Assembly (NCBI GenBank): GCA_002099625.1
Contig: GCA_002099625.1_4857.1
DNA: 64,000 bases
Source: Escherichia coli
GTDB lineage: Bacteria > Pseudomonadota > Gammaproteobacteria > Enterobacterales > Enterobacteriaceae
Reading direction: 5' to 3' (one strand)
The notes below the pieces were generated by a model. It worked only from the letters and a program-made list of their open reading frames with translations. It ran no database searches and was not told where the DNA came from. Of this stretch, positions 1-64,000 are shown piece after piece. Made by a program: the position numbers and the translations under genes. How positions within the stretch are numbered: position 1 is the stretch's first letter; each line of letters opens with the position of its first letter.

Positions 1-611
1 GTGATTGCGCGGTTGTAAGCCCAATCGGTAGTGAACTGTTTTTGCAGTTCAGTCCAATCGTAACCATACGCCACATACTCAGCCTGTGGTTTACTAGCAA
101 CCACGAACGGCGCGATGATTGCGCTGAGGTCAACATCCGTCACCACATCCGCCAAGTTCGGGAAGAACTTCGCAAAGCGTAAACGGAAACCACCTTGCCA
201 GGCCAAGCAACCAGGCTTAATAGTCACATCGATTAACCAGCTTTCTCCCAAATCTTTTACTGACTGGTCAACGATATCGTCGGCAACTAAAGACAAGCCG
301 TATTTCGCATTCAGAAACGGCAACAACTCAGAGAGTTTATTTACCGGGTCGGCAACGACTACCGGTATTACGTTCCTGAACAGAATTTCCATTTCGATAC
401 GGTCGTATTCGAGCGTAACGTTGCCTTTGTAGCCCTTGCCGTTCAACCCGTATAAGAGCACACGCGTATTCCGGTCAGCGCCAGGCGTTTGGACAGACTC
501 AGGGAAGCCAGTTGCAACCTGCTCCCATGTGAGTGGATTGGCCGTTAATCCGTTCTGTCGGTTAATAGCATCTAACAACATCTCTTTCGAGGGCTTATCG
601 TAAATAGACAC
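1..611 (-). CDS. hypothetical protein, 3' end beyond window edge
   Basis: Minus frame open from GTG at 611-609 to position 1, checked codon by codon. SD AGGAGG lies 5 nt upstream and overlaps the stop of the upstream gene. Absent from ORF track because no stop lies in the window. Confidence 0.5.
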   Translation of the reverse strand, partial: MSIYDKPSKEMLLDAINRQNGLTANPLTWEQVATGFPESVQTPGADRNTRVLLYGLNGKGYKGNVTLEYDRIEMEILFRNVIPVVVADPVNKLSELLPFLNAKYGLSLVADDIVDQSVKDLGESWLIDVTIKPGCLAWQGGFRLRFAKFFPNLADVVTDVDLSAIIAPFVVASKPQAEYVAYGYDWTELQKQFTTDWAYNRAI

Positions 612-621
612 CTATACCCTC

Positions 622-1419
622 CTAGTTGTTAAAGTGTAGGTTGAGGGTGCCCTGGAAGTTCGTACATTTATCGGTCAGTTGCACTGACACGACTTTCGCG
701 AACGCCGTATTTGCTCCCGGCAAGTCTGCAGGTACGCCGTCGAATACGACAGTGGCACCACGCAGGTTATACGGGGATGGGGTATCTTCAGCTACCCAAA
801 TCTCAGGAACACATTTGTTGAGTTCGATTGCCAACGCCGTGTCATCTACCTCGATACCGACCGCTAAGAGGCTCAGGAAACGAGAGATGTGGCTACAATC
901 GATGTCACGCGAATAGATATACGCCTGACCCAACTGGATGTCCTGGTGATCCGGGTACAGAAGACCGCTCAACTCTGTATTGGTTACTACTTCTGCCAGA
1001 GGTGTAGCAGGTTTCAGCTCGATGACCGCTTGACTTCGCCACTCGTGGGAAGTTTCAACAGCAACGACTGTGTGCGTCTGTCCATCAATGGGGTTATCTT
1101 CGATATCCTCAGGTAAGATAGACAGATTAAAACGCTCGTTAATCGCCGCGAGTAAGTCGTGCGTGGTTTGCACGTCCTCGTCTCCAAAGGCAACATCGCC
1201 TTTAAGGTAGTCCTCTAATGGACGACGATGGTAGTCCACAATCACTTGCGTACCTTCATCACCGCGCATCTTCGAGGTAAGGACTACCTCCGAATCACGA
1301 CCGTCTACTGACACAACCTCCGGCAGTCCGATATCAACATCGTCAAAGGTAAGCGGTGGGCTTATCTTATTCTCTTCGTTGATGAGTTTTAGCAGATTCT
1401 GTTTTGAAGTAAAAGACAT
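622..1419 (-). CDS. hypothetical protein
   Basis: 265-aa ORF; stop TAG overlaps SD of next gene (coupled). Confidence 0.6.
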   Translation of the reverse strand: MSFTSKQNLLKLINEENKISPPLTFDDVDIGLPEVVSVDGRDSEVVLTSKMRGDEGTQVIVDYHRRPLEDYLKGDVAFGDEDVQTTHDLLAAINERFNLSILPEDIEDNPIDGQTHTVVAVETSHEWRSQAVIELKPATPLAEVVTNTELSGLLYPDHQDIQLGQAYIYSRDIDCSHISRFLSLLAVGIEVDDTALAIELNKCVPEIWVAEDTPSPYNLRGATVVFDGVPADLPGANTAFAKVVSVQLTDKCTNFQGTLNLHFNN

Positions 1420-1540
1420 CGCGTTAACTCGAGTTAAGGGATTATTGAGGTCGTAAGATTTTTAGACCCCCTGCCAGCATATTAAAAGCGTAGTGCGTAC
1501 CAGAATCCGAACAAGAGCAAACAAAAAAAGAAAAGGAAAC

Positions 1541-1575
1541 AAAAAAGAAGGGGAGCCGAAGCTCCCTTTTCTTCA
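1541..1575 (-). terminator. intrinsic terminator hairpin
   Basis: Stem gggagc/gctccc with cgaa loop, T-run follows on minus strand; sits after stop of 1573..2004. Confidence 0.55.
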
Positions 1576-2004
1576 CGACTTCGACTGCTCCCATTCAGGA
1601 TAGACGAAGTTTCCATTGTGTTCTTTGTAGTGTTTGTAGAGTTCCTGGACAAGATCAGAAATCTTATCCCCGCAATCATGAAACCAACTATCCCAGCAAA
1701 AGTGCGGGAAGTCGTTCCACGAATAAGATACCTTGTCATTGAAAGCTTCCCAACTGACATACCACCAATAGCCCTTCTGCAGTTCATAGGCATCCCAGAA
1801 CTTATACCCACTAGACGTTTCGTATACCACGATAATCCATTTGACATCGTTCGTCCCTTCGTCGCAGATACCGAAAGCGTGGTCAGTGGTGTCGAACGTG
1901 TAGTCCGTCTTATAGGGTTTGTTTTTGTTGTTTATCCGAATACGTGCACCCTTCGGCATCAGAGCATGGAAAGTATCGCCGTTCAGCTTTTTGATTACGT
2001 TCAC
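1573..2004 (-). CDS. hypothetical protein
   Basis: 143-aa ORF, W/Y-rich; the overlapping 1482..1847 and plus-strand 1618..2379 ORFs are judged spurious. Confidence 0.55.
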   Translation of the reverse strand: MNVIKKLNGDTFHALMPKGARIRINNKNKPYKTDYTFDTTDHAFGICDEGTNDVKWIIVVYETSSGYKFWDAYELQKGYWWYVSWEAFNDKVSYSWNDFPHFCWDSWFHDCGDKISDLVQELYKHYKEHNGNFVYPEWEQSKS

Positions 2005-2025
2005 GACTTTATCCTCAATCGTCGA

Positions 2026-2244
2026 TTAACAGACCCACACAAGGCCGTTATTCTTTGGGCGGTCTTTAACACCGTAGGTTACTTCAACGTTGTCAATCAT
2101 TTTATCGCCGTCTTTCATTGTTTTCATGAAAGCTTTGGCTTCTGCTGCAGACATTTTCAGCAGCAGGTCAATCATGTCAGGCTTACGTTTGGCGGTGGTT
2201 TCAACAACAGGTTTGATTTCAGATTTGGAGAAGAGGTTGCGCAT
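2026..2244 (-). CDS. small hypothetical protein
   Basis: 72-aa ORF in minus operon. Confidence 0.45.
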   Translation of the reverse strand: MRNLFSKSEIKPVVETTAKRKPDMIDLLLKMSAAEAKAFMKTMKDGDKMIDNVEVTYGVKDRPKNNGLVWVC

Positions 2245-2305
2245 GGGATATTCCTTTTTTGTAGATTGCAGGTTGATTGGCGGGACTTTGCCCGCCGGGT
2301 TATTG

Positions 2306-2752
2306 TTAGTGTACTTCTTTTTCTAAACGCAGGCGATGCGTCGCTAAGGCGATTGCACGGTTTTCGAATTCAAGACTGAATGGGCTGATTTGTGCCATGT
2401 ATTTCTTTACGATGTCGTCAGAGACAACTTGACGACGATAATCACGAATCATTTCAGCAAAGCTGCTAGTAGGAAGTTCATCGTATTCGATTTCCATACC
2501 ACGTCTATTGATGTAGTACGAAGCAACCATGTCGTTAAACATTACATCGCCGGCTTCACCTAGAGGGAACTCGTCGCGAGTAGGTTCTGTGGTCTGGAAC
2601 GTGGCTTCTTTGGCGTTGGCGATAATCTCTTCGAAGTCCTCAGTAGTGAATTCGCTAGGGTCTTGTTTGTTGGCCGCCATCACGATTAGGAAAGAAATCA
2701 TAATCGGGTTTTTGCTAGCGTATTTAGTAAGTTCGTTATTCAGAATGTACAT
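2306..2752 (-). CDS. hypothetical protein, first gene after class A promoter
   Basis: 148-aa ORF; SD AAGGAG; class A promoter, hairpin and conserved leader lie about 50 nt upstream. Confidence 0.6.
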   Translation of the reverse strand: MYILNNELTKYASKNPIMISFLIVMAANKQDPSEFTTEDFEEIIANAKEATFQTTEPTRDEFPLGEAGDVMFNDMVASYYINRRGMEIEYDELPTSSFAEMIRDYRRQVVSDDIVKKYMAQISPFSLEFENRAIALATHRLRLEKEVH

Positions 2753-2805
2753 GTTAAAACTCCTTAAGATAATGGTCGATTAGATAAGAGTTAATTGTTA
2801 ACTCT

Positions 2806-2829
2806 CACCTAAGTAATATATATCTGAAA
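2806..2829 (-). promoter_or_regulatory. class A phage promoter-like motif
   Basis: Minus-strand TTTCAGATATATATTACTTAGGTG; near-identical copies at 24757, 54641 and 63146, each about 50 nt upstream of a minus gene start. Confidence 0.6.
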
Positions 2830-2849
2830 ATAATTGTAATCGGACTAGG

Positions 2850-2888
2850 CAAAAAAAGAAGAAACCCTACTCCCGAAGGAGTAGGGTA
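2850..2888 (-). terminator. intrinsic terminator
   Basis: Stem ccctactcc/ggagtaggg with cgaa loop, then T-run on minus strand; after stop of 2924..3352. Confidence 0.75.
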
Positions 2889-2923
2889 CTGCTTTATTCG
2901 CCACCCTTGGGATAAGCGTCATC

Positions 2924-3352
2924 CTAGTTGATGTGGAGTAGAGTGTCCTTCAACGCCTTCTGCTTTTCGTACGACTGACGACACAAGGAAGTCAGCGTCG
3001 AATACGCCGTGCCGGTACGCACCGGTAATTCGCCACCCGCTTCGGTGGGTTCTGTACGAACAAAAGACCCTTCTTCAAACGGCGGCGCTGCGTGTGGGAA
3101 GTTCTTTTTCATGTATCGCTTATACCAGCCGGCCACAACACGGATAACTTTTGGCATCTGAGATCGTCGGTCACGTACTTTCTTCCCGTGCATCTGATTC
3201 ATCTCGGAAGACATGCATAGCGAGGTGTACTGACTGAATCCGTCACTGACCCACTTACCGTCCTGGACCAGTAATTTCTTACCAACTGCTACAGCGATTC
3301 TCGGAGAGAAAATGACCGCACCATCTTTACGTTTCTTAGGCTTAAGCATCAT
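2924..3352 (-). CDS. hypothetical protein
   Basis: 142-aa ORF. Confidence 0.5.
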   Translation of the reverse strand: MMLKPKKRKDGAVIFSPRIAVAVGKKLLVQDGKWVSDGFSQYTSLCMSSEMNQMHGKKVRDRRSQMPKVIRVVAGWYKRYMKKNFPHAAPPFEEGSFVRTEPTEAGGELPVRTGTAYSTLTSLCRQSYEKQKALKDTLLHIN

Positions 3353-4145
3353 TATCGTCCTTGTATAGGGAGTCGTAAGGGCTGTTAGTGTTCATGTTAA
3401 ATTCTTGTTCTACTTCAGGATGTTGTGAAAGGGAATCCAGAAAGATCGGTTGATATCCACCCTCTGTACGTTTCTTTATCATTTCAAGGAACGACTTTCC
3501 ATCAGGAACATCAGGTGTTGATACTAACACCGTGTCAGAGACTGTCGGTAAACGCGTGCAGCCTTCAGTGTTCAGCTGTAGTACCGCGTCTGGTGCGATG
3601 TGTCTGATGTTAGGAAACTTCAACGCGATCTCTTCCATCTTCGCTTTCAATGCATCACCGTTTAGCAGCGGTACAGTCGGCGTCATATAAGCGAACTCAA
3701 CATCTCGATCGGCCACATAATCGCGTAAGTGTTTTCGGGCTGCTACTGTAGCAGAAACTTGCTCTTTATTAGCGTTTATGCCGATGCCATTAAAACGTTT
3801 TAGTTTGTCTAAGAAAACGTTAATGTTTTCCTTCGGCATAGGGCGTGGGAACTTACGCAGAAAATAAAGTTGTTCGCGGCCAGGCACCCAGCTGAGCACC
3901 CAGCACGCTTTTAGTGTACGGAAGATATCACGATAGGGTTTCTTCTCTTGAAAGAAATCCCCTTTTAACTGGCAACGGTCTTCAACCATTGCCTGGAGTT
4001 GGGTGGCTACGTTGGCCATTGCCGACCAGGTGATAAGACGACTACGGTGTTTACCCACGTAGAGACGTCCACCTGTAATACGACGAGACTGTGGATGTAC
4101 TATTTTGACAAACTGTAATCTTTTCTGCTTGCGTGGTTTTAACAT
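3342..4145 (-). CDS. hypothetical protein
   Basis: 267-aa ORF; SD AAGGAG upstream. Confidence 0.55.
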   Translation of the reverse strand: MLKPRKQKRLQFVKIVHPQSRRITGGRLYVGKHRSRLITWSAMANVATQLQAMVEDRCQLKGDFFQEKKPYRDIFRTLKACWVLSWVPGREQLYFLRKFPRPMPKENINVFLDKLKRFNGIGINANKEQVSATVAARKHLRDYVADRDVEFAYMTPTVPLLNGDALKAKMEEIALKFPNIRHIAPDAVLQLNTEGCTRLPTVSDTVLVSTPDVPDGKSFLEMIKKRTEGGYQPIFLDSLSQHPEVEQEFNMNTNSPYDSLYKDDNDA

Positions 4146-4190
4146 TTGAATACTCCTTAAGGTCGTATCTAATTTGAAACTGTTGTTTTT

Positions 4191-4562
4191 TTAAGGATTA
4201 ACGAACAGTCTGCCAACCTCGTAAGATGGCGGTGCCTCGGTACTTTTGCGTTCGGGGCTAATGGGGAAATCGAACACAGGTGTTTCCATAATGTCCGGCG
4301 GCATAACCCCGTCGTTCATTTCCAGAACTCGTCTGCGTACCTTGTCCCTGAACTCGGTATCCTCGCCTTGCCACAATACGGTCAGGATTTCCTCCCGTGT
4401 AAAATCCTTACGAAGCATGTATTCTAGCGCTGCATAAATGAACACTTTTTCTTCATGTAACTGTGCTTCGTATTCTTTCCTGGCAGACAACGCTTGTTTA
4501 TAAAGTTCGCGCTCCTCATGCCCAAAGAACAGACGCCGCCACCACACCATTAATTTACTCAT
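4191..4562 (-). CDS. hypothetical protein
   Basis: 123-aa ORF. Confidence 0.5.
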   Translation of the reverse strand: MSKLMVWWRRLFFGHEERELYKQALSARKEYEAQLHEEKVFIYAALEYMLRKDFTREEILTVLWQGEDTEFRDKVRRRVLEMNDGVMPPDIMETPVFDFPISPERKSTEAPPSYEVGRLFVNP

Positions 4563-4971
4563 CTTTTACCTCGTATCCATGACTACGAAAATACTCGATG
4601 GCCGCAGAACGTTTACCTACACAGGAGAGTTTTTCATAGAGTAACTCAAGGAGTGTCTTTGGTTCCCAACGCCGCTCTATGAAATAGATTAGGGCACCCA
4701 GGTTCCATCCTAACATCTTGTCACGCAGATCCGCATCTCGTCGGGCATCCCGTAGCTCATCTTCGAGTTTCCGGTTCTTAGACTGTTCCTCAGAAAGTAG
4801 TCGTGTAAGCTTACGGCGTTCTTCGAAAGATTCATCAAGATTTCTCTTCCACGCTTCTTTCGAAATTTCTAACTCAGTCTTTGATAGGCTGAGTTCCAAT
4901 TCCAGTATTTCTAATTGGCGGCGCAATTGTTTTTTCTCCTGAAACAGGCCGAACATGTTTTCTCCTTGCAA
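4555..4971 (-). CDS. hypothetical coiled-coil protein
   Basis: 138-aa ORF, E/K/R/L-rich heptad-like sequence. Confidence 0.5.
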   Translation of the reverse strand: MQGENMFGLFQEKKQLRRQLEILELELSLSKTELEISKEAWKRNLDESFEERRKLTRLLSEEQSKNRKLEDELRDARRDADLRDKMLGWNLGALIYFIERRWEPKTLLELLYEKLSCVGKRSAAIEYFRSHGYEVKDE

Positions 4972-5021
4972 TAGCCCTATCGATTCTGTTACGAACTTCT
5001 GCTAACGATAACGTTTCCCAC

Positions 5022-5342
5022 TTAAAATCCATTGCGACCTCCCTGTGCGATGTATAACGCACATTTCGCATTGAGTGCTTCGATATTAGCGATAAGTATC
5101 ATCACGCCGCCGAGTGTTCGTGGTACGCGAACTGCTTCGTACTCGCGACTTTGTGTACGGACACAATATTCATCGCCCAGGAACGCGATTTCGTAATACT
5201 CAGCACGTAACGGCACAAATGACTGTAGCAACATATCTGCGGTTTGATAGTCGTCAGTCAGTTTTCCGCCCTCGAGTAAATATTTCTGAATCTCGTGAAT
5301 GGTCAATCCCTGTAATGAAATAGACACCAGCTTCTCCTTCAT
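5022..5342 (-). CDS. hypothetical protein, start uncertain
   Basis: ORF track 106 aa. Leader motif TAATCGACCAT spans the ATG at 5342; AAGGAG plus 6 nt then GTG at 5327 is an alternative start. Confidence 0.45.
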   Translation of the reverse strand: MKEKLVSISLQGLTIHEIQKYLLEGGKLTDDYQTADMLLQSFVPLRAEYYEIAFLGDEYCVRTQSREYEAVRVPRTLGGVMILIANIEALNAKCALYIAQGGRNGF

Positions 5343-5679
5343 GGTCGATTAATAACAGTTCAGGTGGCACGTCATAGTCGATGGGTGCGGACTCCTCCAT
5401 CACGCTATACAATCGCTGATAGAACTCTCTGGAGGTTTCCAGGTGCCCTCTTGACACGTGTCTGACATGCGGTGTATTAGGATGATAAAACTCGCCGTAG
5501 GTTATCGCTAACTCGACAAACCATAGACATAGTTCTCTTGGCCCGTACCGGTTATAAAACTTTATCACCCCAACATCAAACATCTTGTTGTAATGCGGTA
5601 AATCACGATAACGAAGTTTTAGTGTACCTACACCGATGCGTTGAAGCTCGATAGAGATAGCTACGTCTATGGTTACCAT
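5254..5679 (-). CDS. hypothetical protein
   Basis: 141-aa ORF; 3' end overlaps next gene by 74-89 nt in another frame. Confidence 0.5.
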   Translation of the reverse strand: MVTIDVAISIELQRIGVGTLKLRYRDLPHYNKMFDVGVIKFYNRYGPRELCLWFVELAITYGEFYHPNTPHVRHVSRGHLETSREFYQRLYSVMEESAPIDYDVPPELLLIDHEGEAGVYFITGIDHSRDSEIFTRGRKTD

Positions 5680-5702
5680 TCACAATCACCCTTATCCGCA
5701 GA

Positions 5703-6086
5703 TCATTTAAATCCGCTGTATTCGTCAATGGTGCCGTCTTTGATGTACACGCCCGGCGTCAGTGCGACTTTACGCGGATCTTTATCAGCACGCTCGCCGT
5801 TACACTGGACATTCCATTCGTTGGTTAAACGTTCCATTTCACGACTTGCATACAGCCGCACATTCGTAACTAACTCGCTGGCTTCGCCCAGGTGCGACGC
5901 ATGAAGCACGCTGTTTTCCAGCCCGTAAAGTTTAGCGAGTAGAATCTTGTTAAGTTCTAACGCTGCTTTTGCAACGAGCGCATACCCTTGACGTTGCCCT
6001 TCTGTGCCTGCATTCAGTAACGTCAGCTGATGGTTTTTCATGTGTTCGATTGCCAGTGCTAAGTCGGTGTTCGTTGGCATTTCCAT
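5703..6086 (-). CDS. hypothetical protein
   Basis: 127-aa ORF. Confidence 0.5.
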   Translation of the reverse strand: MEMPTNTDLALAIEHMKNHQLTLLNAGTEGQRQGYALVAKAALELNKILLAKLYGLENSVLHASHLGEASELVTNVRLYASREMERLTNEWNVQCNGERADKDPRKVALTPGVYIKDGTIDEYSGFK

Positions 6087-6406
6087 TAGTATTTATCCTC
6101 ACGTTTGCTAAACTCTTCTAACATCTCGTCGTACGCATTCCTGGTATCTTTTAATCCCTGGACGGCCGCGTCATAGACGCGACGCGCAGGAGACGTAAGA
6201 TGGTAGTGTCCAATACGTTCGATGATATCGTGGCAGCGGCTAATGTGCGTGCAAAGCCTACTCGCGTTAACACCTAGTTTCGCGAGGTCGTGTCTTAACT
6301 GCAAGTTATCGGCCTGTACACGACGGATAGCGGCAGCTAATTCTCGATTTTCTTCGTACAGTTGTTTTTGTCGCTTGTTAATCAGCGCAAGTAACCAGTT
6401 CAACAT
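6086..6406 (-). CDS. hypothetical protein
   Basis: 106-aa ORF; start overlaps upstream stop. Confidence 0.5.
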   Translation of the reverse strand: MLNWLLALINKRQKQLYEENRELAAAIRRVQADNLQLRHDLAKLGVNASRLCTHISRCHDIIERIGHYHLTSPARRVYDAAVQGLKDTRNAYDEMLEEFSKREDKY

Positions 6407-6416
6407 CCTGTCCCCC

Positions 6417-6935
6417 TTAACGCTTCAGATAGATAACGTTATGGTTTTCGTACTTCGCGTCTACCCAGGAAAATTCCCAGTAGTGGCGAGGACGATCGGC
6501 GATTTTCATGTCCAGTTCCAGTATACCGTCTAAAGGTACCTGTCTGAGCACCTCTACGATGCTCTGCAGCTCGTTACGAGGCCGGTCGTGGATTAGCTCC
6601 AGATAACGCTCCAAACGCGCAGGCGTCGCTACAGTGCGAATATGAGTACGTTTATCATCGTCGTGCAGGTAAAGGAAGTTTGGTGTGCGTGGAACGTACC
6701 AGTGCCAGGTACCGATGTACGGGCCAGGCTGATAATCAGACAGTTGCTTGATTGCATTTAATACCGACGAACAACGGAAATACCAGATGTCCCATTCATC
6801 ACGAGGGAACAGTTCCGCGACTTTCACTTTCAGTGGGTCGATACTAATATCCCCCGCAGCCAATACTTCTGGGGCAACGCCAGATTCTAAAACGTTACGT
6901 TCCCGTTTGGTGTACAGGTTCATGATAATATTCAC
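6417..6935 (-). CDS. hypothetical protein
   Basis: 172-aa ORF. Confidence 0.5.
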   Translation of the reverse strand: MNIIMNLYTKRERNVLESGVAPEVLAAGDISIDPLKVKVAELFPRDEWDIWYFRCSSVLNAIKQLSDYQPGPYIGTWHWYVPRTPNFLYLHDDDKRTHIRTVATPARLERYLELIHDRPRNELQSIVEVLRQVPLDGILELDMKIADRPRHYWEFSWVDAKYENHNVIYLKR

Positions 6936-6962
6936 TTAATGCTCCTTAGGATTTAAACTAGC

Positions 6963-7316
6963 TTACTGTTTAGCCCAGTATTCGGCCAACGTTTGGTCAC
7001 CTTTACCGATGCGAGCATGAATGCCCATTTTACGCAACCGGTACAGTTCAAGGGACATGGTGTTTAGTTTGATAAGATTTACGTCCGTTGGACTCTTAAG
7101 GCAATCGTCTAATACATTAACGAATTTATCCAGCGCCTCTTGCGGAACTTTACCTTCTGGGTAGTCGTACAGTGTTATCACTTTAAAGGTGTAACCGTCG
7201 ATATTCGACAACTGTTTTACAGCTTCACTGATATCACGATTTATCATTGGTGTCCTATTGAGACGCATTGGTCTGGCAACACCGACTACTCTACTCATTG
7301 ACCACCCCCAAACCAC
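6963..7316 (-). CDS. hypothetical protein
   Basis: 117-aa ORF. Confidence 0.5.
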   Translation of the reverse strand: MVWGWSMSRVVGVARPMRLNRTPMINRDISEAVKQLSNIDGYTFKVITLYDYPEGKVPQEALDKFVNVLDDCLKSPTDVNLIKLNTMSLELYRLRKMGIHARIGKGDQTLAEYWAKQ

Positions 7317-7623
7317 TTACAGTGGATGCTGCGGGGACATCCAGGTTATTCATCCATAACGACAGCTTGTTCATCTTCGCTGCGGTCTCTGGGCTAGGGT
7401 TATTGCGCAATTCACTTAAAGCCATCGCATACTGGGTTGCCAGTATTTGACTGCCGTAGAAAGCACCACGGCTTACAGGCAACGCTTCGAAGCGTGCATC
7501 GAAATTGTTTGCTTGGTTAAGTTCTTTAACAGTGCTCAGAATGGCTTCCTGCATTCGAAGTTCACCGTCACCTTCAAGGTCAGTTGCCTGACGCAATACC
7601 GCTATGTGATAGACTTTGGACAT
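7291..7623 (-). CDS. hypothetical protein
   Basis: 110-aa ORF; SD TAAGGAG; class B promoter about 60 nt upstream. Confidence 0.5.
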   Translation of the reverse strand: MSKVYHIAVLRQATDLEGDGELRMQEAILSTVKELNQANNFDARFEALPVSRGAFYGSQILATQYAMALSELRNNPSPETAAKMNKLSLWMNNLDVPAASTVSGLGVVNE

Positions 7624-7682
7624 TTTAATTGCTCCTTAATACATGACATAAGTTCTGATTGAAACGTAAATTTCAGAGGTTC

Positions 7683-7706
7683 ACTGAGATAACATCTATC
7701 TGAAAT
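7683..7706 (-). promoter_or_regulatory. class B phage promoter-like motif
   Basis: Minus-strand TTTCAGATAGATGTTATCTCAGTG; related copies at 18184, 26453, 46767 and 47567. Confidence 0.55.
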
Positions 7707-7745
7707 AAAATAAAGCGTACCAGCCACCCCGAAGGATAGCTGGTA
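7704..7745 (-). terminator. intrinsic terminator
   Basis: Stem accagc/gctggt around ccccgaagg, T-run on minus strand; after stop of 7751..10768. Confidence 0.6.
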
Positions 7746-7750
7746 TACAC

Positions 7751-10700
7751 TTAGTTAGTTTCGAGTGGATCGTCTGGAATAGTAAACGTTATATCAAGTG
7801 AAGCTGTTGTGTGGTCGGGGATTGCCAAGTCGTGATAGATATCATGCCCTGCACCATGTTCTTTATAGAGGAGATACAAGCCGATTGCACGCATCGCTTC
7901 CCCGGTATAAAACCCAAAGGCTTGACCGTTATCCGTAGTAGGGTTTGCCCACGGAGACCAGGCACCGTTAATGGCTTTTCCTGGAATGTCTGTGACGGTG
8001 AAGTTGTCACCCATCTCTTTCATCCCCATATCCATAATACGGCTCAACCCTTCCACTGTACAGCCAGCCATTGCTGCATAAGCGCTGCCTGCTATCCAGA
8101 GCGCACACATATGTGCTGTGAAATCGTTCTCTACCCACACCGGTTTATTTGGTGCCGTAGGGAATTCATTCGGCGTGTGGTTGTCAAAGCGGTCTAAGAA
8201 CCCTACGAGCCACTTAGCCCAATTTTCAACGTACACTACTAGCTCAGGTGGAACCTCTTTACCACGCACAACTAATTCGTACCAACAACGCGCAGCGGCG
8301 TTATACGCGCGCGGCTGATAACCTGCCCACGGATGTCCATCTCCCCAATGGAACGTTGTCCACGTATCTGCCGGGCCGTAAGAGTAATTATCCCAACGGT
8401 TCCAAATATACGCCGCACAACCTGGACCTAACTCACCTATCTGCTTTTGGTAGTTGGTTTGTGAATCGTGCATAAACCGAATCTGATTTAAGAGCCAGTC
8501 TTTGTAGCGATCATCGGTGTGTATGGTGTACATAAACGGATACTGATAGCCAGGATACGGCATCCCGTGCCATGCACCTAGCTGATACGTTCCTTCCGAA
8601 TAGATGTTCGAGAACGGTATCGTTCCTGGGCAATACGCGAGCGAGTCAAGACGGTAATCTTTTATCGTACAATCGCCCACTTTACCCGTAAATGCAGAAC
8701 CTCCCCGAATTACAATACGGAACGTTAATGTCCAGCCATCGTCTGCATTAAACAGTGGCGGAACATCGTTTACGCAATACCAGCTAAAGTGCGCATTCTC
8801 CACAGCCGAATCGGGCAGTATGGTTACCTGATCGATAGTTGTATAGTTTGGCGCAGCCGGTTTTGGTTCGACGTCGGTATCGTGGTCAGGTTGATAGCCC
8901 GAGAGTGTTGCGTCTTCAGGGCGAATAATAACCTGTTTCCATTCCCCGTTAGTCGCGGGCAACATCCACCACCAACGCCACTTGTCGGTATCTTCGAAAC
9001 GGAAGTTGAAATCAGCATCAGCACGATAGACAATTGACTGTGGGGGTGCAACTCCGGCATCGGTTAACCAGAAGCCGATAATGAAACCCGCATCGTCGTT
9101 CGGGAATAACGCTTCTACGATTGTGCCTGAACGACCATCGTAAATGTTGTTCTCAAACTTCTCCTGCCACGTACACCCACCGTAGTCCGAACATGCTCGC
9201 GCATCGGCAATGATGTAATCTTCGCCGTTGGCCGGATTGGTCATTCTGGCCAGATGCCCTAAATCGATGTCATGCTGTTCTACTTCCATCGATGTTGATC
9301 CCGGAAGCGTACAGCCGTACCAGTTTACTTCTTCAGTATCCGCTTTGACGGGGTTAATATCCACCATCACTTTACACGCAAGTGCATCACCGTTGTCGCA
9401 AACACCGCCATACGTCACACGTAACTTCGATTGACTGTTTATCCTGAAACGCACGGCTTGCTGTTCCATAAAGTTCTGCACAGCTTTCTCAGAACGGAAC
9501 ACAATATCACCATTTTCATCACGACTGTAAGCGACCTCAACAGTGCTGGGGTATTTATAGTCGTACGAGATACCGTCTGTAAATGGTGTTTCGGCTAGCT
9601 TAGAACGTCGGAAAAACTTGTCCTTCGCATCGATATACGTGTATTCGTGCGCTGTATAGAACACAGAGTCTAGTGCGGCTTTATAGCGCGCTTCACCTGT
9701 GATACGCCAGAGCAGATAGCAGGCATCAATAAACCACACTTCCGCATCTGCCGCGTTACCCATCTGGTTAACAGACCCTTTTAACGGGGTATGAACCGGA
9801 CGGTTGTGCCACGGCTCATTGCGGTCAAACAAATAACCGCCGTGCTCTACAGGTACCTGGGAAGCGTAGTTAATCAAATATACACCGTTAATACTGGTGT
9901 CCTTTAATTGTACGGTTCCTTTCTGGGCATCAGGTAAACCGGATTCGATGACATCGCCGTCTTGAACCTTCTCACCCGTCCACACAACAAACCAGTCAGG
10001 TTCGTACCGCGGACCTTTCGAGGTAGAACCGCCCCACATTGGTGTATATCCGGTTGGGTCGTTTAACATCCTGTTCCAGTCCACCCATGCTTTTACATCG
10101 TAAGGTTTCTCTGGATTGGTGATTAAGTAATCAGGGACTTTAGACCAGTCAATTAACCCGTTTTCCGATTCCTTAATTTTCTGTACGTCGGCATTAACCG
10201 CACCCCAGGTAGGATGGCCACGGTGCGCAGAAAAGAAATTGTTCAGATACTCACCAAAGAATGGTGCGCCTTGGGGTATCTGGCAACGCCCGTTCGTAAA
10301 CGTTACCGGTACACACTTGTAACCACCGTGGGTTGGCTCGGTCGGATGCACTGGATAGTCTGCCAGCACCGGTTCTTTACCGTTAACTAGCCAGTTACAA
10401 ATCCATCGTTGCGGTGAATCGGGAATGGCCTGACCTGCGTAATAGTAGGTAGCGTACGCTTCCCATGCATGAATCGCCGCATCTAACCACATCTGGTTTT
10501 TGGTAGCAATGTACATGTGACAGTAGCCAATAATCAGCAACGATTGACCTTCTGTGGTGGCGTCACCATTAGGTTGATACACTGCCATGGAGTCAGCAAT
10601 GAAATGCCGGTTATTAGATAGCACCCCTTCTGGGTTAATCAGATAATGGTCATTGTGGGCGTCGTTAGTTAAGCCGGTGTTTCGACGAACAAAGTCCTGA

Positions 10701-10768
10701 TGTCCGTAAGCCAGCGACAGTGCGTAGTTCAGCGCATGTCGTTTAGCAGAGATTTTAAATTTGCGCAT
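7751..10768 (-). CDS. large multidomain protein, glycoside-hydrolase-like (alpha/alpha toroid) candidate
   Basis: 1005-aa ORF, W/Y/G-rich with repeated aromatic motifs typical of six-hairpin glycosidases; fold assignment by eye only. Confidence 0.6.
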   Translation of the reverse strand: MRKFKISAKRHALNYALSLAYGHQDFVRRNTGLTNDAHNDHYLINPEGVLSNNRHFIADSMAVYQPNGDATTEGQSLLIIGYCHMYIATKNQMWLDAAIHAWEAYATYYYAGQAIPDSPQRWICNWLVNGKEPVLADYPVHPTEPTHGGYKCVPVTFTNGRCQIPQGAPFFGEYLNNFFSAHRGHPTWGAVNADVQKIKESENGLIDWSKVPDYLITNPEKPYDVKAWVDWNRMLNDPTGYTPMWGGSTSKGPRYEPDWFVVWTGEKVQDGDVIESGLPDAQKGTVQLKDTSINGVYLINYASQVPVEHGGYLFDRNEPWHNRPVHTPLKGSVNQMGNAADAEVWFIDACYLLWRITGEARYKAALDSVFYTAHEYTYIDAKDKFFRRSKLAETPFTDGISYDYKYPSTVEVAYSRDENGDIVFRSEKAVQNFMEQQAVRFRINSQSKLRVTYGGVCDNGDALACKVMVDINPVKADTEEVNWYGCTLPGSTSMEVEQHDIDLGHLARMTNPANGEDYIIADARACSDYGGCTWQEKFENNIYDGRSGTIVEALFPNDDAGFIIGFWLTDAGVAPPQSIVYRADADFNFRFEDTDKWRWWWMLPATNGEWKQVIIRPEDATLSGYQPDHDTDVEPKPAAPNYTTIDQVTILPDSAVENAHFSWYCVNDVPPLFNADDGWTLTFRIVIRGGSAFTGKVGDCTIKDYRLDSLAYCPGTIPFSNIYSEGTYQLGAWHGMPYPGYQYPFMYTIHTDDRYKDWLLNQIRFMHDSQTNYQKQIGELGPGCAAYIWNRWDNYSYGPADTWTTFHWGDGHPWAGYQPRAYNAAARCWYELVVRGKEVPPELVVYVENWAKWLVGFLDRFDNHTPNEFPTAPNKPVWVENDFTAHMCALWIAGSAYAAMAGCTVEGLSRIMDMGMKEMGDNFTVTDIPGKAINGAWSPWANPTTDNGQAFGFYTGEAMRAIGLYLLYKEHGAGHDIYHDLAIPDHTTASLDITFTIPDDPLETN

Positions 10769-10771
10769 GGC

Positions 10772-11245
10772 CTAGTATCCTGTTCCGCAAATGGCCCCTT
10801 TCCAGGTTGTACCGCCATCCGTAGATGACAAAGACAACACATCCTCGGCGTCCAGCTTGTACGATAACGGAGGTTCTGCACCGTTAGGCCATTTAACCGA
10901 AGTCGGCCAGGTGATTTTGTTTGCACCGGTACCCTGACGTAGCGTCAGTAATAATTCATATCGCGTACCCGGAACCGGGTCGGTAATAGGTGTGATAGAA
11001 AGCGCAGTGGTGGGGTCACCTAAACGGATGATGAAGTCGTCCGCAACATTGGGATCTATTTCAACGATACCGTCAGCACCGGATAAGTTTTGGATAGGGT
11101 TTGCGTCTGCCCCACCACCGCCGATTTCACTGAGGGGAAGTTTGTACTCCTTTTCATCAACGCTGATAAGCGCTACTGCGCTCGACTTATCGCCGTTGTA
11201 AGAATCGAGTTCATGCAAACGTTTCTTTTTGACTACAGTTGCCAT
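10772..11245 (-). CDS. hypothetical protein, possible small adhesin or Ig-like structural protein
   Basis: 157-aa ORF, G/T/P-rich; start overlaps stop of upstream gene. Confidence 0.5.
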   Translation of the reverse strand: MATVVKKKRLHELDSYNGDKSSAVALISVDEKEYKLPLSEIGGGGADANPIQNLSGADGIVEIDPNVADDFIIRLGDPTTALSITPITDPVPGTRYELLLTLRQGTGANKITWPTSVKWPNGAEPPLSYKLDAEDVLSLSSTDGGTTWKGAICGTGY

Positions 11246-13194
11246 TATGCATCGTCTCCGTAGGTTAACACTGCATCATCACCGATGCATAAAACAGTTT
11301 CTTCATCCAGACTTGCCACAGCTTCTTTTTCATTAAACGCCGTGAATGTAAAGGTAGCCGTCCATGCCGGCGAATCGTCACTCATCGGTGCAATCAACGG
11401 CTCGTTTGTTGGTGTAATAACCCCTGTCGAGATGTCTTCACGTGACAAGTTTAAACCGCACAACTGGTTTACAACTGTCGCTAAATCAGCATAGGTGTCG
11501 CCGGGAGCTACAGTAACTAGTATCGGTCCTTGCGGGTCGATAATTTTATTAGCGACTAGACGGTCGTAATAGACGGTAACCTTCTTGCCGTTAGGTTTAC
11601 GTGCTTTTGCAATGTACGCTTGCGTGGTACGGGCACTTTCAACACCTAAGTCGATAGGCCCCACTCCGCTTATTACAATCTCGTCAGGCGATAATGACAA
11701 TCCGTTATCGTGATTAATTAACGCCACAACGAGGCCCTTGGAGTCTAATCTAAGGTCAGGTGTAAAACGATTAGGGGGACTGTATTTTGCATTCAGTGCA
11801 GGTTTATCAACTAACCAAAAGCCGCTTGGTACGCAGGCCAAAATCACCCAGGCGGTATTTGTTGTCGACGGCCAATTAGGTAAAGTGTCGTAAGTTGGGT
11901 CATCGCACGAATCGCGATAACCGTGTTCACCCAGGAGAACATCGATATTATTAATTAGTTCAATTGCCCTAGTATCGTTCCCTAATTGTCTTTCAAATAA
12001 GGCAACACCGGCAGTTCCTTCAACCCAAACGCCGTCGACCGCAGTCGGATAACCCAATTCAACCTTATAAGGTGTGTAACCGCTGCATTCGGACGTTACT
12101 GCTCGAAACTTTTCCATGTAGCTGTGACACTGCGAAGCCAGCTCCGGTTTGAACTTAGCGATAAACAATCCACCCCAGCTTGACTGGTCTAAAGCGGCAG
12201 CGTCGTCATCGACATCGGCTCTAACGCCTTGACGCAATCGACCCTCTTCTTCTATCCAAAACTTGTCTAAAATTAGATTGCCTAACTCTATCGCCTTCGC
12301 GGCGTAGCTATCAAATCCAACCCTTCCCAATATCTCGAATAAAAACCACAAATCAACACAATGTTCCAAGGCCGAGAACGGTGCTACATAATTTTCATCG
12401 AACGTTTGCGTACCATCGGGGTTTGTAATAAAGCGGCCTTTACCCCCGAGATATAAGCCGTATCTCCTATCGTTTACATCGCTAACACGGAATCCTTCAA
12501 CCCAACTGAGCGAAAGAGTGAGCTTACTCCTAACTTGACCAACTAAGGTGCCGTTTGGATATTTCTCTAGGTAAAAAGCAAGGGCGTATAATACCCATGC
12601 CACATTGCCCATCCGATAATAGTTACGTGGAGACTTGGCAGACAAACGATTTACATAAAACTTAATACCACCGTCTGTGTCCACTAAAGCACAAAGCCCT
12701 TTAACATATTTCTCAACGGCTCCGTGATCTATAGCCATTAGTGCTAAAGCTGCCACCGCCTGATCGTACGTGTAACATCGATCTTTCATTACCTTGATAA
12801 CATCAGGTTCGGCGTCGCTGGGCATTAAGTAACTGCGTATACATAGAGGAAATTCCAGGGTTGTAATCCACTCTCCAGTTGATATATTGATTAGTCTAAA
12901 CTGTTTAGCACCGGCCCACGTACGTTTAAAAGAAAACGCCCCTGAGGCATCAAGAGGGGCTTCACCTAGCAAATACTCCCCGGTGGTGTAAGCATACATT
13001 ACCACTTTGTGGTTTGTGGGGTTGGTAACGTTGCTTTTTCCCGTCACGACCCCGATATAATCGTAGTCTACATTCTGATCTACGGACAGACTTACACTCG
13101 GGTCGTAGACCTCAGGAAGATCCAAGGTTAGCATTGTCTCTGTAGTATATTCGACCAACTCAGCAAAGTTGCGGATTATAGGTTTCGTCGTCAC
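11245..13194 (-). CDS. glycosidase-like (alpha/alpha)6 toroid protein candidate
   Basis: Start reassigned to GTG at 13194 (SD GGAGG 5 nt upstream); the ORF track start at 13290 would read through the terminator at 13223..13250. Contains YDQAVAALAL-like motifs. Confidence 0.55.
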   Translation of the reverse strand: MTTKPIIRNFAELVEYTTETMLTLDLPEVYDPSVSLSVDQNVDYDYIGVVTGKSNVTNPTNHKVVMYAYTTGEYLLGEAPLDASGAFSFKRTWAGAKQFRLINISTGEWITTLEFPLCIRSYLMPSDAEPDVIKVMKDRCYTYDQAVAALALMAIDHGAVEKYVKGLCALVDTDGGIKFYVNRLSAKSPRNYYRMGNVAWVLYALAFYLEKYPNGTLVGQVRSKLTLSLSWVEGFRVSDVNDRRYGLYLGGKGRFITNPDGTQTFDENYVAPFSALEHCVDLWFLFEILGRVGFDSYAAKAIELGNLILDKFWIEEEGRLRQGVRADVDDDAAALDQSSWGGLFIAKFKPELASQCHSYMEKFRAVTSECSGYTPYKVELGYPTAVDGVWVEGTAGVALFERQLGNDTRAIELINNIDVLLGEHGYRDSCDDPTYDTLPNWPSTTNTAWVILACVPSGFWLVDKPALNAKYSPPNRFTPDLRLDSKGLVVALINHDNGLSLSPDEIVISGVGPIDLGVESARTTQAYIAKARKPNGKKVTVYYDRLVANKIIDPQGPILVTVAPGDTYADLATVVNQLCGLNLSREDISTGVITPTNEPLIAPMSDDSPAWTATFTFTAFNEKEAVASLDEETVLCIGDDAVLTYGDDA

Positions 13195-13207
13195 AATTTC
13201 CTCCAGA

Positions 13208-13252
13208 AACAAAAAAAAATAAGCTACCACACATATGATCGTGTGGTAGCCT
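13208..13252 (-). terminator. intrinsic terminator
   Basis: Stem gctaccacac/gtgtggtagc, T-run on minus strand; after stop of 13265..13660. Confidence 0.7.
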
Positions 13253-13264
13253 ACTCGTACGCTG

Positions 13265-13660
13265 TTAGTGCAGTGTAGCACTGTGCACAACAGTTAACCC
13301 GCGACGTTTGATCTCATCCGCGATGGATTGCAACAGCTTATCGTAACCCACCTTTACAAATTCAGGTAAGCCACGGTCAACCATCTCCATCTCGGTGATT
13401 TCTTCACGGAAAACTTGACAACAGCCTTCTAAATAACGTTTAGCTTCTGTCACGTCATCGACATACCGCGCATAACTCAGGGCGATCGCGTAACCTTCTG
13501 CAATAAACGCATACTTCATGAAGACTTCTGGGTCGAGTTCTTCAACTGCCACGTCTAGACGTGAAGCGGTCTGACGTACAGAGTTACGTAATGATTCAGA
13601 AAACAGTGTAGTCGTAACCATATCCTGATTAGGAACGGTTTTAGGCATAATCAATTTCAC
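13265..13660 (-). CDS. hypothetical protein
   Basis: 131-aa ORF. Confidence 0.5.
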   Translation of the reverse strand: MKLIMPKTVPNQDMVTTTLFSESLRNSVRQTASRLDVAVEELDPEVFMKYAFIAEGYAIALSYARYVDDVTEAKRYLEGCCQVFREEITEMEMVDRGLPEFVKVGYDKLLQSIADEIKRRGLTVVHSATLH

Positions 13661-13671
13661 GAGGACTCTCC

Positions 13672-14055
13672 TTACGATAACTCGCCCATGTAAATTACTT
13701 CATAACCGAACCACTCACCGATTTCAATAAGGTAAGAAACTAGCAAGTGGCGATGACAGAATTTCCCCGGTGGGCAATAGCACATTAGTACGACCTCGCC
13801 CCGGCGGAGAATCTCTATCAGCTTATCAGTGTCTTCATCAAACAACCGACTAAGTTTCTGCAGGTAGCGTTTGGTATACGCAGCTTCTGCGTCGGGGCCT
13901 TTGTCAGACTTCTTGTAGTCCATCAGAAAGTCCCAGTCGGGTGCCAAATATTTCAGCCCCGACTTAACCGTTATATCCAGCTTTGGCAAATTCCGTTTTT
14001 CAGCTATCCGCCACTTCGCCAGTTGGAGCGTCCACAGCTTTACTTGCTTTGGCAT
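13672..14055 (-). CDS. DUF488-like protein
   Basis: Motif VVLMCYCPPGKFCHRHLL (C..C....CHR) and LAPDW region resemble the DUF488/YeaO family; start taken at ATG 14055 (MPKQ); overlaps 3' end of upstream gene. Confidence 0.45.
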   Translation of the reverse strand: MPKQVKLWTLQLAKWRIAEKRNLPKLDITVKSGLKYLAPDWDFLMDYKKSDKGPDAEAAYTKRYLQKLSRLFDEDTDKLIEILRRGEVVLMCYCPPGKFCHRHLLVSYLIEIGEWFGYEVIYMGELS

Positions 14056-15007
14056 TATTCGCTCTCTCTTTTTCTTTCTCCTGAAGCGCTTTAAAATGCG
14101 GTGCATATTCGCACCACTCTTCTGCTGTAAATGACGTGATAAACAGTCTTTCGGTATCTTCAGTTACCGTAAAGGTTGTGTGATTTCTTTTCGGGTCCTT
14201 AAAGTTAGCAAAAGTCGGTACGTCCAAACCCATAGCAGAAATAGCACCACCAAGAGCAGAGCACCATACCCGTCTGTAAGCATCGTTGATTTTAATCTCC
14301 CATCCCACAGACGGTGTAATACCAAGACTACGATAATTCTGCGACTTTGCCGACGGATGGGCATAAACGATGAGCATGTTATTCTCACGGTCTATCGCGA
14401 ATTCGTAGTTGTTGTAGTTACTGACCTGCACCAATCTACGAATGTCTTCCGGCAACTCCTGCCACATTTCCAGTTTCTCTTTATCCCACGCAGGTGTTAG
14501 AAGCGGTGGAACGCGGCCGGCATGATCTTGGAAATACATCAGTTCGCTATAAAGGTTCTTTAAGCGAGCGTACTCGTCTAATGTCCAATCTCCCAGCTCT
14601 AGACTATTCTCCAACGCATCTAACTTATTCCAGCCAACAACTGCATAGGCGTGGTGCTGTTTGCGTGTAATGTCGCACATCAGTTTAGCGAGGCCGTTAA
14701 CAACATTGCCTTGCTGAACCAGAGGCGACCAGCCGTTAGCGTAGCCGGCGCTAACGACAGGCGGAAAGTTCTCTTCCCCGAGCACCGCCCATGTAACACG
14801 ATCGGTTTGTGCGTGGTATCTGTCCATTAACCGTTCAACAATGGCCACACTACAAAGAATTTCCATGAAGTTCGCGTTACCTCCATTCCACATGGAGAAA
14901 TATGCAGGACGGACATGTCGTGCTTCATTGGCCGGTGCTTTGCACAACAGCTGATACATTATCCAGGTGGAATCCAACCCTGCTGAAAACGAAACGAGCT
15001 TCGTCAT
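14000..15007 (-). CDS. PP-loop ATP pyrophosphatase superfamily protein
   Basis: N-terminal SFSAGLDST matches the PP-loop SGGxDS motif (QueC, PAPS reductase, asparagine synthase class); 335 aa. Confidence 0.5.
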   Translation of the reverse strand: MTKLVSFSAGLDSTWIMYQLLCKAPANEARHVRPAYFSMWNGGNANFMEILCSVAIVERLMDRYHAQTDRVTWAVLGEENFPPVVSAGYANGWSPLVQQGNVVNGLAKLMCDITRKQHHAYAVVGWNKLDALENSLELGDWTLDEYARLKNLYSELMYFQDHAGRVPPLLTPAWDKEKLEMWQELPEDIRRLVQVSNYNNYEFAIDRENNMLIVYAHPSAKSQNYRSLGITPSVGWEIKINDAYRRVWCSALGGAISAMGLDVPTFANFKDPKRNHTTFTVTEDTERLFITSFTAEEWCEYAPHFKALQEKEKERANNAKASKAVDAPTGEVADS

Positions 15008-15015
15008 CCTTTACC

Positions 15016-15348
15016 TCACTTTTGTTTCTGTTTTTCTTCACGCATCAACTTAGCGTTCAGGTCGACCATGTAACCCGGTTTTTCCATCACCTGCACTTCT
15101 TCCCAGTTGCTTCCCACCGCCATTTTGAGGGTTCCTTGACGTACCGCGATTTCTTTTGCAGTGTCACGGCAGACCTCTAACGCTTCGTCCAAATCGTTAA
15201 AAGTTGTCTTCTGTGGTCCGTTAAAGGTTTTAGCGCATTCCAGGAATACACGTTCGTAAACATCCTGGTCGAGTAAGAGTGGTTTGTCCGCAGCGTGGGC
15301 AACCATAGGCGCAACGAGTGCGCCTAACAGAACTAAAACTTTCTTCAT
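15016..15348 (-). CDS. secreted small protein with Sec signal peptide
   Basis: Start at ATG 15348 (MKKVLVLLGALVAPMVAHA-AD, AXA cleavage site); ATGA overlap with upstream stop. Confidence 0.5.
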   Translation of the reverse strand: MKKVLVLLGALVAPMVAHAADKPLLLDQDVYERVFLECAKTFNGPQKTTFNDLDEALEVCRDTAKEIAVRQGTLKMAVGSNWEEVQVMEKPGYMVDLNAKLMREEKQKQK

Positions 15349-15830
15349 TGTTTCACCGTACGTAGAAATTGATAACGTGGGGTTTCTTCTGCCACAACAT
15401 CGAAAGATGGGATGCAAACAATCTTCCCATATCCATCGAGTTCTATACGTGGAGAAATCGTGATGGTGCCTGCACGCATCACTTCAATCGCTAACGCTTT
15501 GAGTGGGCCGTATGGTGTGAATTCACCGCGGAGTTGAAAGTAACCATCGACAACGCCATAGCAGACATTCGATACATAACCGCAAACGCGTACGAGTTCA
15601 ATACAACGTATCCGATCAATGGCGGCCTTTACTTCCCCGAACGATTGACACGGTTTAATCACAGGCGCGTCGAATTCACAGAAAACGTGTCCGCGACGTA
15701 ATGCTAACGATATCGTTTCGTCGGGACGGGCCGAGTCTTTAAATTCGTCGCACGGTATAGACAGTAGCAGTCCACTCGCGGATGCCACGGTTTGTGCGGG
15801 TATTTCCTTAACCTCGGTTTGTAGTTTCAT
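15345..15830 (-). CDS. hypothetical protein
   Basis: 161-aa ORF. Confidence 0.5.
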   Translation of the reverse strand: MKLQTEVKEIPAQTVASASGLLLSIPCDEFKDSARPDETISLALRRGHVFCEFDAPVIKPCQSFGEVKAAIDRIRCIELVRVCGYVSNVCYGVVDGYFQLRGEFTPYGPLKALAIEVMRAGTITISPRIELDGYGKIVCIPSFDVVAEETPRYQFLRTVKQ

Positions 15831-15920
15831 TTATTCACTCGATAATTAATGGGGTTAAAATCAAATCCATGTAACCTAGGGTCAATAGCGCCACTATCTC
15901 AATCGGCGTTAAATTCTCCA

Positions 15921-16130
15921 TTAATTTTCCTCTTTGAGTATCATGGCAACCGCTTTACGACACGCATCCACCGCATCAGGATAAGTGTCACTGTTCGGGT
16001 CCACACGGTCAATGCACATCCTAAACGTGCTGGTTGCGGTCTCTCGACGTTCCGCAGTACGAGTGCTGGTACTGATTGCGATATAAATACAAAACAGCAC
16101 CGCCGCGGCGATAGGCCAACGTAAGTTCAT
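15921..16130 (-). CDS. small membrane protein
   Basis: 69-aa ORF with N-terminal hydrophobic segment WPIAAAVLFCIYIAIS; coupled to upstream stop. Confidence 0.45.
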   Translation of the reverse strand: MNLRWPIAAAVLFCIYIAISTSTRTAERRETATSTFRMCIDRVDPNSDTYPDAVDACRKAVAMILKEEN

Positions 16131-16828
16131 CAGTAATCCCCCGTTGCCCCTATCGCAGTCGCTACTTTACTGGCAACCTCGTCAACCGGAAGCACCACCT
16201 CGTCTTTCTTGCTCACAATCTCTGGCACTTCTTTGACATGTTCAACGGTCACGTCAAATTTCCGAGTATAACCAACAAGTAACTTTGCCATATCTGCACG
16301 ACTAACGAACTGTTGTTCTTCTGACAGATGCAACGACGTATCAAGTAGTCCGGAATGCATGAAGTTTTCAATGAGTTGGTCTTCTTCTGCTTTGAAGTCG
16401 TACCGCTCGTTCGGTGCAGCCACAAATGCATAACCGAAATACTTCCCCTCTTCCTGTTCAGGGCGTAACGATTTAACTAACTCCTCAGCGTGTTCACAGA
16501 AGTCCGCCAAAGTATAATCGTCAAGTGTGGCAACTGCGGTTTCTGTTACAATTTCACCGCTGTCGAGTTCGGTGAGGTGCATCACCCACAGGTGCCATGG
16601 GCGCGGTTGGTCGAACAATCCGCCGACTAACATGTCTGTGGCGATAGCACGAATACGTGGACTTGCTGTAAAGTGAAAACCGCGGCCCGCGTACGGGCCG
16701 AGACGGCGAATGGAGCTGCCAATAAAGGTGATGCGGTTCAGCGCGTTTTCAGCGATGGTGTGCGCTGTACGCTCTGTAGCAGCTTTTGGGTTATACTTTT
16801 TGTTACGGGGTTTCTTTTGCTTAGCCAT
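16130..16828 (-). CDS. hypothetical protein
   Basis: 232-aa ORF. Confidence 0.5.
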   Translation of the reverse strand: MAKQKKPRNKKYNPKAATERTAHTIAENALNRITFIGSSIRRLGPYAGRGFHFTASPRIRAIATDMLVGGLFDQPRPWHLWVMHLTELDSGEIVTETAVATLDDYTLADFCEHAEELVKSLRPEQEEGKYFGYAFVAAPNERYDFKAEEDQLIENFMHSGLLDTSLHLSEEQQFVSRADMAKLLVGYTRKFDVTVEHVKEVPEIVSKKDEVVLPVDEVASKVATAIGATGDY

Positions 16829-17298
16829 TACTTAAAAACCTTTTTACAGACAGTGTGGAATACTTTACGAATTTCGCGAAGAGTTTGTTCGGTATGCAGA
16901 TGCCGATACGTTATTTTCCATGCGTTATACGTGTTCTTCAGGGTGATCTCGCTGAGGTCGTAGACGAAATCCTCATCAGGGTACAAGAGTCTCGCCATGC
17001 ACAAATCCCACAGTGGCGGAATATCCGCTTTCATTAACTCAGCGACAAGCTCATGTGCTTTGTGTTCAAAGCCGATGCCAAGAACGAACACCACATGAAA
17101 TTCCCCCGGTGTGTTCTTTTTAGAATATGGTCCGTGTCCATGACACGACCACATTGTCGTGGCACCAGGATAACTACAAATGACCTCACACGCATCCCGT
17201 ACGCCTTTCTCAACCCAACCGTTTACGAGCGCCTTAGACGTTCGTAGTTTAAACCGACCCAGAACATCCAGGTCCACGCCACCGTATAAAACTGGCAT
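16828..17298 (-). CDS. hypothetical protein
   Basis: 156-aa ORF. Confidence 0.5.
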   Translation of the reverse strand: MPVLYGGVDLDVLGRFKLRTSKALVNGWVEKGVRDACEVICSYPGATTMWSCHGHGPYSKKNTPGEFHVVFVLGIGFEHKAHELVAELMKADIPPLWDLCMARLLYPDEDFVYDLSEITLKNTYNAWKITYRHLHTEQTLREIRKVFHTVCKKVFK

Positions 17299-17326
17299 CT
17301 TTAATTCTCCTTAAGGGTGTCTTCAT

Positions 17327-17779
17327 TTAATGGTTATGTTCTGTAAAAATTGCGAGTGCGAGCCAGTGCTCCATCACTCTTTCCATCACATCCGGGTCAG
17401 GTCGATAGTTGAGTCTAAACGTCCAGCTTGGATAACAGAGGTTCGCGTTGCCTTCTTGACGCAGCCAAGTAAAGTTTAACTGAAAACGTTTCCCGTATTC
17501 GTGCGGCTGCCATCCTTCTAATAAATGATTAATGTCTTTAAGACCCGCCTCGGTTGCCACAAATGTTAAGCTGTGGTGTCTACGTGTACGAAGCTTGTCT
17601 CCGTCTTTGCGAACTTCTCCCGTGAATGCCCAAACGGTTGCGATATTCGGCCATTCGCTAAATGCCCTAATGATTGCACGCGTTTTAACATCGACTGGTT
17701 TTTCAGCATCCAGCGCCCGGATTGTGCGCTGCTTGTACGCGGCCAATTCCGCATCATTGACGACTGAACATTGAAACAT
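17327..17779 (-). CDS. hypothetical protein
   Basis: 150-aa ORF. Confidence 0.5.
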   Translation of the reverse strand: MFQCSVVNDAELAAYKQRTIRALDAEKPVDVKTRAIIRAFSEWPNIATVWAFTGEVRKDGDKLRTRRHHSLTFVATEAGLKDINHLLEGWQPHEYGKRFQLNFTWLRQEGNANLCYPSWTFRLNYRPDPDVMERVMEHWLALAIFTEHNH

Positions 17780-17799
17780 GGTATACCCCCCAAAGGGTT

Positions 17800-17840
17800 A
17801 AAAATAAAAAGAACCCTACCTAACCGAAGTTAGGTAGGGG
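17800..17840 (-). terminator. intrinsic terminator
   Basis: Stem ccctacctaa/ttaggtaggg with ccgaag loop, T-run on minus strand. Confidence 0.7.
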
Positions 17841-17845
17841 ACTAT

Positions 17846-18151
17846 TTAAGCGACAACGCGTTTGCGTTTATCGACGACTTTCTTGGTTGCTTTCGCTACC
17901 TTCTTAGTGGCAGGGATGGTATCAACCGGGGTGTCGGCTACCAAGGCACGTTCTACGCCGTCTGCGCGGAGAACACGCAGATTCTTCGCCTGTGGTAAAC
18001 CTTTGAAAGTGATGGTCAAACCCGCGCGGAGACCTTGATACAGAAACCCTTGCAGGTTCAGTTTCTTGGTGGTTGCAGTGCTCTCACAACCTTTCTCCAC
18101 GTACAGCAGAGTCGTACCTGCACGTTTGACAATTGTGTATTGTTTAGCCAT
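17846..18151 (-). CDS. small basic protein, possible nucleic-acid binding
   Basis: 101-aa ORF with K/R-rich C-terminus; class B promoter 33 nt upstream. Confidence 0.5.
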   Translation of the reverse strand: MAKQYTIVKRAGTTLLYVEKGCESTATTKKLNLQGFLYQGLRAGLTITFKGLPQAKNLRVLRADGVERALVADTPVDTIPATKKVAKATKKVVDKRKRVVA

Positions 18152-18183
18152 CTACTTTTTCCTTTCTTTACAGTTAGGTTCAG

Positions 18184-18205
18184 TAAAATAACATCTATCT
18201 GAAAA
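18184..18205 (-). promoter_or_regulatory. class B phage promoter-like motif
   Basis: Minus-strand TTTTCAGATAGATGTTATTTTA. Confidence 0.5.
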
Positions 18206-18213
18206 GTCGTGCG

Positions 18214-18528
18214 TTAAACCACCATCTCTAAGCGCACATACTCCTTACGGCTAGGATGTACCTGCGCCCTAATCCGATGATGCACACGGTCGATGAGTAG
18301 CGTTTCGTTTACGCGCGGAATAAACCGAAATACGTTTAACAGTAACGTGAACTCAACACCCGTCACAATATTAGACAGTGTCATTAGTTCTTCGCCGATA
18401 CCTTTAACTTCTGCAACCACGGAACGATCGTGTACCTCACCACCTAACGGGGGTGTGAACGCCCGAATAAAACGGACGTGCAGTTCCTGGTGCGTCAGTG
18501 TGGGCTCAATGGGGTTTAGGTTCGACAT
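18214..18528 (-). CDS. hypothetical protein
   Basis: Start reassigned to ATG 18528 (MSNLNP); the longer ORF track version overlaps the next gene in another frame. Confidence 0.45.
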   Translation of the reverse strand: MSNLNPIEPTLTHQELHVRFIRAFTPPLGGEVHDRSVVAEVKGIGEELMTLSNIVTGVEFTLLLNVFRFIPRVNETLLIDRVHHRIRAQVHPSRKEYVRLEMVV

Positions 18529-18823
18529 GAAGCTGTCCTGGGGCATACGCGGTACCTTTTTCATTGGTTGTGTTAGCAACGCACCACATCCACTGTTTAG
18601 TTTCTTTGTCTTGCCAAGAAAACAAGATAGAACCCTCGCGGATTTCAGACGCATCAACTTCGGGATGGAATAACATGAATTCGTTTTCATCGTTGTCCAC
18701 CACGACATACTGCCCTTCTTCCATACGGTCGAAGTTAGCGACACCAACGGTAATCGGTTCCGCATCGACAGAAAGGGTCACTTCACGTTTTGGCAGGTCA
18801 CGATGAATAGCACTTAACCACAT
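18506..18823 (-). CDS. hypothetical protein
   Basis: 105-aa ORF. Confidence 0.5.
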   Translation of the reverse strand: MWLSAIHRDLPKREVTLSVDAEPITVGVANFDRMEEGQYVVVDNDENEFMLFHPEVDASEIREGSILFSWQDKETKQWMWCVANTTNEKGTAYAPGQLHVEPKPH

Positions 18824-18875
18824 TCTCTTAATTCCTCTTTACGTGGGTTGTTTCACATAAGTTAGTGGACTGATG

Positions 18876-18918
18876 TAAATAAAAAGGGACCTCCTCACCC
18901 GTGGGCAAGGAGGCGGGC
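18876..18918 (-). terminator. GC-rich hairpin, probable terminator
   Basis: Hairpin cctcc...ggagg preceded on plus strand by A-run; after stop of 18920..19414. Confidence 0.45.
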
Positions 18919-18919
18919 C

Positions 18920-19414
18920 TTACAGTTGGTTTTCTTCACGGTCGTCTGTCAGGACGGCAGCACAGATAAAGCGTGCGAGTTTCAATTTCGCAGCTGCAGT
19001 CTCCTCTGCAGACGGATTCGGGTCAACCGGCGCAGCCAAATCGACATCTGCCAGCTCTTCCGCGTATTTCTCAGCAGCTTCATCGAAGCCTGCACGGATA
19101 CCTGCCAGAAGGTCTTGTACTTCATCACTTGGCACAGGACCATCGATAAGAATCTTCTGAGCATCTGATGGCTCTACATCGGCAAAGTTCATTTCGTTCA
19201 ACATGCCAATGCGTTCTGCGTTAGAGGTGATGAGTTGTGCCAACAGTTTTTCAAAACGGTTGATATGTTCATCGTCCAACGGTTGACCGGTCAGTAGCTC
19301 GTAGTAGCGGGCCATAAGTGTGTTCGCGTCGGCCCCTTCCTCATGACGCACGCCTAAATCAAAATCGTGCTGAGGGAGCTGACCTAATTCGATCATATCC
19401 ATAGTTAACCTCAA
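18920..19414 (-). CDS. acidic hypothetical protein
   Basis: 164-aa ORF, D/E-rich. Confidence 0.5.
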   Translation of the reverse strand: MRLTMDMIELGQLPQHDFDLGVRHEEGADANTLMARYYELLTGQPLDDEHINRFEKLLAQLITSNAERIGMLNEMNFADVEPSDAQKILIDGPVPSDEVQDLLAGIRAGFDEAAEKYAEELADVDLAAPVDPNPSAEETAAAKLKLARFICAAVLTDDREENQL

Positions 19415-19442
19415 CGGTGTTTAAGGGTCATACAATGACGAA

Positions 19443-19733
19443 TTACGCCGTTACCGGAACAGGGGTGATTAACAGCTCCCCTTCCACCTCACGTAACTGA
19501 TAACCGTGCATAACGTTGTAGGATTTAATGCCGTCGCGTTGTTTGGCTTTCGCGACGAGTTTTTCCAACACGCGGCTATGTGCACGAGTCATCTCTTCTT
19601 TCGAATAAACAACTTGGAGTACGTGCTGTTCGTCAATAACGGCACGGAACTGCAGTACATCACCGTCTTCAACGTTGTAAACGACTTCTTTAGACTTCGA
19701 CACTGTACGATTAATTTGCATTATTTTCTCCAT
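19443..19733 (-). CDS. hypothetical protein
   Basis: 96-aa ORF. Confidence 0.5.
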   Translation of the reverse strand: MEKIMQINRTVSKSKEVVYNVEDGDVLQFRAVIDEQHVLQVVYSKEEMTRAHSRVLEKLVAKAKQRDGIKSYNVMHGYQLREVEGELLITPVPVTA

Positions 19734-20523
19734 TAGTAGTTTTCAGGGCACGTCCGTAGACATAACTTTCGGGTAGCCAACCGTTTTCTAATAACCACAT
19801 TGCGGCAGGCCCCCCAGTATATTGGTGGTAGGTGTAAATCAGTTCATCCCCCACCGGTATTTCAGACTGGATACAGTGCATCAACAGCCCGAACTCCTCT
19901 CGGCTTAGAGTAACCACCCCTTCTGCGGTAAACCATCCACCGATAACCCAGCGATGCCCACGGTGCGAAAGCACTGTCAACTTGTAGCTATCAGCGTTTC
20001 GCCACGACATCAGCCTCCCGCCCGTAACGAGCGTTGAGTAGATAGAGCTTGTACCGTAAAGCATTCTAACCCAATCCAAGAACGCTTTCTTACTATCGAA
20101 CAACGAACTGACATCCCCACAGAAATCCTCATCGTGGCTAGGCACCGATGAATTAATTTTGCGGTAGTTTATCGTTTCGCAACAAAAGCCCATGCGAGCA
20201 TATTCGTCCCCTTCCGAACGAGTAAAATGCATCGCGTAGTTACACCCCGCTGAGCGGAGTAAAGCATCCGCAAGCGAGGTTAACTGGGCGTCTAAAGCAC
20301 GAACCATGTTGATAACTTCTAACATGTATCCGTGGTCCAGACAGAGCACGATCGCGTCAGGCGCAACCGTGTCCCGACTGAATACTTCAAAGATTCGGTA
20401 GTAAAGACGGCGTTCATCTTGTAACGTGGAAGGATCGATATCATTTAACAACGATAACGCTTTACGGTCTTCCAACCACGTTCGGTCCAGAATCCTCTCC
20501 GTGCGTTCGATAACTCTCAGCAT
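19711..20523 (-). CDS. hypothetical protein
   Basis: 270-aa ORF. Confidence 0.5.
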   Translation of the reverse strand: MLRVIERTERILDRTWLEDRKALSLLNDIDPSTLQDERRLYYRIFEVFSRDTVAPDAIVLCLDHGYMLEVINMVRALDAQLTSLADALLRSAGCNYAMHFTRSEGDEYARMGFCCETINYRKINSSVPSHDEDFCGDVSSLFDSKKAFLDWVRMLYGTSSIYSTLVTGGRLMSWRNADSYKLTVLSHRGHRWVIGGWFTAEGVVTLSREEFGLLMHCIQSEIPVGDELIYTYHQYTGGPAAMWLLENGWLPESYVYGRALKTTNGENNAN

Positions 20524-20532
20524 ATTCTCTCC

Positions 20533-21336
20533 TTACGCAAGGGTGTAGTGATGTGTGATTACACGATACTCCAACCCTTCGATAGAAGGAAACTCGTGCT
20601 CTATCGCAACGCCCATGTTGACCTTTTTACCTTTCTGTCCCGCCAAATGCAAAATAGCGTGGTAGTGTTTTAGAAACTCTACCGAGTAAGCAACCGGGTC
20701 AAAAGTTTGGCAGCAGAATTGCTCAGTAATGATGCTCTTCGGGAATTCCTTATAAAGCATTAATGAAAACGGTTTCTGGCCGTGCAACCCCACGAACGCA
20801 GAGACAAAACCATTTGCTAATTCACCCAACATCTCACGCGTTCCTGCGTCTTTTAGCGTAGGTCGCATTAGATAGCAAACATCCTGGGTTTGTTCTAATG
20901 ACAATGTCTCCAACGGGACAACCGATGGGTCTGACGTAAAACCGTATTTCGGACTGACAGTAATCTCCACACGCTTCGTTACAGCTTCGAACCCCAGGCG
21001 CTGGTATAGTGCTGCGTGCTCAGTGTCGTGCGGAAAGCAGGTAATATCGAGCATCTGCACTTCCAGGAGTCGCGTTAAACGCTTCCACTCGTGGAACAGG
21101 GGCTCGGAGAGCACGTGAAGCTCGTAGATGTAGTAAACAATACCTGAACGACATCCACGAAAATACATTTGCGCACGACCGCTATTGCTCAACACTAACC
21201 AATGATCGTCTTCTTGGTCTGCGACGGGTCGCAAATCTTGAATCCGTTCGCGGAGTTGCCCCAAGGTGGTCAACCGACCACTAAACTCTACGGTCAGGTC
21301 GTTTTTGTCCATACCGTATAGATTAAATAGTTGCAT
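20533..21336 (-). CDS. hypothetical protein, possible N-terminal acetyltransferase-like domain
   Basis: 267-aa ORF; weak GNAT-like C-terminal motif HAALYQRLGFE, no clear motif A. Confidence 0.4.
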   Translation of the reverse strand: MQLFNLYGMDKNDLTVEFSGRLTTLGQLRERIQDLRPVADQEDDHWLVLSNSGRAQMYFRGCRSGIVYYIYELHVLSEPLFHEWKRLTRLLEVQMLDITCFPHDTEHAALYQRLGFEAVTKRVEITVSPKYGFTSDPSVVPLETLSLEQTQDVCYLMRPTLKDAGTREMLGELANGFVSAFVGLHGQKPFSLMLYKEFPKSIITEQFCCQTFDPVAYSVEFLKHYHAILHLAGQKGKKVNMGVAIEHEFPSIEGLEYRVITHHYTLA

Positions 21337-21345
21337 GTTGGTACC

Positions 21346-22164
21346 TTATAAGGTGCCGATTAGCTCCGTCACCGCTTTACGCTTATTCGCATCCGCAGAC
21401 ATATATCGACCTACTTGAACTTCGCGCCAAGTAAAGCCGTAATAAATATCGCGTGTGAGTAACGTATCTGCGTTTGACAGAACGACCTTATTGCCATCGG
21501 CAGCTTGTTGTTTTAAAAGTTTCGCTAACTCGCGGTGGTCAGCTTGTGAAAATTCTTTGCTGTGATACTGCGCGTGTTTAGCCGTATCCGAAAGTGGGAT
21601 GTAGGGCGGGTCGGCGTATATCACAGCGTTAGATGGGCACTTATTTAGGATGTCGCGGAAGTCCGCGCAGAGCAGCTCGACGTTGGTTTCCGAACAACGT
21701 TTTGCCCACGCCAGAATTTCCTCTTCAGGGAAATAGACACCGTTCGGGTGTTGACCATAGGGCACGTTAAACCCACCCGACTGATTGTATCTGCACAAAC
21801 CATTGTAACCATGACGTGTAAGATACAGGAACATCGCGGCGCGCTGGAGATTAGGTTTCCCCGTGGTTGCTTCGCTGTTAAATCCCTCGCGTCGTTCCAT
21901 GTAGAGACCGCGGTCCGTCCCATTTGCAAAGAGCGCCTTTGCTTCCAGAATCAGCGCTTCCGGACGATCGCGCGCCATGGTCAGTAACTCGATTAAGTCC
22001 GGGTTCGTGTCGCCGAGAATATAGTTCGGGTATTTAGTGTTTAAAAACACTGACCCTGCGCCCACAAAAGGTTCAACGAAATACTCAGCATCCGGAAACA
22101 CCTGTAGCAGCTCGGGCAGTACACGACTCTTACCACCCATCCATTTTAAAATTGGTTTTATCAC
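21346..22164 (-). CDS. dam: DNA adenine methyltransferase (Dam-like, GATC-type)
   Basis: Motifs FVGAGSVFLNT (SAM binding), LYLTRHGYNGLCRYN and DPPY catalytic motif; 272 aa. Confidence 0.85.
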   Translation of the reverse strand: MIKPILKWMGGKSRVLPELLQVFPDAEYFVEPFVGAGSVFLNTKYPNYILGDTNPDLIELLTMARDRPEALILEAKALFANGTDRGLYMERREGFNSEATTGKPNLQRAAMFLYLTRHGYNGLCRYNQSGGFNVPYGQHPNGVYFPEEEILAWAKRCSETNVELLCADFRDILNKCPSNAVIYADPPYIPLSDTAKHAQYHSKEFSQADHRELAKLLKQQAADGNKVVLSNADTLLTRDIYYGFTWREVQVGRYMSADANKRKAVTELIGTL

Positions 22165-22167
22165 CCG

Positions 22168-23169
22168 TTAACATCCTCTCATGCCAGATTGAAACATATC
22201 ACTGATAGTCAGCCTGGTTGTAGTCTCCACCGGAATGCTAGGTTCTTCTTTCAGCACTCGATCGGCGCGGTTCCCATTCACCCGTTTCCAGCTAATAAGT
22301 TCAGGATCGCGTTTCAACGTTAGTGTACGCAGTACCTGCTTGCAACGTAAGATGTTACCGTACAGGTGATTTGCTGGATTATTATCAGCAGCTGTTTCAA
22401 TATAGACTTGGTCGGAATGACGTTGTGCGAAATCGAATAGCGCGCCCATTAGCCGGCGGCCAATGCCACGTTTACGGTGCGTGGGTGCAACGGTTAAACC
22501 AGAAAGTTCAACGACGCCTGGTGTAACCAAGCGCATCTGGGCAATACCGACGATATCATGGCCGTCTCGCCAAATTGCAGTCTCCACATTAGCGTGCTGA
22601 ATTCTTGCTATTACTGTTTCTGCTAACGGACCAATGTGTGTATAGTAGCCACGCATATCGTATTCTAGCTCTTCGCAAATTGCACCGCTAATCAAATTCA
22701 GGATAACGTCTTTATCTTCCTTGGTAAGTTCTGCGTATGCATCACCAGAAATAATCTTGATTTCTGATGCGGTGATTACTTTGTCAAACAGTTTAGAATG
22801 ACATGCCCAAACGATATCTGAAAGAACAAACCCTTTTTCGACCAGTTTTTGTTCAACATCGTCAGTAGGTGCTGGGCACGACATATATTCGAATCCGGTA
22901 TGGTCGAGCACAAGGGCCAAACCAACTTTATCGAATGCCCCAGGTACAAACTCCTCAAAATAGTGACAGGTTAGCGTAGGGTCACCGTGTCGATAGGTGG
23001 CCACTAAATAACCCTCCCAGGTTTCTTTATTCTTCACCACGTAAACAGAATAAGTCTCGTCCTTTAGAAACTCTTTTAGGCGGCGTGCTCGTACAGTATC
23101 GCTACCGACGTTATTTCGGAACTCGGCAGTGCGGATGCTGGTGCGAAACAATTTAGCCACAGTTTTCAT
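22168..23169 (-). CDS. GNAT-family acetyltransferase domain protein
   Basis: C-terminal motif A HRKRGIGRRLMGALFDF; start set at ATG 23169 (MKTVAKLF) so the ORF does not run through the terminator at 23221..23255. Confidence 0.5.
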   Translation of the reverse strand: MKTVAKLFRTSIRTAEFRNNVGSDTVRARRLKEFLKDETYSVYVVKNKETWEGYLVATYRHGDPTLTCHYFEEFVPGAFDKVGLALVLDHTGFEYMSCPAPTDDVEQKLVEKGFVLSDIVWACHSKLFDKVITASEIKIISGDAYAELTKEDKDVILNLISGAICEELEYDMRGYYTHIGPLAETVIARIQHANVETAIWRDGHDIVGIAQMRLVTPGVVELSGLTVAPTHRKRGIGRRLMGALFDFAQRHSDQVYIETAADNNPANHLYGNILRCKQVLRTLTLKRDPELISWKRVNGNRADRVLKEEPSIPVETTTRLTISDMFQSGMRGC

Positions 23170-23220
23170 TGTAATGCCCTCAAAAGGTATTGCTGTCACA
23201 ACATGAGGATAATGCGTAAA

Positions 23221-23255
23221 AAGACAAAAAATTAAGGGGTCCGAAGACCCCTTAA
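23221..23255 (-). terminator. intrinsic terminator
   Basis: Stem aaggggtc/gacccctt with cgaa loop, T-run on minus strand. Confidence 0.7.
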
Positions 23256-23258
23256 TGA

Positions 23259-23915
23259 TTACAGTTCCGGTTTGGAGACAAGCGTCGTCCAAGTTTCGGA
23301 ATGTTTGACACTGACGTGTGCTAGGCGATTCACCATGAACGCAAATTTGTCCATATGTTTCTGCACTTCGTTATCAGTCAGATTGCCAGCGATAACTTTA
23401 CCGTCTTTGGTCAGCACGATATAGCCGTGGTTGTTGTCTACCGTAGTGAACGCCACATCAATCGTAACCGGGTAAAGTTTCACCAGCGTCGGCAGAATGT
23501 GGCCAACACGATCGGCCATACCCGCAAGCTGGCCACAAAGGTCGGCTTTATCCTGCATGAACAAACGCAACATCGCTACTGCAAACACCGGATAGATGTT
23601 TTCGATTTGCGTGTCGTAACGAGACAGGCCGATAACTTCATCACCGCGGGTTAGCACCATGTTGTTCAGATGCGCTCCTTTATAGATGGTAAAGCGTACG
23701 TCGCTACCAAGGTTAACCGAAACGATTTCCTGACCAAGGTCAATCGGAAATTCACGTTCGATGTGAATCGTTTTCAGACGCTCACTGATCGGTACAATCA
23801 CATCCGGCTTCGGAATGCTAGATGTACGCGTGGATTCAGTAGTGCGCGTTTTTGTGGATTTAACCGCGCTGCTTGCCATTGAATCTTTTGCTACAGTTTT
23901 AGGGGCCTTCGCCAT
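23259..23915 (-). CDS. hypothetical protein
   Basis: 218-aa ORF with S/T-rich N-terminus. Confidence 0.5.
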   Translation of the reverse strand: MAKAPKTVAKDSMASSAVKSTKTRTTESTRTSSIPKPDVIVPISERLKTIHIEREFPIDLGQEIVSVNLGSDVRFTIYKGAHLNNMVLTRGDEVIGLSRYDTQIENIYPVFAVAMLRLFMQDKADLCGQLAGMADRVGHILPTLVKLYPVTIDVAFTTVDNNHGYIVLTKDGKVIAGNLTDNEVQKHMDKFAFMVNRLAHVSVKHSETWTTLVSKPEL

Positions 23916-23941
23916 GGTATACTCCTTAAGGTTTACACTAG

Positions 23942-24328
23942 TTAATCCCAGAAAGCTGCTTCTGGAAAGTCGTGTTCAAATGCCCGACGGTCATTCTCTA
24001 CACGGTTTAAATGTGTCGGTAAAGACACGCAGTTATTACAGATACAAAGTTCTTTATCCCCTTGACTGGGGTCAAAGTCGTACCATTTCCATTCAACGGT
24101 ATCTCGTTTCGGGAAGGTACCTTTGCAGTCGTCGCAGACCACTTCTTCAGCTGCAATTTCAGCCTGCAGTTTTTCCCAGCAGTTCTCGCACATGTAGTAC
24201 GTTTCGCGGCCCCATGGGTCGCACTCTGCCGTATAACGTGGAGCTATAGAGCCCACTTTAAGATGTTTACATCGTTCATCCTCTTCCGTCATCACGCGAC
24301 GGGTGATACCATTTACAAACCAATTCAT
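23942..24328 (-). CDS. Cys-rich putative zinc-binding protein
   Basis: Several CxxC pairs (CENCW, CDDCK, CICNNC) in 128 aa. Confidence 0.5.
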   Translation of the reverse strand: MNWFVNGITRRVMTEEDERCKHLKVGSIAPRYTAECDPWGRETYYMCENCWEKLQAEIAAEEVVCDDCKGTFPKRDTVEWKWYDFDPSQGDKELCICNNCVSLPTHLNRVENDRRAFEHDFPEAAFWD

Positions 24329-24339
24329 ACGTTTGCTCC

Positions 24340-24705
24340 CTACATCACTGCAGAAGGTTTACGTGCCATGACTTTAAGTCCCGTATCTCGTACCCGGATA
24401 GGACAATTATTCATGTAATCAATGCAGGATTCAATTTTGAAGCTGTGTCGACATTTACCGTTGATGGAACGGTAGACGATTTCGTAATTCAGGCGCAGTG
24501 TATCGGCAACCCGCATTAACGTTTCAATAGTCACGGCCTTCTCACGTTCATTTTTAATCGCAGATATTTGTGACGGCGAGCAACCTACTAATAACGCAAC
24601 GTCTTTCTGCGTAACGTCCTTCGCAGTAACACGTGTAATAATGTAAGAAAGACGAACCAAAAACGCTTTCTTTGCCAACACAACTGTTTGATGTTTAAAA
24701 CGCAT
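24340..24705 (-). CDS. HTH (XRE/Cro-like) transcriptional regulator
   Basis: Helix-turn-helix signature TQKDVALLVGCSPSQISAIKN; first gene after class A promoter. Confidence 0.55.
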   Translation of the reverse strand: MRFKHQTVVLAKKAFLVRLSYIITRVTAKDVTQKDVALLVGCSPSQISAIKNEREKAVTIETLMRVADTLRLNYEIVYRSINGKCRHSFKIESCIDYMNNCPIRVRDTGLKVMARKPSAVM

Positions 24706-24756
24706 TAGAATACTCCTTTAGATTAATAGTCGATTAGAGAGTTTAGTAGTAACTCT

Positions 24757-24780
24757 CACCTAGGTAATATATATCTGAAA
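24757..24780 (-). promoter_or_regulatory. class A phage promoter-like motif
   Basis: Minus-strand TTTCAGATATATATTACCTAGGTG, followed by hairpin GAGAGTT/AACTCTC and leader TAATCGAC. Confidence 0.6.
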
Positions 24781-24821
24781 TTTAGTGGACTGGAAGCAAA
24801 AAAGCATAAGACTGTTCTGAT

Positions 24822-24866
24822 CTGTAAAAAAGGCAATACCCTCTTACCCGAAGGTAAGAGGGGGTA
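24822..24866 (-). terminator. intrinsic terminator
   Basis: Stem accctcttacc/ggtaagagggggt with cgaagg loop, T-run on minus strand. Confidence 0.75.
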
Positions 24867-24869
24867 CAA

Positions 24870-25493
24870 CTAACCTGCCAAAATTCGTTCAACGATACGG
24901 GCGGCCTGTAACGCCATATCGTCGTCTGCTGCGATTCGCATCAGTGGGAATTTATCACCACCGTCTGTAGTGATGTGGAACGCAAAACGGTAATGGTCGC
25001 GTAATGCGTCCCAATCGGTCTGTGAGCGCAGATACTTCGCTGTCAGTACCTCATCATCCCAGTTCTTACCTTGTGCTTCTACGCGCTTCTTAAAGCGTTC
25101 TGTGGCGGTTTCGTAAGATACATCGGTTGCCACGTAAAGCTTTGGTGCGTTAATGTGGTCTAATACCCGCGAACGGAAAACTTCCCCTTTACCATCTACG
25201 CCCTGGTAGACAATGGTCGATTGACAAAAACGGTCAAAAATAACGACATCGTGCTCTGGTACAACGAAGTCCATTGTATATTGGAAATCCAGACACATCG
25301 CTTTGGCAATACGTTCACTAGAGGCGTGCTGGATAACCAGAGAGCGTGCACTAATACCGGCTTCAGTGGTATTCGTCGGGTGATTGACGATGATGGCATT
25401 AACGCCAGCGGAGCGCAACATCGCTTGAATCATTTTAGCGAGTGTTGATTTGCCAGAAAAATCTGGACCATCCAGCGCCACTGAGTTTAACAT
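24870..25493 (-). CDS. tmk: thymidylate (dTMP) kinase-like P-loop kinase
   Basis: P-loop GPDFSGKST and DRF...YQG motif; start at ATG 25493. Confidence 0.6.
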   Translation of the reverse strand: MLNSVALDGPDFSGKSTLAKMIQAMLRSAGVNAIIVNHPTNTTEAGISARSLVIQHASSERIAKAMCLDFQYTMDFVVPEHDVVIFDRFCQSTIVYQGVDGKGEVFRSRVLDHINAPKLYVATDVSYETATERFKKRVEAQGKNWDDEVLTAKYLRSQTDWDALRDHYRFAFHITTDGGDKFPLMRIAADDDMALQAARIVERILAG

Positions 25494-25549
25494 TTTATTC
25501 TTCCCCAAAAGTTTAATTAATTGTAGTGGTGTCACAATATAGCGACCAG

Positions 25550-25594
25550 ACGTAAAGAAAAAAAATAAAACAGGCACCCCGAAGGATGCCTGAC
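25550..25594 (-). terminator. intrinsic terminator
   Basis: Hairpin caggca..ccccgaagg..tgcctg with long A-run on plus strand (T-run on minus). Confidence 0.6.
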
Positions 25595-25605
25595 ATTAGA
25601 TGTTA

Positions 25606-26364
25606 TTACTCGATAGCCTTGTGGTTCTTCATTTCTGGTGTCCAGGTGTGCTCAATCCATGCTTCGATGACCGGCTTGATGCCCGGACTTTTGAAGAATG
25701 CATTTAATGACGGCCATTCCCCTAACGCGTACTTGTTAGTGAAATTGAGCGACATTACACTGAAGCCTTCGCGTTTGTTAAACAACGCAGAAGGGGCCAA
25801 GGAATAAGACAACATGGCCTGCGGCGTATCCGATTCGGGACGCAGCAGTGTCATGCGGCGGGTGACACGCAGTTCAATATCGTTGAAGTTAGCCCGGAGG
25901 TCTTCTTTAAATTTGACACTGCGGAAGAAACGATTTCCTGTTTCGGATGCTTTATTTACCAATCGCTCGGTTTGCATCACGTCTTTAAAATACGCATTGA
26001 TACATTCTTCAATGAAGACATAGCGTGGTGCAGCTTCACGCAGTGCTTCTAAGTCGAACTCTTTCCACGCGGGTATGAGTTCAGGCTTACGAGCGATGTG
26101 TTTAAAGAACATCCTGGCTGAGACTTCACGCAGTGCTTTCAGCAACCCGCGAATAACATCTTCCCGCGTTGCGTTAGTTGCGAAGAACTCAGTCGTGCCG
26201 TGTACAAAGGTAGCGCCAGTTTTAGCGCTGATGAGCTTATGCTCTATCATAATCGGCATCCCGCCCTTACCGATCATCTCTTCGTTATACAAAAACACAT
26301 AACGATATTCGCCACAGGCAGTGGGGACGGACAGGAACTCTTTCTTCGTAGTATTAACAGTCAT
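25606..26364 (-). CDS. hypothetical protein
   Basis: 252-aa ORF; class B promoter about 90 nt upstream. Confidence 0.5.
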   Translation of the reverse strand: MTVNTTKKEFLSVPTACGEYRYVFLYNEEMIGKGGMPIMIEHKLISAKTGATFVHGTTEFFATNATREDVIRGLLKALREVSARMFFKHIARKPELIPAWKEFDLEALREAAPRYVFIEECINAYFKDVMQTERLVNKASETGNRFFRSVKFKEDLRANFNDIELRVTRRMTLLRPESDTPQAMLSYSLAPSALFNKREGFSVMSLNFTNKYALGEWPSLNAFFKSPGIKPVIEAWIEHTWTPEMKNHKAIE

Positions 26365-26452
26365 GGTATTTCTCTCTTAGTTTAAGTTGGTGAGTTTTAA
26401 CCGACTCACAACGGCTTCTAGCATATGCTAAGGATGAAACGTAAATTTTGCA

Positions 26453-26482
26453 CGTCTCCCTAAGATAATATCTATCCGAAAA
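26453..26482 (-). promoter_or_regulatory. class B phage promoter-like motif
   Basis: Minus-strand TTTTCGGATAGATATTATCTTAGGGAGACGTG. Confidence 0.5.
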
Positions 26483-26518
26483 ACAATAGAGTCGACCCAC
26501 TCCCGAAGGAGTGGGTAT
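26478..26518 (-). terminator. intrinsic terminator
   Basis: Stem acccactcc/ggagtgggt with cgaa loop. Confidence 0.6.
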
Positions 26519-26521
26519 AAC

Positions 26522-27121
26522 TCACTGATGATCAACTTTCGGTTCAGACCACTCGGGGACTGGCGGAAGTTTAATATCAGTTGCGTATTCTGAAGGCACC
26601 GCGAGTGTGGTAAAGCCACGACACGCTAAATAGTGCTGCATTCGTGCTGCCTGATTCGCTGTATCGGTGATCACCAAATGGGTCTTACGCATAAGCGCGA
26701 GTACCGCCTGTCCTTCTTGCGGCGTGGGTGTACGTGGATGCTTACTGATAATACTCATTAACCAGTCACGTGCAATACCACCCACATTACAACTGGCCTC
26801 GCGCAAATCAACCACACCTTCACCCTCGCCCACCACCTGTTTGGTAGAGTTAGGATAAAAGCGATACGGTGCACGACGACGCTTACGACGTACTTCTGAA
26901 ATAGCACGTCCAAGTATCATCTGTGCGTGTTTAACGCTACAGCCGTCCACCGGTCTACGCATGTTCGTTACTAAACAGGCAATTTCTAACACCTTACCGA
27001 TTTGATAGCGACGCTTAAAGCCATGACGACTTATGTCTACGTATTCTGGAAGATTGCCGTTTTTATTGATGTTTGCAACCGTAATCAAAAACAGCGAATC
27101 GAGAATCATCTCAGACATCAC
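26522..27121 (-). CDS. hypothetical protein
   Basis: 199-aa ORF. Confidence 0.5.
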   Translation of the reverse strand: MMSEMILDSLFLITVANINKNGNLPEYVDISRHGFKRRYQIGKVLEIACLVTNMRRPVDGCSVKHAQMILGRAISEVRRKRRRAPYRFYPNSTKQVVGEGEGVVDLREASCNVGGIARDWLMSIISKHPRTPTPQEGQAVLALMRKTHLVITDTANQAARMQHYLACRGFTTLAVPSEYATDIKLPPVPEWSEPKVDHQ

Positions 27122-27130
27122 AGTTTCCCC

Positions 27131-27502
27131 TTAAAACCCCGCAACGACTGCAGACATAAAGTCATGAACGACTTTACGTTGTTCTGCAAGCGGGTAGCCA
27201 AATTTAGTAATGTCGTGCATCCACCGAACCCGGTGAGTCCGACCATCGTGACTGAATGTGGAGCGCAGTACCAGGAAATAATCCGCACTGACTCGGAAAT
27301 GTAACGAGCAGCTGCCATGTTTGGCTCGCACGGTCAACTGAATACGCTTTACGCCGTCGCCTAAATATTTAGCGTCGATGTCGACCTGGTCAACCTCCGG
27401 CACAGCCCGTAAGGCTTGCGCGACGTCTTCCAGGTCCCCGTTCTTGCTCACATTAGCGCCATGGAGCGCTGCGGTACAGAGTTGAAGCTCTCGATAGAAC
27501 AT
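27131..27502 (-). CDS. hypothetical protein
   Basis: 123-aa ORF. Confidence 0.45.
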   Translation of the reverse strand: MFYRELQLCTAALHGANVSKNGDLEDVAQALRAVPEVDQVDIDAKYLGDGVKRIQLTVRAKHGSCSLHFRVSADYFLVLRSTFSHDGRTHRVRWMHDITKFGYPLAEQRKVVHDFMSAVVAGF

Positions 27503-28056
27503 CCTTCTAGTCTCCTGTCCCTCCCATAGTTCAAGGGATTTTTATAATACCAATCTTCATGCACAGGAGTCACGCGGATATACCGGCTGTAAAACAACAA
27601 GTATTTGTAGAAGGTATCAATACTGACGTCTTTGTCTACCGATAAAAAGTAGTTTAAAGACGGGTCGTCTGGGAACGACACAAAGATACCGGTGAAGTAC
27701 GCATCGGCATAGGGGCCATTAAACGGCGTCACTTCACACTTCAGGCAAGGTAAGCCAACCTGAAACGCGTTCTGTCCTGTCCAGTAAATTCCACGTGTGG
27801 TTGCATCGCGTGTTTTCCCATCGGGACGACAAACAACCCCTGCCATAAAACTGGACCGTTGACTTGGGTCAGCCGCATTTAAGAACTGGGCTATTCTGTC
27901 TACTGAAAAATATTTTAACGTGCCGGGCGGTAATTGCCAGAACTGTCCCATCGCACGTACCACCTTCCAACCAGGGCGATTTCTTGCCCCAAAACGCTTT
28001 ACACAAAAAGTATATCGCGAGCCAGTCTGATGTGGCACGCTGCGGACAGCTACCAT
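27448..28056 (-). CDS. hypothetical protein
   Basis: 202-aa ORF; 3' end overlaps next gene. Confidence 0.5.
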   Translation of the reverse strand: MVAVRSVPHQTGSRYTFCVKRFGARNRPGWKVVRAMGQFWQLPPGTLKYFSVDRIAQFLNAADPSQRSSFMAGVVCRPDGKTRDATTRGIYWTGQNAFQVGLPCLKCEVTPFNGPYADAYFTGIFVSFPDDPSLNYFLSVDKDVSIDTFYKYLLFYSRYIRVTPVHEDWYYKNPLNYGRDRRLEGCSIESFNSVPQRSMALM

Positions 28057-28057
28057 G

Positions 28058-28534
28058 TTAAAGCTCCTTTACCATATCCTGGTATTCAGTTCGGAATCCG
28101 AAACGTTCATAAAACGCAATAGCACGGTCGTTATTACCGAGCACGTTAAGCTGCATCCATGCGCAGCCTTTTGATTTGCCATAGTTCTCTACGGCTTCGA
28201 TCAGTTCATGGCCAACGCCTTGTGAACGAACCGATTCATCTACAAAAAAGTTATATACCCAGAGGAAACGTTGTCCCTTTTTGGTGTAGCCAAAGGTGAT
28301 GAAGCCAACAGCCACACCACGGTCATCAACGGCGCAAGCGCACAGCGTACCTTCACCCCAAACCTCCTCCAGTTTTGAGATTTGATTAAACCCTTCACGA
28401 CCGTTTAAGTCGGCGAGTTTTATTTTCTGATCGTCGTATAACTTGTTGTGTAGTCCTAACAAATCCGCGTAGTATTTCTTTCCATACGGGGAGTTGGGCT
28501 TGGTGACAAAAACGATTTTCATCACACCCTCCAA
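28058..28534 (-). CDS. GNAT-family N-acetyltransferase
   Basis: Motif A RSQGVGHELIEAV and motif B AIAFYERFGF; 158 aa. Confidence 0.65.
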   Translation of the reverse strand: MEGVMKIVFVTKPNSPYGKKYYADLLGLHNKLYDDQKIKLADLNGREGFNQISKLEEVWGEGTLCACAVDDRGVAVGFITFGYTKKGQRFLWVYNFFVDESVRSQGVGHELIEAVENYGKSKGCAWMQLNVLGNNDRAIAFYERFGFRTEYQDMVKEL

Positions 28535-29016
28535 TACATCTGGTAAGCACCTACCTTAAAGCCAGCTTTGTCGTAGAGCGACTTCGCGGCAGCGTTACCG
28601 GCGTTCACGGACAGGTGAACAACTGTACACCCTTTTTCCGTTGCGGATTTCTTTACCGCATCCATCAACGCGGTGCCGTAACCTTTACCACGTGCGCTGC
28701 TGCTAACGACCAGTGAGGATACCGACATCATCGTCACACCCTCTTCAGTCATCGTGCGGTATTGCGCAAAGCCATACAAGACACCGTCGTCCACGACCGC
28801 CAGTAAACGACCCCGGAAGCGCTCGGCTAACGATTTAGCCGGCGTAAAACGGACATTAATACCCGTCTCTTTTCGATAGCTTTCTATTTCGCTTTTGTCC
28901 AGCTCGTTATAAAGCGCGAGGATATCTGTGGAATATTTCCTGCCGTTAGCCGTGTCTGGCCCCACTATGGTAATAATCTTCATCAGTTCACCTCGGCCAG
29001 CGATTGCTTCGTCCAC
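28522..29016 (-). CDS. GNAT-family N-acetyltransferase
   Basis: Motif A ARGKGYGTALMDAV and motif B KSLYDKAGF; 164 aa; tandem with 28058..28534. Confidence 0.65.
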   Translation of the reverse strand: MDEAIAGRGELMKIITIVGPDTANGRKYSTDILALYNELDKSEIESYRKETGINVRFTPAKSLAERFRGRLLAVVDDGVLYGFAQYRTMTEEGVTMMSVSSLVVSSSARGKGYGTALMDAVKKSATEKGCTVVHLSVNAGNAAAKSLYDKAGFKVGAYQMYWRV

Positions 29017-30116
29017 TCCATTAGACCCTCCGCCACGCGTACCAACGCCGTGGTGAATGCGTCTTCCATCGCCATTGCATTACGGTAACGTAACGTGGCC
29101 TCCTTCAGCTCATCCCCTTCTAGGTTCTTAAGCTCGGACTTCATCGCTTCCACTTCTTCGTAAATGCCGGTGTAGCCCACAACACGGTTCTTTGTTCCAC
29201 GTGCAGCAATAGATTTGATAAGTGCTTCCACAGCCTCTATTGCTTTCCCACACTGATGCATATCCAGCGATTTAATGGTTTCACCATACTCACCGTCACG
29301 CGCAATTGCCCAACTGACCTTACCACTATGGTGCTCAACCACAACGATATTTCCAGGGACAGGAAAAGCTTCCACCTTTTTAAAGGGATCGATGATGCCA
29401 AGCAACCCAGCAGCACGCTTAACTGCCCAGTTCGTGGACTTGCTGATTTGTTTTAAGCCTGGCCCTTCGAATGCTTTGCTTTTCTTCAGAGCGGTGCGTG
29501 TGTAAACCGTGTACTTTTGCACGACGCCTTCGTACGCATTTGTTTGTTTAGAAAACTTAACACACGCTTCAAAATCGGGTCGATCTTCAAAGCAAACTTT
29601 AGACGTCCAGCTGCTCGTGTGAACGTCGACCGCAGCGAGTGTTTTGTGGTCATCCAATAACGACATTCGTGCTTTGAGCTTATTGAGCTTACGCTCCATG
29701 AAAGCAGCTTTCGAAGTTATTTCTTTCAAACGGTCGGCTTGTTCTTTCGCTAGCGCTTCCGCGAAATCGTAAAAGCGTAATGCGAGCTTTTTCGAAAGTT
29801 TACCCGCGCCCTTTGCGGTTGCGCCTAGTCCAGCACCCACTAACTTTCCAGTACCTTTAACAGCTTTCGCAGTAATGCGCCCTGCTGCGCGATGGATGCC
29901 AGCCCGCGGGTCAGTATCAGTCATAAACTGAGCACGCTCCATCGCTTCGCGCGATTCACGAGCAACCAACATATCTTCACCGTCGTCGGTTAAGCACCAA
30001 CGCTGACGAATCGCGCAAACCGCAGGGAAGTCGGGCTTAACTCCCAGACCTTCGAGTGCGACCAGGCGATCGTAGTCGTCAGTCAGGACTTCTAAATCTA
30101 AATCGAGCGTCGACAT
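28983..30116 (-). CDS. hypothetical protein
   Basis: 377-aa ORF with K/A/G-rich segment. Confidence 0.5.
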   Translation of the reverse strand: MSTLDLDLEVLTDDYDRLVALEGLGVKPDFPAVCAIRQRWCLTDDGEDMLVARESREAMERAQFMTDTDPRAGIHRAAGRITAKAVKGTGKLVGAGLGATAKGAGKLSKKLALRFYDFAEALAKEQADRLKEITSKAAFMERKLNKLKARMSLLDDHKTLAAVDVHTSSWTSKVCFEDRPDFEACVKFSKQTNAYEGVVQKYTVYTRTALKKSKAFEGPGLKQISKSTNWAVKRAAGLLGIIDPFKKVEAFPVPGNIVVVEHHSGKVSWAIARDGEYGETIKSLDMHQCGKAIEAVEALIKSIAARGTKNRVVGYTGIYEEVEAMKSELKNLEGDELKEATLRYRNAMAMEDAFTTALVRVAEGLMEWTKQSLAEVN

Positions 30117-30126
30117 CCCCTGCTCC

Positions 30127-30399
30127 TTACATCCGCGTCAAAGTATAGTAGTAGTTGCGATGTGGCCATCGAACACACAAGGCAAATATCTCTCCCGTAT
30201 CCGGCGTGGTGTAAACTGTCTGAATTGGGTCATTTTCTTGTGGTGCGACTTTCGAATCAAAACCGTGATGTTCCAGGTAATCGAAGAACTCATCTTCAGT
30301 GCCTGGGAACAGACGAAGGCTGGTCACCTTCTTAATCGGTTTTGACGGCGTAGGGAAGAATGCTTCCCACAAACGACGAGCTAAACTGGTAGTTTGCAT
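30127..30399 (-). CDS. hypothetical protein
   Basis: 90-aa ORF. Confidence 0.45.
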   Translation of the reverse strand: MQTTSLARRLWEAFFPTPSKPIKKVTSLRLFPGTEDEFFDYLEHHGFDSKVAPQENDPIQTVYTTPDTGEIFALCVRWPHRNYYYTLTRM

Positions 30400-30429
30400 A
30401 ATAGCGACCTCTGATTAAAGGCAACGTGG

Positions 30430-31029
30430 TCATAATAAGCACAAGCTCTCAAGCCACAGATGTCCTTCAAGCGCATGGTGGTAACAAGGAATACCACACT
30501 GCTTAGCGTATTTCACGCCCATGGCAGTACCGCCGGTCGGATTACCTTGTTTATCTAAAGGCGCAGAGTAATAAACTGCGTCTACAGGCGTTGCTAAATC
30601 ATCGCCCATAATTATATTCAGATTACGGCCATGAAGCGCCCAGGCGAACTCCTGGAGCTTTTCTGGCGCGGGATGAAGCTTACCTACTATCTCACGATAG
30701 CGGTCATCCTGAGGGATTACACGGAACTCTACGTTGGGATTCTGTTTCTTGAGCCAGAGCTTTTTCTCATCGGGTAGGTAACAAATGAACTCATCATCCC
30801 ACACCACTTTCTTGCCGGTATCTTGGTCGATTGTATTCGCCCACTGTCGGGCAAATCGGAATTGCAATTGGTCTGGACCACACCAGCAGCCGCCAGAAGA
30901 AAAATGAATCGTGTAATCCTTGGCGTGCAGCGCATTAAACCCACGTAACAATCGCATGTACATTTCAGACATGGTATCTTCATCAGTCTTCCGAGAACCG
31001 ATTACCGCAATTTTATAAATCTTTTTCAT
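30430..31029 (-). CDS. SLOG/DprA/LOG-like Rossmann-fold protein
   Basis: IAVIGSRK...HFSSGGCWCGPD pattern (GSR plus SGGxxG) typical of DprA/Smf, LOG and SLOG families; 199 aa. Confidence 0.45.
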   Translation of the reverse strand: MKKIYKIAVIGSRKTDEDTMSEMYMRLLRGFNALHAKDYTIHFSSGGCWCGPDQLQFRFARQWANTIDQDTGKKVVWDDEFICYLPDEKKLWLKKQNPNVEFRVIPQDDRYREIVGKLHPAPEKLQEFAWALHGRNLNIIMGDDLATPVDAVYYSAPLDKQGNPTGGTAMGVKYAKQCGIPCYHHALEGHLWLESLCLL

Positions 31030-31062
31030 GGACTTACCTCCTATACGGAGTGGACGATTCGT

Positions 31063-31106
31063 AAGAAAAAAATAAATACCTACCCTCGCTAAACGGGCGA
31101 GGGTAG
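31063..31106 (-). terminator. intrinsic terminator
   Basis: Stem taccctcgc/gcgagggta, A-run on plus strand upstream. Confidence 0.7.
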
Positions 31107-31110
31107 TGTC

Positions 31111-31761
31111 TTAAACAAACACACGATAACGAAAACCGCTAAGCTTCGAGATAGTCACTTCTTCTAACAGCTTACGCCCCCAGAAACCAGCCAAGTCGTA
31201 TTCCAGACCAGGCAGCGTTGTCTTGGTTAAGTCTTGGCCGATATGGTACGGTAGCGTAATACGTGTGCGCGATTCGTAAACAAACGATTCACATTCATAG
31301 ACGAGGATGTATCGATCGGTCAGGATGTCGTACTCTACGTGGCATTGCGCGGGGTTTTCCCACGCCTTACTTACAACGATGCCACGTTCTGCACACGCCG
31401 ATTCAAAACTGGCCATTGCAGGTTCAGACCATACGCGCAAATCGGCCGGTTTACCTTTCGACAAATCAAACCACGTGAGATGATCAGGTCCCAATGTGAT
31501 TATATCATTTAAGCTCAATTTGCGGTAACGCACAACCACATAGTCATCTGGCTTACTCTTATTAGTCAGCAAAGCACTTACACGACCGTCCGGTTCCGGT
31601 GGACCATAACTCTCCACACGGATACGTTCTGTGTTCAGGGGCGTATAAACGGTTTCAGCATTAAAAGCATTGACTAAATCGAGCAAGGTTTGACTATGAT
31701 GGTGGTTAAAGTCAATAACAAAAGACATGCCTCGCTCCTGGTATTTGATTAAGGGGGTCAT
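31111..31761 (-). CDS. hypothetical protein
   Basis: 216-aa ORF. Confidence 0.5.
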   Translation of the reverse strand: MTPLIKYQERGMSFVIDFNHHHSQTLLDLVNAFNAETVYTPLNTERIRVESYGPPEPDGRVSALLTNKSKPDDYVVVRYRKLSLNDIITLGPDHLTWFDLSKGKPADLRVWSEPAMASFESACAERGIVVSKAWENPAQCHVEYDILTDRYILVYECESFVYESRTRITLPYHIGQDLTKTTLPGLEYDLAGFWGRKLLEEVTISKLSGFRYRVFV

Positions 31762-31818
31762 AATACTTCACAGGAAAATAATAAACAGTATAGGGGCCGA
31801 AGCCCCTATACGCTGTGT

Positions 31819-32208
31819 TTAATAATCGTACAAAGGATACCGTGCGGAAATTTCTTTACCTACCCAAAAAGTTAACTGGTGGGTATTAACGCTGCGGTGT
31901 GTTCGTACTGACGGGACAATTTTCGCTTTAACTTTCGGCGAACATGTACCGGCATCTATTGGCTGGTACGTCTTGCGCTTTGTGTTAACGAGATAAAAGC
32001 CACCGCCCGGACACAGTTCAGAACGCCCGTAGTTGACCACGGCAAACTCACCCTTCTCCACTGTCACGACTGGTTCATCTTTGTCGCTAAATTTTACAGG
32101 TGCGTCGGTTTCCCACATCGGTTTATACTGCGGGAAGTCCTGAATGGTAAAGGCGTTTACTGGCGCAGTAACGCAGAGTATAAACACAGCTAATACAGCA
32201 CGCATCAT
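31819..32208 (-). CDS. secreted protein with Sec signal peptide
   Basis: N-terminus MMRAVLAVFILCVTAPVNA-F; 129 aa. Confidence 0.5.
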   Translation of the reverse strand: MMRAVLAVFILCVTAPVNAFTIQDFPQYKPMWETDAPVKFSDKDEPVVTVEKGEFAVVNYGRSELCPGGGFYLVNTKRKTYQPIDAGTCSPKVKAKIVPSVRTHRSVNTHQLTFWVGKEISARYPLYDY

Positions 32209-32210
32209 AT

Positions 32211-32687
32211 CTAGTCCTCTTCCAGATAGGGTAGAAGCCAGTCCATTTTCTCCAAACGGTGAATCATGTTGCGAGTGTTTGGCGATACCTGTAAGGCATC
32301 ATGGAACTGTTTTTTGAAGTGATGCCAGTGATAAGAGAAAGGTTTTGTTGGATAGCCCGCTTCCTTGAGAACTTCTTCCCACTCCAACCTCTGGATAAGG
32401 TGCTCGTCGACCAAAACCTCAACTAAAGCCTTCCAGGCACTCCGACGAAAATGCCGGGACAACCGACGTTTTAAATCGGCATAACTTTTTCTTTTACTGG
32501 ACCGTATTGCTGGTGATGTCTTACTGTGATGAAAAGAACGTCTCGTAAGATTCAGAATCTTAACAGGAGTGCCCCTAAGCGAACTGTCTGCAATATTCAG
32601 TTCATGCTGAGGAACAAGCTCCACACGGCGGATGACGTTTATACGGGTTCCATCCGTATCTCGTGTTTCGTAAGCAACACGTATCAT
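32211..32687 (-). CDS. basic hypothetical protein
   Basis: 158-aa ORF, R/K/H-rich. Confidence 0.5.
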   Translation of the reverse strand: MIRVAYETRDTDGTRINVIRRVELVPQHELNIADSSLRGTPVKILNLTRRSFHHSKTSPAIRSSKRKSYADLKRRLSRHFRRSAWKALVEVLVDEHLIQRLEWEEVLKEAGYPTKPFSYHWHHFKKQFHDALQVSPNTRNMIHRLEKMDWLLPYLEED

Positions 32688-32704
32688 TATACACTCTCGC
32701 TCGT

Positions 32705-33190
32705 TTAGACGAAATGACCTTCTGCCATCGAAAGAAAAATGGGAACGCTTTCGGCGTAATGTGTTAAAAGCTTTTCCTCCGGTGGCGTGTGTGACGAAAT
32801 AACATTGTAGTTCGTCATACGAAAATACCGTTGGCCGTCAGCAGCAATATACCATCGGTCAATCTGGAAGCCTTGTTGGTGAAAGAATCCTAGCGCGGGA
32901 ATGTTGGTCGGGTGAACACGACAGCTGACGTGTTTACGATCGGAGTTCTGCTGAAGATACTTAAGCATAAATCTGCCGACACCGCCCCGGCGCGATTCTT
33001 CGGGCACAACCATATAGACCAAATGGCCAGGTTCCCATGCCATGATTCCCCGCACGATATCATCCTCAACAAACATCGTGAGTTTAATAGGCTCCTCACG
33101 GATACTGTTTAAGTCGCGCACCCATTCAACCAGTTCAGGATAAACATTCGCGGGAATCTTATCCTCGACCACATTAATAACAAGCATCAC
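32705..33190 (-). CDS. GNAT-family N-acetyltransferase
   Basis: Motif A SRRGGVGRFMLKYL and motif B ALGFFHQQGF. Confidence 0.55.
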   Translation of the reverse strand: MMLVINVVEDKIPANVYPELVEWVRDLNSIREEPIKLTMFVEDDIVRGIMAWEPGHLVYMVVPEESRRGGVGRFMLKYLQQNSDRKHVSCRVHPTNIPALGFFHQQGFQIDRWYIAADGQRYFRMTNYNVISSHTPPEEKLLTHYAESVPIFLSMAEGHFV

Positions 33191-33825
33191 TTCTCTCCAC
33201 TAAGCAGGTATCTGGCTTCTGCCAATGACAGGGACGGTTTTAACAGCATGTGTAGCGGCAGGATTGTTGAACGGTGAAACTGTGCCGGTGTTTTTGCCAG
33301 GTGTTCCAGATAGCGATTGACCGACATTTCTTGCCAATCGATAGTAGGACGAACCCAACTTATCTGTAACCATTTCCCCAATGAGACGTCACGCTTACCG
33401 CGTGGCATAATTATACTTAACTTGTACCCGTGGTCAAACTGTCGCGGTGGATGACCCGGCACCCAAGGAACCTCGGGACCTAGCACATCTGTGAGAAACC
33501 CTTCTTTAATTAACACATTTCTGATGGTAGCGAATATCCGTCCTCGTTGCACGGTGATCTCTTTGACATGCGCCATGGCATTTAGTTTACGTTTGGTAAT
33601 CGCAGTAGAGAGTGCACTAACAAACTGCCCTTCAACATACGGCGCGTTCAAACAGCTACGAAACGGCACGACGTAAAACGCTTCCCACAACACTTCTTCA
33701 ACCGCCGACAATAACAACGCTTCTTTCTCAGCTGCAGTAAAATCCACAGACAACATTTTGGTAAACGAACCTAATATAGTGCTAAACGGTAGTAGTACAG
33801 ACCGTTGACGAAATTGTAATTGCAT
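33187..33825 (-). CDS. hypothetical protein
   Basis: 212-aa ORF. Confidence 0.5.
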   Translation of the reverse strand: MQLQFRQRSVLLPFSTILGSFTKMLSVDFTAAEKEALLLSAVEEVLWEAFYVVPFRSCLNAPYVEGQFVSALSTAITKRKLNAMAHVKEITVQRGRIFATIRNVLIKEGFLTDVLGPEVPWVPGHPPRQFDHGYKLSIIMPRGKRDVSLGKWLQISWVRPTIDWQEMSVNRYLEHLAKTPAQFHRSTILPLHMLLKPSLSLAEARYLLSGEK

Positions 33826-33871
33826 TTTTATATTCCTTTTGGTCTTGCTTACACAGTAATTTACGTAGACG

Positions 33872-33917
33872 TAATAAAAAAAATAAGAAGCCTCTTCTCC
33901 CGGAGGAGAAGAGGGCT
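33872..33917 (-). terminator. intrinsic terminator
   Basis: Stem gcctcttctcc/ggagaagagggc, long A-run on plus strand upstream. Confidence 0.75.
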
Positions 33918-33920
33918 TAA

Positions 33921-34493
33921 TTACTCTTTAGGTGCGGTAGTCTGTTGCTTCGCGTTGCTCTTATTCAGCTTATACTCAACGACTTTGGCACCAATGGCCA
34001 TCGAATTGTAAGCAAGCGTCTTAATCGGCCATGTAAAGAACACGGCCTGAGCAAACAAAGGTAAGAGCGCCACAATCAACACATCCGTCAATTCTTGCGG
34101 ATAGTGCAGGTGTGTATCCCAGGCCATTGCTGCGGAGACCAGTACGGTGGTAAGCACCAGTAAAGCGATAAGGACTTTCTGAGGACCTTTTAAATTCGGC
34201 CACAGGGTCAATAACGTTTCTTTGGCGAGCTTTTCATCCATACTCTCCACAGCTGCTTTCGCCTGCGATTCAAACGTCTTCGCCATATTCCCAACCTGTT
34301 CAAGAATCAGGGGGCGCAATGACGTAAGAATCACGTTAGCGGGTTTAGTAACATCAATTTCGACATCACTTCCCAAAGCGGTCTGAGCGGCTGCTTTTAG
34401 TCGGGTGCTCTCTTCCAGGCTTAATTTATTGGTGCCCGCCTGGATAAGAACATCCAACACATCCGTCGAGGCTTCTTGCAAAGACTGCGACAT
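33921..34493 (-). CDS. membrane protein with two predicted TM helices
   Basis: Hydrophobic segments LIALLVLTTVLVSAAMAW and VLIVALLPLFAQAVFFTW. Confidence 0.5.
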   Translation of the reverse strand: MSQSLQEASTDVLDVLIQAGTNKLSLEESTRLKAAAQTALGSDVEIDVTKPANVILTSLRPLILEQVGNMAKTFESQAKAAVESMDEKLAKETLLTLWPNLKGPQKVLIALLVLTTVLVSAAMAWDTHLHYPQELTDVLIVALLPLFAQAVFFTWPIKTLAYNSMAIGAKVVEYKLNKSNAKQQTTAPKE

Positions 34494-34495
34494 CG

Positions 34496-35146
34496 CTATT
34501 TCCTCCGGCGTCTTCCTTTCTGCTTACCGGCCTTAGCTTTAGGAACTTTAACCTTGGGCGGAAGGAGACTATTTAGGTTTAATAAGTTGACCCTGACGAA
34601 GATATTACCCACCGCCACGGCATCGATACTGTGTTCATCCAATACCGATAAGTCGCACCGGGTATGGTTCGCGTAGAGTTTGGTCACCGCTTGTTGCATA
34701 TGCGATTTATCTGTACCCTTTGCTTCCACACCAACGTACGACTTCACAATAATAGGATTAAACCCATGGAGATATTTTTCGGGAAACACGTCCCAAAGCG
34801 TTCGCCGCAACATCAGTTGCAATTCCACCCCAGATTCGTACGCTGAGAGCTTAGCTCTTCGCATGAACGGAGTTTCGGTAGCGACAAAAGTCGGCCTTGC
34901 CAGTTTTAAAAACTCACGAAAGCGTTCTTCTAATTCTACCAAACGCGCATCGCGTTTCCCTACGCACTCACCAAAAGAGCCATTGTGCGTAGGGTCCGCA
35001 ACATGAGCCGTGCCCGCCCAGACAACTTCACCTTGAGGTTGGCCAAATTCCCAGTCGATAACCGCCATCCCAAGATGGGCAGTACCGGGGTCAACAGCCG
35101 CAATCCTCACCATACTGTCGGGTAACCTCGGCTCAGGAATCAGCAT
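34496..35146 (-). CDS. RuvC-like Holliday junction resolvase
   Basis: IAAVDPGTAHLGMAV (catalytic Asp region), ATETPF and DAVAVG motifs; basic C-terminal tail; start may be ATG 35113. Confidence 0.55.
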   Translation of the reverse strand: MLIPEPRLPDSMVRIAAVDPGTAHLGMAVIDWEFGQPQGEVVWAGTAHVADPTHNGSFGECVGKRDARLVELEERFREFLKLARPTFVATETPFMRRAKLSAYESGVELQLMLRRTLWDVFPEKYLHGFNPIIVKSYVGVEAKGTDKSHMQQAVTKLYANHTRCDLSVLDEHSIDAVAVGNIFVRVNLLNLNSLLPPKVKVPKAKAGKQKGRRRRK

Positions 35147-36033
35147 CAGTTAGCTGTCCCTAAAAACCACGGTGCCGGCTGGCCGATACGGATGGTCAGT
35201 GACAGACGATCGTTGGTCTGTGCCAGGTTAGTGAACAGGGAGATGTAGTACAACGCCTGCACACCGATAGCTTCGTCGTAGCTGAACTGTGAACCGGTAG
35301 CCGACTCACCCGTTTCAGGGGTATCAACGCCAGAGCACAGCGCAATTTCAGAGATAATCGAACTGCGTGGCGTACCACGTAGAATCGCCGTCACGTTCAT
35401 GTATTCCTGAACATCAAACTCAGTCCATGGAATCACCAGGTCCGCGCCCGATTCAACATAACGACCGTCGGGGATCTCTACAGTGCCGTCATCGTCGTAA
35501 TCGTAGTCTGGGAGTTCTTTCGGTACCGGGTTCAGTTCCGCATCGGTATAGACGAAATCTTTGACGGTTTCAACACCGTTTTCGCGAGTGATATCCAGGT
35601 CAGTGGTCTTCACTGCGCGCATGTCGATACGTTTCAGATAATACGCCCAGTAATCCCGCGCGCCGATAGTTTCACGAGTACGGAAAGCGTACTGTTTACG
35701 TTGCTCATCAGATAAGTCATTATCCAATGTACGCAGTACCAATGGAACGCGCGAGAACATCCCTGACGTAATCGGGGATTTCGCGACAGGAACAACGTCT
35801 GCCACAACATCAGACTGATCAACGATGTGACCACGGTTACCCACGCACATGTATCCTAAATGCGGACGTGTAGCGCCATCGGGAACTTTCGAGGTCATGA
35901 GTTTATAAAACTCGTTCATCGTGGATTTCTGTGGGTACTGCACGTCAGCACCTGTCAATAACGCGGTCGTAAGTCGCATCGCGTTAAGAGTCACTGTTGA
36001 CAGTTTACCGTCGTAAACTTTGGTGTTAGCCAT
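35146..36033 (-). CDS. hypothetical protein, possible virion protein
   Basis: 295-aa ORF. Confidence 0.5.
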   Translation of the reverse strand: MANTKVYDGKLSTVTLNAMRLTTALLTGADVQYPQKSTMNEFYKLMTSKVPDGATRPHLGYMCVGNRGHIVDQSDVVADVVPVAKSPITSGMFSRVPLVLRTLDNDLSDEQRKQYAFRTRETIGARDYWAYYLKRIDMRAVKTTDLDITRENGVETVKDFVYTDAELNPVPKELPDYDYDDDGTVEIPDGRYVESGADLVIPWTEFDVQEYMNVTAILRGTPRSSIISEIALCSGVDTPETGESATGSQFSYDEAIGVQALYYISLFTNLAQTNDRLSLTIRIGQPAPWFLGTAN

Positions 36034-36553
36034 TTAAAAATTCTCCTGGGCGAAACCCGTCGAGTGCCCGTTTAGTTACCAGCTGCGCCAGCTTACGGGG
36101 AGTTGGGTCAACAAAAGTAATCGCAATCGTGCCTTTGAAAGATAGATGGTGCGGGATTAAGCGCGCCTCATACGATTCCATTTCCGGGGTAATCGGTTCA
36201 ACCATGATATCGTAGGTGTCAAGCTGGAGACCCAGCTCATCGACAATATACGGAACTAATTCATGGCTCCATTCTGCCGCACCCTTCGGGACTTCAACCG
36301 TTACGTCTTTAAGTAACTTGTTTAAGTCCGCACGAGTCAGGTAAAACTCTTGGGTGCCGTGTACCCCATTTACAAAGCGCGCCGCAACTTTAGACTCCAC
36401 ACCTTTAGCGCGTCGCTCTGCTTGGGTTAACGGCCACACCCCACGTGGGTTAAACTCGTAGTTATTTTCACTATACGATAACTTAAAAACGTAATTGATT
36501 CTCTCAACCAGAATCTGTTTCGGGGTTTTTGATAAATCTATACGGTATCCCAT
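36026..36553 (-). CDS. hypothetical protein
   Basis: 175-aa ORF. Confidence 0.5.
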   Translation of the reverse strand: MGYRIDLSKTPKQILVERINYVFKLSYSENNYEFNPRGVWPLTQAERRAKGVESKVAARFVNGVHGTQEFYLTRADLNKLLKDVTVEVPKGAAEWSHELVPYIVDELGLQLDTYDIMVEPITPEMESYEARLIPHHLSFKGTIAITFVDPTPRKLAQLVTKRALDGFRPGEFLNG

Positions 36554-36560
36554 AAGTCTC

Positions 36561-38744
36561 TCACTTTGGTAATTGGTCTAGCCGGAAGCCATCCATGTCA
36601 CGGTCGGCCACGCGCTCGGCAAGCGTCCACTCCTCAAATGACGTCCGCACACGGATAACATCAATAGGCGGCTGTACCATATCGATCACAACATCCTGCT
36701 CGACCTTCACGCGGATACCAGGGTAGACATTCATCCGCAACTTAATACGTTGCGGGATTGCCATTTCCTTTATCACGGGAGCGACAGGGATGGGCTTATC
36801 CGTCGTCATGAATGAACTACGGCTCACACGCTGCACGTCTGTCAGAGGGTAAATGATATTTGTTGTATCGGCAGCCTCTGCGAGAATATCATCCAGAATC
36901 GGGATGACTGGGTCGGTGACATCGTAGGTGTCAGAACCCATACGTGCGGCAAAATGGACAGTGTACGACGAGAGTTTCGTCATTAACCGCACCATCGCGC
37001 GTTGTATTTCAGCTTGTGAGACAGACGCACGTGTTTCCAGATTAGTGGCCACGTTTAAAGCGTCGGTGGCGATGTCCTGCCAGGTTTCCGCGGAGACTAA
37101 CTCGTAATCAAAACCAAACGTTTTGAAGAACTCGTCGTAATCGCGGTAAGGTAGGTCAAGATCGCACTTATAGTCACGGTAATGGTAGGTAAACAGCATT
37201 GTGCCGGCAGCACGGTCGGCTAGCTTGTGTCGATTATACGAGTAACGGTAACGACGACGCTTCTGCACCATGATTTCGCTGATTTCATCGTACAGCTCAT
37301 CTGCAGACATCAAATTGCCGATAACTTCATGATGCGTGTCCGTGTAATAGTTAATCAACGCATTAAAACGGCCGGGCCATGAGCTTGGCAGATGCTGCTC
37401 CATCTCATCAAAACCAACCCAGCGTTTGATTAGCACACCAAACACGTTCCACACCGGGATTTTATCCAGTGCTACACCCGAATAACCTTTGAAGCTCGCA
37501 TACAAGAACAGTGCCAGCAGCTCTTTTGAAGTGAGCTTTAGCGTGTCCCCGTTCGTTGGGTTAAGAATTTCGTGGTAAATGTTGTACTGTCCACGTGCCA
37601 CGATATGCATCCACTCGTTGAACAAGCCATGCATAAATTCCCAACGTTCGATGGCCTCTGGGTCAATCGCCGTTACCTCAACTAACTTCGTTGGCAGGTT
37701 CGGATACTGCGTCAAGCTCAAACGCCGATCGAGGTCTTCCTGATAGTCAGGTTCGTGCACTGGGTTATTGTACGCCAGATTGATTTCTTTCTGGATGATG
37801 TCAGTTGTGCTAACAATGTCCAGGTCACGACCCGAGTCACGTTCAGTATAGTTAAGCGATGACTGGTAGCCGATCGGGAGAGGTGTCAGGTCATCATCAC
37901 TGCCCGTCGTCGGGTCGTGAATCTGCTGGGCGACCTTATATCCAACAGCAGGCATACCCCAACCCGTCAGCAGGGTGTCAATCATCCAGGTAAAGATTTC
38001 TTCCTTACCAGAGTTACGTTCCCAGTAACGGATGTTGCGATACAGTGTGAATTTCTGCTTGAGGGTCAGGTACGGCATGAACTCGTGCAGTTCTTGGTGC
38101 GAAGCCAAGAACTCGGTCACGTAGTAGGAGTGCGTTTCGGTCGTAAACTGTAACCGTTTGCGGATGTACATGATAAGCCCCGGCCACACCGGGTACTGCT
38201 GCATGTAAAAGGCCAGTACGAAACAGTCGTTGTGAACTTTCCAGCCATCGGCCATGAACCGCACATGTGCCGCACGAATAAAGTTCTCAATATGTGTAAT
38301 TAACGACGTCTCCTGCGGTTCAACTAAAGCAGGATCGTAATACAAAATTGAGCAGTCATCGACACGTATCGCGTATGCAATATCAATCGGATTGAAAGTG
38401 CCTCGAATATATACTGCGTAGTCCGGATACTCGGCGATTAAGTCGTCGATATACTCCGGGTTAGAACGATATACGTTTGAGGTCTTTTTATGACGGGAGA
38501 GGTTCTGCGTCGTTAACTCTATCTGCTCTTGCGTGTCGAGTGACGTAATGTATATCGGCTTGTCGATTGCATGTCGTTTACCTGCTAAGTGTAGGTAATA
38601 CCGCCACGTCTCACGGTTCTCGGAAACGAAACCGCCGTTTTTGGTTATTGCCAGGTTCATCTGTTGTGCGATGCTCTCTGATTTGACAATCAGGGATTTC
38701 GCTAACTGGATAGCCTGGTCACGAAAAATGTTAAATCTCTGCAT
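36561..38744 (-). CDS. large hypothetical protein, possible virion protein
   Basis: Start at ATG 38744 (MQRFNIF); head-to-head with plus gene starting at 38756. Confidence 0.55.
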   Translation of the reverse strand: MQRFNIFRDQAIQLAKSLIVKSESIAQQMNLAITKNGGFVSENRETWRYYLHLAGKRHAIDKPIYITSLDTQEQIELTTQNLSRHKKTSNVYRSNPEYIDDLIAEYPDYAVYIRGTFNPIDIAYAIRVDDCSILYYDPALVEPQETSLITHIENFIRAAHVRFMADGWKVHNDCFVLAFYMQQYPVWPGLIMYIRKRLQFTTETHSYYVTEFLASHQELHEFMPYLTLKQKFTLYRNIRYWERNSGKEEIFTWMIDTLLTGWGMPAVGYKVAQQIHDPTTGSDDDLTPLPIGYQSSLNYTERDSGRDLDIVSTTDIIQKEINLAYNNPVHEPDYQEDLDRRLSLTQYPNLPTKLVEVTAIDPEAIERWEFMHGLFNEWMHIVARGQYNIYHEILNPTNGDTLKLTSKELLALFLYASFKGYSGVALDKIPVWNVFGVLIKRWVGFDEMEQHLPSSWPGRFNALINYYTDTHHEVIGNLMSADELYDEISEIMVQKRRRYRYSYNRHKLADRAAGTMLFTYHYRDYKCDLDLPYRDYDEFFKTFGFDYELVSAETWQDIATDALNVATNLETRASVSQAEIQRAMVRLMTKLSSYTVHFAARMGSDTYDVTDPVIPILDDILAEAADTTNIIYPLTDVQRVSRSSFMTTDKPIPVAPVIKEMAIPQRIKLRMNVYPGIRVKVEQDVVIDMVQPPIDVIRVRTSFEEWTLAERVADRDMDGFRLDQLPK

Positions 38745-38755
38745 CGGAGACCCCA

Positions 38756-41500
38756 ATGGAAGATATTAGTAAATTAACGGGCGACCCCGCGGTAGCTGCC
38801 ATACTGCGTAAGTCCACGAGCCCGTCGGCTCAGCAGCAACGCGGTAAGCGTGAAGATGGCGGCGTTACACCAACCCGTACAGAACTCACGGGCATTGCGA
38901 GTAGCCGCATTCGCACCGTTAAAAATGCCGAACGTATCTTTGATGCGCTCCCTGAGTTAGAGGTCATTGTTACCATCGCGACCTCCTCACTCCTGTCCAC
39001 AAAAGATTTGATTAACACCACGCTGATTTACGACAACGTGGCTGATATCCCGATCGACCTGCGTCAACAGTTGTTGGAACCTGTGCGTGAATTCCATGAC
39101 CACACGCGCCAGTTACCCAACAAACTGTATCAGTGGATTTACGATGCACTGAAATCCAAAGGCGCGAGCCCGGTGTTGCTGATTTCAGATACCGGATTCG
39201 ATGAACTCTTCGGCTTAAAGCCGTCTGTTGCAACCGAATCGTTGCGCCGTAGCCAATCTGACTTCTTTGAACGTCAGTTGGGTATCCTGGGCAAGATTGG
39301 CGGTGAAAACAAACCGAAGGTTGGTGTAGAAAGTATTCTGGGCCGTGCACGTGGCGCTGACAAGCCCACCAAGCCACAAACCATTAAACTTAACTTTGCA
39401 GCAGCCCCTAACAGTCCGTTTAAAGCAGACGGTATGTTAGCTTCCCTGGATATCGTTATCACCGACAACCCGCGTATTACCCTGCTACCAGAGGCTTATC
39501 GCCGTGTGGCACAGGAGAATGCTCGCACCGGCCTGTTCGGTCAGTTAGAGCAGTACGCATATGAACAACCTTCTACGCCGACAGGTGCGTCAGAGTATAA
39601 CGCTGACCAGTTCACAGACAGTGAACAAGAGAAGGCAAAACTCGGTTTAATCAACATCGGCGACCTCAACGAAGCGTACCAGAAAACGCCTGAGCAAAAG
39701 CTTTACGGCGAAGTACCGAAGATGAGTTTCTCCGATGCCAACAAAATCGAATACACGGAACGATTACTGCCAGCAGAGTCCACACTCCCGCTCGTTATCG
39801 GCGACGATGTTCGTAACCCCATAGGTTATCTGGCCATCGTTGACGAAATGGGTAACTTCATTAACTCGCGCTCCACACTTTACGGTGATGCGAACTTCAT
39901 GAACTACCTGAACAACGACGGTATGGTGGATTCAACAATCAACCGTGCGAATCTGGGGATGGGCAACACAACCCGAATCACACCAGACATTGCTAACCGC
40001 TTAACAGCGCGTTATGGTGAAATTGCTGAAGACCAGCTAACCAAAGCTCTGGGTGAGGCGTTGGGTGGTGCTGAGATTAGCATGACAGTAACCGAAACGT
40101 TCAGCCGTATCATGCTGGCGCGCCATCTGGCAAAACGTCATACGCAGGTTATCTATATTCCTGCGGAAAACCTTTGCTATTTTGCCACGGACTTTGATGA
40201 AGATGGTATCGGTGTATCTATTACCGAACGCTCGTTCGTTATCTCTACTGTCCGTATGGCGCTGTTGTTCGCTACCATGAACTCTGCGGTGTTGAACTCT
40301 GCACGTCACATGCAGTACGACATTGAGTTGGCACCAGATGACATGAACGGTCAGAAAACAATTGACCAGCTGAAAACAGACATCATGAACTCCTATAACC
40401 GTCGTCAACCGATGTGGGGGGACATGAACGACACCTGGGCAATGACGACAAACGCAGGTATTGCGTTTAACGTTATTGGTAACGACTACTACGGTAGTAC
40501 CAAAGTGTCTGTGTCGGACACTACGCCGGATTATAAATACCCGGATAAGGATTTCGACGAAGGTCTGTTACGACGTACTTGTCACATCGCAGGTGTTGAC
40601 CCTGACCTGGTAATGACCCCCGAGAACATCGAGTTTGCTTCACAGATCTTCTCTAAATCGTTACTGGTCACCCAGCAGGTTGTTAAGAAGCAAGAGATTC
40701 TCTCTAAGCCACTGACACGTTACGTAGTTAATGGGATGTTGGCCTCTCCGTCGTTGCAATCAGCGATGATTAAAATCATTGCAGAGTACATCAATGCTAA
40801 CGGCAATGGGATGACTACTGACCAGATTACGAAAAAGGTCTCTGAGTATCTGGCTGCGTTTATCAACGGTATGAAAGTAACCTTACCACCGCCAGACACC
40901 TCTGCAGCAGCTTCGCAGATGGAGCTGTTCGATAAACGTACGGAGTTCTTTGAGAAGCTGGCTGATCTGGTTGTAACGGATGACATTGCTGCGCAACTCC
41001 AGCAAGAAGGTATCTCGATGGACCCGAACGATCTGAAGACGATGATCAAATCCTTCTATACGCGCAACTGGCTGCGTAAACAAGGTATTGAAACCGACTT
41101 CTTCGATCTGGTTTACGACGATGATTCTCGTCAGGACAACATCACCATGATGACTGATGAAGCGATGGCTGCTTCGAAAACGCTGATTCAATTGGCGAAA
41201 CGTTTCACCGGGCGACTGGAAACGTTAGCGAAGAATGCCGACCTTGATCCTAACGATGCTTCCGGCGGATTCGGTGGTGGTTTTGATGCGGGCGGTGACA
41301 CCGGCGGTGGTGATGGGGATCTCGGCGGTGGGGGTGACGATGATTTAGACCTCGATCTCGATACGGATAACGGCACCGGTGGTGATAGTACAGAGGAAAC
41401 TACTGAGTCGACCGAAACCACGGAAACAACTACCGAGGGAACGGAAGGCACAGAAGGCGGTGAAGGAACTACCGACGACAACCCAGACAACGTCCTCTAA
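38756..41500 (+). CDS. large virion-associated protein, portal-like candidate
   Basis: Continuous 914-aa plus-strand ORF while minus frames are fragmented; C-terminal Gly/Asp/Thr/Glu low-complexity tail; portal assignment is speculative. Confidence 0.55.
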   Translation: MEDISKLTGDPAVAAILRKSTSPSAQQQRGKREDGGVTPTRTELTGIASSRIRTVKNAERIFDALPELEVIVTIATSSLLSTKDLINTTLIYDNVADIPIDLRQQLLEPVREFHDHTRQLPNKLYQWIYDALKSKGASPVLLISDTGFDELFGLKPSVATESLRRSQSDFFERQLGILGKIGGENKPKVGVESILGRARGADKPTKPQTIKLNFAAAPNSPFKADGMLASLDIVITDNPRITLLPEAYRRVAQENARTGLFGQLEQYAYEQPSTPTGASEYNADQFTDSEQEKAKLGLINIGDLNEAYQKTPEQKLYGEVPKMSFSDANKIEYTERLLPAESTLPLVIGDDVRNPIGYLAIVDEMGNFINSRSTLYGDANFMNYLNNDGMVDSTINRANLGMGNTTRITPDIANRLTARYGEIAEDQLTKALGEALGGAEISMTVTETFSRIMLARHLAKRHTQVIYIPAENLCYFATDFDEDGIGVSITERSFVISTVRMALLFATMNSAVLNSARHMQYDIELAPDDMNGQKTIDQLKTDIMNSYNRRQPMWGDMNDTWAMTTNAGIAFNVIGNDYYGSTKVSVSDTTPDYKYPDKDFDEGLLRRTCHIAGVDPDLVMTPENIEFASQIFSKSLLVTQQVVKKQEILSKPLTRYVVNGMLASPSLQSAMIKIIAEYINANGNGMTTDQITKKVSEYLAAFINGMKVTLPPPDTSAAASQMELFDKRTEFFEKLADLVVTDDIAAQLQQEGISMDPNDLKTMIKSFYTRNWLRKQGIETDFFDLVYDDDSRQDNITMMTDEAMAASKTLIQLAKRFTGRLETLAKNADLDPNDASGGFGGGFDAGGDTGGGDGDLGGGGDDDLDLDLDTDNGTGGDSTEETTESTETTETTTEGTEGTEGGEGTTDDNPDNVL

Positions 41501-41565
41501 ACAAAAAAGAAAAAGAAATAAGGTTTACCTCTCCCTTCGGGGAGAGGTACCTTTTCTTTTTTAAT
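41500..41565. terminator. bidirectional intrinsic terminator
   Basis: Stem tacctctccc/gggagaggta with ttcg loop, flanked by A-run upstream and T-run downstream; sits between convergent genes. Confidence 0.75.
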
Positions 41566-41863
41566 CTTCTGTAGCAGCTTTGGGTTTATTAACCAGTTCG
41601 TCGAGCATGATACCAATCGCCAGAGGGTCGTTCTGGAAAGGTTCTAGCTTTTCCAATACCTTTGTATCCTTTGCTGCTTTTAACGCCTTCAGGAGGCCTT
41701 TACGGGCGTTATAGAAGATTTGCCAGCGACGTCCATGACTGATCGCTGTTTTGGCTTTGTGGAAGTCGGCTAAGAAAGCTTCAGTCGCTTTGTTTTCAGG
41801 TAACTCAAAGCGAAAACGCACACTACGCTCAAAATCCATGTTGACAACAATGAACTTTACCAT
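41561..41863 (-). CDS. hypothetical protein
   Basis: 100-aa ORF. Confidence 0.5.
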   Translation of the reverse strand: MVKFIVVNMDFERSVRFRFELPENKATEAFLADFHKAKTAISHGRRWQIFYNARKGLLKALKAAKDTKVLEKLEPFQNDPLAIGIMLDELVNKPKAATED

Positions 41864-41897
41864 GCTCGAACCTCATTATAGAGCTACTCTATAATAA

Positions 41898-42182
41898 TTA
41901 CGCCAGCGTAATGTGGTACTTATCAATGTCAGGGAATCGCTCTTTGATCATCCCGCAGAACATATCTAGCACCGGATCAGTTTTTGCGGCCTTCTCCATC
42001 TCAGGAAAAACGCTACGCAGTGGCACGCCAGGGTTCTGCCCTGCCGTTTTCTTAAGCTCTTCTTTATACTTTGCCAACAGAGATTTAACCCCTGTTGTCT
42101 TCGGGAAGCCACACCCTGCGACCCCATCGTTTTCAAAATAGATTACTGCTTCAACACTAGACATTTTAATACTCCATTTCAC
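41898..42182 (-). CDS. hypothetical protein
   Basis: 94-aa ORF. Confidence 0.45.
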   Translation of the reverse strand: MKWSIKMSSVEAVIYFENDGVAGCGFPKTTGVKSLLAKYKEELKKTAGQNPGVPLRSVFPEMEKAAKTDPVLDMFCGMIKERFPDIDKYHITLA

Positions 42183-42187
42183 GGTAG

Positions 42188-42224
42188 AATAAAAAATAAT
42201 AATAGGAGACCCGAAGGTCTCCGT
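42188..42224 (-). terminator. intrinsic terminator
   Basis: Stem ggagac/gtctcc with ccgaag loop; A-run on plus strand. Confidence 0.7.
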
Positions 42225-42229
42225 ATTAC

Positions 42230-43906
42230 TTAGTACAACACTGGTGCAGTTTTCTCACCATTGCTCAGAAGCAGATAGGTGTGCTGCGGCAGCTGCATCA
42301 ATACAATTGCATGTGGCACGTTTTCCTGCACAGCTTCGTAGATAGATACAACAGGGTCTGCGGTATTGCCCAAAGACGCTACCGTAACCACATCATGCTT
42401 ATCAACGGAATGGTACATGCCTGGAATTACAATAGTGAACTGGCTCTGAATCAGATTAACTACTTTGCCGGAATCGCTCAGCTTAATAGTCAGTTTGCGC
42501 AGAGAGTTCGCCACCATCAAGAACAGGTCACGGAACCAGTCTTCATATTCACTGACGCCGTTGTCGCCAGCGGTTGCAGTGAACAGATCTTTTACGAAGA
42601 AATCAATATCGCTGATTTTGCGTTCGAAATCGATGGCTTTGAACTTCGGCACATCTTTACCGCGCTTAGTGCCCAGCGACAGCGCATTGTGTACCAAGAA
42701 CGTGATGTTCGCCAGGTACGCATTAGCAAAGCGAGAAATCTCACTGATAACCACTTCTGCTTCGCTGCTGTTCGCAATCGCATAATCGTGCAGTTCTTTC
42801 GTGTTCTTACGCAGTTCATCGATCGTACGTTTCACCTTAGCCATGATAGTTTCAACATCTTCTACCAGCGCCAGGCTGTCGAGATCGGATTTCAACGCGT
42901 CGTGCTTAGCAACAAATTGCTTCATGCGTTCGCACATATCAGTGTTAACACCGACCAGATACGCGCGATAACTATCCCGTGCACGCACAATCAGGTCAGC
43001 CCCGTCGTAGAAAACAACCTCTTCATTACCGTTAAAGATATCTTGCAACGGTGTAGCCCAATCACGCGTTTCCGCGTAAACAGATTGCTTAATGCGACTG
43101 TTAGCTTCCTTCGCTGGAATCGACATTTTAAGCTCGGGGGTTTTCAGCTCGTGAAGTGCGTAGTCTTCCATCAAATCAATCTCCTGCAGAATGTTGTTAA
43201 TTGGGCCATTGGTAGTGTCCTTCTCGGTTTCTTCTGTTGCGCCGAGTGGGGAAAGCACTGGGTTATTAACTGTAGCATTAGACACCGGCATTGGTTGTAC
43301 AGGCACCTGTGCTGGTTCAGGCTGGGGCTGTTGTGCTGTGGCTGGGACTACTTGCGCCGGTTGTGGGTTCAGGATAGGATCACTAACCAGGTTAAGACCT
43401 GCACCGCCAGCAATCACGGTTAGTGCCGCATCCGTGTTACCAATCTTAACGCCACCGGATGGCGCAGAAGACATGGTCAAGCCATCAGTAACACGCACAC
43501 CGCCAGAACTGTTACCGCCCAGTAACCCGCCTGCGTTGCTACCACCACCTAAACCACCACTGCCACCCAAACCGCCGGACTGCTGAGAACGAATTTCGGC
43601 AAGAATCTTACCGACTTGTTCCCAAGCATTAACCAGTTTGGTGTGACGATCGTCGTTATACGCGTCGCCTGCGTTATGCACCTGCTGATAGGCAGCTGCT
43701 TTATACGCATCGACTGCATATGCGATAACCTGTGCTTCACTACCCCCTTTGGATGCTGCCCATGCCGCAACATACGTCGCAATCTTTAACGCCTGATCTG
43801 GCGGAATGCTACGACTACGCATCACGTTATTCAACTGCGACAGTACCGCGTCCTGATCGAGGTGTTTAACGATGACGTTTTTGATTTGTTCAACAGTAAT
43901 GCTCAT
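42230..43906 (-). CDS. hypothetical protein with Gly-rich and Pro/Gln-rich low-complexity regions
   Basis: 558-aa ORF; the antisense 380-aa plus ORF is judged spurious. Confidence 0.55.
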   Translation of the reverse strand: MSITVEQIKNVIVKHLDQDAVLSQLNNVMRSRSIPPDQALKIATYVAAWAASKGGSEAQVIAYAVDAYKAAAYQQVHNAGDAYNDDRHTKLVNAWEQVGKILAEIRSQQSGGLGGSGGLGGGSNAGGLLGGNSSGGVRVTDGLTMSSAPSGGVKIGNTDAALTVIAGGAGLNLVSDPILNPQPAQVVPATAQQPQPEPAQVPVQPMPVSNATVNNPVLSPLGATEETEKDTTNGPINNILQEIDLMEDYALHELKTPELKMSIPAKEANSRIKQSVYAETRDWATPLQDIFNGNEEVVFYDGADLIVRARDSYRAYLVGVNTDMCERMKQFVAKHDALKSDLDSLALVEDVETIMAKVKRTIDELRKNTKELHDYAIANSSEAEVVISEISRFANAYLANITFLVHNALSLGTKRGKDVPKFKAIDFERKISDIDFFVKDLFTATAGDNGVSEYEDWFRDLFLMVANSLRKLTIKLSDSGKVVNLIQSQFTIVIPGMYHSVDKHDVVTVASLGNTADPVVSIYEAVQENVPHAIVLMQLPQHTYLLLSNGEKTAPVLY

Positions 43907-43937
43907 TGTAAATAATACTCCTTAAGAGATGTAATAA

Positions 43938-45716
43938 TTAGCGGCCGATTTTAGCAATGTCTTCTTCGGTCGGTCTGATGTACGGGTCCAGTTTAGGATT
44001 CCGCATCATTACCAAACTTGGGTTGGTCTTCATGTACGGGTTGAGGATGTTCGCCTTAAACGGTGCCGACTTAGGAATATAATAGACGTTACCACATTCC
44101 AGATGCGACGCGGATGCGTGCTTAGTACGGTCGTTCAAGTTAACGGTCTTGCCTCCTTTCTTCGAACGCTTAGCATCGGTTTCGGTTTGACCGATGGCGT
44201 GCGTAGACACTGCCAATACCATTGATTCTGTAGAGGCATTGAAGAAACTGATACCGCCGTTGCTCGTAATGGTGCGCATCACCAGATTGAGCACGATCTG
44301 TTTGTTCAGTGCGTCTCGAATAGACTTCGCCGCTGTCTCTGGAGTCCGATGTTCCAACTGCCCCAGCTTCCAACGTATTTTCGAGATCGTTGTGGTAAAG
44401 CCACGTTGGCCCAACAGTAAGTAATCGGTTACCGTGAGACGTTTTCCGTACATAGACGGAATATCATCTTGTTTGGTAAGACGAGTACGCACCATCAGCT
44501 GCGTGGTATACCAGAGGAAATCAAACATATCCAAATCATCAGGGATGGACGGATCGTTTGCCATCAGCTCACCACGGAAGGTGCTGTTGACATAGCGTTC
44601 ACATTCCTGGAAGTGGCTGTCCATACTGCGACTCAGTTCGATATCCGAAGGCTTCAGTCCGCGAATACTGCGGCCCAACACTTCACGCCAAGACGCTGCA
44701 GAGTTGAGGTTTGCAATATCTTCGTCCATTGCCATTTCATTAATCTGTGTAAACAGCCCCGGCAGTGTTGGTGCACGACCGTTCTTACTGTTCTGTTTAC
44801 CTGCGTAATAGTGCGCCGCTTTGAAGAATGCGGCAGTCGCTACCAGCAACAGATGTTCGTTTTGATCCCAACGCCCTGCATCGGTGTTAGGCATATCTTC
44901 ACGTTTAACCAACAGCACGTACTGGATGGTCTTCGCGAGTTGTGGCTCACCGGATTGAATCACCACATACTTCGTTAAGTCCACATCACGTACTTTAATT
45001 GCTGGCCAAATCGCCACATCAACGCCCGCATAACGCTTCACGGCTTGTTTAAAGCCATAACGCCCAAAGAGCCAATACATCAGTGGCTTCTCATCGGTGT
45101 CGTGTCCAATCTGTCCGGTTGAGACAAACAGATTCGATGTACCTGGCAAGAACAGCTGCTCAGGGCGACCATTCACCAGAATCTTCGTTGGTTTCTTACA
45201 GAACTTGATCGACACCTTGCGAGTGAAGTCAAAGTTAATAAAGATACCACCATGCTCACGACATATACCAGGTTGATGGATTACAGGTGCTACGTGGTAC
45301 GTTGTACCATAGTAGTTCATTAAGCCGCCACGACGAATAAACGGCAGGCTCATTGGTCGTTGTACCGGGCGAGGATCACCTGGAACTCGGAACGAGGCCA
45401 TTACCATATACGTGTCAGTGGATGAGATGTTAATAATTGACCGGCCACGATTATTTCGTGAATTGTTATCCGACTTCGATAACTTAAAGATAAAAGCTTC
45501 AAACGGCGACATTTGGCGACAACCTAGTACCGTTAACCCTTCTGGTAATTTCGGGTTATCGATTTCATCATACGTCAACTCACGACGTAGAATGGTTGCC
45601 ACACGATCATGTATCCCATCTTTAGCTTGTGTGTACCCAACTCCTTCTGCAATTGCACGATTAAAAGGCACTATTTCGCCTGCCTCTTTAATCTTCCTAA
45701 TCGCATCTTTAAACAC
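43938..45716 (-). CDS. large hypothetical protein, possible virion protein
   Basis: 592-aa ORF. Confidence 0.55.
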   Translation of the reverse strand: MFKDAIRKIKEAGEIVPFNRAIAEGVGYTQAKDGIHDRVATILRRELTYDEIDNPKLPEGLTVLGCRQMSPFEAFIFKLSKSDNNSRNNRGRSIINISSTDTYMVMASFRVPGDPRPVQRPMSLPFIRRGGLMNYYGTTYHVAPVIHQPGICREHGGIFINFDFTRKVSIKFCKKPTKILVNGRPEQLFLPGTSNLFVSTGQIGHDTDEKPLMYWLFGRYGFKQAVKRYAGVDVAIWPAIKVRDVDLTKYVVIQSGEPQLAKTIQYVLLVKREDMPNTDAGRWDQNEHLLLVATAAFFKAAHYYAGKQNSKNGRAPTLPGLFTQINEMAMDEDIANLNSAASWREVLGRSIRGLKPSDIELSRSMDSHFQECERYVNSTFRGELMANDPSIPDDLDMFDFLWYTTQLMVRTRLTKQDDIPSMYGKRLTVTDYLLLGQRGFTTTISKIRWKLGQLEHRTPETAAKSIRDALNKQIVLNLVMRTITSNGGISFFNASTESMVLAVSTHAIGQTETDAKRSKKGGKTVNLNDRTKHASASHLECGNVYYIPKSAPFKANILNPYMKTNPSLVMMRNPKLDPYIRPTEEDIAKIGR

Positions 45717-45727
45717 ACCGGCCTCCC

Positions 45728-46732
45728 TCAGAGAATCATCCCAACGAGTGCTACCCCTGCAGCCAAATACGCGGGAATGGATTTCAAGAACTCCGAGCTA
45801 TCTTTTCGCTGATAAGCTCGGGACTCGTATTGGTCTTTACGAACATCGGAACGCAACTTAAGCTCATTCGTCTGGATTGCGTTAAGGGTGTTAATCCTCT
45901 CCTTCTCCAGCGCCAGATTATTAAGTTGCGTACGATAATCGAGGTCTTGCCGATTCTTTTTCTCATCGAGATCTTGCAACTTGGCCTGATACGTGGCTTC
46001 CAGCTTCGCACGAACATCTCGCAACTCTGGAATGTTATCGAGCCACCGATAACGCCTCGCTTCATCTTCAGATGCAAACGCCCGGAACGGGGACATCGGG
46101 TCATCGAAAGCGTACATTATCATCTTACCCCCTTCGACACACTCCGCACCACCGATTACCATGTAAATACCCTCGTCGTAATACTTCGATCGAATCGGTT
46201 CGACTTCCAACATCGTTGTATAGAACCTCAGCCACTTTAAAGGTGCTGGGTCTTCGTACTTCTGCACAACTACCACGCCCAAGGCAAATTCTTTACGATC
46301 CCCTCCAGGCTTACCAATAACCTCAGAATCGAGTTTTACTGGTTGGGTAGAGAAAGCCATTCCTAGCTTCTTCAACACCACCAAGTCGCCTCGCATTAAT
46401 GCACCGATATCATCAACTACATACATCAGCGTTGTTTCGCCGTTCGTAGTTAATTCCTTACATATCTGCGCATACTGCTTTGGCGAATGTGCGTCGCGCA
46501 AACCAGATAGGTTAGCACCGTTCGCAAACACCGTATAGGTCACGTAAATAACAATCCCAAATTCCGCCGCTGTGGTGGACGACGGGGCTAAAACAAAATG
46601 CCCGCCACTGAGTTCAGTGACGTAAATGGGAAACCCGGTATTATTTTCGTACGTGATAGTCTTCGACACGGCACCACGGTGCATGGGCCGCTGGGTTAGC
46701 GTTGGCTGAACGTCTAAATCATAACGGTTCAT
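45728..46732 (-). CDS. hypothetical protein with C-terminal TM anchor
   Basis: Start at ATG 46732 (MNRYDL); C-terminus IPAYLAAGVALVGMIL; class B promoter 35 nt upstream. Confidence 0.5.
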   Translation of the reverse strand: MNRYDLDVQPTLTQRPMHRGAVSKTITYENNTGFPIYVTELSGGHFVLAPSSTTAAEFGIVIYVTYTVFANGANLSGLRDAHSPKQYAQICKELTTNGETTLMYVVDDIGALMRGDLVVLKKLGMAFSTQPVKLDSEVIGKPGGDRKEFALGVVVVQKYEDPAPLKWLRFYTTMLEVEPIRSKYYDEGIYMVIGGAECVEGGKMIMYAFDDPMSPFRAFASEDEARRYRWLDNIPELRDVRAKLEATYQAKLQDLDEKKNRQDLDYRTQLNNLALEKERINTLNAIQTNELKLRSDVRKDQYESRAYQRKDSSEFLKSIPAYLAAGVALVGMIL

Positions 46733-46766
46733 TGAGCATCCCAGTAATAATACCAAAAGAATTATT

Positions 46767-46790
46767 CACGTAGATAATATCTATCTCAGA
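46767..46790 (-). promoter_or_regulatory. class B phage promoter-like motif
   Basis: Minus-strand TCTGAGATAGATATTATCTACGTG. Confidence 0.5.
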
Positions 46791-46837
46791 TTACTTTGGG
46801 CACGGGTTCATACCCAGTGCCCGTAACGTAAAAAACT

Positions 46838-47536
46838 TTAGGGTATTAGGCGTTGGGCTATTTCGCGGAGTTGGTCGCGGGTTAAATCAGCCAACTTCTG
46901 GTCGCCGAAGCCCAACTTCAGACCCAGCTCGTATCCAGCTTGCGGATACGTGTTCGTGTTTGCTACTGAGAGGAGTGCATCGGCTATCTTTACCATCGTT
47001 AACTCGAGAGACGCATACGGGGCGGGGATCGGCTGATTCACGATTTGGTAATTATAACGCACTGCGGCGTTATCGTAGTCAAACTCCATCCTTCTGCCGA
47101 GAACGTTAAACGACTCCGCAGAATAACTACCAAATGGGTGATTGGCTTTTTCCCACAAATCTTTCCGTTCAGTAAACCCAGTCGCGAAGTTCTGACGTAT
47201 GGTGTCGAATATTTGCGTTGCCTGGCTAGGGTGTATATTTTTCAGCTCATTGTAGTCGTAGTCGGCGATGGAATATAGAGTGAACACAACACCGTTTATA
47301 TTTAACTGCGGATAATCCATCCGCAGACTATCATCACCTTGTAAATGAAGTTCCCACATCCTCACCCACTGCAATATCGCACTTACCGCATCGTGACTGA
47401 GATAAAAATTAGTAGGTTCTTCAGAATTTTCACGGAAGGGAACAGAGCATTCCGATGCAAAAAAGCCGGCTGCCATAAATCCTCTGCCGTCGAACATAGG
47501 CGCAACTAATCTTGATTTTTCTAAATTGATTACCAT
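46838..47536 (-). CDS. hypothetical protein
   Basis: 232-aa ORF; SD TAAGGAG; class B promoter 30 nt upstream. Confidence 0.55.
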   Translation of the reverse strand: MVINLEKSRLVAPMFDGRGFMAAGFFASECSVPFRENSEEPTNFYLSHDAVSAILQWVRMWELHLQGDDSLRMDYPQLNINGVVFTLYSIADYDYNELKNIHPSQATQIFDTIRQNFATGFTERKDLWEKANHPFGSYSAESFNVLGRRMEFDYDNAAVRYNYQIVNQPIPAPYASLELTMVKIADALLSVANTNTYPQAGYELGLKLGFGDQKLADLTRDQLREIAQRLIP

Positions 47537-47566
47537 TACTGTCTCCTTAAGTTAAAACCGAACGAC

Positions 47567-47595
47567 TCTCTCCCTAAGATAATATCTATCTATAA
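47567..47595 (-). promoter_or_regulatory. class B phage promoter-like motif
   Basis: Minus-strand TTTATAGATAGATATTATCTTAGGGAGAG. Confidence 0.55.
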
Positions 47596-47599
47596 ATTT

Positions 47600-47642
47600 T
47601 TAGAAAAAAAGAAAAAGCTTACTCCCCGAAGGGAGTAAGCTA
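47600..47642 (-). terminator. intrinsic terminator
   Basis: Stem gcttactccc/gggagtaagc with cgaa loop; T-run on minus strand. Confidence 0.75.
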
Positions 47643-47671
47643 ATCTTAGGCAACGTAATCCTTACGGATTA

Positions 47672-49969
47672 TTAGCCGCCAGCGCCTTCACCGCCAGTAC
47701 CTGGCTGGGTACCGCCGCCAACATCACCAGCATTACCACCGTCAGTACCGCCGGTACCGTTGGAAGTAGTAGTGACGTTGAACGCCAGTTTCTCTTCCAC
47801 GAACTTGGTGATACCTTTAATCCAGATCAGACCAGTGATCGGGCAGTGGCAGATGTGCGCGTTACGAGGCTGTACTGCCAGCTCTTTGCTGGTAGCGCCG
47901 TTACGCTGGATGTTGATGTTGGTTACCATGATCGGAGACCAGAAGTGGTTACCCCAGTTCAGAACACAGTAAGAACCATCATCAGCGGTTGGAACTTTCA
48001 GAACCCACTGCAGGCGGCGAGTCCAGCTGCCGTCAGCTTCGTTCTTCACACGCCAGCGGTCATCGTTGGTGGTGATAACTTCGTACTCGTAGCGATCGCC
48101 CAGCAGACGCTGGTCACCCTGAACCAGCAGCAGCATTGCAGCAGTCGGTTCGTCAGTTGCGATAACAACTTTCGGCAGTGCGTTCGGGTCCGCAGTCAGC
48201 AGGCGCAGAGCCGGCATGAAGCGAGAGTCCTGGATAGCACGAGTTACCTGGTCACCGATACGCTGTACCAGACCCTGACGGGCGTTGATGAGCGCATCTT
48301 TGGTATCCAGAGACTGGATCACTTTGTCCACTTCGTAGTCGCTTTCGCTGTACCACGGAGCAACCCAGTGACGGCCCAGGCCGCGGATAGCAGGTTTGTC
48401 CCACGGAGTGATCATGGACGCAGCTGCGTTCTTAACCGCTTCGGTGTAAGACAGAGTCTGAGTGATAGCCAGCATTTCGTTACGGATGTTAACCGCAGAA
48501 ACGAGGTCGTCCAGACGTTCGGTGTCGTCGTATTCAACGCCAACCGGAGATTTGGTCATGATCGGAGAACCGTACTGCAGTTTGTAGTTCTCTTGTTCCC
48601 AAATCGGGTCGAGCAGAAGGCCCTGGGTTCTCCGGTTCTCGTTGGTACGAGTACCGTCGAAGCGCCAGCCCAGCAGCTCCAGTTTCAGGTTGTCGATGAT
48701 CACTTTACCGGTGCCGCTTTCGATATCAACAGCAGTACCAGTTGCGTCGTACAGACCTTCGATTTCCAGAGACGGTGCAGTCACGTCAACACGACCAGAG
48801 AACTGACCGTTGGTGAACAGAGACATGCTGATGTTCATGGAATAACGAATGGTGTAATCGTTCTGTGCCAGAGCGGCCAGTGCCGGGATTTCAGCACCTT
48901 TCCAGTCCAGAGACTTGGCGTTCAGGGAGAACACGGTGCGACGGAACTGCAGGACCAGCTCACGGCCATCACCTTCAGGAGGACGCTGGAAAGTAGCGAA
49001 CTGCATGTCGCGTACGTTCAGTTTGATCAGCGCACCATCTTTCGCTTCTTCGGTCGGCTTACGCACAGACAGCAGCAGGCTACCCAGCGCCGCACCCGGT
49101 GCGATTTCGTCGGTTTCATCGTAACCTTCCTGCACGATACCCGGATGGGCAGACAGCTGGAACAGGTTCAGACGACGTTCAGAGAAGCTCAGGTAGTTGG
49201 TCGGATACGCCGGCACACGACCCAGCTGAACGTTTTCGTTTTCGATGATGTCTTCGGATACGAAGAACTTCGCGTTCTCGCCGGTTTCCATCACGTAAGG
49301 AACGATACGGATAGCATCGTCCTGCAGGACTTTGTGGTTAGACAGCGCGTTATGCAGCGGCTGACGGTTGTCTTCAACCACGTCTTTGGTCAGCAGGGCG
49401 TTCAGGATACCACGAGTTACAGTAGTAACTTTGGTACGAACGGTGATGCCGACGTCGTTGGTGTCCACAGTGATGGTCGGGAACAGGGTTTCTGCAAACT
49501 TGGATTGAGTTTCCAGAGCACGCACGTTCAGCGTCCAGGTCAGACCCAGGTTTTTGTCCAGGTCTTTGTTGGTGTAGTATTCGGTTGCGACCAGCGGAGT
49601 TTTACCGTAGTCAGCAGCCAGAGATGCTGCACCGGAAATAGCGATCGGCATGTAGCTGGCATATTCCGGCTTCGCGCTCTCAGCAGCAACACGGGTCATG
49701 AAGTCATCTTCGTGACCGGCAGCAGCCAGAATCATCGCAGAAGCAACCTGAGCAGCGTGGCTCATGGTTTTGCCAGGGTTTACAGCTTCGTAGTGCTGCT
49801 GAGCAGTGTCACGCAGGTTGGTGAAGCCGGCAGCATTTTTACGTACAGATTCGCCAACGGCTACGGTTTGCCATACGTCATTAGCGGAAGAGCCTGCCTT
49901 GGCAGCAGCGACCAGAGCATTGCCCTGCTGAACCAGCTGGTCCAGACTAGCGATACGGGTATCTTTCAT
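47672..49969 (-). CDS. abundant large structural protein, major capsid or sheath candidate
   Basis: 765-aa ORF with strongly biased codon usage, strong downstream terminator, Gly-rich C-terminal tail; the antisense 715-aa plus ORF has R/V/F/Q-rich junk-like composition. Confidence 0.55.
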   Translation of the reverse strand: MKDTRIASLDQLVQQGNALVAAAKAGSSANDVWQTVAVGESVRKNAAGFTNLRDTAQQHYEAVNPGKTMSHAAQVASAMILAAAGHEDDFMTRVAAESAKPEYASYMPIAISGAASLAADYGKTPLVATEYYTNKDLDKNLGLTWTLNVRALETQSKFAETLFPTITVDTNDVGITVRTKVTTVTRGILNALLTKDVVEDNRQPLHNALSNHKVLQDDAIRIVPYVMETGENAKFFVSEDIIENENVQLGRVPAYPTNYLSFSERRLNLFQLSAHPGIVQEGYDETDEIAPGAALGSLLLSVRKPTEEAKDGALIKLNVRDMQFATFQRPPEGDGRELVLQFRRTVFSLNAKSLDWKGAEIPALAALAQNDYTIRYSMNISMSLFTNGQFSGRVDVTAPSLEIEGLYDATGTAVDIESGTGKVIIDNLKLELLGWRFDGTRTNENRRTQGLLLDPIWEQENYKLQYGSPIMTKSPVGVEYDDTERLDDLVSAVNIRNEMLAITQTLSYTEAVKNAAASMITPWDKPAIRGLGRHWVAPWYSESDYEVDKVIQSLDTKDALINARQGLVQRIGDQVTRAIQDSRFMPALRLLTADPNALPKVVIATDEPTAAMLLLVQGDQRLLGDRYEYEVITTNDDRWRVKNEADGSWTRRLQWVLKVPTADDGSYCVLNWGNHFWSPIMVTNINIQRNGATSKELAVQPRNAHICHCPITGLIWIKGITKFVEEKLAFNVTTTSNGTGGTDGGNAGDVGGGTQPGTGGEGAGG

Positions 49970-49981
49970 TTCAAGTTTACC

Positions 49982-50506
49982 TTATTTAGATAAATGACAT
50001 GCGTACAACTGCGTCAGCACTTCGTGCGCAGCAAACTGCGTCGACGTACTGAACGTATCATCCACGACACGAGTCTTGGGACGCATATATTTAAAAAGTT
50101 CTGCGCAGAACATCTTTTTCGCAGCGTGGTCTTCACTTAAAGAAAAACCCGGTCCGGATTTAGCTTCTGCAAAAGACGCCACAACAACATCGCCACGTTG
50201 TGAGAACACCCAACGTAAACGACCGTCGAATGATTCCCCATATAAATCAGCAAGGGTTTCATTCGTACCTTTCTCAACCAGGTTTAAGACCTGGTCATAA
50301 TAAAGAGTCGGAAGTGCAGGTGGTGCCATAATCGATTTATAAATCGAAATAGGGTCACTCACTGGCAGTATGATGGAACTAAAGCCCGACGAGCAGTCAT
50401 ATAACCAGTTAAAGAAGCTTGCTTGGAGTTCCTCCAACTTTTTAACGCCAGCCCCTTTATCTATGTTAGATTGAACTTCCCACGGTGGACTAAAACGAAT
50501 TTGCAT
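49982..50506 (-). CDS. hypothetical protein
   Basis: Start at ATG 50506 (MQIRFSPPW), 15 nt from the divergent plus-strand start. Confidence 0.5.
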   Translation of the reverse strand: MQIRFSPPWEVQSNIDKGAGVKKLEELQASFFNWLYDCSSGFSSIILPVSDPISIYKSIMAPPALPTLYYDQVLNLVEKGTNETLADLYGESFDGRLRWVFSQRGDVVVASFAEAKSGPGFSLSEDHAAKKMFCAELFKYMRPKTRVVDDTFSTSTQFAAHEVLTQLYACHLSK

Positions 50507-50520
50507 TTTAAGGATGCTCC

Positions 50521-52083
50521 ATGAATAGTAAAATGATGTTGATAACCGCCTTAGCCGCACTGTATACAGAATCTATGCTGACGGACCCTAGCAAGGATCA
50601 TGATGTCATAAGAAAAGTTCTGATGCAGATCAAGCTTCCGGAATATGCGGAAGATGGCGAAGAGCGCTTTGCACTCATCGAGATCAAGGACATTATCACA
50701 TCTATCATAGACGGCGGCATGGAATACGACCACGCGAGCGTTATGAAGCGCTTGAAGCTGGCCACCACTCAAGTACGTCCTCTATACGATACGATTACCA
50801 AATTCCTCGAAGACGATTTGCCCGAGGAAGAAGACAAACGTACCGAGCATCTTAATCGACAACTGTCTCAATATTATTTCCAATTACGTCAATGTTTACA
50901 GAGCGTCGAACTCAAAACAAAAATGGGTCGCGCGTTCGGAGCATTGAATGGAACTGAGACACGTGTTGATCTGAACACCGCAGTGCTCGAACTCAAAGAG
51001 GCGCTATCTACGTTCGGTGAACGCTCTCATAATAAGATTCCATCACTGGTTGGTGAGCTGGTTACGGATAATCGTGCTCCGTTTGTTAAAGTGTTCGACT
51101 CGATTAACAAGAAAGCAGCAGGTAATGGTTTGCAGACGGGCTGGAAAGCCATTAACCAAATGCTCGGTTGTAACAAAGGGATTACCGAAGAACTGTGGCT
51201 AATGCCGGCGTTACCTTTTAACTGTAAGTCTTTGTTCAGTCTCTTACTGAGCTTGTCGATTCCTATCTTCAACACGCCTGAGAAAGTAATGGCGGATGTG
51301 AAGGGCACACTGCAACCAATTATTCTTGACTTGAGTTTAGAAAACGAACTCGACGTTAACTTAGCTTACGGCTATCAAGCACTGTACGGTCATTTTGAAG
51401 GACAAGTTCCACAGATGACCATTGCCCAAGATGCGACCGCTGAAGAGAAGTTAGCACACACAACAGCAATGTCTGATTACCTCTGTGGTAAGATTCGCGC
51501 AAACGGTTGGGACTACGTTTTCCAAAAGCACACCAACTCCGATTTTAAAGTGCACTACATCAACGACCTTATTCTCGACTTACGTCGTCGCGGTTATCAT
51601 GTTGTTGGCATTCGCGCAGACTACTTAGGCACAATCAGCAAAGCAGGACACGGCAACGGTATTGCCGGGAGTGATATCAAAGAAATTTATCGTATTGCTC
51701 GTAACATCCAAGTGGTACGCAACCGTGGGTTCTTAATTGCCCCACACCAGATTTCCCCAGAAGGTAAGCGCTTAAAAGCGTTAGACCCGGTAGGTTTCTG
51801 TAAGAACTTACCTGGTCGTGGTCTTTACGATAGTTGTTCGAGCCTTGATAACGAGGCCGATGGTGAAATGTATTTTAACAAGCGTGTGGTCAACGGCCAT
51901 AGCTTCTTAGAAGTTCAACGCGGTAAGCACCGCACCATTATCGATACTAAAGAATCTTATCACTACACAGTGATACCTTTCCAGGATGTTGGCATCCTGC
52001 CTTGGGATTGTGATAAAGAAGAAACCGTAACAGCGTCGTCTATCAACTTCTTCACCGGTGGAATGGGTGATGATTTGTTCTAA
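50521..52083 (+). CDS. hypothetical protein, plus-strand
   Basis: Continuous 520-aa plus ORF with SD AAGGA; minus frames fragmented. Confidence 0.55.
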   Translation: MNSKMMLITALAALYTESMLTDPSKDHDVIRKVLMQIKLPEYAEDGEERFALIEIKDIITSIIDGGMEYDHASVMKRLKLATTQVRPLYDTITKFLEDDLPEEEDKRTEHLNRQLSQYYFQLRQCLQSVELKTKMGRAFGALNGTETRVDLNTAVLELKEALSTFGERSHNKIPSLVGELVTDNRAPFVKVFDSINKKAAGNGLQTGWKAINQMLGCNKGITEELWLMPALPFNCKSLFSLLLSLSIPIFNTPEKVMADVKGTLQPIILDLSLENELDVNLAYGYQALYGHFEGQVPQMTIAQDATAEEKLAHTTAMSDYLCGKIRANGWDYVFQKHTNSDFKVHYINDLILDLRRRGYHVVGIRADYLGTISKAGHGNGIAGSDIKEIYRIARNIQVVRNRGFLIAPHQISPEGKRLKALDPVGFCKNLPGRGLYDSCSSLDNEADGEMYFNKRVVNGHSFLEVQRGKHRTIIDTKESYHYTVIPFQDVGILPWDCDKEETVTASSINFFTGGMGDDLF

Positions 52084-52216
52084 CGAACACTGGGGAGCTT
52101 AGGCTCCCCTACGGGCAGTTTATGCGTCCTGCCAAGATCAAAAAAAAATACGACGAACTATTTATATGCATGGAATTACCCGAGTGTTCCAGCACTCGGG
52201 TAAGAGTTATTTCATG

Positions 52217-52363
52217 TTAACTTTTGTTTAGTAGTATTTCACCTCCTAAACCCTTGATACGACGAACAGTGTTCTGCTTGGGCGCAGTCAACTGTTGTAC
52301 ACGTTGGTTGAATTGGGTTTGCTTAACGTAATAGTTAAGTATTTGCGAACGTAGTTGTTCCAT
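52217..52363 (-). CDS. micro-protein, paralog A (48 aa)
   Basis: ATG 52363 with SD AAGGAGG; ends IKGLGGEILLNKS; paralog of 52476..52622. Confidence 0.5.
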   Translation of the reverse strand: MEQLRSQILNYYVKQTQFNQRVQQLTAPKQNTVRRIKGLGGEILLNKS

Positions 52364-52379
52364 GTAGTGCCTCCTTAGG

Positions 52380-52400
52380 CAGGTTGTTAATATATCGCTG
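52380..52400 (-). promoter_or_regulatory. class A-like promoter variant
   Basis: Minus-strand CAGCGATATATTAACAACCTG shares the ATATATTA core; low confidence. Confidence 0.3.
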
Positions 52401-52439
52401 CGCTGTGGTGGTACACAATGCACCGATATACTGTCACGG

Positions 52440-52468
52440 GAGTTAAAAGGGGTGCTCGAACACCCCTG
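52440..52468 (-). terminator. intrinsic terminator
   Basis: Stem aggggtg/cacccct; T-run on minus strand; after stop of micro-ORF B. Confidence 0.6.
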
Positions 52469-52475
52469 GTTAGTG

Positions 52476-52622
52476 TTACTTCTTATTGAAGATGATGTCA
52501 CCTCCTAGTCCTTTAATGGTACGGGTGGAAGTCTGCGTTGGGCGGCTAACCTCTTGCAGACGTTGTTGAAAAGCGACTTGTTTCAGCTGTTGCTGACGCA
52601 GTTGTTGCATAAAGGTATTCAT
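52476..52622 (-). CDS. micro-protein, paralog B (48 aa)
   Basis: ATG 52622 with SD AGAGG; ends IKGLGGDIIFNKK; below the 60-aa cutoff of the ORF track. Confidence 0.5.
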   Translation of the reverse strand: MNTFMQQLRQQQLKQVAFQQRLQEVSRPTQTSTRTIKGLGGDIIFNKK

Positions 52623-52648
52623 GTTAACCTCTAAGTGGATGTGAATAA

Positions 52649-52690
52649 GCTCTCTCCTTCGGGAGAGAGCGCCTTTTATTTTCTTTTCGG
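52649..52690 (+). terminator. hairpin with plus-strand T-run
   Basis: Stem gctctctcc/ggagagagc with ttcg loop followed by ttttattttcttttc on plus strand; also lies in the 5' UTR of micro-ORF B. Confidence 0.4.
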
Positions 52691-52731
52691 AAAATAAATA
52701 TAAAACCCTCTTACCCGAAGGTAAGAGGGGT
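52690..52731 (-). terminator. intrinsic terminator
   Basis: Stem ccctcttac/gtaagaggg with ccgaagg loop; A-run on plus strand. Confidence 0.7.
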
Positions 52732-52735
52732 ACTA

Positions 52736-53596
52736 CTACGGTTTATAATCAACTTCGTTGATCTTGCCGCAAGCCGGACAAGCAATGTTCATTGTCTGCG
52801 AAGTATAGCGATGGGTTCTCGGTACTGTAGCGACATGGTTGCGGTTACAGCCGGAACACGTCCAGCCAACCACTGGTGCCTTCGATTGTTTCTGGGCAGG
52901 TGTGTCTTCTTTTAACAATGCGACTACCGCGTGAAATTTACGAAGCTCTGCGTTAACATGCGCTTCCCAGTCGGCGTCCAAACGCGCCGTGAACCAACGT
53001 TGAATCTTCTGGCCAAGTCCGTCTTGATTTTCTTCTTCATGGGACATCACAAACTTGAGATTTGCACGACCCCATTGCACGACGTTCTCTACTTTAATCC
53101 CGTCTACGGTGTCGCTGATTGGCGTATAGTTAAAAGTTGGATAGGTGAGATAACAAGCTTCAGCTGTTGCAAAGACAGTATTGCCTTCAAACAGTGCCAT
53201 GGCCTCATCGCCCTTAGCATCCTTCTGTGCGGCTTCCAATCGTGGGCAATGGAAACCTTCAAGTTGCTGGATTTTGGTCGTTAGCACATTGATACCCTGT
53301 AGCACGGCAATGCGCTTTTTGCTGTCTGTGATCGTCGCCATTACCTTGCACAACGCGCGCGAGATAGCGCTATACATTGACGTTTTGCGGTTTTCATCGA
53401 GGAAACGCTCTTGCTGCTCCAGGTCGTAAGAAGACAGGCCGTAGCTCTGCCCTTCGACCAACACGACATAAGTACGACGTTTGTCGCGGTCCAGCTGGAC
53501 AATGGCCGCATCGGTTAACGGATCGCTAGCCAATACTTCGTGGTTGGGAGGTAGGGGGAAATCCGAACTTTTGATAAAATCAGTAATGCTGTACAT
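52736..53596 (-). CDS. hypothetical protein with C-terminal zinc ribbon
   Basis: 286-aa ORF; C-terminal CSGCN...CPACGK. Confidence 0.55.
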   Translation of the reverse strand: MYSITDFIKSSDFPLPPNHEVLASDPLTDAAIVQLDRDKRRTYVVLVEGQSYGLSSYDLEQQERFLDENRKTSMYSAISRALCKVMATITDSKKRIAVLQGINVLTTKIQQLEGFHCPRLEAAQKDAKGDEAMALFEGNTVFATAEACYLTYPTFNYTPISDTVDGIKVENVVQWGRANLKFVMSHEEENQDGLGQKIQRWFTARLDADWEAHVNAELRKFHAVVALLKEDTPAQKQSKAPVVGWTCSGCNRNHVATVPRTHRYTSQTMNIACPACGKINEVDYKP

Positions 53597-53599
53597 TTT

Positions 53600-54016
53600 T
53601 TAGTCCTTAAGAGAGTTAATAAAGTCATCTAAACTAATATCACGGAATGGGAAGTAAACACCTTCAAGCGGAATCGTGTAGTGTTCACTAATGGCACGTT
53701 GCCAATCCAGAACAGTTGCAGGGTAGTTCACAACCTCAAAGTTAGGATGCGTGATTGGCGGAATTGCGTTGTAAACATAGCCGTTAATATTTTTCGATGG
53801 GAACGCTGCACGGAACTTCGGCTCCATGTAGAACATTTCTTCTTTTACTTCCTGGCCTTCCCAGAAACGATAGCCACCCTTACCGTCAGGAATATAAATC
53901 GCCTTGTCACGGGGTATAGGGGAATCCTTGGATAGCGGAACAAATCGCCCGTACTGGTCAAGAACCATCCAGTCAGTGTCATTCTTTAAATACTTTTGGA
54001 GCTTCTCATTAATCAT
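53600..54016 (-). CDS. hypothetical protein
   Basis: Start probably ATG 54016 or 54022; the ORF track N-terminal extension runs through the terminator. Confidence 0.5.
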   Translation of the reverse strand: MINEKLQKYLKNDTDWMVLDQYGRFVPLSKDSPIPRDKAIYIPDGKGGYRFWEGQEVKEEMFYMEPKFRAAFPSKNINGYVYNAIPPITHPNFEVVNYPATVLDWQRAISEHYTIPLEGVYFPFRDISLDDFINSLKD

Positions 54017-54032
54017 TTTCATGTTCCTTAGG

Positions 54033-54062
54033 CAAAAAATAATACCACCCGTAGGTGGTATT
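54033..54062 (-). terminator. intrinsic terminator
   Basis: Stem accacc/ggtggt with cgta loop; A-run on plus strand. Confidence 0.6.
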
Positions 54063-54074
54063 AAATTATCTATA

Positions 54075-54263
54075 CTACTTCTTCCCGAGTTCCCCACGGA
54101 ACTTCGCCAGCTCTTCTTTCCAGTCCGGCTTCGGTAGTGCGCTTTTCGGCCCCACGATAAACGTACGTTCTGAGGTTTGCGGATTCACCTCTACTGTTTC
54201 GTTATCTTCCACTTCGCGAAGCACGATTCCGTTTTTACCATCGTAATTAACTAAAACGCCCAT
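54075..54263 (-). CDS. small hypothetical protein
   Basis: 62-aa ORF. Confidence 0.45.
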   Translation of the reverse strand: MGVLVNYDGKNGIVLREVEDNETVEVNPQTSERTFIVGPKSALPKPDWKEELAKFRGELGKK

Positions 54264-54445
54264 TAGTAAATCTCCTGCTGCATTGGAAACACATTACCTG
54301 TCGGTGAGACGAGTAAGACTTGCGCGGTAACGTGAACAATTTCTTCTTCGTCCTGATGACGAACACCGTTAGTGAGATTATCCCACTCACGTTTAACACG
54401 AGGGTGAGATAAGAACTCGGCAAACTGCGTATCAGAAAAGTCCAT
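54263..54445 (-). CDS. small hypothetical protein
   Basis: Start ATG 54445 overlaps stop of upstream micro-ORF (TAATG coupling). Confidence 0.45.
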   Translation of the reverse strand: MDFSDTQFAEFLSHPRVKREWDNLTNGVRHQDEEEIVHVTAQVLLVSPTGNVFPMQQEIY

Positions 54446-54588
54446 TAGCCGCGACCTGTGCACATGGCAACAGAGTTACCGTTATCGATGCATTTGTTGT
54501 AATCTTGAGTTACAGTGATAGACAGTACCGCGAAAGCAACAACAGCAACGATTGCGAAGATGGCACGTTTATGGTTACGAGTTAACAT
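54445..54588 (-). CDS. small membrane protein (47 aa)
   Basis: MLTRNHKRAIFAIVAVVAFAVLSITV...; single TM; first ORF after class A promoter; not in ORF track (under 60 aa). Confidence 0.45.
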   Translation of the reverse strand: MLTRNHKRAIFAIVAVVAFAVLSITVTQDYNKCIDNGNSVAMCTGRG

Positions 54589-54640
54589 GGTAATACTCCT
54601 TTAGCTTAATAGTCGATTGAGTTGATAGATTGTCTTCTAT

Positions 54641-54664
54641 CACCTAGGTAATATATATCTGAAA
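54641..54664 (-). promoter_or_regulatory. class A phage promoter-like motif
   Basis: Minus-strand TTTCAGATATATATTACCTAGGTG followed by hairpin GATAG/CTATC and leader. Confidence 0.6.
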
Positions 54665-54689
54665 TTATTTTTATTCAGAGTACACCCTC

Positions 54690-54795
54690 TATAACGCTCT
54701 CAAACGCGTTTTGAGAGCTTTTATCACTTTAGAGGGTCGTTCTACCGTTAGAGTGGCTTTAGAAGGTTGTGTGTGCGTTTAGAGGGCTAAAATAA
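54690..54795. repeat. intergenic palindrome plus four TTAGARKG direct repeats
   Basis: Inverted repeat gctctcaaa-cgcgt-tttgagagc at 54696..54718; repeats tttagaggg, gttagagtg, tttagaagg and tttagaggg follow over about 60 bp. Confidence 0.5.
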
Positions 54796-54824
54796 AGAGA
54801 CCTGGTCTCACAAGGAGACCAGGC
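54786..54824 (-). terminator. intrinsic terminator
   Basis: Stem cctggtctc/gagaccagg; A-run on plus strand upstream. Confidence 0.65.
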
Positions 54825-54830
54825 ACACTT

Positions 54831-55628
54831 TTACATCAAATCCAGGCTCTGAGAGACCGCAACTTCCGGTTCACTGATGCCGCTGGTCACTGACAATGTA
54901 AAGCGACGATCGTTAATCACTTCAACTGCCTCGCTCGCACGCAGTGAATACTTATCGGCGATTGGCAGTACACTGTTATCGTTCTGTGGCGGCAGAATCT
55001 GTGCCGGGAACGGAATGTACGAGTTGAAAGTGATATACGGACCGACTTGCATCATCGGGAACACTTCGTTCACGTTATTCGACATCCCTTCATCCGAAGA
55101 GATAACGGAGTGACGCAGACAGGCACGCAAGCCAACGGTGTACTCCGGATCGCGCGATTCGCCGATCAGTGCGAAACGGAACACGTTGAAATCGTAGTCG
55201 TCTGCAGCGAAGTGTTCTGGCAGGATACGCTGTACGTATTCAGGGTAAGTGGTCACGTCACCCGGAATAACATTCACGGCGAGTTTCTGTGCCAGGAAAT
55301 ACGCATTCGCGAAACCGTACTGCCCCGCCAGCGCAGCTGATATCGGTGCAGTGGTTACGCAGTGCAGGAACAAGTGATAACCCAGCCCGCCTTTATCTTC
55401 GATTGCCAGGTCCTTCTTACTCTGCACACCGTCAGCAGTATAAATAACTGCCACTGTTTTATCCAACGTTGATGCCATGACAAAATCCAACTGCACCTCA
55501 CCGCTTTGCGGCAGTACCTTAACCAGGCGATCCCAGAGCTTGGTCGGTTTGGTGAAGTTAGCGGCTTCGTACGCATCAATGTCGAGAACAGTTTGGCCGG
55601 TCATGCGAAAGGTGTGAATCGCTTTCAT
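54831..55628 (-). CDS. hypothetical protein, possible virion protein
   Basis: 265-aa ORF. Confidence 0.55.
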   Translation of the reverse strand: MKAIHTFRMTGQTVLDIDAYEAANFTKPTKLWDRLVKVLPQSGEVQLDFVMASTLDKTVAVIYTADGVQSKKDLAIEDKGGLGYHLFLHCVTTAPISAALAGQYGFANAYFLAQKLAVNVIPGDVTTYPEYVQRILPEHFAADDYDFNVFRFALIGESRDPEYTVGLRACLRHSVISSDEGMSNNVNEVFPMMQVGPYITFNSYIPFPAQILPPQNDNSVLPIADKYSLRASEAVEVINDRRFTLSVTSGISEPEVAVSQSLDLM

Positions 55629-55671
55629 TGCAATATTTTCCTTAAGGTTACTTACGGGTCATACTAGATGA

Positions 55672-56985
55672 CTAAGCTGTAAATTTTTCATCTTTGAGCC
55701 AAAGACTCAGTTGTGATTGGGTGTTATAGCGTCCTGATGCCATCGTTTGACCGTCGACAGCAGACTGGAACACTTCACCCACCAACGTGCCGTAGCGGGT
55801 ATAGACCCCATACTCGTTGGCAAAAACGTATTTTACTGGCATACCGGGATATAGGATGCCGTGCGTTGATCGGTTCCAGGTTGTTTGCACAATCGTACCC
55901 AGACCCATCTCCAGTTTAGACCGCTGTGGTTTATCGGTATCGCTAAAGTGCTTATCAGGATCGATTGGTGCGTTAACCACACCACCTGGATACGCAGCAG
56001 GGTCGGCCTGTGCCACAAATTTATCAGGTGTGGTCATACTGATGTCGCCAGGCGTAAATGAACTACTACGCCCATCCAACACACGTACAGACCCTACCCG
56101 GTAACCCGTACCCTGGTTAAGCGCGGCCTGGTCACGGTATTCCAAACTACTGGTGTCGCCGCCACAAATCAGATAGATAACATTACCCGCGATATCGGTG
56201 GTGCGGTCAATGTGAGCAGCCTGTTCACGAGGCAAGTTATAAATGACCAGTTTAGGCTTCGTTGTGTTATTAAACTTCAACGAGTCCCAAGGTCGATACA
56301 GATACCATCGTTGTAGGTATTGGAAGACCCCAATACCTTTGCTGTAAACACCGTAATGGTTCTGCAGATAATCAAACACGCTTAAGAAGTCTTCGGAGTC
56401 TGGTATAACGATGTCCCGATATGCCTGCTGTTCTTCTTCATCGTATTCAATCCCTTTCAACTGCCCCTCTGCAGCCACCCCTTCCGGCAACGTATCCGCC
56501 AATATCGAGCGAGCCACTGTTAACCCATCTGTTTCGTGGTAGATGCCGCCCACTTGACGATTACGCAGGAACCACATCGACTCATCCATCAGCTCCAATG
56601 TTACCAATGCGATAGATTTCTCATCAGACTGACTCAAGAACATCGTCGGTGATTCCGCGTTGTGGTCGCGGTTATTTATCACGATGCCGCGGTAGTTAAA
56701 GACCCCTGCGATTTTCTGTCCACGACGCAGTAACAGCTTTACCTTCAAATCCCCTTCTGCGGACGATGTGATCATTCGCATGTGGCTGTAGGGGATAGCC
56801 AAGGTGAGATGTGTCAATAAACAGATATCACGCGTAAAGTGACCGGTGTGAATGATAGACAGCATCTTCAACACCGTCACTGGGGCACCGTGCACCGTGA
56901 GGAATATCCCGTAGTCGATAGCCGGTAACCCCCGAGCATTAGCGATGTGACCGTTCGCCATCTGTTGTAACCGACCAAACGACAT
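55672..56985 (-). CDS. hypothetical protein, possible virion protein
   Basis: 437-aa ORF. Confidence 0.55.
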   Translation of the reverse strand: MSFGRLQQMANGHIANARGLPAIDYGIFLTVHGAPVTVLKMLSIIHTGHFTRDICLLTHLTLAIPYSHMRMITSSAEGDLKVKLLLRRGQKIAGVFNYRGIVINNRDHNAESPTMFLSQSDEKSIALVTLELMDESMWFLRNRQVGGIYHETDGLTVARSILADTLPEGVAAEGQLKGIEYDEEEQQAYRDIVIPDSEDFLSVFDYLQNHYGVYSKGIGVFQYLQRWYLYRPWDSLKFNNTTKPKLVIYNLPREQAAHIDRTTDIAGNVIYLICGGDTSSLEYRDQAALNQGTGYRVGSVRVLDGRSSSFTPGDISMTTPDKFVAQADPAAYPGGVVNAPIDPDKHFSDTDKPQRSKLEMGLGTIVQTTWNRSTHGILYPGMPVKYVFANEYGVYTRYGTLVGEVFQSAVDGQTMASGRYNTQSQLSLWLKDEKFTA

Positions 56986-57524
56986 TAGCGACCTCCTCGG
57001 GCTCTATAAGCGTACTCAATACGTTTCATAATCGTATCATTAAAACGGTGGAGTTTAGACTCCAGGCGGACCTGTCCAAATAACGACTGAACACAGTCCG
57101 CCATCGTTGCGGTGGGTTTCTTGAAATACCCGTAGCGGTTAGCCACAGGAAACAGTTTCGAAGCCAGCACATTGAACTGACGCAACCCTTCGATAGGGAC
57201 TTCCCGGTAAATCAGCGTCGGGTTCTCCAGATAGTTCAGCCAGTCCGCAAGGTGTTCCATAATCCACCCGTACACTTTAATCCCGTCATGCGGGTCGTGT
57301 ACATCCAACGCACCACCTGTCGCTAAATACTCGGCAGCTTCTGAGGGGTGCAGATAGATAGGCTTCATGTTCAGTAACAACGCTTGTCGTTTCTTCGGGT
57401 CTTCTGGCAAGAACAATCCGTGTTCCTGACTGGCGTAGGTTGTGATGGTTGCGTATTCCGGTACCCGGAAGAACACCCACGCTTTAAACAGCATAAATGC
57501 TGCACTGCGCTTCTTCTCCGACAT
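56985..57524 (-). CDS. hypothetical protein
   Basis: 179-aa ORF; coupled starts and stops. Confidence 0.5.
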   Translation of the reverse strand: MSEKKRSAAFMLFKAWVFFRVPEYATITTYASQEHGLFLPEDPKKRQALLLNMKPIYLHPSEAAEYLATGGALDVHDPHDGIKVYGWIMEHLADWLNYLENPTLIYREVPIEGLRQFNVLASKLFPVANRYGYFKKPTATMADCVQSLFGQVRLESKLHRFNDTIMKRIEYAYRARGGR

Positions 57525-57526
57525 TA

Positions 57527-58882
57527 CTACCTCGCGTATTTCAAAATCACGTAGACCATCGGGACGTAATAGAACTGACTGTCCTTCGGTAAAGCCAGCA
57601 CCAATTCTGCTAAACGCGCAGCCACTTCACTAGGTACTGGTTGTTTGTTCAGATACAGGTACAAACAATGCTCCAGAACCGAGCTATACGAGCCGCTATA
57701 GAACGTTTCGCTTAACAGGTAGGGTTTATACGTCAACGGCAGAAAAGCCACCATATCCTCGCCTGCGTTGCCCTGATACTCAGGGAACATAACCGGTTCG
57801 AATGCTTCGAACTCTGGCCACTCCCCATCGTACGTTGCCAACTGACGAATCTGTGATGTAAAGTAACGCGTTGAACTGAACTGTGACCATGCGATGGTGT
57901 TGCGGGTCTGCATCGTTCTGAACGTGCGCGGGTTAACTGCGCTGCATTCTTTCTCGACGTAAGGTAGCAGTTCTGGCTGTTGATTTAACAACACCGTGAA
58001 CAGCGTTTCGATATCTTGCACGGGTTTCGGCGGGTGCGGGTAAATACGGATATCTTTACCAACGGTTCGAAGACCGATACCCTTCACAAACATCGCCAAG
58101 AAGACGTCGTAGTAGCCGCCTGCCTTTAACCCGTCGAGTTTCCAGTCGCGTGGATAAGCAAGGGTTTCTAAACTGGTATCGTAGAAGCGACGGACAAACG
58201 TCGTCTCAATGTCCTTAATGCGGTCTCCCAGCTCCAGGAACGTACGATATTCGTTGGGGGTCAGTAAGGTATCACCACCGGTCCACGCACGCTCACGGAC
58301 GTAATGGAGCGTTCTGACGGTACACAGACGAATCGTCTCTGCAATCTGCGGCGTAATCTCGTACAACATCGTGTAACGTATTTGATACGTTGCAATTTTG
58401 TTGTTCGACATTCGGGTAACGGTAGTGATGTTAAACAGTCCGTGTCGATGATCACCTATTGGGGCAACGAAGAAGTCTCCTTCATTCGGTGTAATCGATG
58501 CTACCAAGGTCGACGTCCCGGTCAGTTCGAAAGTCTTACGTTGTTCGTCCTGCGTACGGTCGAGCGGTGCGTTAACACGTAATGACAGATTAACAATCTT
58601 AAGCAGCTGTTGCGTAGGGCTGTCATTCTGAGTATCGAACATCGTCTTCGGATCGTTACGACCCGACAACGCGTGATAAAAATCAACCGGCCATTCAGAA
58701 CCTTCGTTGTATTGCAGGAGATACTGTTTCGGAATCCTGTCGAAGTCCGTTACCGTGGTGCGGGTTGGAATCGTTACCAAGTTGCTGGCTTCTTTCACCC
58801 CGTCCTGCGGTTTATTGATAATCGGAATTTCAGGTTCAACAGGAACGAATTTAGTATCACCCCTCTTGTTCGCCTTGAGCAT
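57527..58882 (-). CDS. hypothetical protein, possible virion protein
   Basis: 451-aa ORF. Confidence 0.55.
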   Translation of the reverse strand: MLKANKRGDTKFVPVEPEIPIINKPQDGVKEASNLVTIPTRTTVTDFDRIPKQYLLQYNEGSEWPVDFYHALSGRNDPKTMFDTQNDSPTQQLLKIVNLSLRVNAPLDRTQDEQRKTFELTGTSTLVASITPNEGDFFVAPIGDHRHGLFNITTVTRMSNNKIATYQIRYTMLYEITPQIAETIRLCTVRTLHYVRERAWTGGDTLLTPNEYRTFLELGDRIKDIETTFVRRFYDTSLETLAYPRDWKLDGLKAGGYYDVFLAMFVKGIGLRTVGKDIRIYPHPPKPVQDIETLFTVLLNQQPELLPYVEKECSAVNPRTFRTMQTRNTIAWSQFSSTRYFTSQIRQLATYDGEWPEFEAFEPVMFPEYQGNAGEDMVAFLPLTYKPYLLSETFYSGSYSSVLEHCLYLYLNKQPVPSEVAARLAELVLALPKDSQFYYVPMVYVILKYAR

Positions 58883-60359
58883 TATCGGCTCCTCTGATGG
58901 CTATAATCGTGGTATTAAATTGCGTCAACAGGACACGGCGATAGAACTTCGTGATTTCATCAATCACACTTGGTGGTAACACAGGTTTATCCCACCACCA
59001 ATCCGGGCAATCCCAATCTGGGAATAACCACTCAATAAGCACTTTTGCCGCTTTTGGATAAAGATGCAGTGGCCATAAGTCCAGATTACGCCAGTCGTGT
59101 ATTGCCGACTCTGTTAAGTAGTACGCTTTCTCGACATGAACTTCACGGTTACGTAGCGAGAAGACACCGTTTTCCCAATGGTAGAAACGTGGTTCAATGA
59201 TTTGACCGTTCTCGAACAACTCCATACGGATAATGCCCGTCTGACCTGTCGGGTCTATCGTGCGGCAGTGTTCAATATAAGGAACCACCTCAGCGTTCCA
59301 AACATACGGCAGGTCGTCAATGCTACAAACTTCAGGATCGGTCATGTTTTCTTCACCGAATGCTACATCGGTGCCGAACACATGCAGAAGCTTTGCTTTT
59401 AGCGGCGAGTGTGTACGTTCAAACTGTTCTGTCGGTGACAGCAGATACGGTAGGCGTAAGAACTGGCGAGATTCATTAATCCACCAAGTACCGTCAAGGT
59501 TCTTTTGCTGTTGGTGACGTTGCACGCCCTCTTCATTACTCACAAACGGTGGGTCTATCTCAGGCCACCATTCATCAGGCAACGGTGTCTGGTTGATGAT
59601 GTACGGGTAGGTAATCACCACCTCTTCGGGTCGCTGATATGAGAAGCGTATAACGAAGCTGGTCTCGTAATGGTTTTCGTCGTTATCCCAGGTAGGAGAG
59701 ATAACATCGTAAACCGTCTCGATACGGGTTGGTGCGTAGCGTACCGCTAAGACATTCTGACCACCGGCGACATTACCTGTGGTGAAAACGTCTGGTGTGA
59801 AGTGCGCCTTTAGATAATCTTTAAAGTCGTCGTACTTCGGCACACGTGTCCCTGCGGCGATATAGCATTCGTTCAATAGCTTAAGCGCGGGCTTTGGAAT
59901 CAGGTAGTACGCTTCGGATTCCGTCATGGTCGAATAGCGACCCATGTCGATAAGTGAATCCAGGCGGTTCGCCCAACGTAACAATTCGTCGCGTGATGGG
60001 CCGACACGCCGGAGCGTGATGGTCACGTTATACATTACGCGGACAGGAGCAGCGCGTACTTGGTCTTCGGGATTATGGAAGAATGGAATCTCTGCCGCTA
60101 ACCCAACTTGACGGTTAATGCGTGCGCGTTCATCACGTTCTTCTTCCACTTCGACGTAGACACGGTTCGGTGCTGAATAGTCCACCGGTGTCTCATCGCC
60201 GAGCGTAGAGCCTGGCTGATGGGCGGTGTTGAAGCTATCCGTGAAAACAACACTGGCACGTTCAATACCAGATTCGTTTAGCACACGTTCTACGACGCCG
60301 TCGACCACAGCTTTGCGCATGGTCTTGTCCAACGACGGAATTTCAAAATACTGTTGCAT
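58857..60359 (-). CDS. hypothetical protein, possible virion protein
   Basis: 500-aa ORF. Confidence 0.55.
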   Translation of the reverse strand: MQQYFEIPSLDKTMRKAVVDGVVERVLNESGIERASVVFTDSFNTAHQPGSTLGDETPVDYSAPNRVYVEVEEERDERARINRQVGLAAEIPFFHNPEDQVRAAPVRVMYNVTITLRRVGPSRDELLRWANRLDSLIDMGRYSTMTESEAYYLIPKPALKLLNECYIAAGTRVPKYDDFKDYLKAHFTPDVFTTGNVAGGQNVLAVRYAPTRIETVYDVISPTWDNDENHYETSFVIRFSYQRPEEVVITYPYIINQTPLPDEWWPEIDPPFVSNEEGVQRHQQQKNLDGTWWINESRQFLRLPYLLSPTEQFERTHSPLKAKLLHVFGTDVAFGEENMTDPEVCSIDDLPYVWNAEVVPYIEHCRTIDPTGQTGIIRMELFENGQIIEPRFYHWENGVFSLRNREVHVEKAYYLTESAIHDWRNLDLWPLHLYPKAAKVLIEWLFPDWDCPDWWWDKPVLPPSVIDEITKFYRRVLLTQFNTTIIAIRGADNAQGEQEG

Positions 60360-60396
60360 TAGCTGTCCCTCGTTGTAGTCATATCACTGGCCTAAA

Positions 60397-60430
60397 ACGC
60401 AAAAAAAAGAAAGGGAGCCGAAACTCCCTT
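60397..60430 (-). terminator. intrinsic terminator
   Basis: Stem gggag/ctccc with ccgaaa loop, A-run on plus strand; nested in a larger imperfect inverted repeat. Confidence 0.6.
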
Positions 60431-60436
60431 CGTGTT

Positions 60437-60766
60437 TTAGTGGGCCAGCCAAGCTAGCTGCCACTTCTTACATTTTATTCCGCTGTGTCCAACCGGATTG
60501 CGGATAATGTCCATCGTTTTCCCGACAACGAATTCAATCATCTTGTCTGATAGCATTTTACCCATCGCGATAGAGAGGGCCGTAACCTGATCAGGGTCAT
60601 CGATGTACGCATAGACCGGCTCATTACTGCCGAAGATAAGATAGAAGGAACCCTCGCAGGCCACGATTGAGGTCAGTGGCACGATGCACCCGGTATACAC
60701 TCTCGCCAGTTCAGCCGCTTTTGGGGTTACTTCCATTACGTAACCCTTAACAGATTTCTTTTCCAC
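60437..60766 (-). CDS. hypothetical protein
   Basis: 109-aa ORF. Confidence 0.5.
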   Translation of the reverse strand: MEKKSVKGYVMEVTPKAAELARVYTGCIVPLTSIVACEGSFYLIFGSNEPVYAYIDDPDQVTALSIAMGKMLSDKMIEFVVGKTMDIIRNPVGHSGIKCKKWQLAWLAH

Positions 60767-60767
60767 T

Positions 60768-61319
60768 TTAAACTCCAGCGATACGATTTAAAATTTGATA
60801 CGTCCAACGGTGCGTGTGTTTCTGGCCGTCGGGTAAATGGGTCATGGTGTAGTCGACTTGAAAAACATCTCTGTCGATTTCTGGGAAGAAAGCATCGGCA
60901 CCTTCAACAGCGATGTCAATACGCGATAGATAGATACGATCCACTCGAGCGAGGGTTTGATGATAAATTGATGCGCCACCAATAATCATCACCTCTTGCT
61001 CTTTCCCGGTATCTTTCTCAATACGTTCCAGAGCTTTGATAGCTAAGTCAATACTCGTGTGATACGTCACCAAACGCATGTCCGTGTGTTCTTCCCGGCC
61101 ACTAATATAAGCTTCTGGGTTACGAGTAACGATTAAGTTACCGCGGTTAGGCAAAGGACGACAACCTAACGATTCCCAGGTCTTACTACCCATGATAACG
61201 TTCTTCCCTGTGGTAATTGCCTTAAAGTTAGCCAGGTCGGCAGGCAGACGCCACGGCAGTTCATTGTTTTTACCGATGGCATTGTTGCGGTCCATCGCGA
61301 CGATAATAGAGAGTTTCAC
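60768..61319 (-). CDS. dihydrofolate reductase
   Basis: Strong similarity to bacterial FolA signatures: IVAMDRNNAIGKNNELPW, LPADLANFK, VIMGSKTWESLG, MIIGGASIY; 183 aa. Confidence 0.85.
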   Translation of the reverse strand: MKLSIIVAMDRNNAIGKNNELPWRLPADLANFKAITTGKNVIMGSKTWESLGCRPLPNRGNLIVTRNPEAYISGREEHTDMRLVTYHTSIDLAIKALERIEKDTGKEQEVMIIGGASIYHQTLARVDRIYLSRIDIAVEGADAFFPEIDRDVFQVDYTMTHLPDGQKHTHRWTYQILNRIAGV

Positions 61320-61687
61320 GGTTTGCTCCTACGGGCTTTAGATAATTCTTTCATTGCGTGGCGTAAATGGCGACTAAATTCAAGACGGCTATACGAGAAT
61401 GTCACCGGATAGTCCAGAATCACCGACAGTGATACCGTTCTGGCATCCACATCGACCAACAGACTGTTCGTACAGCAACCTGCAAACATCCCACCACCAA
61501 CCAACGGCCTCTTAAGCCTAATAGTTAGCGTGCCAAGCCATTCCCTGTCGCCGAGCAGCAACAAGGCCTCTGCCAGGTCTTCTTCAACTATCGCTAGACA
61601 GTATTCGTCATCTCGTACACGGAGGCGAATCTGCGGTTCTACGTTTGCGGTTTCTGGCATCATCTCAAATTTAAATTTATCGGTCAT
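61316..61687 (-). CDS. hypothetical protein
   Basis: 123-aa ORF; 4-nt overlap with DHFR start. Confidence 0.5.
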   Translation of the reverse strand: MTDKFKFEMMPETANVEPQIRLRVRDDEYCLAIVEEDLAEALLLLGDREWLGTLTIRLKRPLVGGGMFAGCCTNSLLVDVDARTVSLSVILDYPVTFSYSRLEFSRHLRHAMKELSKARRSKP

Positions 61688-61696
61688 CTCACAATC

Positions 61697-61729
61697 CCAA
61701 AAAAGAAGGTGGCTTGTTAGGCCACCTTA
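61697..61729 (-). terminator. intrinsic terminator
   Basis: Stem aaggtggc/gccacctt; A-run on plus strand. Confidence 0.7.
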
Positions 61730-61734
61730 TTAAA

Positions 61735-62280
61735 TCATTGAACCATACGCTGCGCGTCGTAAGACGGTGCGAGGTTCACAACACGACCATGTAGAGTTTG
61801 CTCTGCTTCGTCTAACAGGTCATCGCGTACGAGCGTCTGGCGAATGTAAAGCGTTGCCCGTATCCCCTCAGCGCTGTAAGGCGCGGTGACCATTTTGGTC
61901 TGGTAACCTTCAATCGTCACCGGAACACGCTCGCCATTACGACGAACAAAATGCTCCAGCTTACCGTAATCGTGACTGCAGACTTTAGACATGTCAGACA
62001 ATCCCGCATCGATTAAGTATTTCCAAAGACTGACGATGCCTTCTGAGCAATGTTTGTTAAGTTCACCTTCGACGACAAACTCGTACCCACCGTACGTTAG
62101 AATGTGCGTGCCTGCTGAACGACGGTCACATTCTAAAATGAACACGCCCAGACCAATCATAACCGGACGTGGGATTGTCATGACACTGGTACTAAATTGC
62201 AGCGTAGTAACCTCATCCCAAAGGGGCGATGATTTGTCGTTGCTTACACTAATAACATCTTTGAGATTGACACGTTTCAT
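61735..62280 (-). CDS. hypothetical protein
   Basis: 181-aa ORF; conserved leader TAATCGACCATTA and SD AAGGAG upstream. Confidence 0.55.
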   Translation of the reverse strand: MKRVNLKDVISVSNDKSSPLWDEVTTLQFSTSVMTIPRPVMIGLGVFILECDRRSAGTHILTYGGYEFVVEGELNKHCSEGIVSLWKYLIDAGLSDMSKVCSHDYGKLEHFVRRNGERVPVTIEGYQTKMVTAPYSAEGIRATLYIRQTLVRDDLLDEAEQTLHGRVVNLAPSYDAQRMVQ

Positions 62281-62317
62281 TATAAATACTCCTTACGATT
62301 AATGGTCGATTACATAC

Positions 62318-62346
62318 GGTTTCAGGCTAACGTAATATTTACGCTG
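62318..62346 (-). promoter_or_regulatory. class A-like promoter variant
   Basis: Minus-strand CAGCGTAAATATTACGTTAGCCTGAAACC; overlaps the 3' end of 62339..63100. Confidence 0.4.
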
Positions 62347-63100
62347 CTGGTTCTTCAGCGGTTTTCACTTCAACTGGTTTCATCAACGAGTTCGCACAGT
62401 CGAAGATAGCATCCAGGAAACCACGGAACGGCTTCATGGCTTCACGCTGGGCGTTCTGACGTTCTTCTTCAATTGCTTCTTCTTGCGCCTGAATTTCTTC
62501 AGCAGTCAGCTCTGGGTGTTCCGTCATGCTTTCTGCCAGGGTCATCACTTTCGGCTGCGCATTCAGAATCGGAATACGGCGGATGACCTTGGTGATATTC
62601 CCGAGCTTCATGCCACCCAGCATGGTATCGAACAGCGTACCGAAATCTTGCAGTGGGTCTTCGCTGATTTCCAGTACCGCCGGAGTCGCAACCAGACCAA
62701 AGGCAATGACCAATTCAACGGCAGTGTCAGTGACGTGCGCAGCGAACGGGGTGTCTTCCATCTGCAGGTAATTGTTGCCATTATAGGTCACCGGAATGAA
62801 TTTGATTTCTTCCCCTTTCTTCAGTCGCAGTGTATCGACTGCGGCTTTGTACTGAACTTCGTACAGTTCCGGTTTAACACCGTCAACGTTATCCAGTGTA
62901 AAGAGCAGGTCACCAACCGCCATACGGCGCGGCAGTTTGCGTTTGTTGATTTCGCGCAGCCAGACTTGTAAGCCGGTGAATTGAATTGGGGACAGTCTAA
63001 TTTTAAAGCCGTTGGTTGCTTGCAGGATAGCACCGTCGTCTTCGCTACGTTCGATAGAGCCATTAGCCAGAGTAAGCAGATTGATAGTTTTCATTTTCAT
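62339..63100 (-). CDS. hypothetical protein
   Basis: 253-aa ORF, acidic C-terminus; first gene after class A promoter. Confidence 0.55.
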   Translation of the reverse strand: MKMKTINLLTLANGSIERSEDDGAILQATNGFKIRLSPIQFTGLQVWLREINKRKLPRRMAVGDLLFTLDNVDGVKPELYEVQYKAAVDTLRLKKGEEIKFIPVTYNGNNYLQMEDTPFAAHVTDTAVELVIAFGLVATPAVLEISEDPLQDFGTLFDTMLGGMKLGNITKVIRRIPILNAQPKVMTLAESMTEHPELTAEEIQAQEEAIEEERQNAQREAMKPFRGFLDAIFDCANSLMKPVEVKTAEEPAA

Positions 63101-63145
63101 ATTCCTTAAGTAATGGTCAGTTAGTAAAGCAAATCATTGTTTGCT

Positions 63146-63169
63146 CACCTAGGTAATATATATCTGAAA
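63146..63169 (-). promoter_or_regulatory. class A phage promoter-like motif
   Basis: Minus-strand TTTCAGATATATATTACCTAGGTG followed by hairpin GAGCAAA/TTTGCT. Confidence 0.6.
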
Positions 63170-63185
63170 ATTATTGTAATCGGAG

Positions 63186-63229
63186 ACAAAAAAAGAAGAG
63201 GTAAATCCCCCACCGAAGTGGGGGATTCG
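63186..63229 (-). terminator. intrinsic terminator
   Basis: Stem aatccccca/tgggggatt with ccgaag loop; T-run on minus strand. Confidence 0.75.
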
Positions 63230-63238
63230 CCAGTCTAA

Positions 63239-64000
63239 TTACTTAGACTTTTCATACGCACCGATACCAGCGCTGATGTAGCCGTTAACGCCGGCGATCA
63301 GGTTTTTCTGGCCAGTTGCAACGCAACGTTCGGTCCAGGAGATGTACTGGTTCGCAACGGTGATTGCACGACGCGCAACACGGACGTTGGAAGTCAGTTC
63401 AGCATTGTCATCGATCTTCACGCCGTCGATACGTTTCAGCAGCGCCTCAATAGCCCGCTCGTACGATTCTTGAGCCTGGTTATTTTTGTGGTACGCTTTC
63501 ACGTTCTCTTCGACTGCTTTACCCAGCTGGTTGAAGAACGCAACCAGAGAAGACAGCGTCTGAGCAGACGGAGTAGAAACAGATTTTTCTACGCTGCCTT
63601 CAGCATCGATAACGGTGAAGGAAGCTTCCAGGTCATCCCCGTTCACTTTCACGTCAGCTTTACCGATCTGGTTACCCAGCAGTTGAACTTCGCCCGCTTT
63701 GCCTGCAGTGGCTTTGTTAACCGCTGCTGCGAAGCCGCTGTTCAGTTTGCCGCCTTCAACTGCGCTGACCATGCTGGTTGCAGCTTTGACCACTGCATCC
63801 TGCTCGCCGTAGATGCTGCCGATAGTAGACAGAACACCTTTCAGTGCATTGATGTCGTCACCAACAAACTTACCACCGGTGGTCAGGTTCTTAATGAACC
63901 CACCGCTAATGGTGTCTTTCTTCTGCTTGCCCAGGCCACGCAGAGCCGCGTCATATTTCTTAGCGCGCGCCTGAATGGATTTACCCTGGTTGCTGAACTT
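63239..64000 (-). CDS. abundant-looking protein, 5' end beyond window edge
   Basis: Minus frame open from 64000 down to stop at 63239; the ORF track start at 63793 is only the first in-window GTG; biased codon usage and strong terminator. Confidence 0.55.
   Translation of the reverse strand, partial: KFSNQGKSIQARAKKYDAALRGLGKQKKDTISGGFIKNLTTGGKFVGDDINALKGVLSTIGSIYGEQDAVVKAATSMVSAVEGGKLNSGFAAAVNKATAGKAGEVQLLGNQIGKADVKVNGDDLEASFTVIDAEGSVEKSVSTPSAQTLSSLVAFFNQLGKAVEENVKAYHKNNQAQESYERAIEALLKRIDGVKIDDNAELTSNVRVARRAITVANQYISWTERCVATGQKNLIAGVNGYISAGIGAYEKSK

Follow-up and report, generated by a model that had tools for sequence, protein, structure and literature searches.

Closest described phages

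Much of what can be said about the DNA analysed here derives from work on two phages, Seoulvirus SPN3US (NC_027402 / JN641803) and Pseudomonas phage phiKZ. In SPN3US, gp81 has been experimentally assigned as the portal, and the prohead protease removes 130 residues from gp75, cutting after Glu, which site was mapped by mass spectrometry (PMC5694885). The capsid is a T=27 shell with 1560 copies of the major capsid protein (MCP) (PMC5694885, PMC7552025), and both that architecture and the cleavage are also supported by PMC11297242. [quoted passage not shown] An early-promoter consensus of the phiKZ type has been tabulated as TATATTAC for phiKZ and TTTCARRYAKATATTATYWAAGTGWA for N1M2 (PMC7058600). 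The seoulviruses, SPN3US among them, belong to a clade that lacks the tubulin PhuZ (PMC11724907; PMC12768965), whose hosts are Erwinia, Salmonella, Proteus, Escherichia and Cronobacter (PMC11724907). Finally, more than 300 Seoulvirus genomes have been recognized in bacterial assemblies as contigs of lytic phages that are not integrated, under the terms "BAPS" (PMC12768965) and "persistent virulent phages" (bioRxiv 10.1101/2024.12.31.630880).

Identity of the window

The window, by which we mean the whole 64-kb stretch of DNA under analysis, is almost certainly a piece of a Seoulvirus genome—that is, of an SPN3US-like jumbo myovirus of the PhuZ-less branch of the Chimalliviridae—and the open reading frame (ORF) flagged in it is, with the same confidence, the MCP gene. 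Seven collinear blocks of 95.4–98.1% identity, 97.05% on average, align by blastn with SPN3US and make up 94.1% of the window, the remaining ~6% having no counterpart there; and comparison with the SPN3US annotation, together with blastn, gives the gene order of SPN3US genes 55–139 in reverse orientation. For the genus, the required nucleotide identity with SPN3US is ~70% or more across the greater part of the sequence, which value the window exceeds, and its 25-kb end segments are 96–98% identical to many Seoulvirus records. The first-pass annotation, which had suggested a phiKZ/SPN3US-like enterobacterial jumbo phage, was accordingly correct down to the named phage, and nothing that we found argues against a jumbo phage. 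Its estimate of about 49 percent GC was likewise close to the measured 0.480. The greedy, non-overlapping ORF set that we used accounts for 95% of the window with 90 ORFs, of which 79 lie on the minus strand; and since 35 are shorter than 150 aa, the many small accessory genes that had been remarked upon are indeed there. The principal features are collected in Table 1. Pfam returned no match for the window's homologues of the portal, gp82, gp77, gp76 and gp61 or for the 232-aa ORF. Because only 64 kb of the genome is visible, we turned to relatives to look for chimallin, the virion RNA polymerase (vRNAP) genes, the sheath and the terminase, and to check whether PhuZ is absent.

Table 1. Coordinates of the features discussed, in positions of the 64-kb window.
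Feature	Position	Strand	Remarks
Tail protein, gp124 homologue, 1005 aa	7751..10768	-	PHROG 2871 "tail protein", E 0
gp122 homologue variant, 649 aa	11245..13194	-	prophage-type tail-fibre module fused in frame to DUF7941
gp82 homologue	36561..38756	-	virion structural protein, divergent from portal gene; PHROG 3222, E 2e-286
Portal gene, 914 aa	38756..41500	+	homologue of SPN3US gp81 and phiKZ gp129; PHROG 3004
gp78 homologue	42230..43906	-	PHROG 8185, E 2e-231
nvRNAP beta N-terminal fragment	43938..45716	-	homologue of SPN3US gp77 and phiKZ gp123
gp76 homologue, unassigned	45728..46756	-	PHROG 7286, E 4e-151
Early-promoter-like motif	46772..46786	-	heads operon of gp76, gp77 and gp78 homologues
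232-aa ORF, unassigned	46838..47536	-	between MCP gene and gp76 homologue; PHROG 15414
Early-promoter-like motif AGATAGATATTATCT	47577..47591	-	upstream of 232-aa ORF; one of 9 copies
Other early-promoter-like motif copies	2811, 7687, 18186, 24762, 26463, 54646, 63151	-	
Intrinsic terminator	47616..47641	-	11-bp stem, TTCG loop, T-run; just 3' of MCP stop codon; terminator scan
MCP gene, 765 aa	47672..49969	-	homologue of SPN3US gp75 and phiKZ gp120; expected HK97 fold and T=27 capsid
MCP C-terminal tail, residues 733-765	47675..47773	-	Gly-rich, low complexity; translation
MCP propeptide, N-terminal 130 residues	49580..49969	-	ends in conserved protease site LVATE(130)/YYTNK
Antisense ORF, 715 aa, within MCP gene	47846..49993	+	in codon register with MCP gene; rejected as a gene
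gp74 homologue, 174 aa	49982..50506	-	directly upstream of MCP gene; PHROG 8266, SPN3US annotation
DnaB-like replicative helicase, gp73 homologue	50521..52083	+	PHROG 3213, E 4.5e-201
Head-to-tail joining protein, gp62 homologue	57527..58882	-	Pfam PF24214, E 5e-61; PF24215, E 2e-18

Within the genus, the phage might belong to a species other than Seoulvirus SPN3US, namely one of those recently split off from assembly-derived genomes, Seoulvirus having been enlarged from 1 to 6 species (PMC12768965). By our own arithmetic, identity times coverage to SPN3US comes to ~91% within the 64-kb window, under the usual 95% species line; no single record in the phage collection was the best match to all segments of the window; and for the first 25 kb the best phage records cover just 88–89%. 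Against such a separation, the structural genes of the window are almost identical to those of SPN3US, the visible part is only a quarter of the genome, and indels in accessory regions count heavily in a 64-kb sample, so that we regard a distinct species as possible, with the balance inclining the other way.

The annotation of the window is thus settled as Seoulvirus, which genus has already been well studied by genetics, proteomics and cryo-EM, and the SPN3US gene map can now serve as the reference for every other finding in it. The identity of the phage and that of its capsid gene are already known, the feature itself is ordinary, and the identification adds little biology.

The major capsid protein gene

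The MCP gene is a single ATG-initiated ORF with exact coordinates, and an open frame of 765 codons would by chance have a probability in 48% GC DNA of ~(61/64)^765, or ~1e-16 (own arithmetic). Its product matches the Pfam profile PF25620 PhiKZ_MCP with E 7.6e-226 (751.6 bits, versus a cut-off of 27) over 634 of the 635 profile positions, and PHROG 3231 "major head protein" with E 1.7e-297; a PDB search returned jumbo-phage capsid proteins, including phiKZ gp120 (8y6v) at E 1.2e-28. At the DNA level the gene is 99.0% identical to that of SPN3US and 99.9% to that of Salmonella phage SPLA5c, and in 19 Seoulvirus records the identity of the annotated MCP gene falls between 99 and 99.9%. A full-length protein alignment with SPN3US gp75 leaves two differences, D743N and the deletion of one Ala, both of them in the Gly-rich C-terminal tail. 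The structural protein of roughly 765 aa that had been noted from its size is therefore the MCP.

Size by itself would also permit a tail sheath, that of SPN3US being 681 aa long, or another large structural protein of a non-jumbo phage family. The SPN3US sheath gene, however, sits elsewhere in the genome (227140-229185); the nearly complete match to the PhiKZ_MCP profile and the two-position difference from an experimentally identified MCP speak against a sheath; and tblastn with the protein gave 224 matches, among which all the records in the listed sample were phages of 167–316 kb. The best matches, moreover, were to neither a sheath nor a non-jumbo family, so that we consider that alternative extremely improbable and retain the assignment as MCP.

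The GC content of the gene, 0.55, is higher than that of any other ORF in the window, and the codons TTA, CTA and TCA are absent from it, compared with 34 per 1000 codons in the other ORFs; at average codon usage, the probability of such a run is ~1e-11. This codon bias fits a very high expression, and in that sense also the first-pass description of the protein as abundant. An antisense ORF of 715 aa inside the gene was considered and rejected as a gene, being most likely a by-product of the codon bias, because it lies in codon register with a gene devoid of TTA, CTA and TCA, which triplets are the reverse complements of the stops.

By homology to SPN3US gp75 and phiKZ gp120, the protein would adopt the HK97 fold with an extra insertion domain, and some 1560 copies would form a T=27 shell around a dodecameric portal, encoded 6 kb away. 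The (S/A/G)-X-E cleavage motif is present at the end of the propeptide, LVATE-130 being exactly as in SPN3US gp75 in the protein alignment. During maturation, the phage prohead protease would then be expected to strip the first 130 residues after ATE-130, as inferred from the cleavage in that relative.

Portal and neighbouring genes

The 914-aa protein, which had been singled out as portal-sized, is the portal: it matches PHIKZ129 in PDB 9xpe (E 5.9e-48), present there in 12 chains as expected for a portal, as well as the "Portal Protein gp36" of PDB 11ed (E 2e-26). There are 17 differences from SPN3US gp81, and the protease sites ATE-161 and AQE-254 are both conserved. The divergently oriented gp82 homologue corresponds to a gene annotated in SPN3US as "virion structural protein 9"; the SPN3US counterpart of the tail protein, gp124, is annotated as "tail-associated protein".

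Upstream of the MCP gene, the gp74 homologue is probably co-transcribed with it; the gp73 homologue diverges from the gp74 homologue, with 14 bp between the two start codons. The gp77 homologue, two genes downstream from the MCP gene, matches chain E of PDB 7ogp (PHIKZ123) with E 3e-20 and is the nvRNAP beta fragment. The first-pass annotation had placed the split RNA polymerase genes elsewhere in the genome: they are present in the reference genome, but one of them, this fragment, lies inside the window beside the capsid gene. With respect to the two split multisubunit polymerases, then, the window contains the nvRNAP beta fragment, and the remaining subunits were seen in the reference annotation only. 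As to the other genes of this group, the 232-aa ORF is missing in SPN3US, where blastn shows a gap, and is present by tblastn in most other seoulviruses and in the Erwinia relatives; the true start of the gp76 homologue is probably inside the ORF, because the annotated SPN3US gene measures 1005 bp; and a PDB sequence search with the gp78 homologue gave no match.

Promoter motif and transcription

The compact, host-independent-looking promoters that had been described proved to be real elements. With up to 1 mismatch allowed, the 15-nt motif AGATAKATRTTAYYT occurs 9 times versus 0.08 expected, always on the minus strand, which is the coding strand; that number was reached in 0 of 100 shuffles, and an independent repeat search recovered the same 9-copy family (D1). 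Sigma-70-like sites around the MCP gene, for their part, numbered 7 versus 7.7 expected, so that they are not enriched. In the ORF set of the window, 8 of the 9 motif sites precede the next start codon on the minus strand by 30–113 nt, and several directly follow an intrinsic terminator. The SPN3US loci carry the same motif on the gene-sense strand at syntenic positions, including two copies between gp75 and gp76. As an AT-rich sequence with a TATATTAC-type core, AGATAKATRTTAYYT agrees with the consensus table of PMC7058600; and its resemblance to early promoters that were predicted or mapped in other phages of the phiKZ type suggests that it is an early promoter.

By analogy with those relatives, the expression of the phage would be independent of the host RNA polymerase. 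The RNA polymerase packaged in the virion would be expected to read the conserved early promoters, one of which stands at the head of the operon with the nvRNAP beta fragment gene, and the non-virion polymerase, once assembled, would then transcribe late genes such as the gp74–MCP unit. No early motif directly precedes this unit, which ends in a strong intrinsic terminator. The only late-promoter consensus published for phiKZ, TATG, is too short for scoring upstream of the unit.

Chimallin and tubulin in the relatives

A nucleus-shell gene had been predicted to lie elsewhere in the genome, and a chimallin gene is indeed present in relatives. The candidate in SPN3US, a 617-aa protein (15768-17621), was found in 73 records of the clade, 33 of which are Salmonella phage records, and is 64% identical to Asesino gp39, a chimallin verified with GFP; in addition, the nvRNAP beta' gene follows the 617-aa gene in SPN3US and gp39 in Asesino. 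Compared with phiKZ gp54, the SPN3US protein gave nothing significant by BLASTP, no match in Pfam and none in the PDB at E up to 10, so that the link to chimallin was made indirectly, through Asesino gp39 and through those homologues that carry Pfam PF25677. On the window's own contig the chimallin gene was not located, the exact-sequence look-up giving other contigs only.

The tubulin gene, which had been predicted along with it, is not to be expected, because the clade is without PhuZ. A tblastn search with phiKZ PhuZ (E up to 1), in a collection that holds ~33 Seoulvirus-type Salmonella records, returned 194 phage records, of which 2 are named Salmonella, the one listed being the 210-kb SPLA10; PMC11448039 and PMC12571901 contain no explicit statement about PhuZ in SPN3US. 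Membership in the Chimalliviridae is unaffected by this absence, because PhuZ is common in the family and is neither a core nor a defining gene.

Occurrence in bacterial isolate assemblies

The exact MCP, portal and gp122-fusion proteins of the window carry accessions of Salmonella or E. coli isolate assemblies, and the contigs that encode them measure 240–244 kb; those of 242–244 kb agree with the genome size of ~240 kb of the genus. One Logan contig, SRR4237890_27 (244,086 bp), is 100% identical to positions 8245-16194 of the window over 7,950 bp. The fact that NCBI files identical proteins under the names Salmonella enterica and Escherichia coli could be taken to mean that the window comes from a bacterial chromosome, as host sequence or as an integrated prophage, which explanation we regard as having next to no likelihood: the carrier contigs have the size of a whole Seoulvirus genome, the window is collinear from end to end with the genome of a lytic phage, scans of the 64 kb for tRNA and Rfam RNA genes found none, the SPN3US annotation of the stretch contains no integrase, and unintegrated Seoulvirus contigs in assemblies have already been described in the two papers cited above. 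The window is probably one more of the Seoulvirus genomes from bacterial isolate assemblies, and such an occurrence, though already published, is of modest practical interest with regard to host range and phage therapy.

The gp122 tail-fibre fusion

The gp122 homologue carries at its N-terminus a tail-fibre module of ~470 aa (1.47 kb), predicted to form an (alpha/alpha)6 barrel; structure prediction was needed because a PDB sequence search with the 649-aa fusion gave no match. This fusion, with its sugar-enzyme-like module, was the only non-reference feature noticed. From the predicted fold, which is that of a carbohydrate enzyme, the module could be a new receptor-binding or polysaccharide-degrading device. 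A tentative reading, to which we assign somewhat less than an even chance, is that the window represents an uncultured Seoulvirus lineage persisting in a carrier-like manner in a Salmonella or E. coli isolate, whose adsorption would have been altered by a module that gp122 (177 aa, DUF7941) gained from the side tail fibres of lambdoid prophages. [quoted passage not shown] The fusion is of modest practical interest for work on host range and phage therapy.

Comparison with known phages

With SPN3US the window shares its gene order, the MCP cleavage site ATE-130 and the portal sites ATE-161 and AQE-254, the portal being 913 aa long in SPN3US and 914 aa in the window. Unlike SPN3US, the window has the 232-aa ORF after the MCP gene, an additional acetyltransferase paralogue (28522-29016) and the tail-fibre module fused to the gp122 homologue; furthermore, its gp134 homologue is longer, its gp133 region has diverged, and it lacks gp60.

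With phiKZ the window has in common the families of the MCP (gp120), the portal (gp129) and the nvRNAP subunit (gp123), as represented by PF25620 and PDB 8y6v, 9xpe and 7ogp, as well as the proximity of the MCP and nvRNAP beta-fragment genes and the TATATTAC-type early-promoter core; to judge from relatives, the likeness would extend to a T=27 capsid of the HK97 type and to an N-terminal MCP propeptide cleaved by a protease. The MCP identity, however, is only 23.5%; phiKZ encodes the PhuZ tubulin, which is absent in seoulviruses; its chimallin is of the Phikzvirus type, and neither BLASTP nor Pfam detects any similarity between it and that of Seoulvirus; and phiKZ has a Pseudomonas host and a 280-kb genome.

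The window shares its PhuZ-less clade with Erwinia phage Asesino and other chimalliviruses that have no PhuZ (Erskinevirus and relatives), and the host genera of that clade recur among the MCP matches. The Erwinia members have an MCP identity of 64–86% to the window and differ from it in host genus and accessory genes.

Capsid Gene and Phage Identity

The first-pass annotation proposed a phiKZ/SPN3US-like enterobacterial jumbo phage, and its descriptive claims (ORFs of about 765 and 914 aa, a GC content of about 49%, many small genes) fit the ORF and GC data. The flagged interval is filled by a single ORF that starts with ATG and encodes 765 aa, the second named protein is a 914-aa ORF on the opposite strand, and the GC of the window is 0.480; in a greedy, non-overlapping set of 90 ORFs, which set covers 95% of the window, the minus strand carries 79, and 35 fall below 150 aa.

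The 765-aa protein, described earlier as an abundant structural protein, is indeed the major capsid protein (MCP). The protein matched the Pfam family PF25620 ("Bacteriophage PhiKZ major capsid protein gp120"; E 7.6e-226, spanning 634 of the 635 positions in the profile), PHROG 3231 ("major head protein"; E 1.7e-297), and, in the PDB, four capsid proteins of jumbo phages, among them phiKZ gp120 (8y6v; E 1.2e-28), to which the identity is 23.5%. In DNA the gene shares 99.9% identity with its annotated counterpart (major head protein) in Salmonella phage SPLA5c and 99.0% with the one in SPN3US, the reference Seoulvirus; 59 phage records covered at least 80% of the gene, and tblastn gave 224 matches, all the records among the matches listed being phages of 167–316 kb. 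The protein has two differences from SPN3US gp75, a substitution (D743N) and a lost Ala, and both fall within its Gly-rich C-terminal tail. That gp75 has been identified experimentally as the MCP; it outnumbers every other virion protein, 1560 copies forming a T=27 shell, and the prohead protease removes its 130-residue propeptide (PMC5694885; PMC7552025). The context of that cleavage, LVATE-130|YYTNK, is intact in the protein of the window, where the same processing is predicted. In phiKZ gp120 the HK97 fold is supplemented by an insertion domain (PMC11297242).

A 715-aa ORF runs antisense to the MCP gene in the same codon register. The MCP gene contains no TTA, CTA, or TCA codon, although these make up 34 of every 1000 codons in the remaining ORFs; their absence leaves the antisense frame free of stops, so that this ORF is most likely a codon-bias artefact and not a gene.

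The SPN3US genome aligned by blastn in seven collinear blocks in reverse orientation, from SPN3US 116811 to 55500, together covering 94.1% of the window at 95.4–98.1% identity (weighted mean, 97.05%); the window therefore corresponds to SPN3US genes 55–139. The other Seoulvirus isolates SPLA, SPFM, SEGD1, Proteus phage 7, and phage 1252 matched at 96–98%, with the best match differing between segments of the window. Because no single record was best for all segments, the phage, as judged from its sequence, represents one more variant within the genus Seoulvirus. The MCP, the portal, and the collinearity of the whole window with SPN3US thus support the proposed phage type, and neither the flagged gene nor the phage genus is new.

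Portal and RNA Polymerase Genes

The 914-aa protein, previously called portal-sized, corresponds to the portal: it matched PHIKZ129 at E 5.9e-48 (9xpe, a 12-chain entry) and, at E 2e-26, an entry named "Portal Protein gp36", and its SPN3US counterpart is gp81. The latter is the assigned portal and is processed at ATE-161 and AQE-254 (PMC5694885), both of which motifs are conserved in the window.

A strong intrinsic terminator follows the MCP gene, and beyond it lie a 232-aa ORF, the gp76 homologue, and a 592-aa protein that matched PHIKZ123, a subunit of the non-virion RNA polymerase of phiKZ (nvRNAP; 7ogp, E 3e-20). The phiKZ GP123 is a beta-like subunit with the beta2 lobe (PMC7618050), and SPN3US gene 77 is the N-terminal fragment of nvRNAP beta, gene 78 being essential (Thomas et al., PMC5105663). 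From that match and that report, one split-RNAP gene lies inside the window, the capsid gene being 2 kb away. The expectation that such genes would lie elsewhere in the genome accordingly holds in part: six further genes are annotated "RNA polymerase beta subunit" in the SPN3US RefSeq record, but one fragment is here, beside the capsid gene.

[quoted passage not shown]

Promoter Motif

The intergenic regions of the window share a conserved element. The sequence AGATAKATRTTAYYT gave nine matches with at most one mismatch, all on the minus (coding) strand, versus 0.08 expected, and a repeat search grouped these nine sites into one 29-nt family. In eight of the nine the next start codon in the ORF set lies 30–113 nt downstream; several sites closely follow a terminator. 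Sigma-70-like sites around the MCP gene were at background (7 found versus 7.7 expected). The earlier impression of compact, host-independent-looking promoters holds. The extended motif, TTTCAGATATATATTACCTAGGTGA, agrees with the published phiKZ-type early-promoter consensus, namely TATATTAC in phiKZ, TTTRARR.BTATATTACDWHDGTG in 201phi2-1, and TTTCARRYAKATATTATYWAAGTGWA in OBP/N1M2 (PMC7058600).

SPN3US loci also carry the motif, oriented as the genes are, and one such copy immediately precedes an RNAP subunit gene (29014). In the window, one copy heads the gp76-gp77-gp78 operon. In the phiKZ scheme the injected virion polymerase transcribes the early genes; by analogy, the position of that copy would fit early transcription of the operon. 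No copy lies directly upstream of the gp74-MCP unit, which would suit a late gene; the late consensus of phiKZ, TATG, is too short to score. We found no transcript mapping for Seoulviruses in the literature, and the temporal reading of the motif is our inference.

The sites fall into two subtypes, AGATATATATTACYT and AGATAGATRTTATYT, which may reflect two regulatory classes. Downstream of two AGATATATATTACYT sites (24762 and 54646) lies a conserved leader of about 27 nt that ends in a ribosome-binding site (AATCGACTATTAA..TAAAGGAGTATT). One intergenic region, at 242 bp longer than is usual in the window, has several short CTCTAAA-like repeats lying between a terminator and a copy of the motif.

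Features of the window discussed in the text
Feature	Position	Strand
MCP gene (gp75 homologue)	47672-49969	-
Antisense 715-aa ORF	47846-49993	+
Portal gene (gp81 homologue)	38756-41500	+
Terminator 3' of MCP gene	47641-47616	
232-aa ORF (PHROG 15414), between MCP gene and gp76 homologue	46838-47536	-
Motif copies bracketing the 232-aa ORF	47577-47591; 46772-46786 (heads gp76-gp77-gp78)	-
AGATATATATTACYT sites	2811; 24762; 54646; 63151	-
AGATAGATRTTATYT sites	7687; 18186; 26463; 46772; 47577	-
Leader copies (repeat family D4)	6938; 24709; 54592; 62285	
Long intergenic region	54589-54830	
Divergent start codons, helicase/gp74-MCP	50504-50523	
649-aa protein (gp122 fusion)	11245-13194	-
Acetyltransferase paralogue (164 aa, PHROG 3810), between gp94 and gp95 homologues	28522-29016	-
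gp134 homologue	3342-4145	-
Region with ~790 bp not found in SPN3US	2917-4553	
gp133 region	4163-4553	
Site lacking SPN3US gene 60	60423-60435	

Nuclear Shell and Tubulin

The nuclear-shell gene predicted for the rest of the genome has a counterpart in relatives. SPN3US has a diverged chimallin (Laughlin et al., PMC9365700), and a 617-aa protein (SPN3US 15768-17621) adjoins an RNAP subunit gene, which is the phiKZ gp54-gp55 arrangement. This protein is 64% identical to Asesino gp39, which, GFP-tagged, was shown to form the nuclear shell; it occurs in 73 records of the clade, 33 of them Salmonella phage records, and some homologues carry Pfam PF25677 matches. BLASTP, Pfam, and PDB searches found no direct similarity between it and phiKZ chimallin.

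The designation gp244 is ambiguous: RefSeq ACQ60_gp244 is the 617-aa candidate, while the GenBank-numbered gp244 would be the 240-aa YP_009153538 (SPN3US 220023-220745), the vRNAP beta' C-terminus according to Thomas et al. (PMC5105663). The citation of YP_009153538 as the SPN3US chimallin (bioRxiv 10.1101/2024.12.31.630880) looks like a numbering mix-up.

A tubulin gene, also predicted, is not to be expected. The study of Asesino delimits a chimallivirus clade with Erwinia, Salmonella, Proteus, Escherichia, Enterobacter, Vibrio, and Cronobacter hosts that lacks PhuZ in every member, and its genome table includes SPN3US (PMC11724907); Seoulvirus has likewise been discussed in the context of PhuZ loss (PMC12768965). 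With phiKZ PhuZ, tblastn at E <=1 matched 194 records, only two of them named Salmonella, one of which, among the matches listed, is a 210-kb phage. Apart from this corollary, the original interpretation is supported.

Comparison With Known Seoulviruses

The most notable difference from SPN3US is a 649-aa protein that replaces gp122 (177 aa, DUF7941). Its N-terminal ~470 residues resemble the C-terminal portion of side tail fibres from lambdoid prophages (57–60% identity) and are joined in frame to the gp122/DUF7941 domain. This fusion was not found in any phage record of the collection; it occurs on a few isolate-assembly contigs of 242–244 kb, and the architecture is shared by one 59%-identical variant. 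The AlphaFold model (mean pLDDT 81), confident over approximately residues 1–470, has a beta-sandwich followed by an alpha/alpha barrel, and Foldseek returned (alpha/alpha)6 sugar isomerases, epimerases, and glycosidases (E down to 4e-8); these matches suggest a carbohydrate-binding or carbohydrate-cleaving fibre module.

SPN3US lacks the 232-aa ORF, yet retains both flanking motif copies, 198 bp apart; the ORF has the same place in most Seoulviruses and Erwinia relatives. It is ancestral in the clade, and its absence from SPN3US is a loss. Also absent from SPN3US is an extra GNAT-type acetyltransferase paralogue, the window containing several acetyltransferase-like genes. The gp134 homologue has 267 aa instead of 146 because of the ~790 bp not found in SPN3US, the gp133 region is too diverged to align, and SPN3US gene 60 (~630 bp) is missing, as in SPLA5c.

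Proteins identical to the MCP, the portal, and the gp122 variant are filed under accessions of isolate assemblies from Salmonella enterica and E. coli, on contigs of 240–244 kb (up to 244,183 bp); one contig of 244,086 bp (Logan SRR4237890 contig 27) is 100% identical to the window over 7,950 bp (8245-16194). Seoulvirus contigs in isolate assemblies are already known, more than 300 unintegrated genomes having been reported in bacterial assemblies (PMC12768965; bioRxiv 10.1101/2024.12.31.630880), which published finding the present data fit.

Follow-up and report, generated by a model that had tools for sequence, protein, structure and literature searches.

OOP RNA of phage lambda is a cis-antisense RNA directed against cII. 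Bacteria such as Listeria possess long antisense untranslated regions of the excludon type, and in type I toxin–antitoxin systems a small hydrophobic, membrane-active toxin is accompanied by an overlapping antisense RNA. In jumbo phages, the intrinsic and bidirectional terminators of phiKZ and 201phi2-1 have been mapped by ONT-cappable-seq (PMC10914365, PMC11512511). In the six phages of PMC10914365, 9% of the mapped terminators are antisense to genes, and four cis-antisense RNAs were found in phiKZ and eight in PAK_P3; the phiKZ terminator tail has the consensus YTTATKYYGT (PMC10914365). The late promoters of the phiKZ nvRNAP have the core TATG, in which the G is +1, and the middle promoters carry AAanTTACc near -24 (PMC4666361, PMC12809450). 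In phiKZ, TATG is necessary but insufficient on its own (PMC4666361). An antisense RNA or an antisense-facing terminator is a known kind of element, as both have been mapped in phiKZ and other phages. The transcription organisation of Seoulviruses, and of enterobacterial nucleus-forming jumbo phages in general, is almost undescribed, and our literature search for transcriptome, TSS or TTS data on an SPN3US-like phage found none.

The window analysed here is a 64-kb stretch of an SPN3US-like Salmonella jumbo phage (Seoulvirus), 98–99% identical, with only two plus-strand genes. One of them encodes a replicative helicase, and past its stop codon two micro-ORFs lie on the opposite strand. An earlier note on this DNA had described the helicase ORF, a hairpin directly after it, the two micro-ORFs and a plus-strand hairpin with a T-run beyond them, and all of these are present where it had placed them. 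The features discussed below are the following.

50439..50465, plus strand: candidate helicase promoter of the middle type, TTTTTAAC-N15-TATG, predicted start G 50465
50521..52083, plus strand: DnaB-like replicative helicase gene (520 aa; PF20307, E=1e-124; phrog_3213; SPN3US locus tag ACQ60_gp193)
52092..52109, plus strand: hairpin H1, GGGGAGC-TTAG-GCTCCCC, 8 nt past the helicase stop, with no T-run
52118..52129, plus strand: motif P1, GTTTATGCGTCC, about 10 nt past H1, with TATG at 52121-52124
52140..52148, strand not assigned: A9 run (T9 on the minus strand), conserved in all relatives
52165-52168, plus strand: P2, a TATG and candidate nvRNAP promoter core, predicted start G 52168
52168..52217, plus strand: extended hairpin H2, inner stem 52176-52203, outer helix of 52168-52176 with 52209-52217
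52217..52363, minus strand: micro-ORF 2, 48 aa, MEQLRSQ...KGLGGEILLNKS, annotated in SPN3US, phrog_18219
52391..52430, minus strand: imperfect 17-bp inverted repeat in the micro-ORF 2 leader, holding the early-promoter-like stretch CAGCGATATATTAAC
52448..52467, minus strand: hairpin H3 past micro-ORF 1, its minus-strand tail short (T3)
52476..52622, minus strand: micro-ORF 1, 48 aa, MNTFMQQ...KGLGGDIIFNKK, annotated in SPN3US, phrog_18219
52649..52687, plus strand: H4, an intrinsic terminator of canonical form (9-bp stem, UUCG loop, tail GCCTTTTATTTTCTTTT)
52690..52729, minus strand: H5, canonical terminator serving the upstream gene (UUCG loop on a 10-bp stem, 52729-52706; tail TTTTATATTTATTTTC)
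52736..53596, minus strand: gene for a 286-aa product (phrog_10180), which closes the minus-strand block terminating at H5

The hairpins of this region are more than chance: a scan of 49500-55000 gave 18 terminator-like sites against 5.1 ± 2.5 in shuffles, and compensatory changes in relatives preserve the pairing of H1, H2 and H4. At five other convergent junctions of SPN3US, one bidirectional hairpin stands between both stop codons, its tails containing 4–8 T in 10 and at least one of them 7 or more. Judged by its predicted elements, the micro-ORF junction is exceptional for an SPN3US-like phage. It may be described as a convergent-overlap junction, at which one to three copies of a micro-gene (two here) would be opposed by a plus-strand transcription unit. 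The reading that we prefer, with a probability of roughly 0.55, is that a conserved plus-strand antisense unit runs over the micro-ORFs from P2 to H4, possibly also fed by read-through from the helicase gene.

The far end of this putative unit is H4. It looks like a genuine plus-strand terminator of the phage's own type, which is characterised by a 9–11 bp stem, a UUCG loop and a TTTATTTT tail. Its stem-loop (52649..52670) reads GCTCTCTCC-TTCG-GGAGAGAGC, with GCCTTTTATTTTCTTTT following up to 52687; six of the nine stem pairs are GC, and the folded segment reaches -20.6 kcal/mol (z = -3.1), a value equalled by 1 of 200 shuffles. The tail is T-rich and contains TTAT on the plus strand, its minus side being TTATTCACATCC. 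It is identical to the tails of the window's canonical minus-strand terminators, and its reverse complement matches nothing but terminator tails elsewhere in the window. Ten or more intergenic hairpins have their UUCG loop on the minus strand, and every one of them follows a minus-strand gene. On the plus strand of the window only two hairpins combine UUCG with a T-run, namely H4 and one located 26 nt past the other plus-strand gene. Among Seoulvirus, Machinavirus and Wellingtonvirus, five different stem sequences of H4 occur, each of them perfectly paired, and the UUCG loop is on the plus strand in four of the five lineages. H4 and H5 stand face to face around the palindrome TTTATTTTC-N6-GAAAATAAA (52675-52698), and the pair is kept in these three genera wherever the micro-ORF occurs. 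An Rfam search of 49000-56000 (E up to 1) returned only two weak mir-4679 matches at 52650-52727, on both strands, which are an artefact of the imperfect H4/H5 palindrome.

Like the phiKZ-type terminators, H4 and H5 have a stable GC-rich stem-loop and a T-rich tail containing TTAT, H4 displays compensatory pairing, and the two lie between convergent genes. Unlike those terminators, the predicted SPN3US ones have UUCG tetraloops and TTTATTTT tails in place of TTATKYYGT, the opposed pair stands outside the gap between the convergent stop codons, and the helicase-sense terminator lies past one to three opposite-strand genes. In the window, the stretch from the helicase stop to H4 contains no canonical plus-strand terminator. 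The earlier note called H4 the first good plus-strand terminator. It overlooked the stronger hairpin H2 (52176..52203) as well as H3 (52448..52467), but only H4 is canonical in form, and the tail of H2 is unconserved in relatives.

The near end of the unit is predicted at P2, where TATG occupies -3 to +1 on the non-template strand, as would be expected of an nvRNAP promoter. This TATG is invariant in all micro-ORF-bearing lineages (about 10) despite variable flanks. It precedes H2 by 8–12 nt in phages with GLGG-type micro-ORFs and by 26–30 nt in L018–L020. TATG is scarce on the plus strand of the window (57 against about 202 expected, 6 of them in 7.7 kb of intergenic DNA) and is the most strand-biased tetramer of the window, with 193 occurrences on the coding strand and 57 on the antisense strand. 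Promoter calls were based on the phiKZ middle and late motifs (PMC4666361). The candidate helicase promoter has the layout TTAC/TAAC-N15-T[AG]TG, as do several intergenic promoter candidates on the minus strand of the window. The similarities to phiKZ include the TATG of P2 and P1, the A-run plus TAC upstream of P2, phiKZ-like promoter classes and a strong avoidance of antisense TATG. The differences are that the start site is a predicted one and that the upstream element of P2 is 2 nt off: A9-TAC lies 13 nt before TATG, whereas the window's TTAC-N15-T[AG]TG candidates have 15 nt. This spacing is exactly 15 nt in pEa_SNUABM_11 and varies elsewhere between genera. The A9 run itself is situated 17–28 nt upstream of the P2 start.

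An RNA initiated at G 52168 would carry the extended H2 as a 5' stem-loop and would end at H4, just beyond the start codon of the distal micro-ORF, with 3' ends expected at about 52680-52690. By geometry, 52168-52687 spans both micro-ORFs including their SD sequences and start codons, which amounts to full complementarity. As the helicase-strand terminator lies beyond two opposite-strand micro-genes, antisense RNA probably covers both. Because H4 is conserved, is preceded by no canonical plus-strand terminator and follows a T-less H1, plus-strand RNA over both micro-ORFs is a reasonable prediction. Expression of the micro-ORFs would drop whenever plus-strand transcription is active, and possible routes are the collision of polymerases or a sense–antisense pairing that hides both ribosome-binding sites. 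Such regulation is something that we infer from the arrangement of the elements. The predicted RNA shares with the cis-antisense RNAs of other phages that it would be a short dedicated opposite-strand transcript with its own terminator, fully complementary to the target mRNA. It would differ from them in covering whole genes and both ribosome-binding sites, in a length that tracks the copy number of the target, and in possibly running together with a neighbouring gene's 3' UTR.

The same layout could be a neutral by-product of the locus history, a reading that we consider somewhat unlikely. The micro-ORF cassette would have come, by insertion or duplication, to lie between the helicase-side hairpin and an ancestral bidirectional terminator like that of Erskinevirus, so that the plus-strand terminator was stranded on the far side; the antisense RNA would be made, and it would be without effect. 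The variable number of micro-ORF copies is consistent with such a history, since there are none in Erskinevirus, one in EC001, SPAsTU and pEa29, two in SPN3US and two or three in L018–L020. In Erskinevirus, H1, TATGCGTCC and the A9 run lead directly into one bidirectional terminator, and in phages without micro-ORFs A9 is the T-tract of a minus-strand terminator. Additionally, H4 is a 73% copy of H5 in inverted orientation. Against neutrality, the layout has persisted in three or more genera whose sequences have diverged, and the TATG of P2 appears to be under purifying selection. The orientation of the H4 UUCG loop is also constant, whereas loops other than that of H4 flip between near-identical strains. 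The P2–H4 reading is also favoured by L018–L020, which have arrays of two or three diverged micro-ORFs and whose sole canonical terminator is bidirectional and lies at the far end, 850–1030 nt from the helicase stop.

H2 and H1 raise a different question, namely whether plus-strand transcription reaches the micro-ORFs at all. The inner stem of H2 (11–12 bp) surpasses every other hairpin of the region in stability (-25.6 kcal/mol on the plus strand, z = -7.1), compensatory changes affect 7 of its 10 pairs, and a mechanical scan ranks H2 as the top plus-strand terminator-like site, with the tail GAGTTATTTC. As H2 is strong and has a TTAT-containing tail in the window's strain, it could end plus-strand transcripts ahead of the micro-ORFs, and it may halt part of the plus-strand transcription there. 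Its plus-strand tail lacks T-richness in EC001, pEa_SNUABM_29, pEa_SNUABM_11 and L026, and in the window this tail is predicted to pair into the outer helix. H2 does not resemble a bidirectional terminator either: its two tails contain 5 and 4 T per 10 nt, and most relatives lack T-rich tails at this hairpin. The outer helix begins at the predicted +1 and has G.U pairs on the plus strand only. When folded from the G of P2, the extended hairpin of the window reaches -25.2 kcal/mol on the plus strand against -18.8 on the minus strand. The outer helix is more stable on the plus strand in most lineages, a suggestive result from single-sequence folds. It is lost or outcompeted in pEa6, pEa11 and SPAsTU when more flank is folded, and a MAFFT/RNAalifold alignment of the relatives failed to capture it.

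H1 follows the helicase stop without a T-run, as the earlier note maintained, with 2 T in the next 10 nt; the folded 42-nt segment has -16.5 kcal/mol (z = -2.1). Across about 24 relatives its stem occurs in six different sequences, all perfectly paired, and the loops are in most cases UNCG or GNRA on the plus strand. In one relative a G.U pair is possible on the plus strand only. PHIKZ118 of phiKZ has a positional homologue of H1, and co-directional genes start 21 nt later, from which it follows that a hairpin of this type does not end that transcription unit in phiKZ.

From these elements it could be argued that H1 (with TTTATG) and/or H2 act purely as insulators that stop helicase transcription, that H4 is a last fail-safe shielding the minus-strand operon, and that antisense RNA is negligible and functionless. 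We regard this as unlikely. It would explain why H1 is conserved as a plus-strand RNA hairpin directly past the helicase stop and why the motif after it, TTTATG[CT]GT, resembles the phiKZ tail YTTATKYYGT (PMC10914365). It would also accommodate the stability and top score of H2, the serial terminators of Wellingtonviruses, which could be plain fail-safes, and the plus-facing terminator-like hairpin at 54696-54718, a place where there is no plus-strand gene. Its difficulties are that TTTAT lies 9–10 nt away from a hairpin without a T-run, that the phiKZ counterpart of H1 stands before co-directional genes, and that the H2 tail is helix-paired in the window and not T-rich in most relatives. It further leaves unexplained the invariant TATG ahead of H2 and the fact that one bidirectional hairpin suffices at the five other convergent junctions.

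Within the preferred reading of a P2–H4 antisense unit, the contribution of the helicase gene can be considered separately. The earlier note had proposed that read-through from this gene would be antisense to both micro-ORF mRNAs. The T-less H1 and the lack of a canonical terminator before H4 speak for it, and polymerases passing H1 would add to the P2–H4 RNA. The invariant P2 and the situation in Wellingtonviruses indicate that it is unlikely to be the principal or sole source of plus-strand RNA. Wellingtonviruses, among them L026 and pEa_SNUABM_11, place canonical helicase-sense terminators, one to three in number, ahead of the micro-ORF cassette and past the helicase gene. They retain the TATG of P2, H2 and H4 beyond these terminators, which points to a separate antisense unit. 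In Seoulviruses, which lack a canonical plus-strand terminator from the helicase stop to P2, transcripts reading through H1 would join the antisense RNA. If they do, the arrangement would resemble an excludon, as one mRNA would encode a protein and silence its opposite-strand neighbours via a long antisense 3' UTR. It would differ in belonging to a phage with its own multisubunit polymerases and in having micro-ORFs as targets. Terminators between the gene and the antisense part in Wellingtonviruses argue against a pure excludon; such continuity with the helicase mRNA is possible in Seoulvirus and appears contradicted in Wellingtonvirus.

The presumed targets, micro-ORFs 1 and 2, are paralogues from a family of 47–49 aa proteins that are helical at the N-terminus and have KGLGG[DE]I[IL]FNK as their C-terminal motif. 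AF2 models residues 2-26 as a helix and predicts a weak beta-hairpin along with a disordered linker; its confidence in the tail is low. No Pfam family was matched, and PHROGs gave only phrog_18219, whose function is listed as unknown. Among 5.8 billion proteins searched, 59 relatives turned up, many on contigs of about 220–250 kb, and those of the 59 with a named source are all labelled hypothetical proteins. The micro-ORF gene always adjoins the replicative helicase gene; the paper on essential SPN3US genes does not mention it. The compact, copy-number-variable cassette of a small ORF with an overlapping antisense RNA recalls type I toxin–antitoxin systems, but the protein does not fit such a toxin, as it is hydrophilic, rich in Q, K and R, and free of membrane or hydrophobic segments.

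A minus-strand promoter of a recognised class was not found for the micro-ORFs, and only the stretch CAGCGATATATTAAC in the leader of micro-ORF 2 weakly matches the early promoter motif. It is highly improbable that H4 instead serves the minus strand, either as a hairpin in the 5' leader of the micro-ORF 1 mRNA or as an element associated with its promoter, the A-rich stretch then being a promoter element. In favour of this, the micro-ORF 1 start codon is only 26 nt downstream, no recognised promoter was found elsewhere, and in several genera H4 is followed on the minus strand by the short motif TCACA. Against it, UUCG is on the plus strand in four of five lineages while minus-strand terminators all have it on the minus strand, the plus-strand tail TTTTATTTTC equals canonical terminator tails and its reverse complement recurs in the window as terminator tails only, and none of the window's three recognisable promoter types is present at H4.

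The antisense reading can be extended further, in a form that we hold to be speculative and quite doubtful. The micro-ORF, its 3' hexaloop hairpin, P2 and H4 might together be a self-contained sense/antisense cassette that acts as a timer. Such a cassette would be conserved near the replicative helicase gene in a clade of nucleus-forming jumbo phages, in 0 to 3 copies. Antisense RNA made by the phage polymerase would shut off the helicase-linked micro-protein, for example if the mRNA were retained or destroyed as a duplex before cytoplasmic translation.

If confirmed, the P2–H4 unit would be a conserved cis-antisense unit of nucleus-forming jumbo phages that is aimed at a helicase-adjacent micro-protein gene. 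The comparison also provides handles on transcription in these phages, namely the terminator type with UUCG and TTTATTTT, the three promoter classes and the strong genome-wide avoidance of antisense TATG, and SPN3US is a genetically tractable system in which they can be tested directly.

Several further observations concern the surroundings of the unit. No tRNA or tmRNA lies within the window. A sigma-70 promoter scan gave 4 sites against 6.8 expected, which is uninformative because this phage family transcribes with its own polymerases. P1 is kept in nearly all relatives, including phages without micro-ORFs, and its role is ambiguous, as it could be a TATG promoter core of the nvRNAP or could supply TTATG as the tail of a signal for pausing or termination, comparable to the phiKZ tail YTTATKYYGT (PMC10914365). 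Apart from TATG it has no similarity to the phiKZ p119L promoter. A plus-strand micro-ORF starting at the ATG of P1 (MRP...KKK) was rejected because the length of the A-run (8–11) shifts the frame between relatives, and only its first residues are conserved. A weaker corollary of the speculative timer reading is that the conserved H1-TATGCGTCC-A9 module might encode a small plus-strand RNA even where there is no micro-ORF. As a repeated motif, P1 is not enriched, with 21 matches against 18.9 expected; TATATGCGTCC, which lies upstream of the capsid gene, is the sole close copy.

By sequence comparison, the window shares 98-99% identity with Salmonella phage SPN3US and related phages, and its phage is a member of the Seoulvirus group, phiKZ-related jumbo phages with their own multisubunit RNA polymerases. 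When the SPN3US annotation was mapped onto the window, all genes except two lay on the minus strand. One of these two, a helicase gene, stands alone on the plus strand, opposed by a long array of minus-strand genes, the capsid gene among them. The features considered are the following.

38756-41500, plus strand: virion protein gene (SPN3US annotation)
50079-50089, minus strand: TATATGCGTCC, inside a 174-aa gene, upstream of the major capsid gene
50521-52083, plus strand: DnaB-like helicase gene (PF20307, phrog_3213)
52092-52109, plus strand: H1, a 7-bp hairpin with no T-run
52176-52203: H2, a hairpin of 12 pairs (-25.6 kcal/mol on the plus strand, z = -7.1)
52217-52363, minus strand: micro-ORF of 48 aa (phrog_18219, annotated in SPN3US)
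52448-52467: H3, a hairpin absent from the earlier note
52476-52622, minus strand: micro-ORF of 48 aa (phrog_18219, annotated in SPN3US)
52649-52670, plus strand: H4, a hairpin followed by GCCTTTTATTTTCTTTT on the plus strand
52706-52729, minus strand: H5, likewise absent from the earlier note, the terminator serving a 286-aa gene upstream of it

The best reading of this locus, held from its sequence and conservation at slightly better than even odds (about 0.55), is that both micro-ORFs would be covered in antisense by a plus-strand RNA ending at H4. The earlier note had derived this RNA from helicase read-through; the antisense coverage up to H4 is retained, but a dedicated source at P2, a plus-strand TATG at 52165-52168, is likelier. 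The hairpin without a T-run that it described after the helicase stop was confirmed as H1, and both micro-ORFs and H4 with its T-run are likewise in place.

The terminator form was defined from a census of the window's perfect hairpins and a reading of every intergenic region. A typical terminator combines a stem of 9-11 bp and a UUCG tetraloop with a TTTATTTT-type tail, much like the phiKZ hairpin-plus-TTAT motif (PMC10914365). In the census, minus-strand UUCG was carried by 10 typical hairpins, each 3' of a minus-strand gene, and plus-strand UUCG by only two: H4 and the hairpin at 41526-41549, 26 nt past the stop of the virion protein gene. Apart from H4 itself, every match to the reverse-complemented H4 tail in the window is a terminator tail. 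Judged by UUCG orientation and tail matches, H4 is a canonical terminator facing the helicase gene. Together, the tails of H4 and H5 make up the palindrome TTTATTTTC-N6-GAAAATAAA, with the two terminators face to face. The claim that H4 is the first good plus-strand terminator holds as to form, but it passed over H2, the most stable hairpin of the locus and the top plus-strand terminator-like site by scan score. An identical 24-nt terminator hairpin, CCCTCTTACCCGAAGGTAAGAGGG, occurs at both 24839-24862 and 52706-52729 and has further matches at unrelated positions in Machina-like phages. A second plus-facing terminator-like hairpin (54696-54718; 9-bp stem, tail TTTTATCACT) has no plus-strand gene; read in the minus sense, it directly precedes an early-type promoter near 54661, and it may stop antisense transcripts.

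Five convergent junctions served as controls: one in the window (gp185/gp186) and four from the first 50 kb of the SPN3US genome. All five have one hairpin between the stop codons, with both tails T-rich in four. The helicase junction differs: its inter-stop hairpin, H2, has a hexaloop and T-poor tails, and the canonical plus-strand terminator lies 566 nt downstream, past two opposite-strand genes.

The sequence TATG is the phiKZ nvRNAP promoter core, and middle promoters add AAanTTACc near -24 (PMC4666361, PMC12809450). Matching classes are present on the minus strand of the window: early-type TTTCAGATATATATTACCTAGGTGA (six occurrences, minus strand only), TTAC-N15-T[AG]TG, and plain TATG. 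An extended AT-rich motif, TTTCAGATA[TG]AT[AG]TTA..., has six minus-strand copies, all upstream of genes (2826, 7702, 18201, 24777, 54661, 63166), and probably represents this phage's early promoter class, used by the virion polymerase. The helicase gene is preceded by TTTTTAAC-N15-TATG at 50439-50465. No tetramer in the window is more strand-asymmetric than TATG, with 193 copies on the coding (minus) strand; the antisense strand has 57, against about 202 predicted by a first-order model. The antisense strand seems to avoid the promoter core of the phage polymerase. Intergenic copies number 28 and 6, respectively, and two of those six are P2 and P1 (TATG at 52121-52124).

P2 is unchanged in every micro-ORF lineage despite differing flanks. 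An RNA starting at its G would begin with the extended H2 hairpin, whose outer helix has G.U pairs possible only on the plus strand (-25.2 versus -18.8 kcal/mol in the window). The plus-strand fold is the more stable in most lineages; with more flank, alternatives compete in some. The P1 motif, 9-10 nt past H1, contains TATG and also resembles the phiKZ terminator tail (PMC10914365); its role may be that of a promoter core, of a pause site dependent on the hairpin, or of a weak terminator. The motif has the 9-mer TATGCGTCC in common with a site about 115 nt before the major capsid gene, which is a candidate late capsid promoter; TATG is kept there in other genera (Asesino, pEa_SNUABM_6) although codons differ.

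About 25 related loci were compared. In Seoulvirus, Machinavirus, and Wellingtonvirus, the micro-ORF is found in synteny, converging on the helicase gene; among relatives its copy number is 0 to 3, with none in Erskinevirus. Many SPN3US-like strains carry one copy, SPN3US proper is duplicated, and a metagenomic group (L018-L020) has 2-3 diverged copies. The two window copies are only about 42% identical to each other; one resembles the lone EC001 copy and the other the lone SPAsTU copy. Wherever a micro-ORF occurs, the order is constant: helicase stop, H1, P1 (TTATG[CT]GTCC), A8-11, P2 (TATG), H2 (a long hexaloop hairpin), micro-ORF(s), a plus-facing canonical terminator, and a minus-facing one, or a single bidirectional hairpin serving both directions. 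The L018-L020 arrays lack canonical terminators in both directions over 850-1030 nt, the first appearing at the far end. The hairpins are supported because their stems vary while pairing stays: H1 has six different stems, all perfectly paired, the H2 inner stem has compensatory changes at 7/10 pairs, and H4 has five different stems. With loops mostly UNCG or GNRA on the plus strand and one strand-only G.U pair, H1 is a real plus-strand RNA hairpin.

In phiKZ, a positional H1 homologue with a UUCG loop lies downstream of the helicase gene PHIKZ118. Four co-directional small genes begin 21 nt later, so the hairpin is not the end mark of that transcription unit. After these small genes, downstream of PHIKZ117.3, comes a hairpin-rich stretch of ~690 nt without annotated genes (L031 4976-5660). 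The module of H1, about 10 nt, TTATG[CT]GTCC, and A8-11 (window 52092-52151) is kept downstream of the helicase stop even where micro-ORFs are lacking, as compared in L015, L016, L023, L024, and L028. If its TATG is a start there, a plus-strand RNA of about 70-80 nt would end at the bidirectional terminator.

Two Wellingtonvirus loci, L026 and pEa_SNUABM_11, bear on the source of the RNA. Both carry canonical helicase-sense terminators after the helicase stop but before the A-run/P2, and they nonetheless retain P2, H2, and the plus-strand terminator past the micro-ORF. Serial fail-safe terminators are a possible explanation of this arrangement. The H4 counterpart would, however, be redundant there if it served helicase transcripts solely, which favours a separate antisense unit predicted from P2 to H4. 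A dedicated TATG promoter would then be the more likely source, with helicase read-through additional in Seoulviruses. The predicted unit belongs to a known class, phage cis-antisense or convergent-overlap transcription; regulation of the micro-ORFs by it is something we only infer.

On the minus strand, no promoter of a recognised class was found before the micro-ORFs in the window intergenic regions. The census showed no canonical minus-strand terminator between H5 and that after the capsid gene (47616-52706), so micro-ORF transcripts may extend antisense into the helicase gene; they could run through all of it into the capsid operon. The micro-proteins are conserved across genera in length (47-49 aa) and C-terminal motif (KGLGG[DE]I[IL]FNK), and variation is greatest at third-codon positions. 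All relatives come from jumbo-phage genomes or from large contigs of phage size, and those with a name are all called hypothetical proteins. The micro-proteins are not hydrophobic; residues 2-26 are helical in the AF2 prediction, which also has a disordered linker and a weak beta-hairpin.

Near-identical strains differ by inversion of some loops: H1 is TTAG in the window versus CTAA in EC001, and SPLA3 has CTGGAA for TTCCAG in H2 and TTCGAG for CTCGAA in H3. The H4 and H5 loops, both UUCG, never flip.

Follow-up and report, generated by a model that had tools for sequence, protein, structure and literature searches.

Known small phage proteins and embedded ribosome-binding sequences

The pair of genes described here has its closest described counterpart in SPN3US, a Salmonella jumbo phage of the genus Seoulvirus that shares ~98.6% DNA identity with the window, by which we mean the whole 64-kb stretch of DNA that was analyzed. 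The SPN3US annotation already lists both open reading frames (ORFs) as hypothetical proteins, SPN3US_0071 (gp71; YP_009153365) and SPN3US_0072 (gp72; YP_009153366), and the genes lie in the same position and orientation in the window, where gp72 is 100% identical to SPN3US_0072 and gp71 differs from SPN3US_0071 by a few residues. Both proteins match the HMM of PHROG 18219 over their full length (residues 1–48 against profile positions 1–48 of 48), with E values of 1.4e-25 for gp71 and 6.8e-27 for gp72. The window pair, the SPN3US pair, and PHROG 18219 are one and the same family, which is catalogued as being of unknown function and carries no functional annotation. On its face, the locus is an ordinary pair of annotated hypothetical jumbo-phage micro-proteins, and the existence of the two genes is not new. 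What is new here is the evidence for coding-level selection, the conserved cassette, a recombinant single-copy allele, and a Shine–Dalgarno (SD) sequence embedded in the protein motif. A literature search returned no mention of SPN3US gp71 or gp72, and its one “gp71” match was a subunit of the phiKZ nvRNAP.

Small phage proteins that regulate or inhibit cell machinery include T7 Gp2, lambda Kil and CIII, and peptides with arginine-rich motifs such as lambda N. The gp71 and gp72 proteins resemble these examples in size class, in their apparent absence from the virion, and in having an autonomous expression unit, and their basic helix, rich in Gln and Arg, recalls RNA-binding motifs of the lambda N type. 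However, they show no similarity in sequence or fold to any of them, and their locus is conserved and core-like, not one of the variable early regions that hold accessory genes.

Also well known are SD elements that do not initiate translation, including the frameshift stimulators of dnaX and prfB, the bypass signal of T4 gene 60, and the STAB-SD of Bacillus thuringiensis cryIIIA. The gp71/gp72 family shares with these a strong complement to the anti-SD sequence, conserved at synonymous sites, for which no start codon is obvious, but it has no slippery site, alternative-frame extension, or landing codon, and its candidate element is close to the 3′ end, unlike STAB-SD in its 5′ UTR. Arrest and leader peptides such as SecM, TnaC, and ErmCL are likewise encoded by short ORFs with a C terminus that is the most conserved part, and the stop codons of gp71 and gp72, like theirs, precede a stable hairpin (by 8–14 nt). 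In contrast to these leaders, the micro-genes have no downstream gene or ribosome-binding site (RBS), and the whole peptide is conserved, including its N-terminal helix. In single-copy phages, the sequence downstream of the micro-gene consists of the hairpin and then the 3′ end of a convergent helicase gene, which is not the arrangement of a leader ORF.

A tandem pair of paralogous micro-genes

The following genes, which had originally been predicted from the DNA letters as tandem paralogous micro-genes, form the pair:
52476..52622, minus strand, gp71 coding sequence, 48 aa, homolog of SPN3US_0071
52217..52363, minus strand, gp72 coding sequence, 48 aa, 100% identical to SPN3US_0072

An ORF listing (at least 25 aa; minus strand, 51800–53000) reproduced both 48-codon frames with exactly the predicted coordinates and translations. 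Aligned over 47 positions, the two proteins share 51% identity (BLASTP E = 3e-14), a similarity far above chance that bears out their paralogy, and each carries the C-terminal motif (R)xIKGLGG(D/E)I..NK that had drawn attention to them. A six-frame motif scan of the 64-kb window revealed no third copy, and no third paralog was present in the relatives’ loci that were examined, including a 400-bp gap in one of them (L013).

The pair is flanked by gp70 on one side and on the other by the convergent DnaB-like helicase gene gp73, followed by gp74 and the major capsid protein gene gp75. Among the flanking genes, the divergent DnaB helicase is the sole Pfam match. The micro-genes run in the same direction as the non-virion gp66–gp70 block, of which gp70 has been reported to be essential and non-virion, and they are convergent to the helicase.

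Purifying selection on the encoded proteins

With tblastn and profile searches, an ortholog of 47 to 49 aa was recovered at the syntenic position from all of the Seoulvirus and Machinavirus relatives that were examined. Copies from at least seven lineages all retain the ATG, reading frame, and stop codon, and every length difference amounts to whole codons, such that the open frame, its length, and its start and stop positions survive ~50% nucleotide divergence. Where synonymous divergence is unsaturated, dN/dS values (Nei–Gojobori) fall between 0.08 and 0.35: 0.08 for Huxley versus Machina, 0.11 for pEa6 versus Machina, 0.09 for pSal04 versus pEa43, and 0.35 for gp72 versus SPAsTU. Comparisons across major lineages give dS values that are above 1 or saturated, yet the proteins are still 35% to 55% identical. 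Purifying selection extends to the N-terminal helix, and synonymous codons are free to vary at most conserved residues. Intact frames, indels confined to whole codons, and low dN/dS values together show that gp71 and gp72 are protein-coding genes under purifying selection and not non-coding RNAs, in agreement with the original prediction.

Restricted distribution, variable copy number, and recombination

Among 5.8 billion proteins, a word-indexed search yielded ~30 clusters, all of which come from this group of phages or from phage contigs in bacterial assemblies. When 1.84 billion representatives were searched exhaustively with an HMM, the yield was only three family clusters plus three multi-stretch matches. 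The latter are most likely Gln-rich low-complexity matches and were not accepted as relatives. Neither gp71 nor gp72 reaches any Pfam threshold or has a relative in the PDB, and no homolog of known function was found with Pfam, PDB, or profile searches. In these searches, the family is confined to a clade of ~240–250 kb jumbo phages of Enterobacterales. Carriers among Seoulvirus relatives include SPAsTU and pEa_SNUABM_29; those among Machinavirus relatives include Machina, Huxley, Parshik, pEa_SNUABM_6, 10, 42, and 43, and pSal-SNUABM-04; and pEa_SNUABM_11 and several metagenomic contigs also have an ortholog. Phages that carry the family infect Salmonella, E. coli, Proteus, and Erwinia.

Synteny is constant across the family: a gp70-like gene is followed by the micro-gene and then by the convergent divDNAB helicase gene, gp74, and the gene for the major capsid protein. 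Conservation of the entire cassette at one locus beside replicative helicase and capsid genes in two genera makes the micro-genes tractable for functional work on jumbo phages.

Two copies are present only in SPN3US, Proteus phage 7, SPLA1a, SPLA3, SPLA5c, and MET_P1_082_240, and all other records have a single copy. Where two copies are present, gp72 is the more derived of them and has evolved faster. The single gene of phage JN03 is a fusion of gp71 (codons 1–41) with gp72 (codons 42–48), wherein the upstream region and codons 1–41 are 98% identical to gp71, and the remainder, from codon 42 through the stop codon, matches a gp72 allele at 96% identity. The sequence that follows the JN03 gene is 83% to 86% identical to that downstream of gp72, versus 56% for that downstream of gp71, and the crossover falls within the shared sequence TAGGAGGTGA. 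The same two-piece, single-copy match pattern is found in SEGD1, the SPFM phages, EC001, and SaP7.

Because most relatives have a single copy and because other phages carry only a gp71::gp72 fusion, one copy is evidently enough, and the duplication is a lineage-specific copy-number variant. It is not general to the family, a large group of which carries the gp71::gp72 recombinant. Two-copy, one-copy, and fusion alleles together constitute a natural test of redundancy.

A self-contained expression cassette

The noncoding sequence around the two genes contains the following elements, listed in the direction of gp71 and gp72 transcription:
52706..52729, minus strand, terminator hairpin of the gp70 operon (C-UUCG-G stem-loop and U-run), upstream of the micro-genes
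52672..52705, minus strand, conserved AT-rich box TTTTATATTTATTTTCCGAAAAGAAAATAAAAGG, near-invariant in Seoulvirus, Machinavirus, and pEa11-like loci
52649..52670, minus strand, covarying GC hairpin of 9 pairs, 4 of them with compensatory changes
52627..52632, minus strand, gp71 SD sequence AGAGGT, 4 nt from the ATG
52445..52467, minus strand, gp71 terminator hairpin with a GTG-N6-CAC apex, 8-bp stem, and UUUU
52391..52430, minus strand, imperfect 17-bp hairpin or palindrome in the gp71–gp72 spacer, overlapping the ATATATTA box at 52388–52395
52370..52377, minus strand, gp72 SD sequence TAAGGAGG, 6 nt from the ATG
52176..52203, minus strand, covarying 11-bp hairpin 3′ of gp72 with a GTG-N6-CAC apex, and a T9 run at 52140–52148

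Each gene indeed has its own SD sequence, AGAGGT for gp71 and TAAGGAGG for gp72, as had been predicted, and the predicted terminator between the genes is real (AGGGGTG-TTCGAG-CACCCCT followed by TTTT, 52445–52467; −15 kcal/mol). The further claim that the genes terminate independently holds in that each has a 3′ hairpin of its own, of which that of gp71 is canonical. The gp72 terminator is only partly so because its T9 run lies 27 nt beyond the 11-bp stem. Ten pairs of the gp72 hairpin were compared among relatives, of which seven exhibit compensatory changes and none is broken. The GTG-N6-CAC apex recurs in the 3′ hairpin of every ortholog as well as in those of gp71 and gp72 and is otherwise rare in the window.

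The order of elements is shared by three phage groups: the terminator of the upstream operon, the AT-rich box with the form TTATTTATTTTC-GCAAA-GAAAATAAAAG, the GC hairpin, either TTAATCACAT or TTATTCACAT, the SD sequence, the ORF, the second hairpin, and a run of 8 to 10 T residues. The sequence of the GC hairpin varies by lineage while its pairing is kept. On the minus strand, this hairpin would form a stem-loop in the gp71 5′ leader; its plus-strand reading gives a canonical intrinsic terminator with a UUCG loop and T-run. Generic terminators of the phage have stems of 10 to 11 bp, a UUCG loop, and a U-run, and because the plus-strand reading of 52649–52670 is of this type, the AT-rich box supplies U-tracts to two convergent terminators placed back to back. 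With terminators on both sides of the AT-rich box, the micro-gene would therefore need either its own promoter within an interval of ~80 nt or read-through from upstream; the AT-rich box is the only place for such a promoter, and we infer this role for it. Antisense overlap with helicase transcripts may also occur because no canonical plus-strand terminator is encountered downstream of the helicase gene until past the micro-genes.

Candidate promoters upstream of gp72 were also considered. The sequence TATATTAAC, which we take to resemble the early-promoter core of phiKZ, is not enriched (14 matches versus 14.2 expected) and was set aside. A de novo word search recovered a recurrent 17-nt promoter-like motif, TTTCAGATATATATTAC, which heads gene blocks in the window, and the ATATATTA box resembles its core. 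Note that we make no promoter claim for this box, which shares only the core of the motif, is mutated in SPLA5c, and lies inside a hairpin arm.

A basic, predicted helix-hairpin protein with a putative polyanionic target

The encoded product is small (5.6 kDa), highly basic (pI 10.6–11.7; net charge of about +5.5 to +6.6), and hydrophilic (GRAVY −0.76 to −1.01), with Gln and Asn making up 19% to 29% of residues. Invariant or near-invariant positions are M1, Q20, R21, K37, G38, L39, G40, G41, I43, and K47; an aromatic residue is conserved at position 18 and aliphatic residues at positions 22, 25, 36, 44, and 45; and the C-terminal 15 residues are the most strongly conserved. The predicted Gln-rich, helix-like N terminus (25% Gln/Asn) is supported by AlphaFold2, which from a 21-sequence alignment places a helix at residues 2 to 26 (pLDDT of ~88), followed by a Pro-containing linker. 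A β-hairpin formed by residues 35–38 and 41–44, with its turn at GLGG, is modeled with low confidence (pLDDT of ~56).

No hydrophobic stretch that could serve as a transmembrane segment is present in gp71 or gp72, a composition at odds with a membrane micro-protein or type I toxin. A neighboring 47-aa ORF (54445–54588) does carry a hydrophobic segment, unlike gp71 and gp72. Likewise, a double-glycine leader of the bacteriocin type is not supported, since only seven residues follow the GG and no C39-peptidase ABC transporter was seen among the flanking genes, which match Pfam only at the divergent DnaB helicase.

Our leading, though tentative, proposal is that gp71 and gp72 are translated to yield soluble, highly basic helix-hairpin micro-proteins that are not part of the virion and that act in trans on a polyanionic target, with a self-contained cassette as the unit of expression and the tandem pair as a lineage-specific and dispensable state. 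According to this proposal, the product would comprise an amphipathic N-terminal helix rich in Gln, Asn, and Arg, a Pro-containing linker, and a C-terminal β-hairpin that turns at the invariant GLGG. It presumably would be expressed from the cassette that occupies one constant site in the SPN3US-like and Machina-like jumbo phages and would act inside the infected cell rather than as a component of the particle. Candidate targets are nucleic acid, the ribosome, and acidic surfaces of proteins; the strongly basic charge favors such a polyanion over the type of target engaged by an inhibitor that mimics DNA.

The original prediction also offered host-targeting inhibition as a candidate role, whereby the micro-protein would bind and inhibit a specific host protein rather than nucleic acid or the ribosome. 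A small, non-virion, clade-specific protein with its own expression unit is of the kind expected for this role; the likeness of the gp72 ATATATTA box to the core of the motif that heads gene blocks is consistent with it; and copy-number variation with faster evolution of gp72 fits an accessory or arms-race gene. However, the motif is near-invariant among phages that infect Salmonella, E. coli, Proteus, and Erwinia, and the gene occupies a fixed, core-like site by replication and capsid genes, such that a conserved role internal to the phage appears likelier than a host-specific accessory one. Moreover, profile and structure searches revealed no known inhibitor similar to gp71 or gp72, and the extreme basic charge favors polyanion binding. 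We therefore regard inhibition of a specific host protein as unlikely.

An SD sequence embedded in the conserved motif

A feature that had gone unnoticed in the original prediction is that the codons of the most conserved motif contain a perfect SD-like 9-mer, AGGAGGTGA, in each micro-gene:
52498..52506, minus strand, AGGAGGTGA within the GLGGD codons of gp71
52239..52247, minus strand, AGGAGGTGA within the GLGGE codons of gp72

In the family, the GLGG(D/E) codons spell A-GGR-GGT-GA, of which the form A-GGA-GGT-GA is the full complement of positions 1532–1540 in the 3′ tail of 16S rRNA. When both strands of the window are searched, the 9-mer is found twice, once in each micro-gene, and it is absent from 63.8 kb of long ORFs. 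The predicted duplex with the 16S rRNA tail has a free energy of −15 to −16.6 kcal/mol, and the element lies at a constant distance of 19 nt before the stop codon.

Codon use in the motif was compared among 15 family members that represent ~7 lineages separated by dS values above 1. The motif Lys is encoded by either AAA or AAG and the first Gly by all four of its codons, whereas the Leu codon is always YTA, the second Gly codon is always GGR, and the third Gly codon is GGT in all sequences except gp72 of MET_P1, where it is GGC (predicted duplex, −13.6 kcal/mol). For comparison, NTA accounts for 26% of Leu codons in the long ORFs, GGR for 26% of Gly codons, and GGT for 43% of Gly codons. If sites are treated as independent, the observed pattern has a probability of ~1e-6 or lower for five independent lineages, an estimate that is not phylogeny-aware. 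Alternation between A and G keeps the pairing with 16S rRNA through G–U wobble, and the boundaries of constraint coincide exactly with those of 16S complementarity. In pEa_SNUABM_10, Asn takes the place of the motif Lys, and the nucleotide core TTAGGGGGTGA is kept. As a separate observation, the embedded SD sequence coincides with the point of recombination between the paralogs.

Conservation of the embedded SD at synonymous sites shows that part of the constraint acts on RNA or DNA, and because of it the protein alone may not account for the conservation of the locus. Candidate explanations are 30S or 70S capture, by which a very short mRNA would be stabilized or boosted, pausing of ribosomes close to termination, and coincidence with a rare-codon cluster. 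An embedded SD of this kind could reveal translational control at the RNA level, and it illustrates that conservation of a motif in a micro-ORF can reflect overlapping constraints on protein and nucleotides.

These data also bear on a cis-acting, RNA-level role in which translation of the short ORF and its embedded SD are what matter, through 30S or 70S capture close to the 3′ end (as an mRNA stabilizer or a site of ribosome retention), an arrest peptide, or antisense interplay with a helicase transcript that reads through, with the peptide being secondary. The three constrained synonymous sites held over ~7 lineages, the retention of the nucleotide core in a phage that has lost the motif Lys, the restriction of the 9-mer to the micro-genes, and the strength of the duplex together with its constant spacing all point toward such a role. 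The concentration of conservation in the C-terminal 15 residues is as in arrest peptides, and the position of the first canonical plus-strand terminator beyond the micro-genes would permit the antisense interplay. Against this, there is no downstream gene to regulate, the next gene being the convergent helicase; the N-terminal helix is itself under purifying selection; and four motif positions (K, the first G, D/E, and I) are maintained at the amino acid level although their codons vary. The GGC codon of MET_P1 gp72 is a natural exception to the nucleotide pattern. No start codon lies at RBS distance from the embedded SD, and programmed frameshifting of the dnaX or prfB type does not fit the family since there is no conserved slippery site and both alternative frames stop within the motif. 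Signals for bypass, reinitiation, or a downstream mini-ORF are not conserved across the family loci, and a conserved RNA partner for the internal SD was rejected on the basis that the predicted MFE partners differ between lineages. In nucleus-forming phages, transcription and translation are spatially separated, which disfavors attenuation. A primarily RNA-level role is, on balance, rather improbable.

A more specific version holds that the core of the family is an RNA element instead of, or besides, the peptide, such that the locus would constitute a ribosome-directed device, either through 3′-proximal 30S or 70S capture, by which its tiny mRNA would be stabilized or boosted, or through a basic micro-protein and its own super-SD mRNA that both act on the ribosome. 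Such a device may be cross-regulated by the antisense 3′ UTR of the helicase transcript, which would carry a mimic of the 16S rRNA tail. We consider this version quite improbable; if true, it would represent a new kind of device in jumbo-phage takeover.

Virion and non-coding RNA explanations

Our preferred proposal of a trans-acting, non-virion protein was also weighed against a role as a small virion or assembly protein, for example, a minor head, inner-body, or decoration component. A small structural protein had been among the original suggestions. The major capsid gene and gp74, which encodes a virion protein, are ~2 kb away from the micro-genes, and basic micro-proteins can accompany packaged DNA. 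However, the micro-genes are transcribed with the non-virion gp66–gp70 block, which includes the reportedly essential, non-virion gene gp70, and convergently to the helicase gene. Furthermore, gp71 and gp72 are both missing from the 83 proteins detected by GeLC-MS in SPN3US virions, a list that includes gp64 and the products of the neighboring genes gp74 and gp75 (Table S4 of PMC5105663). This absence is weak evidence because the smallest listed protein is 10.5 kDa and the product is 5.6 kDa, and by itself it only mildly disfavors a structural protein. We judge a virion role very unlikely.

The idea that the locus is conserved as a non-coding RNA with fortuitous ORFs, which the original prediction had named as an outcome that would overturn it, draws on the highly structured, conserved flanking hairpins and on the nucleotide-constrained part of the ORF, but it is largely refuted and has hardly any probability left, given that frames and protein are conserved over ~50% nucleotide divergence with indels in multiples of three, that dN/dS is well below 1, that predicted internal RNA structures differ between lineages, and that Rfam returned only sub-threshold mir-4679 matches, taken as chance, on the terminator palindrome. 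Finally, the hairpin of the gp70 terminator is of the phage’s generic terminator type and has an identical 26-nt copy at 24838–24863; a second match to the window in the comparison with SPN3US is merely this duplicate.

Promoter-like motif and repeated terminator

Four exact copies of the motif TTTCAGATATATATTAC(C/T)TAGGTGA are present on the minus strand of the window:
63153-63169, minus, promoter-like motif
54648-54664, minus, promoter-like motif, at the head of the gp66-gp70 block, the block that directly precedes the micro-genes
24764-24780, minus, promoter-like motif
2813-2829, minus, promoter-like motif

Every copy (4/4) is followed by a 5′-leader hairpin, a conserved AATCGAC(T/C)ATTA box, the SD sequence AAGGAG, and an ATG, and the motif is probably an early promoter class of the phage itself, served by the virion RNAP. 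Within the window, the 8-mer ATATATTA has only five occurrences: four belong to the motif copies and the fifth lies 24 nt upstream of the ATG of gp72, one of the two paralogous micro-genes (gp71 and gp72).

The terminator hairpin of gp70, the gene upstream of gp71, likewise recurs in the window:
52706-52729, gp70 terminator hairpin
24839-24862, second copy of this hairpin

With their flanks, the hairpins form an identical 26-nt repeat (52705-52730 and 24838-24863) whose copies are 28 kb apart, and the 24838-24863 copy adjoins one promoter-like motif copy on its upstream side. Because the second terminator copy is located directly upstream of the motif, terminator-promoter modules appear to be reused in this phage.

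Hairpins and transcript ends around the micro-genes

A GTG-N6-CAC apex is common to the 3′ hairpins of the micro-genes (52176-52203 and 52448-52467) and of all their orthologs. This apex is kept in every lineage while the remaining stem covaries, unlike the generic C-UUCG-G terminators of the phage, which suggests that the micro-gene hairpins are recognized sequence-specifically.

The convergent helicase gene has its stop at 52083, and the stretch examined downstream spans 52084-52210. On the plus strand, the hairpins immediately past the helicase (52092-52109 and 52114-52133) carry no T-run, and only beyond both gp72 and gp71 does a canonical intrinsic terminator follow the stop:
52649-52670, plus, UUCG-loop stem with a T-run to about 52683

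Therefore, helicase transcripts may run antisense across the micro-genes, bearing a UCACCUCCU mimic of the 16S tail.

Related phage records and neighboring genes

In several relatives, the SPFM phages LR535901, LR535904-LR535908, LR535911, and LR535917, the locus alignment is broken into 10-15 short pieces and spurious ORFs of 65-68 aa hold scrambled gp71 fragments (P0030-P0032), a pattern that points to local defects of assembly or of sequence quality in these genomes.

Two neighbors of the micro-genes are as follows:
52736-53596, minus, gp70 homolog
54445-54588, minus, further conserved micro-ORF, 47 aa, MLTRNHKRAIFAIVAVVAFAVLSITVTQDYNKCIDNGNSVAMCTGRG

The gp70 homolog, reportedly an essential non-virion protein with no assigned function, yields no Pfam match, aligns to PHROG 10180 solely through residues 1-239, and carries a four-Cys zinc-ribbon-like motif (WTCSGCN...IACPACGKIN) at its C-terminal end. 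The micro-ORF product, which matches PHROG 8574, combines a hydrophobic segment resembling a transmembrane helix with a Cys-containing tail, and the Machinavirus phages carry a 45-aa ortholog (Machina gp80).
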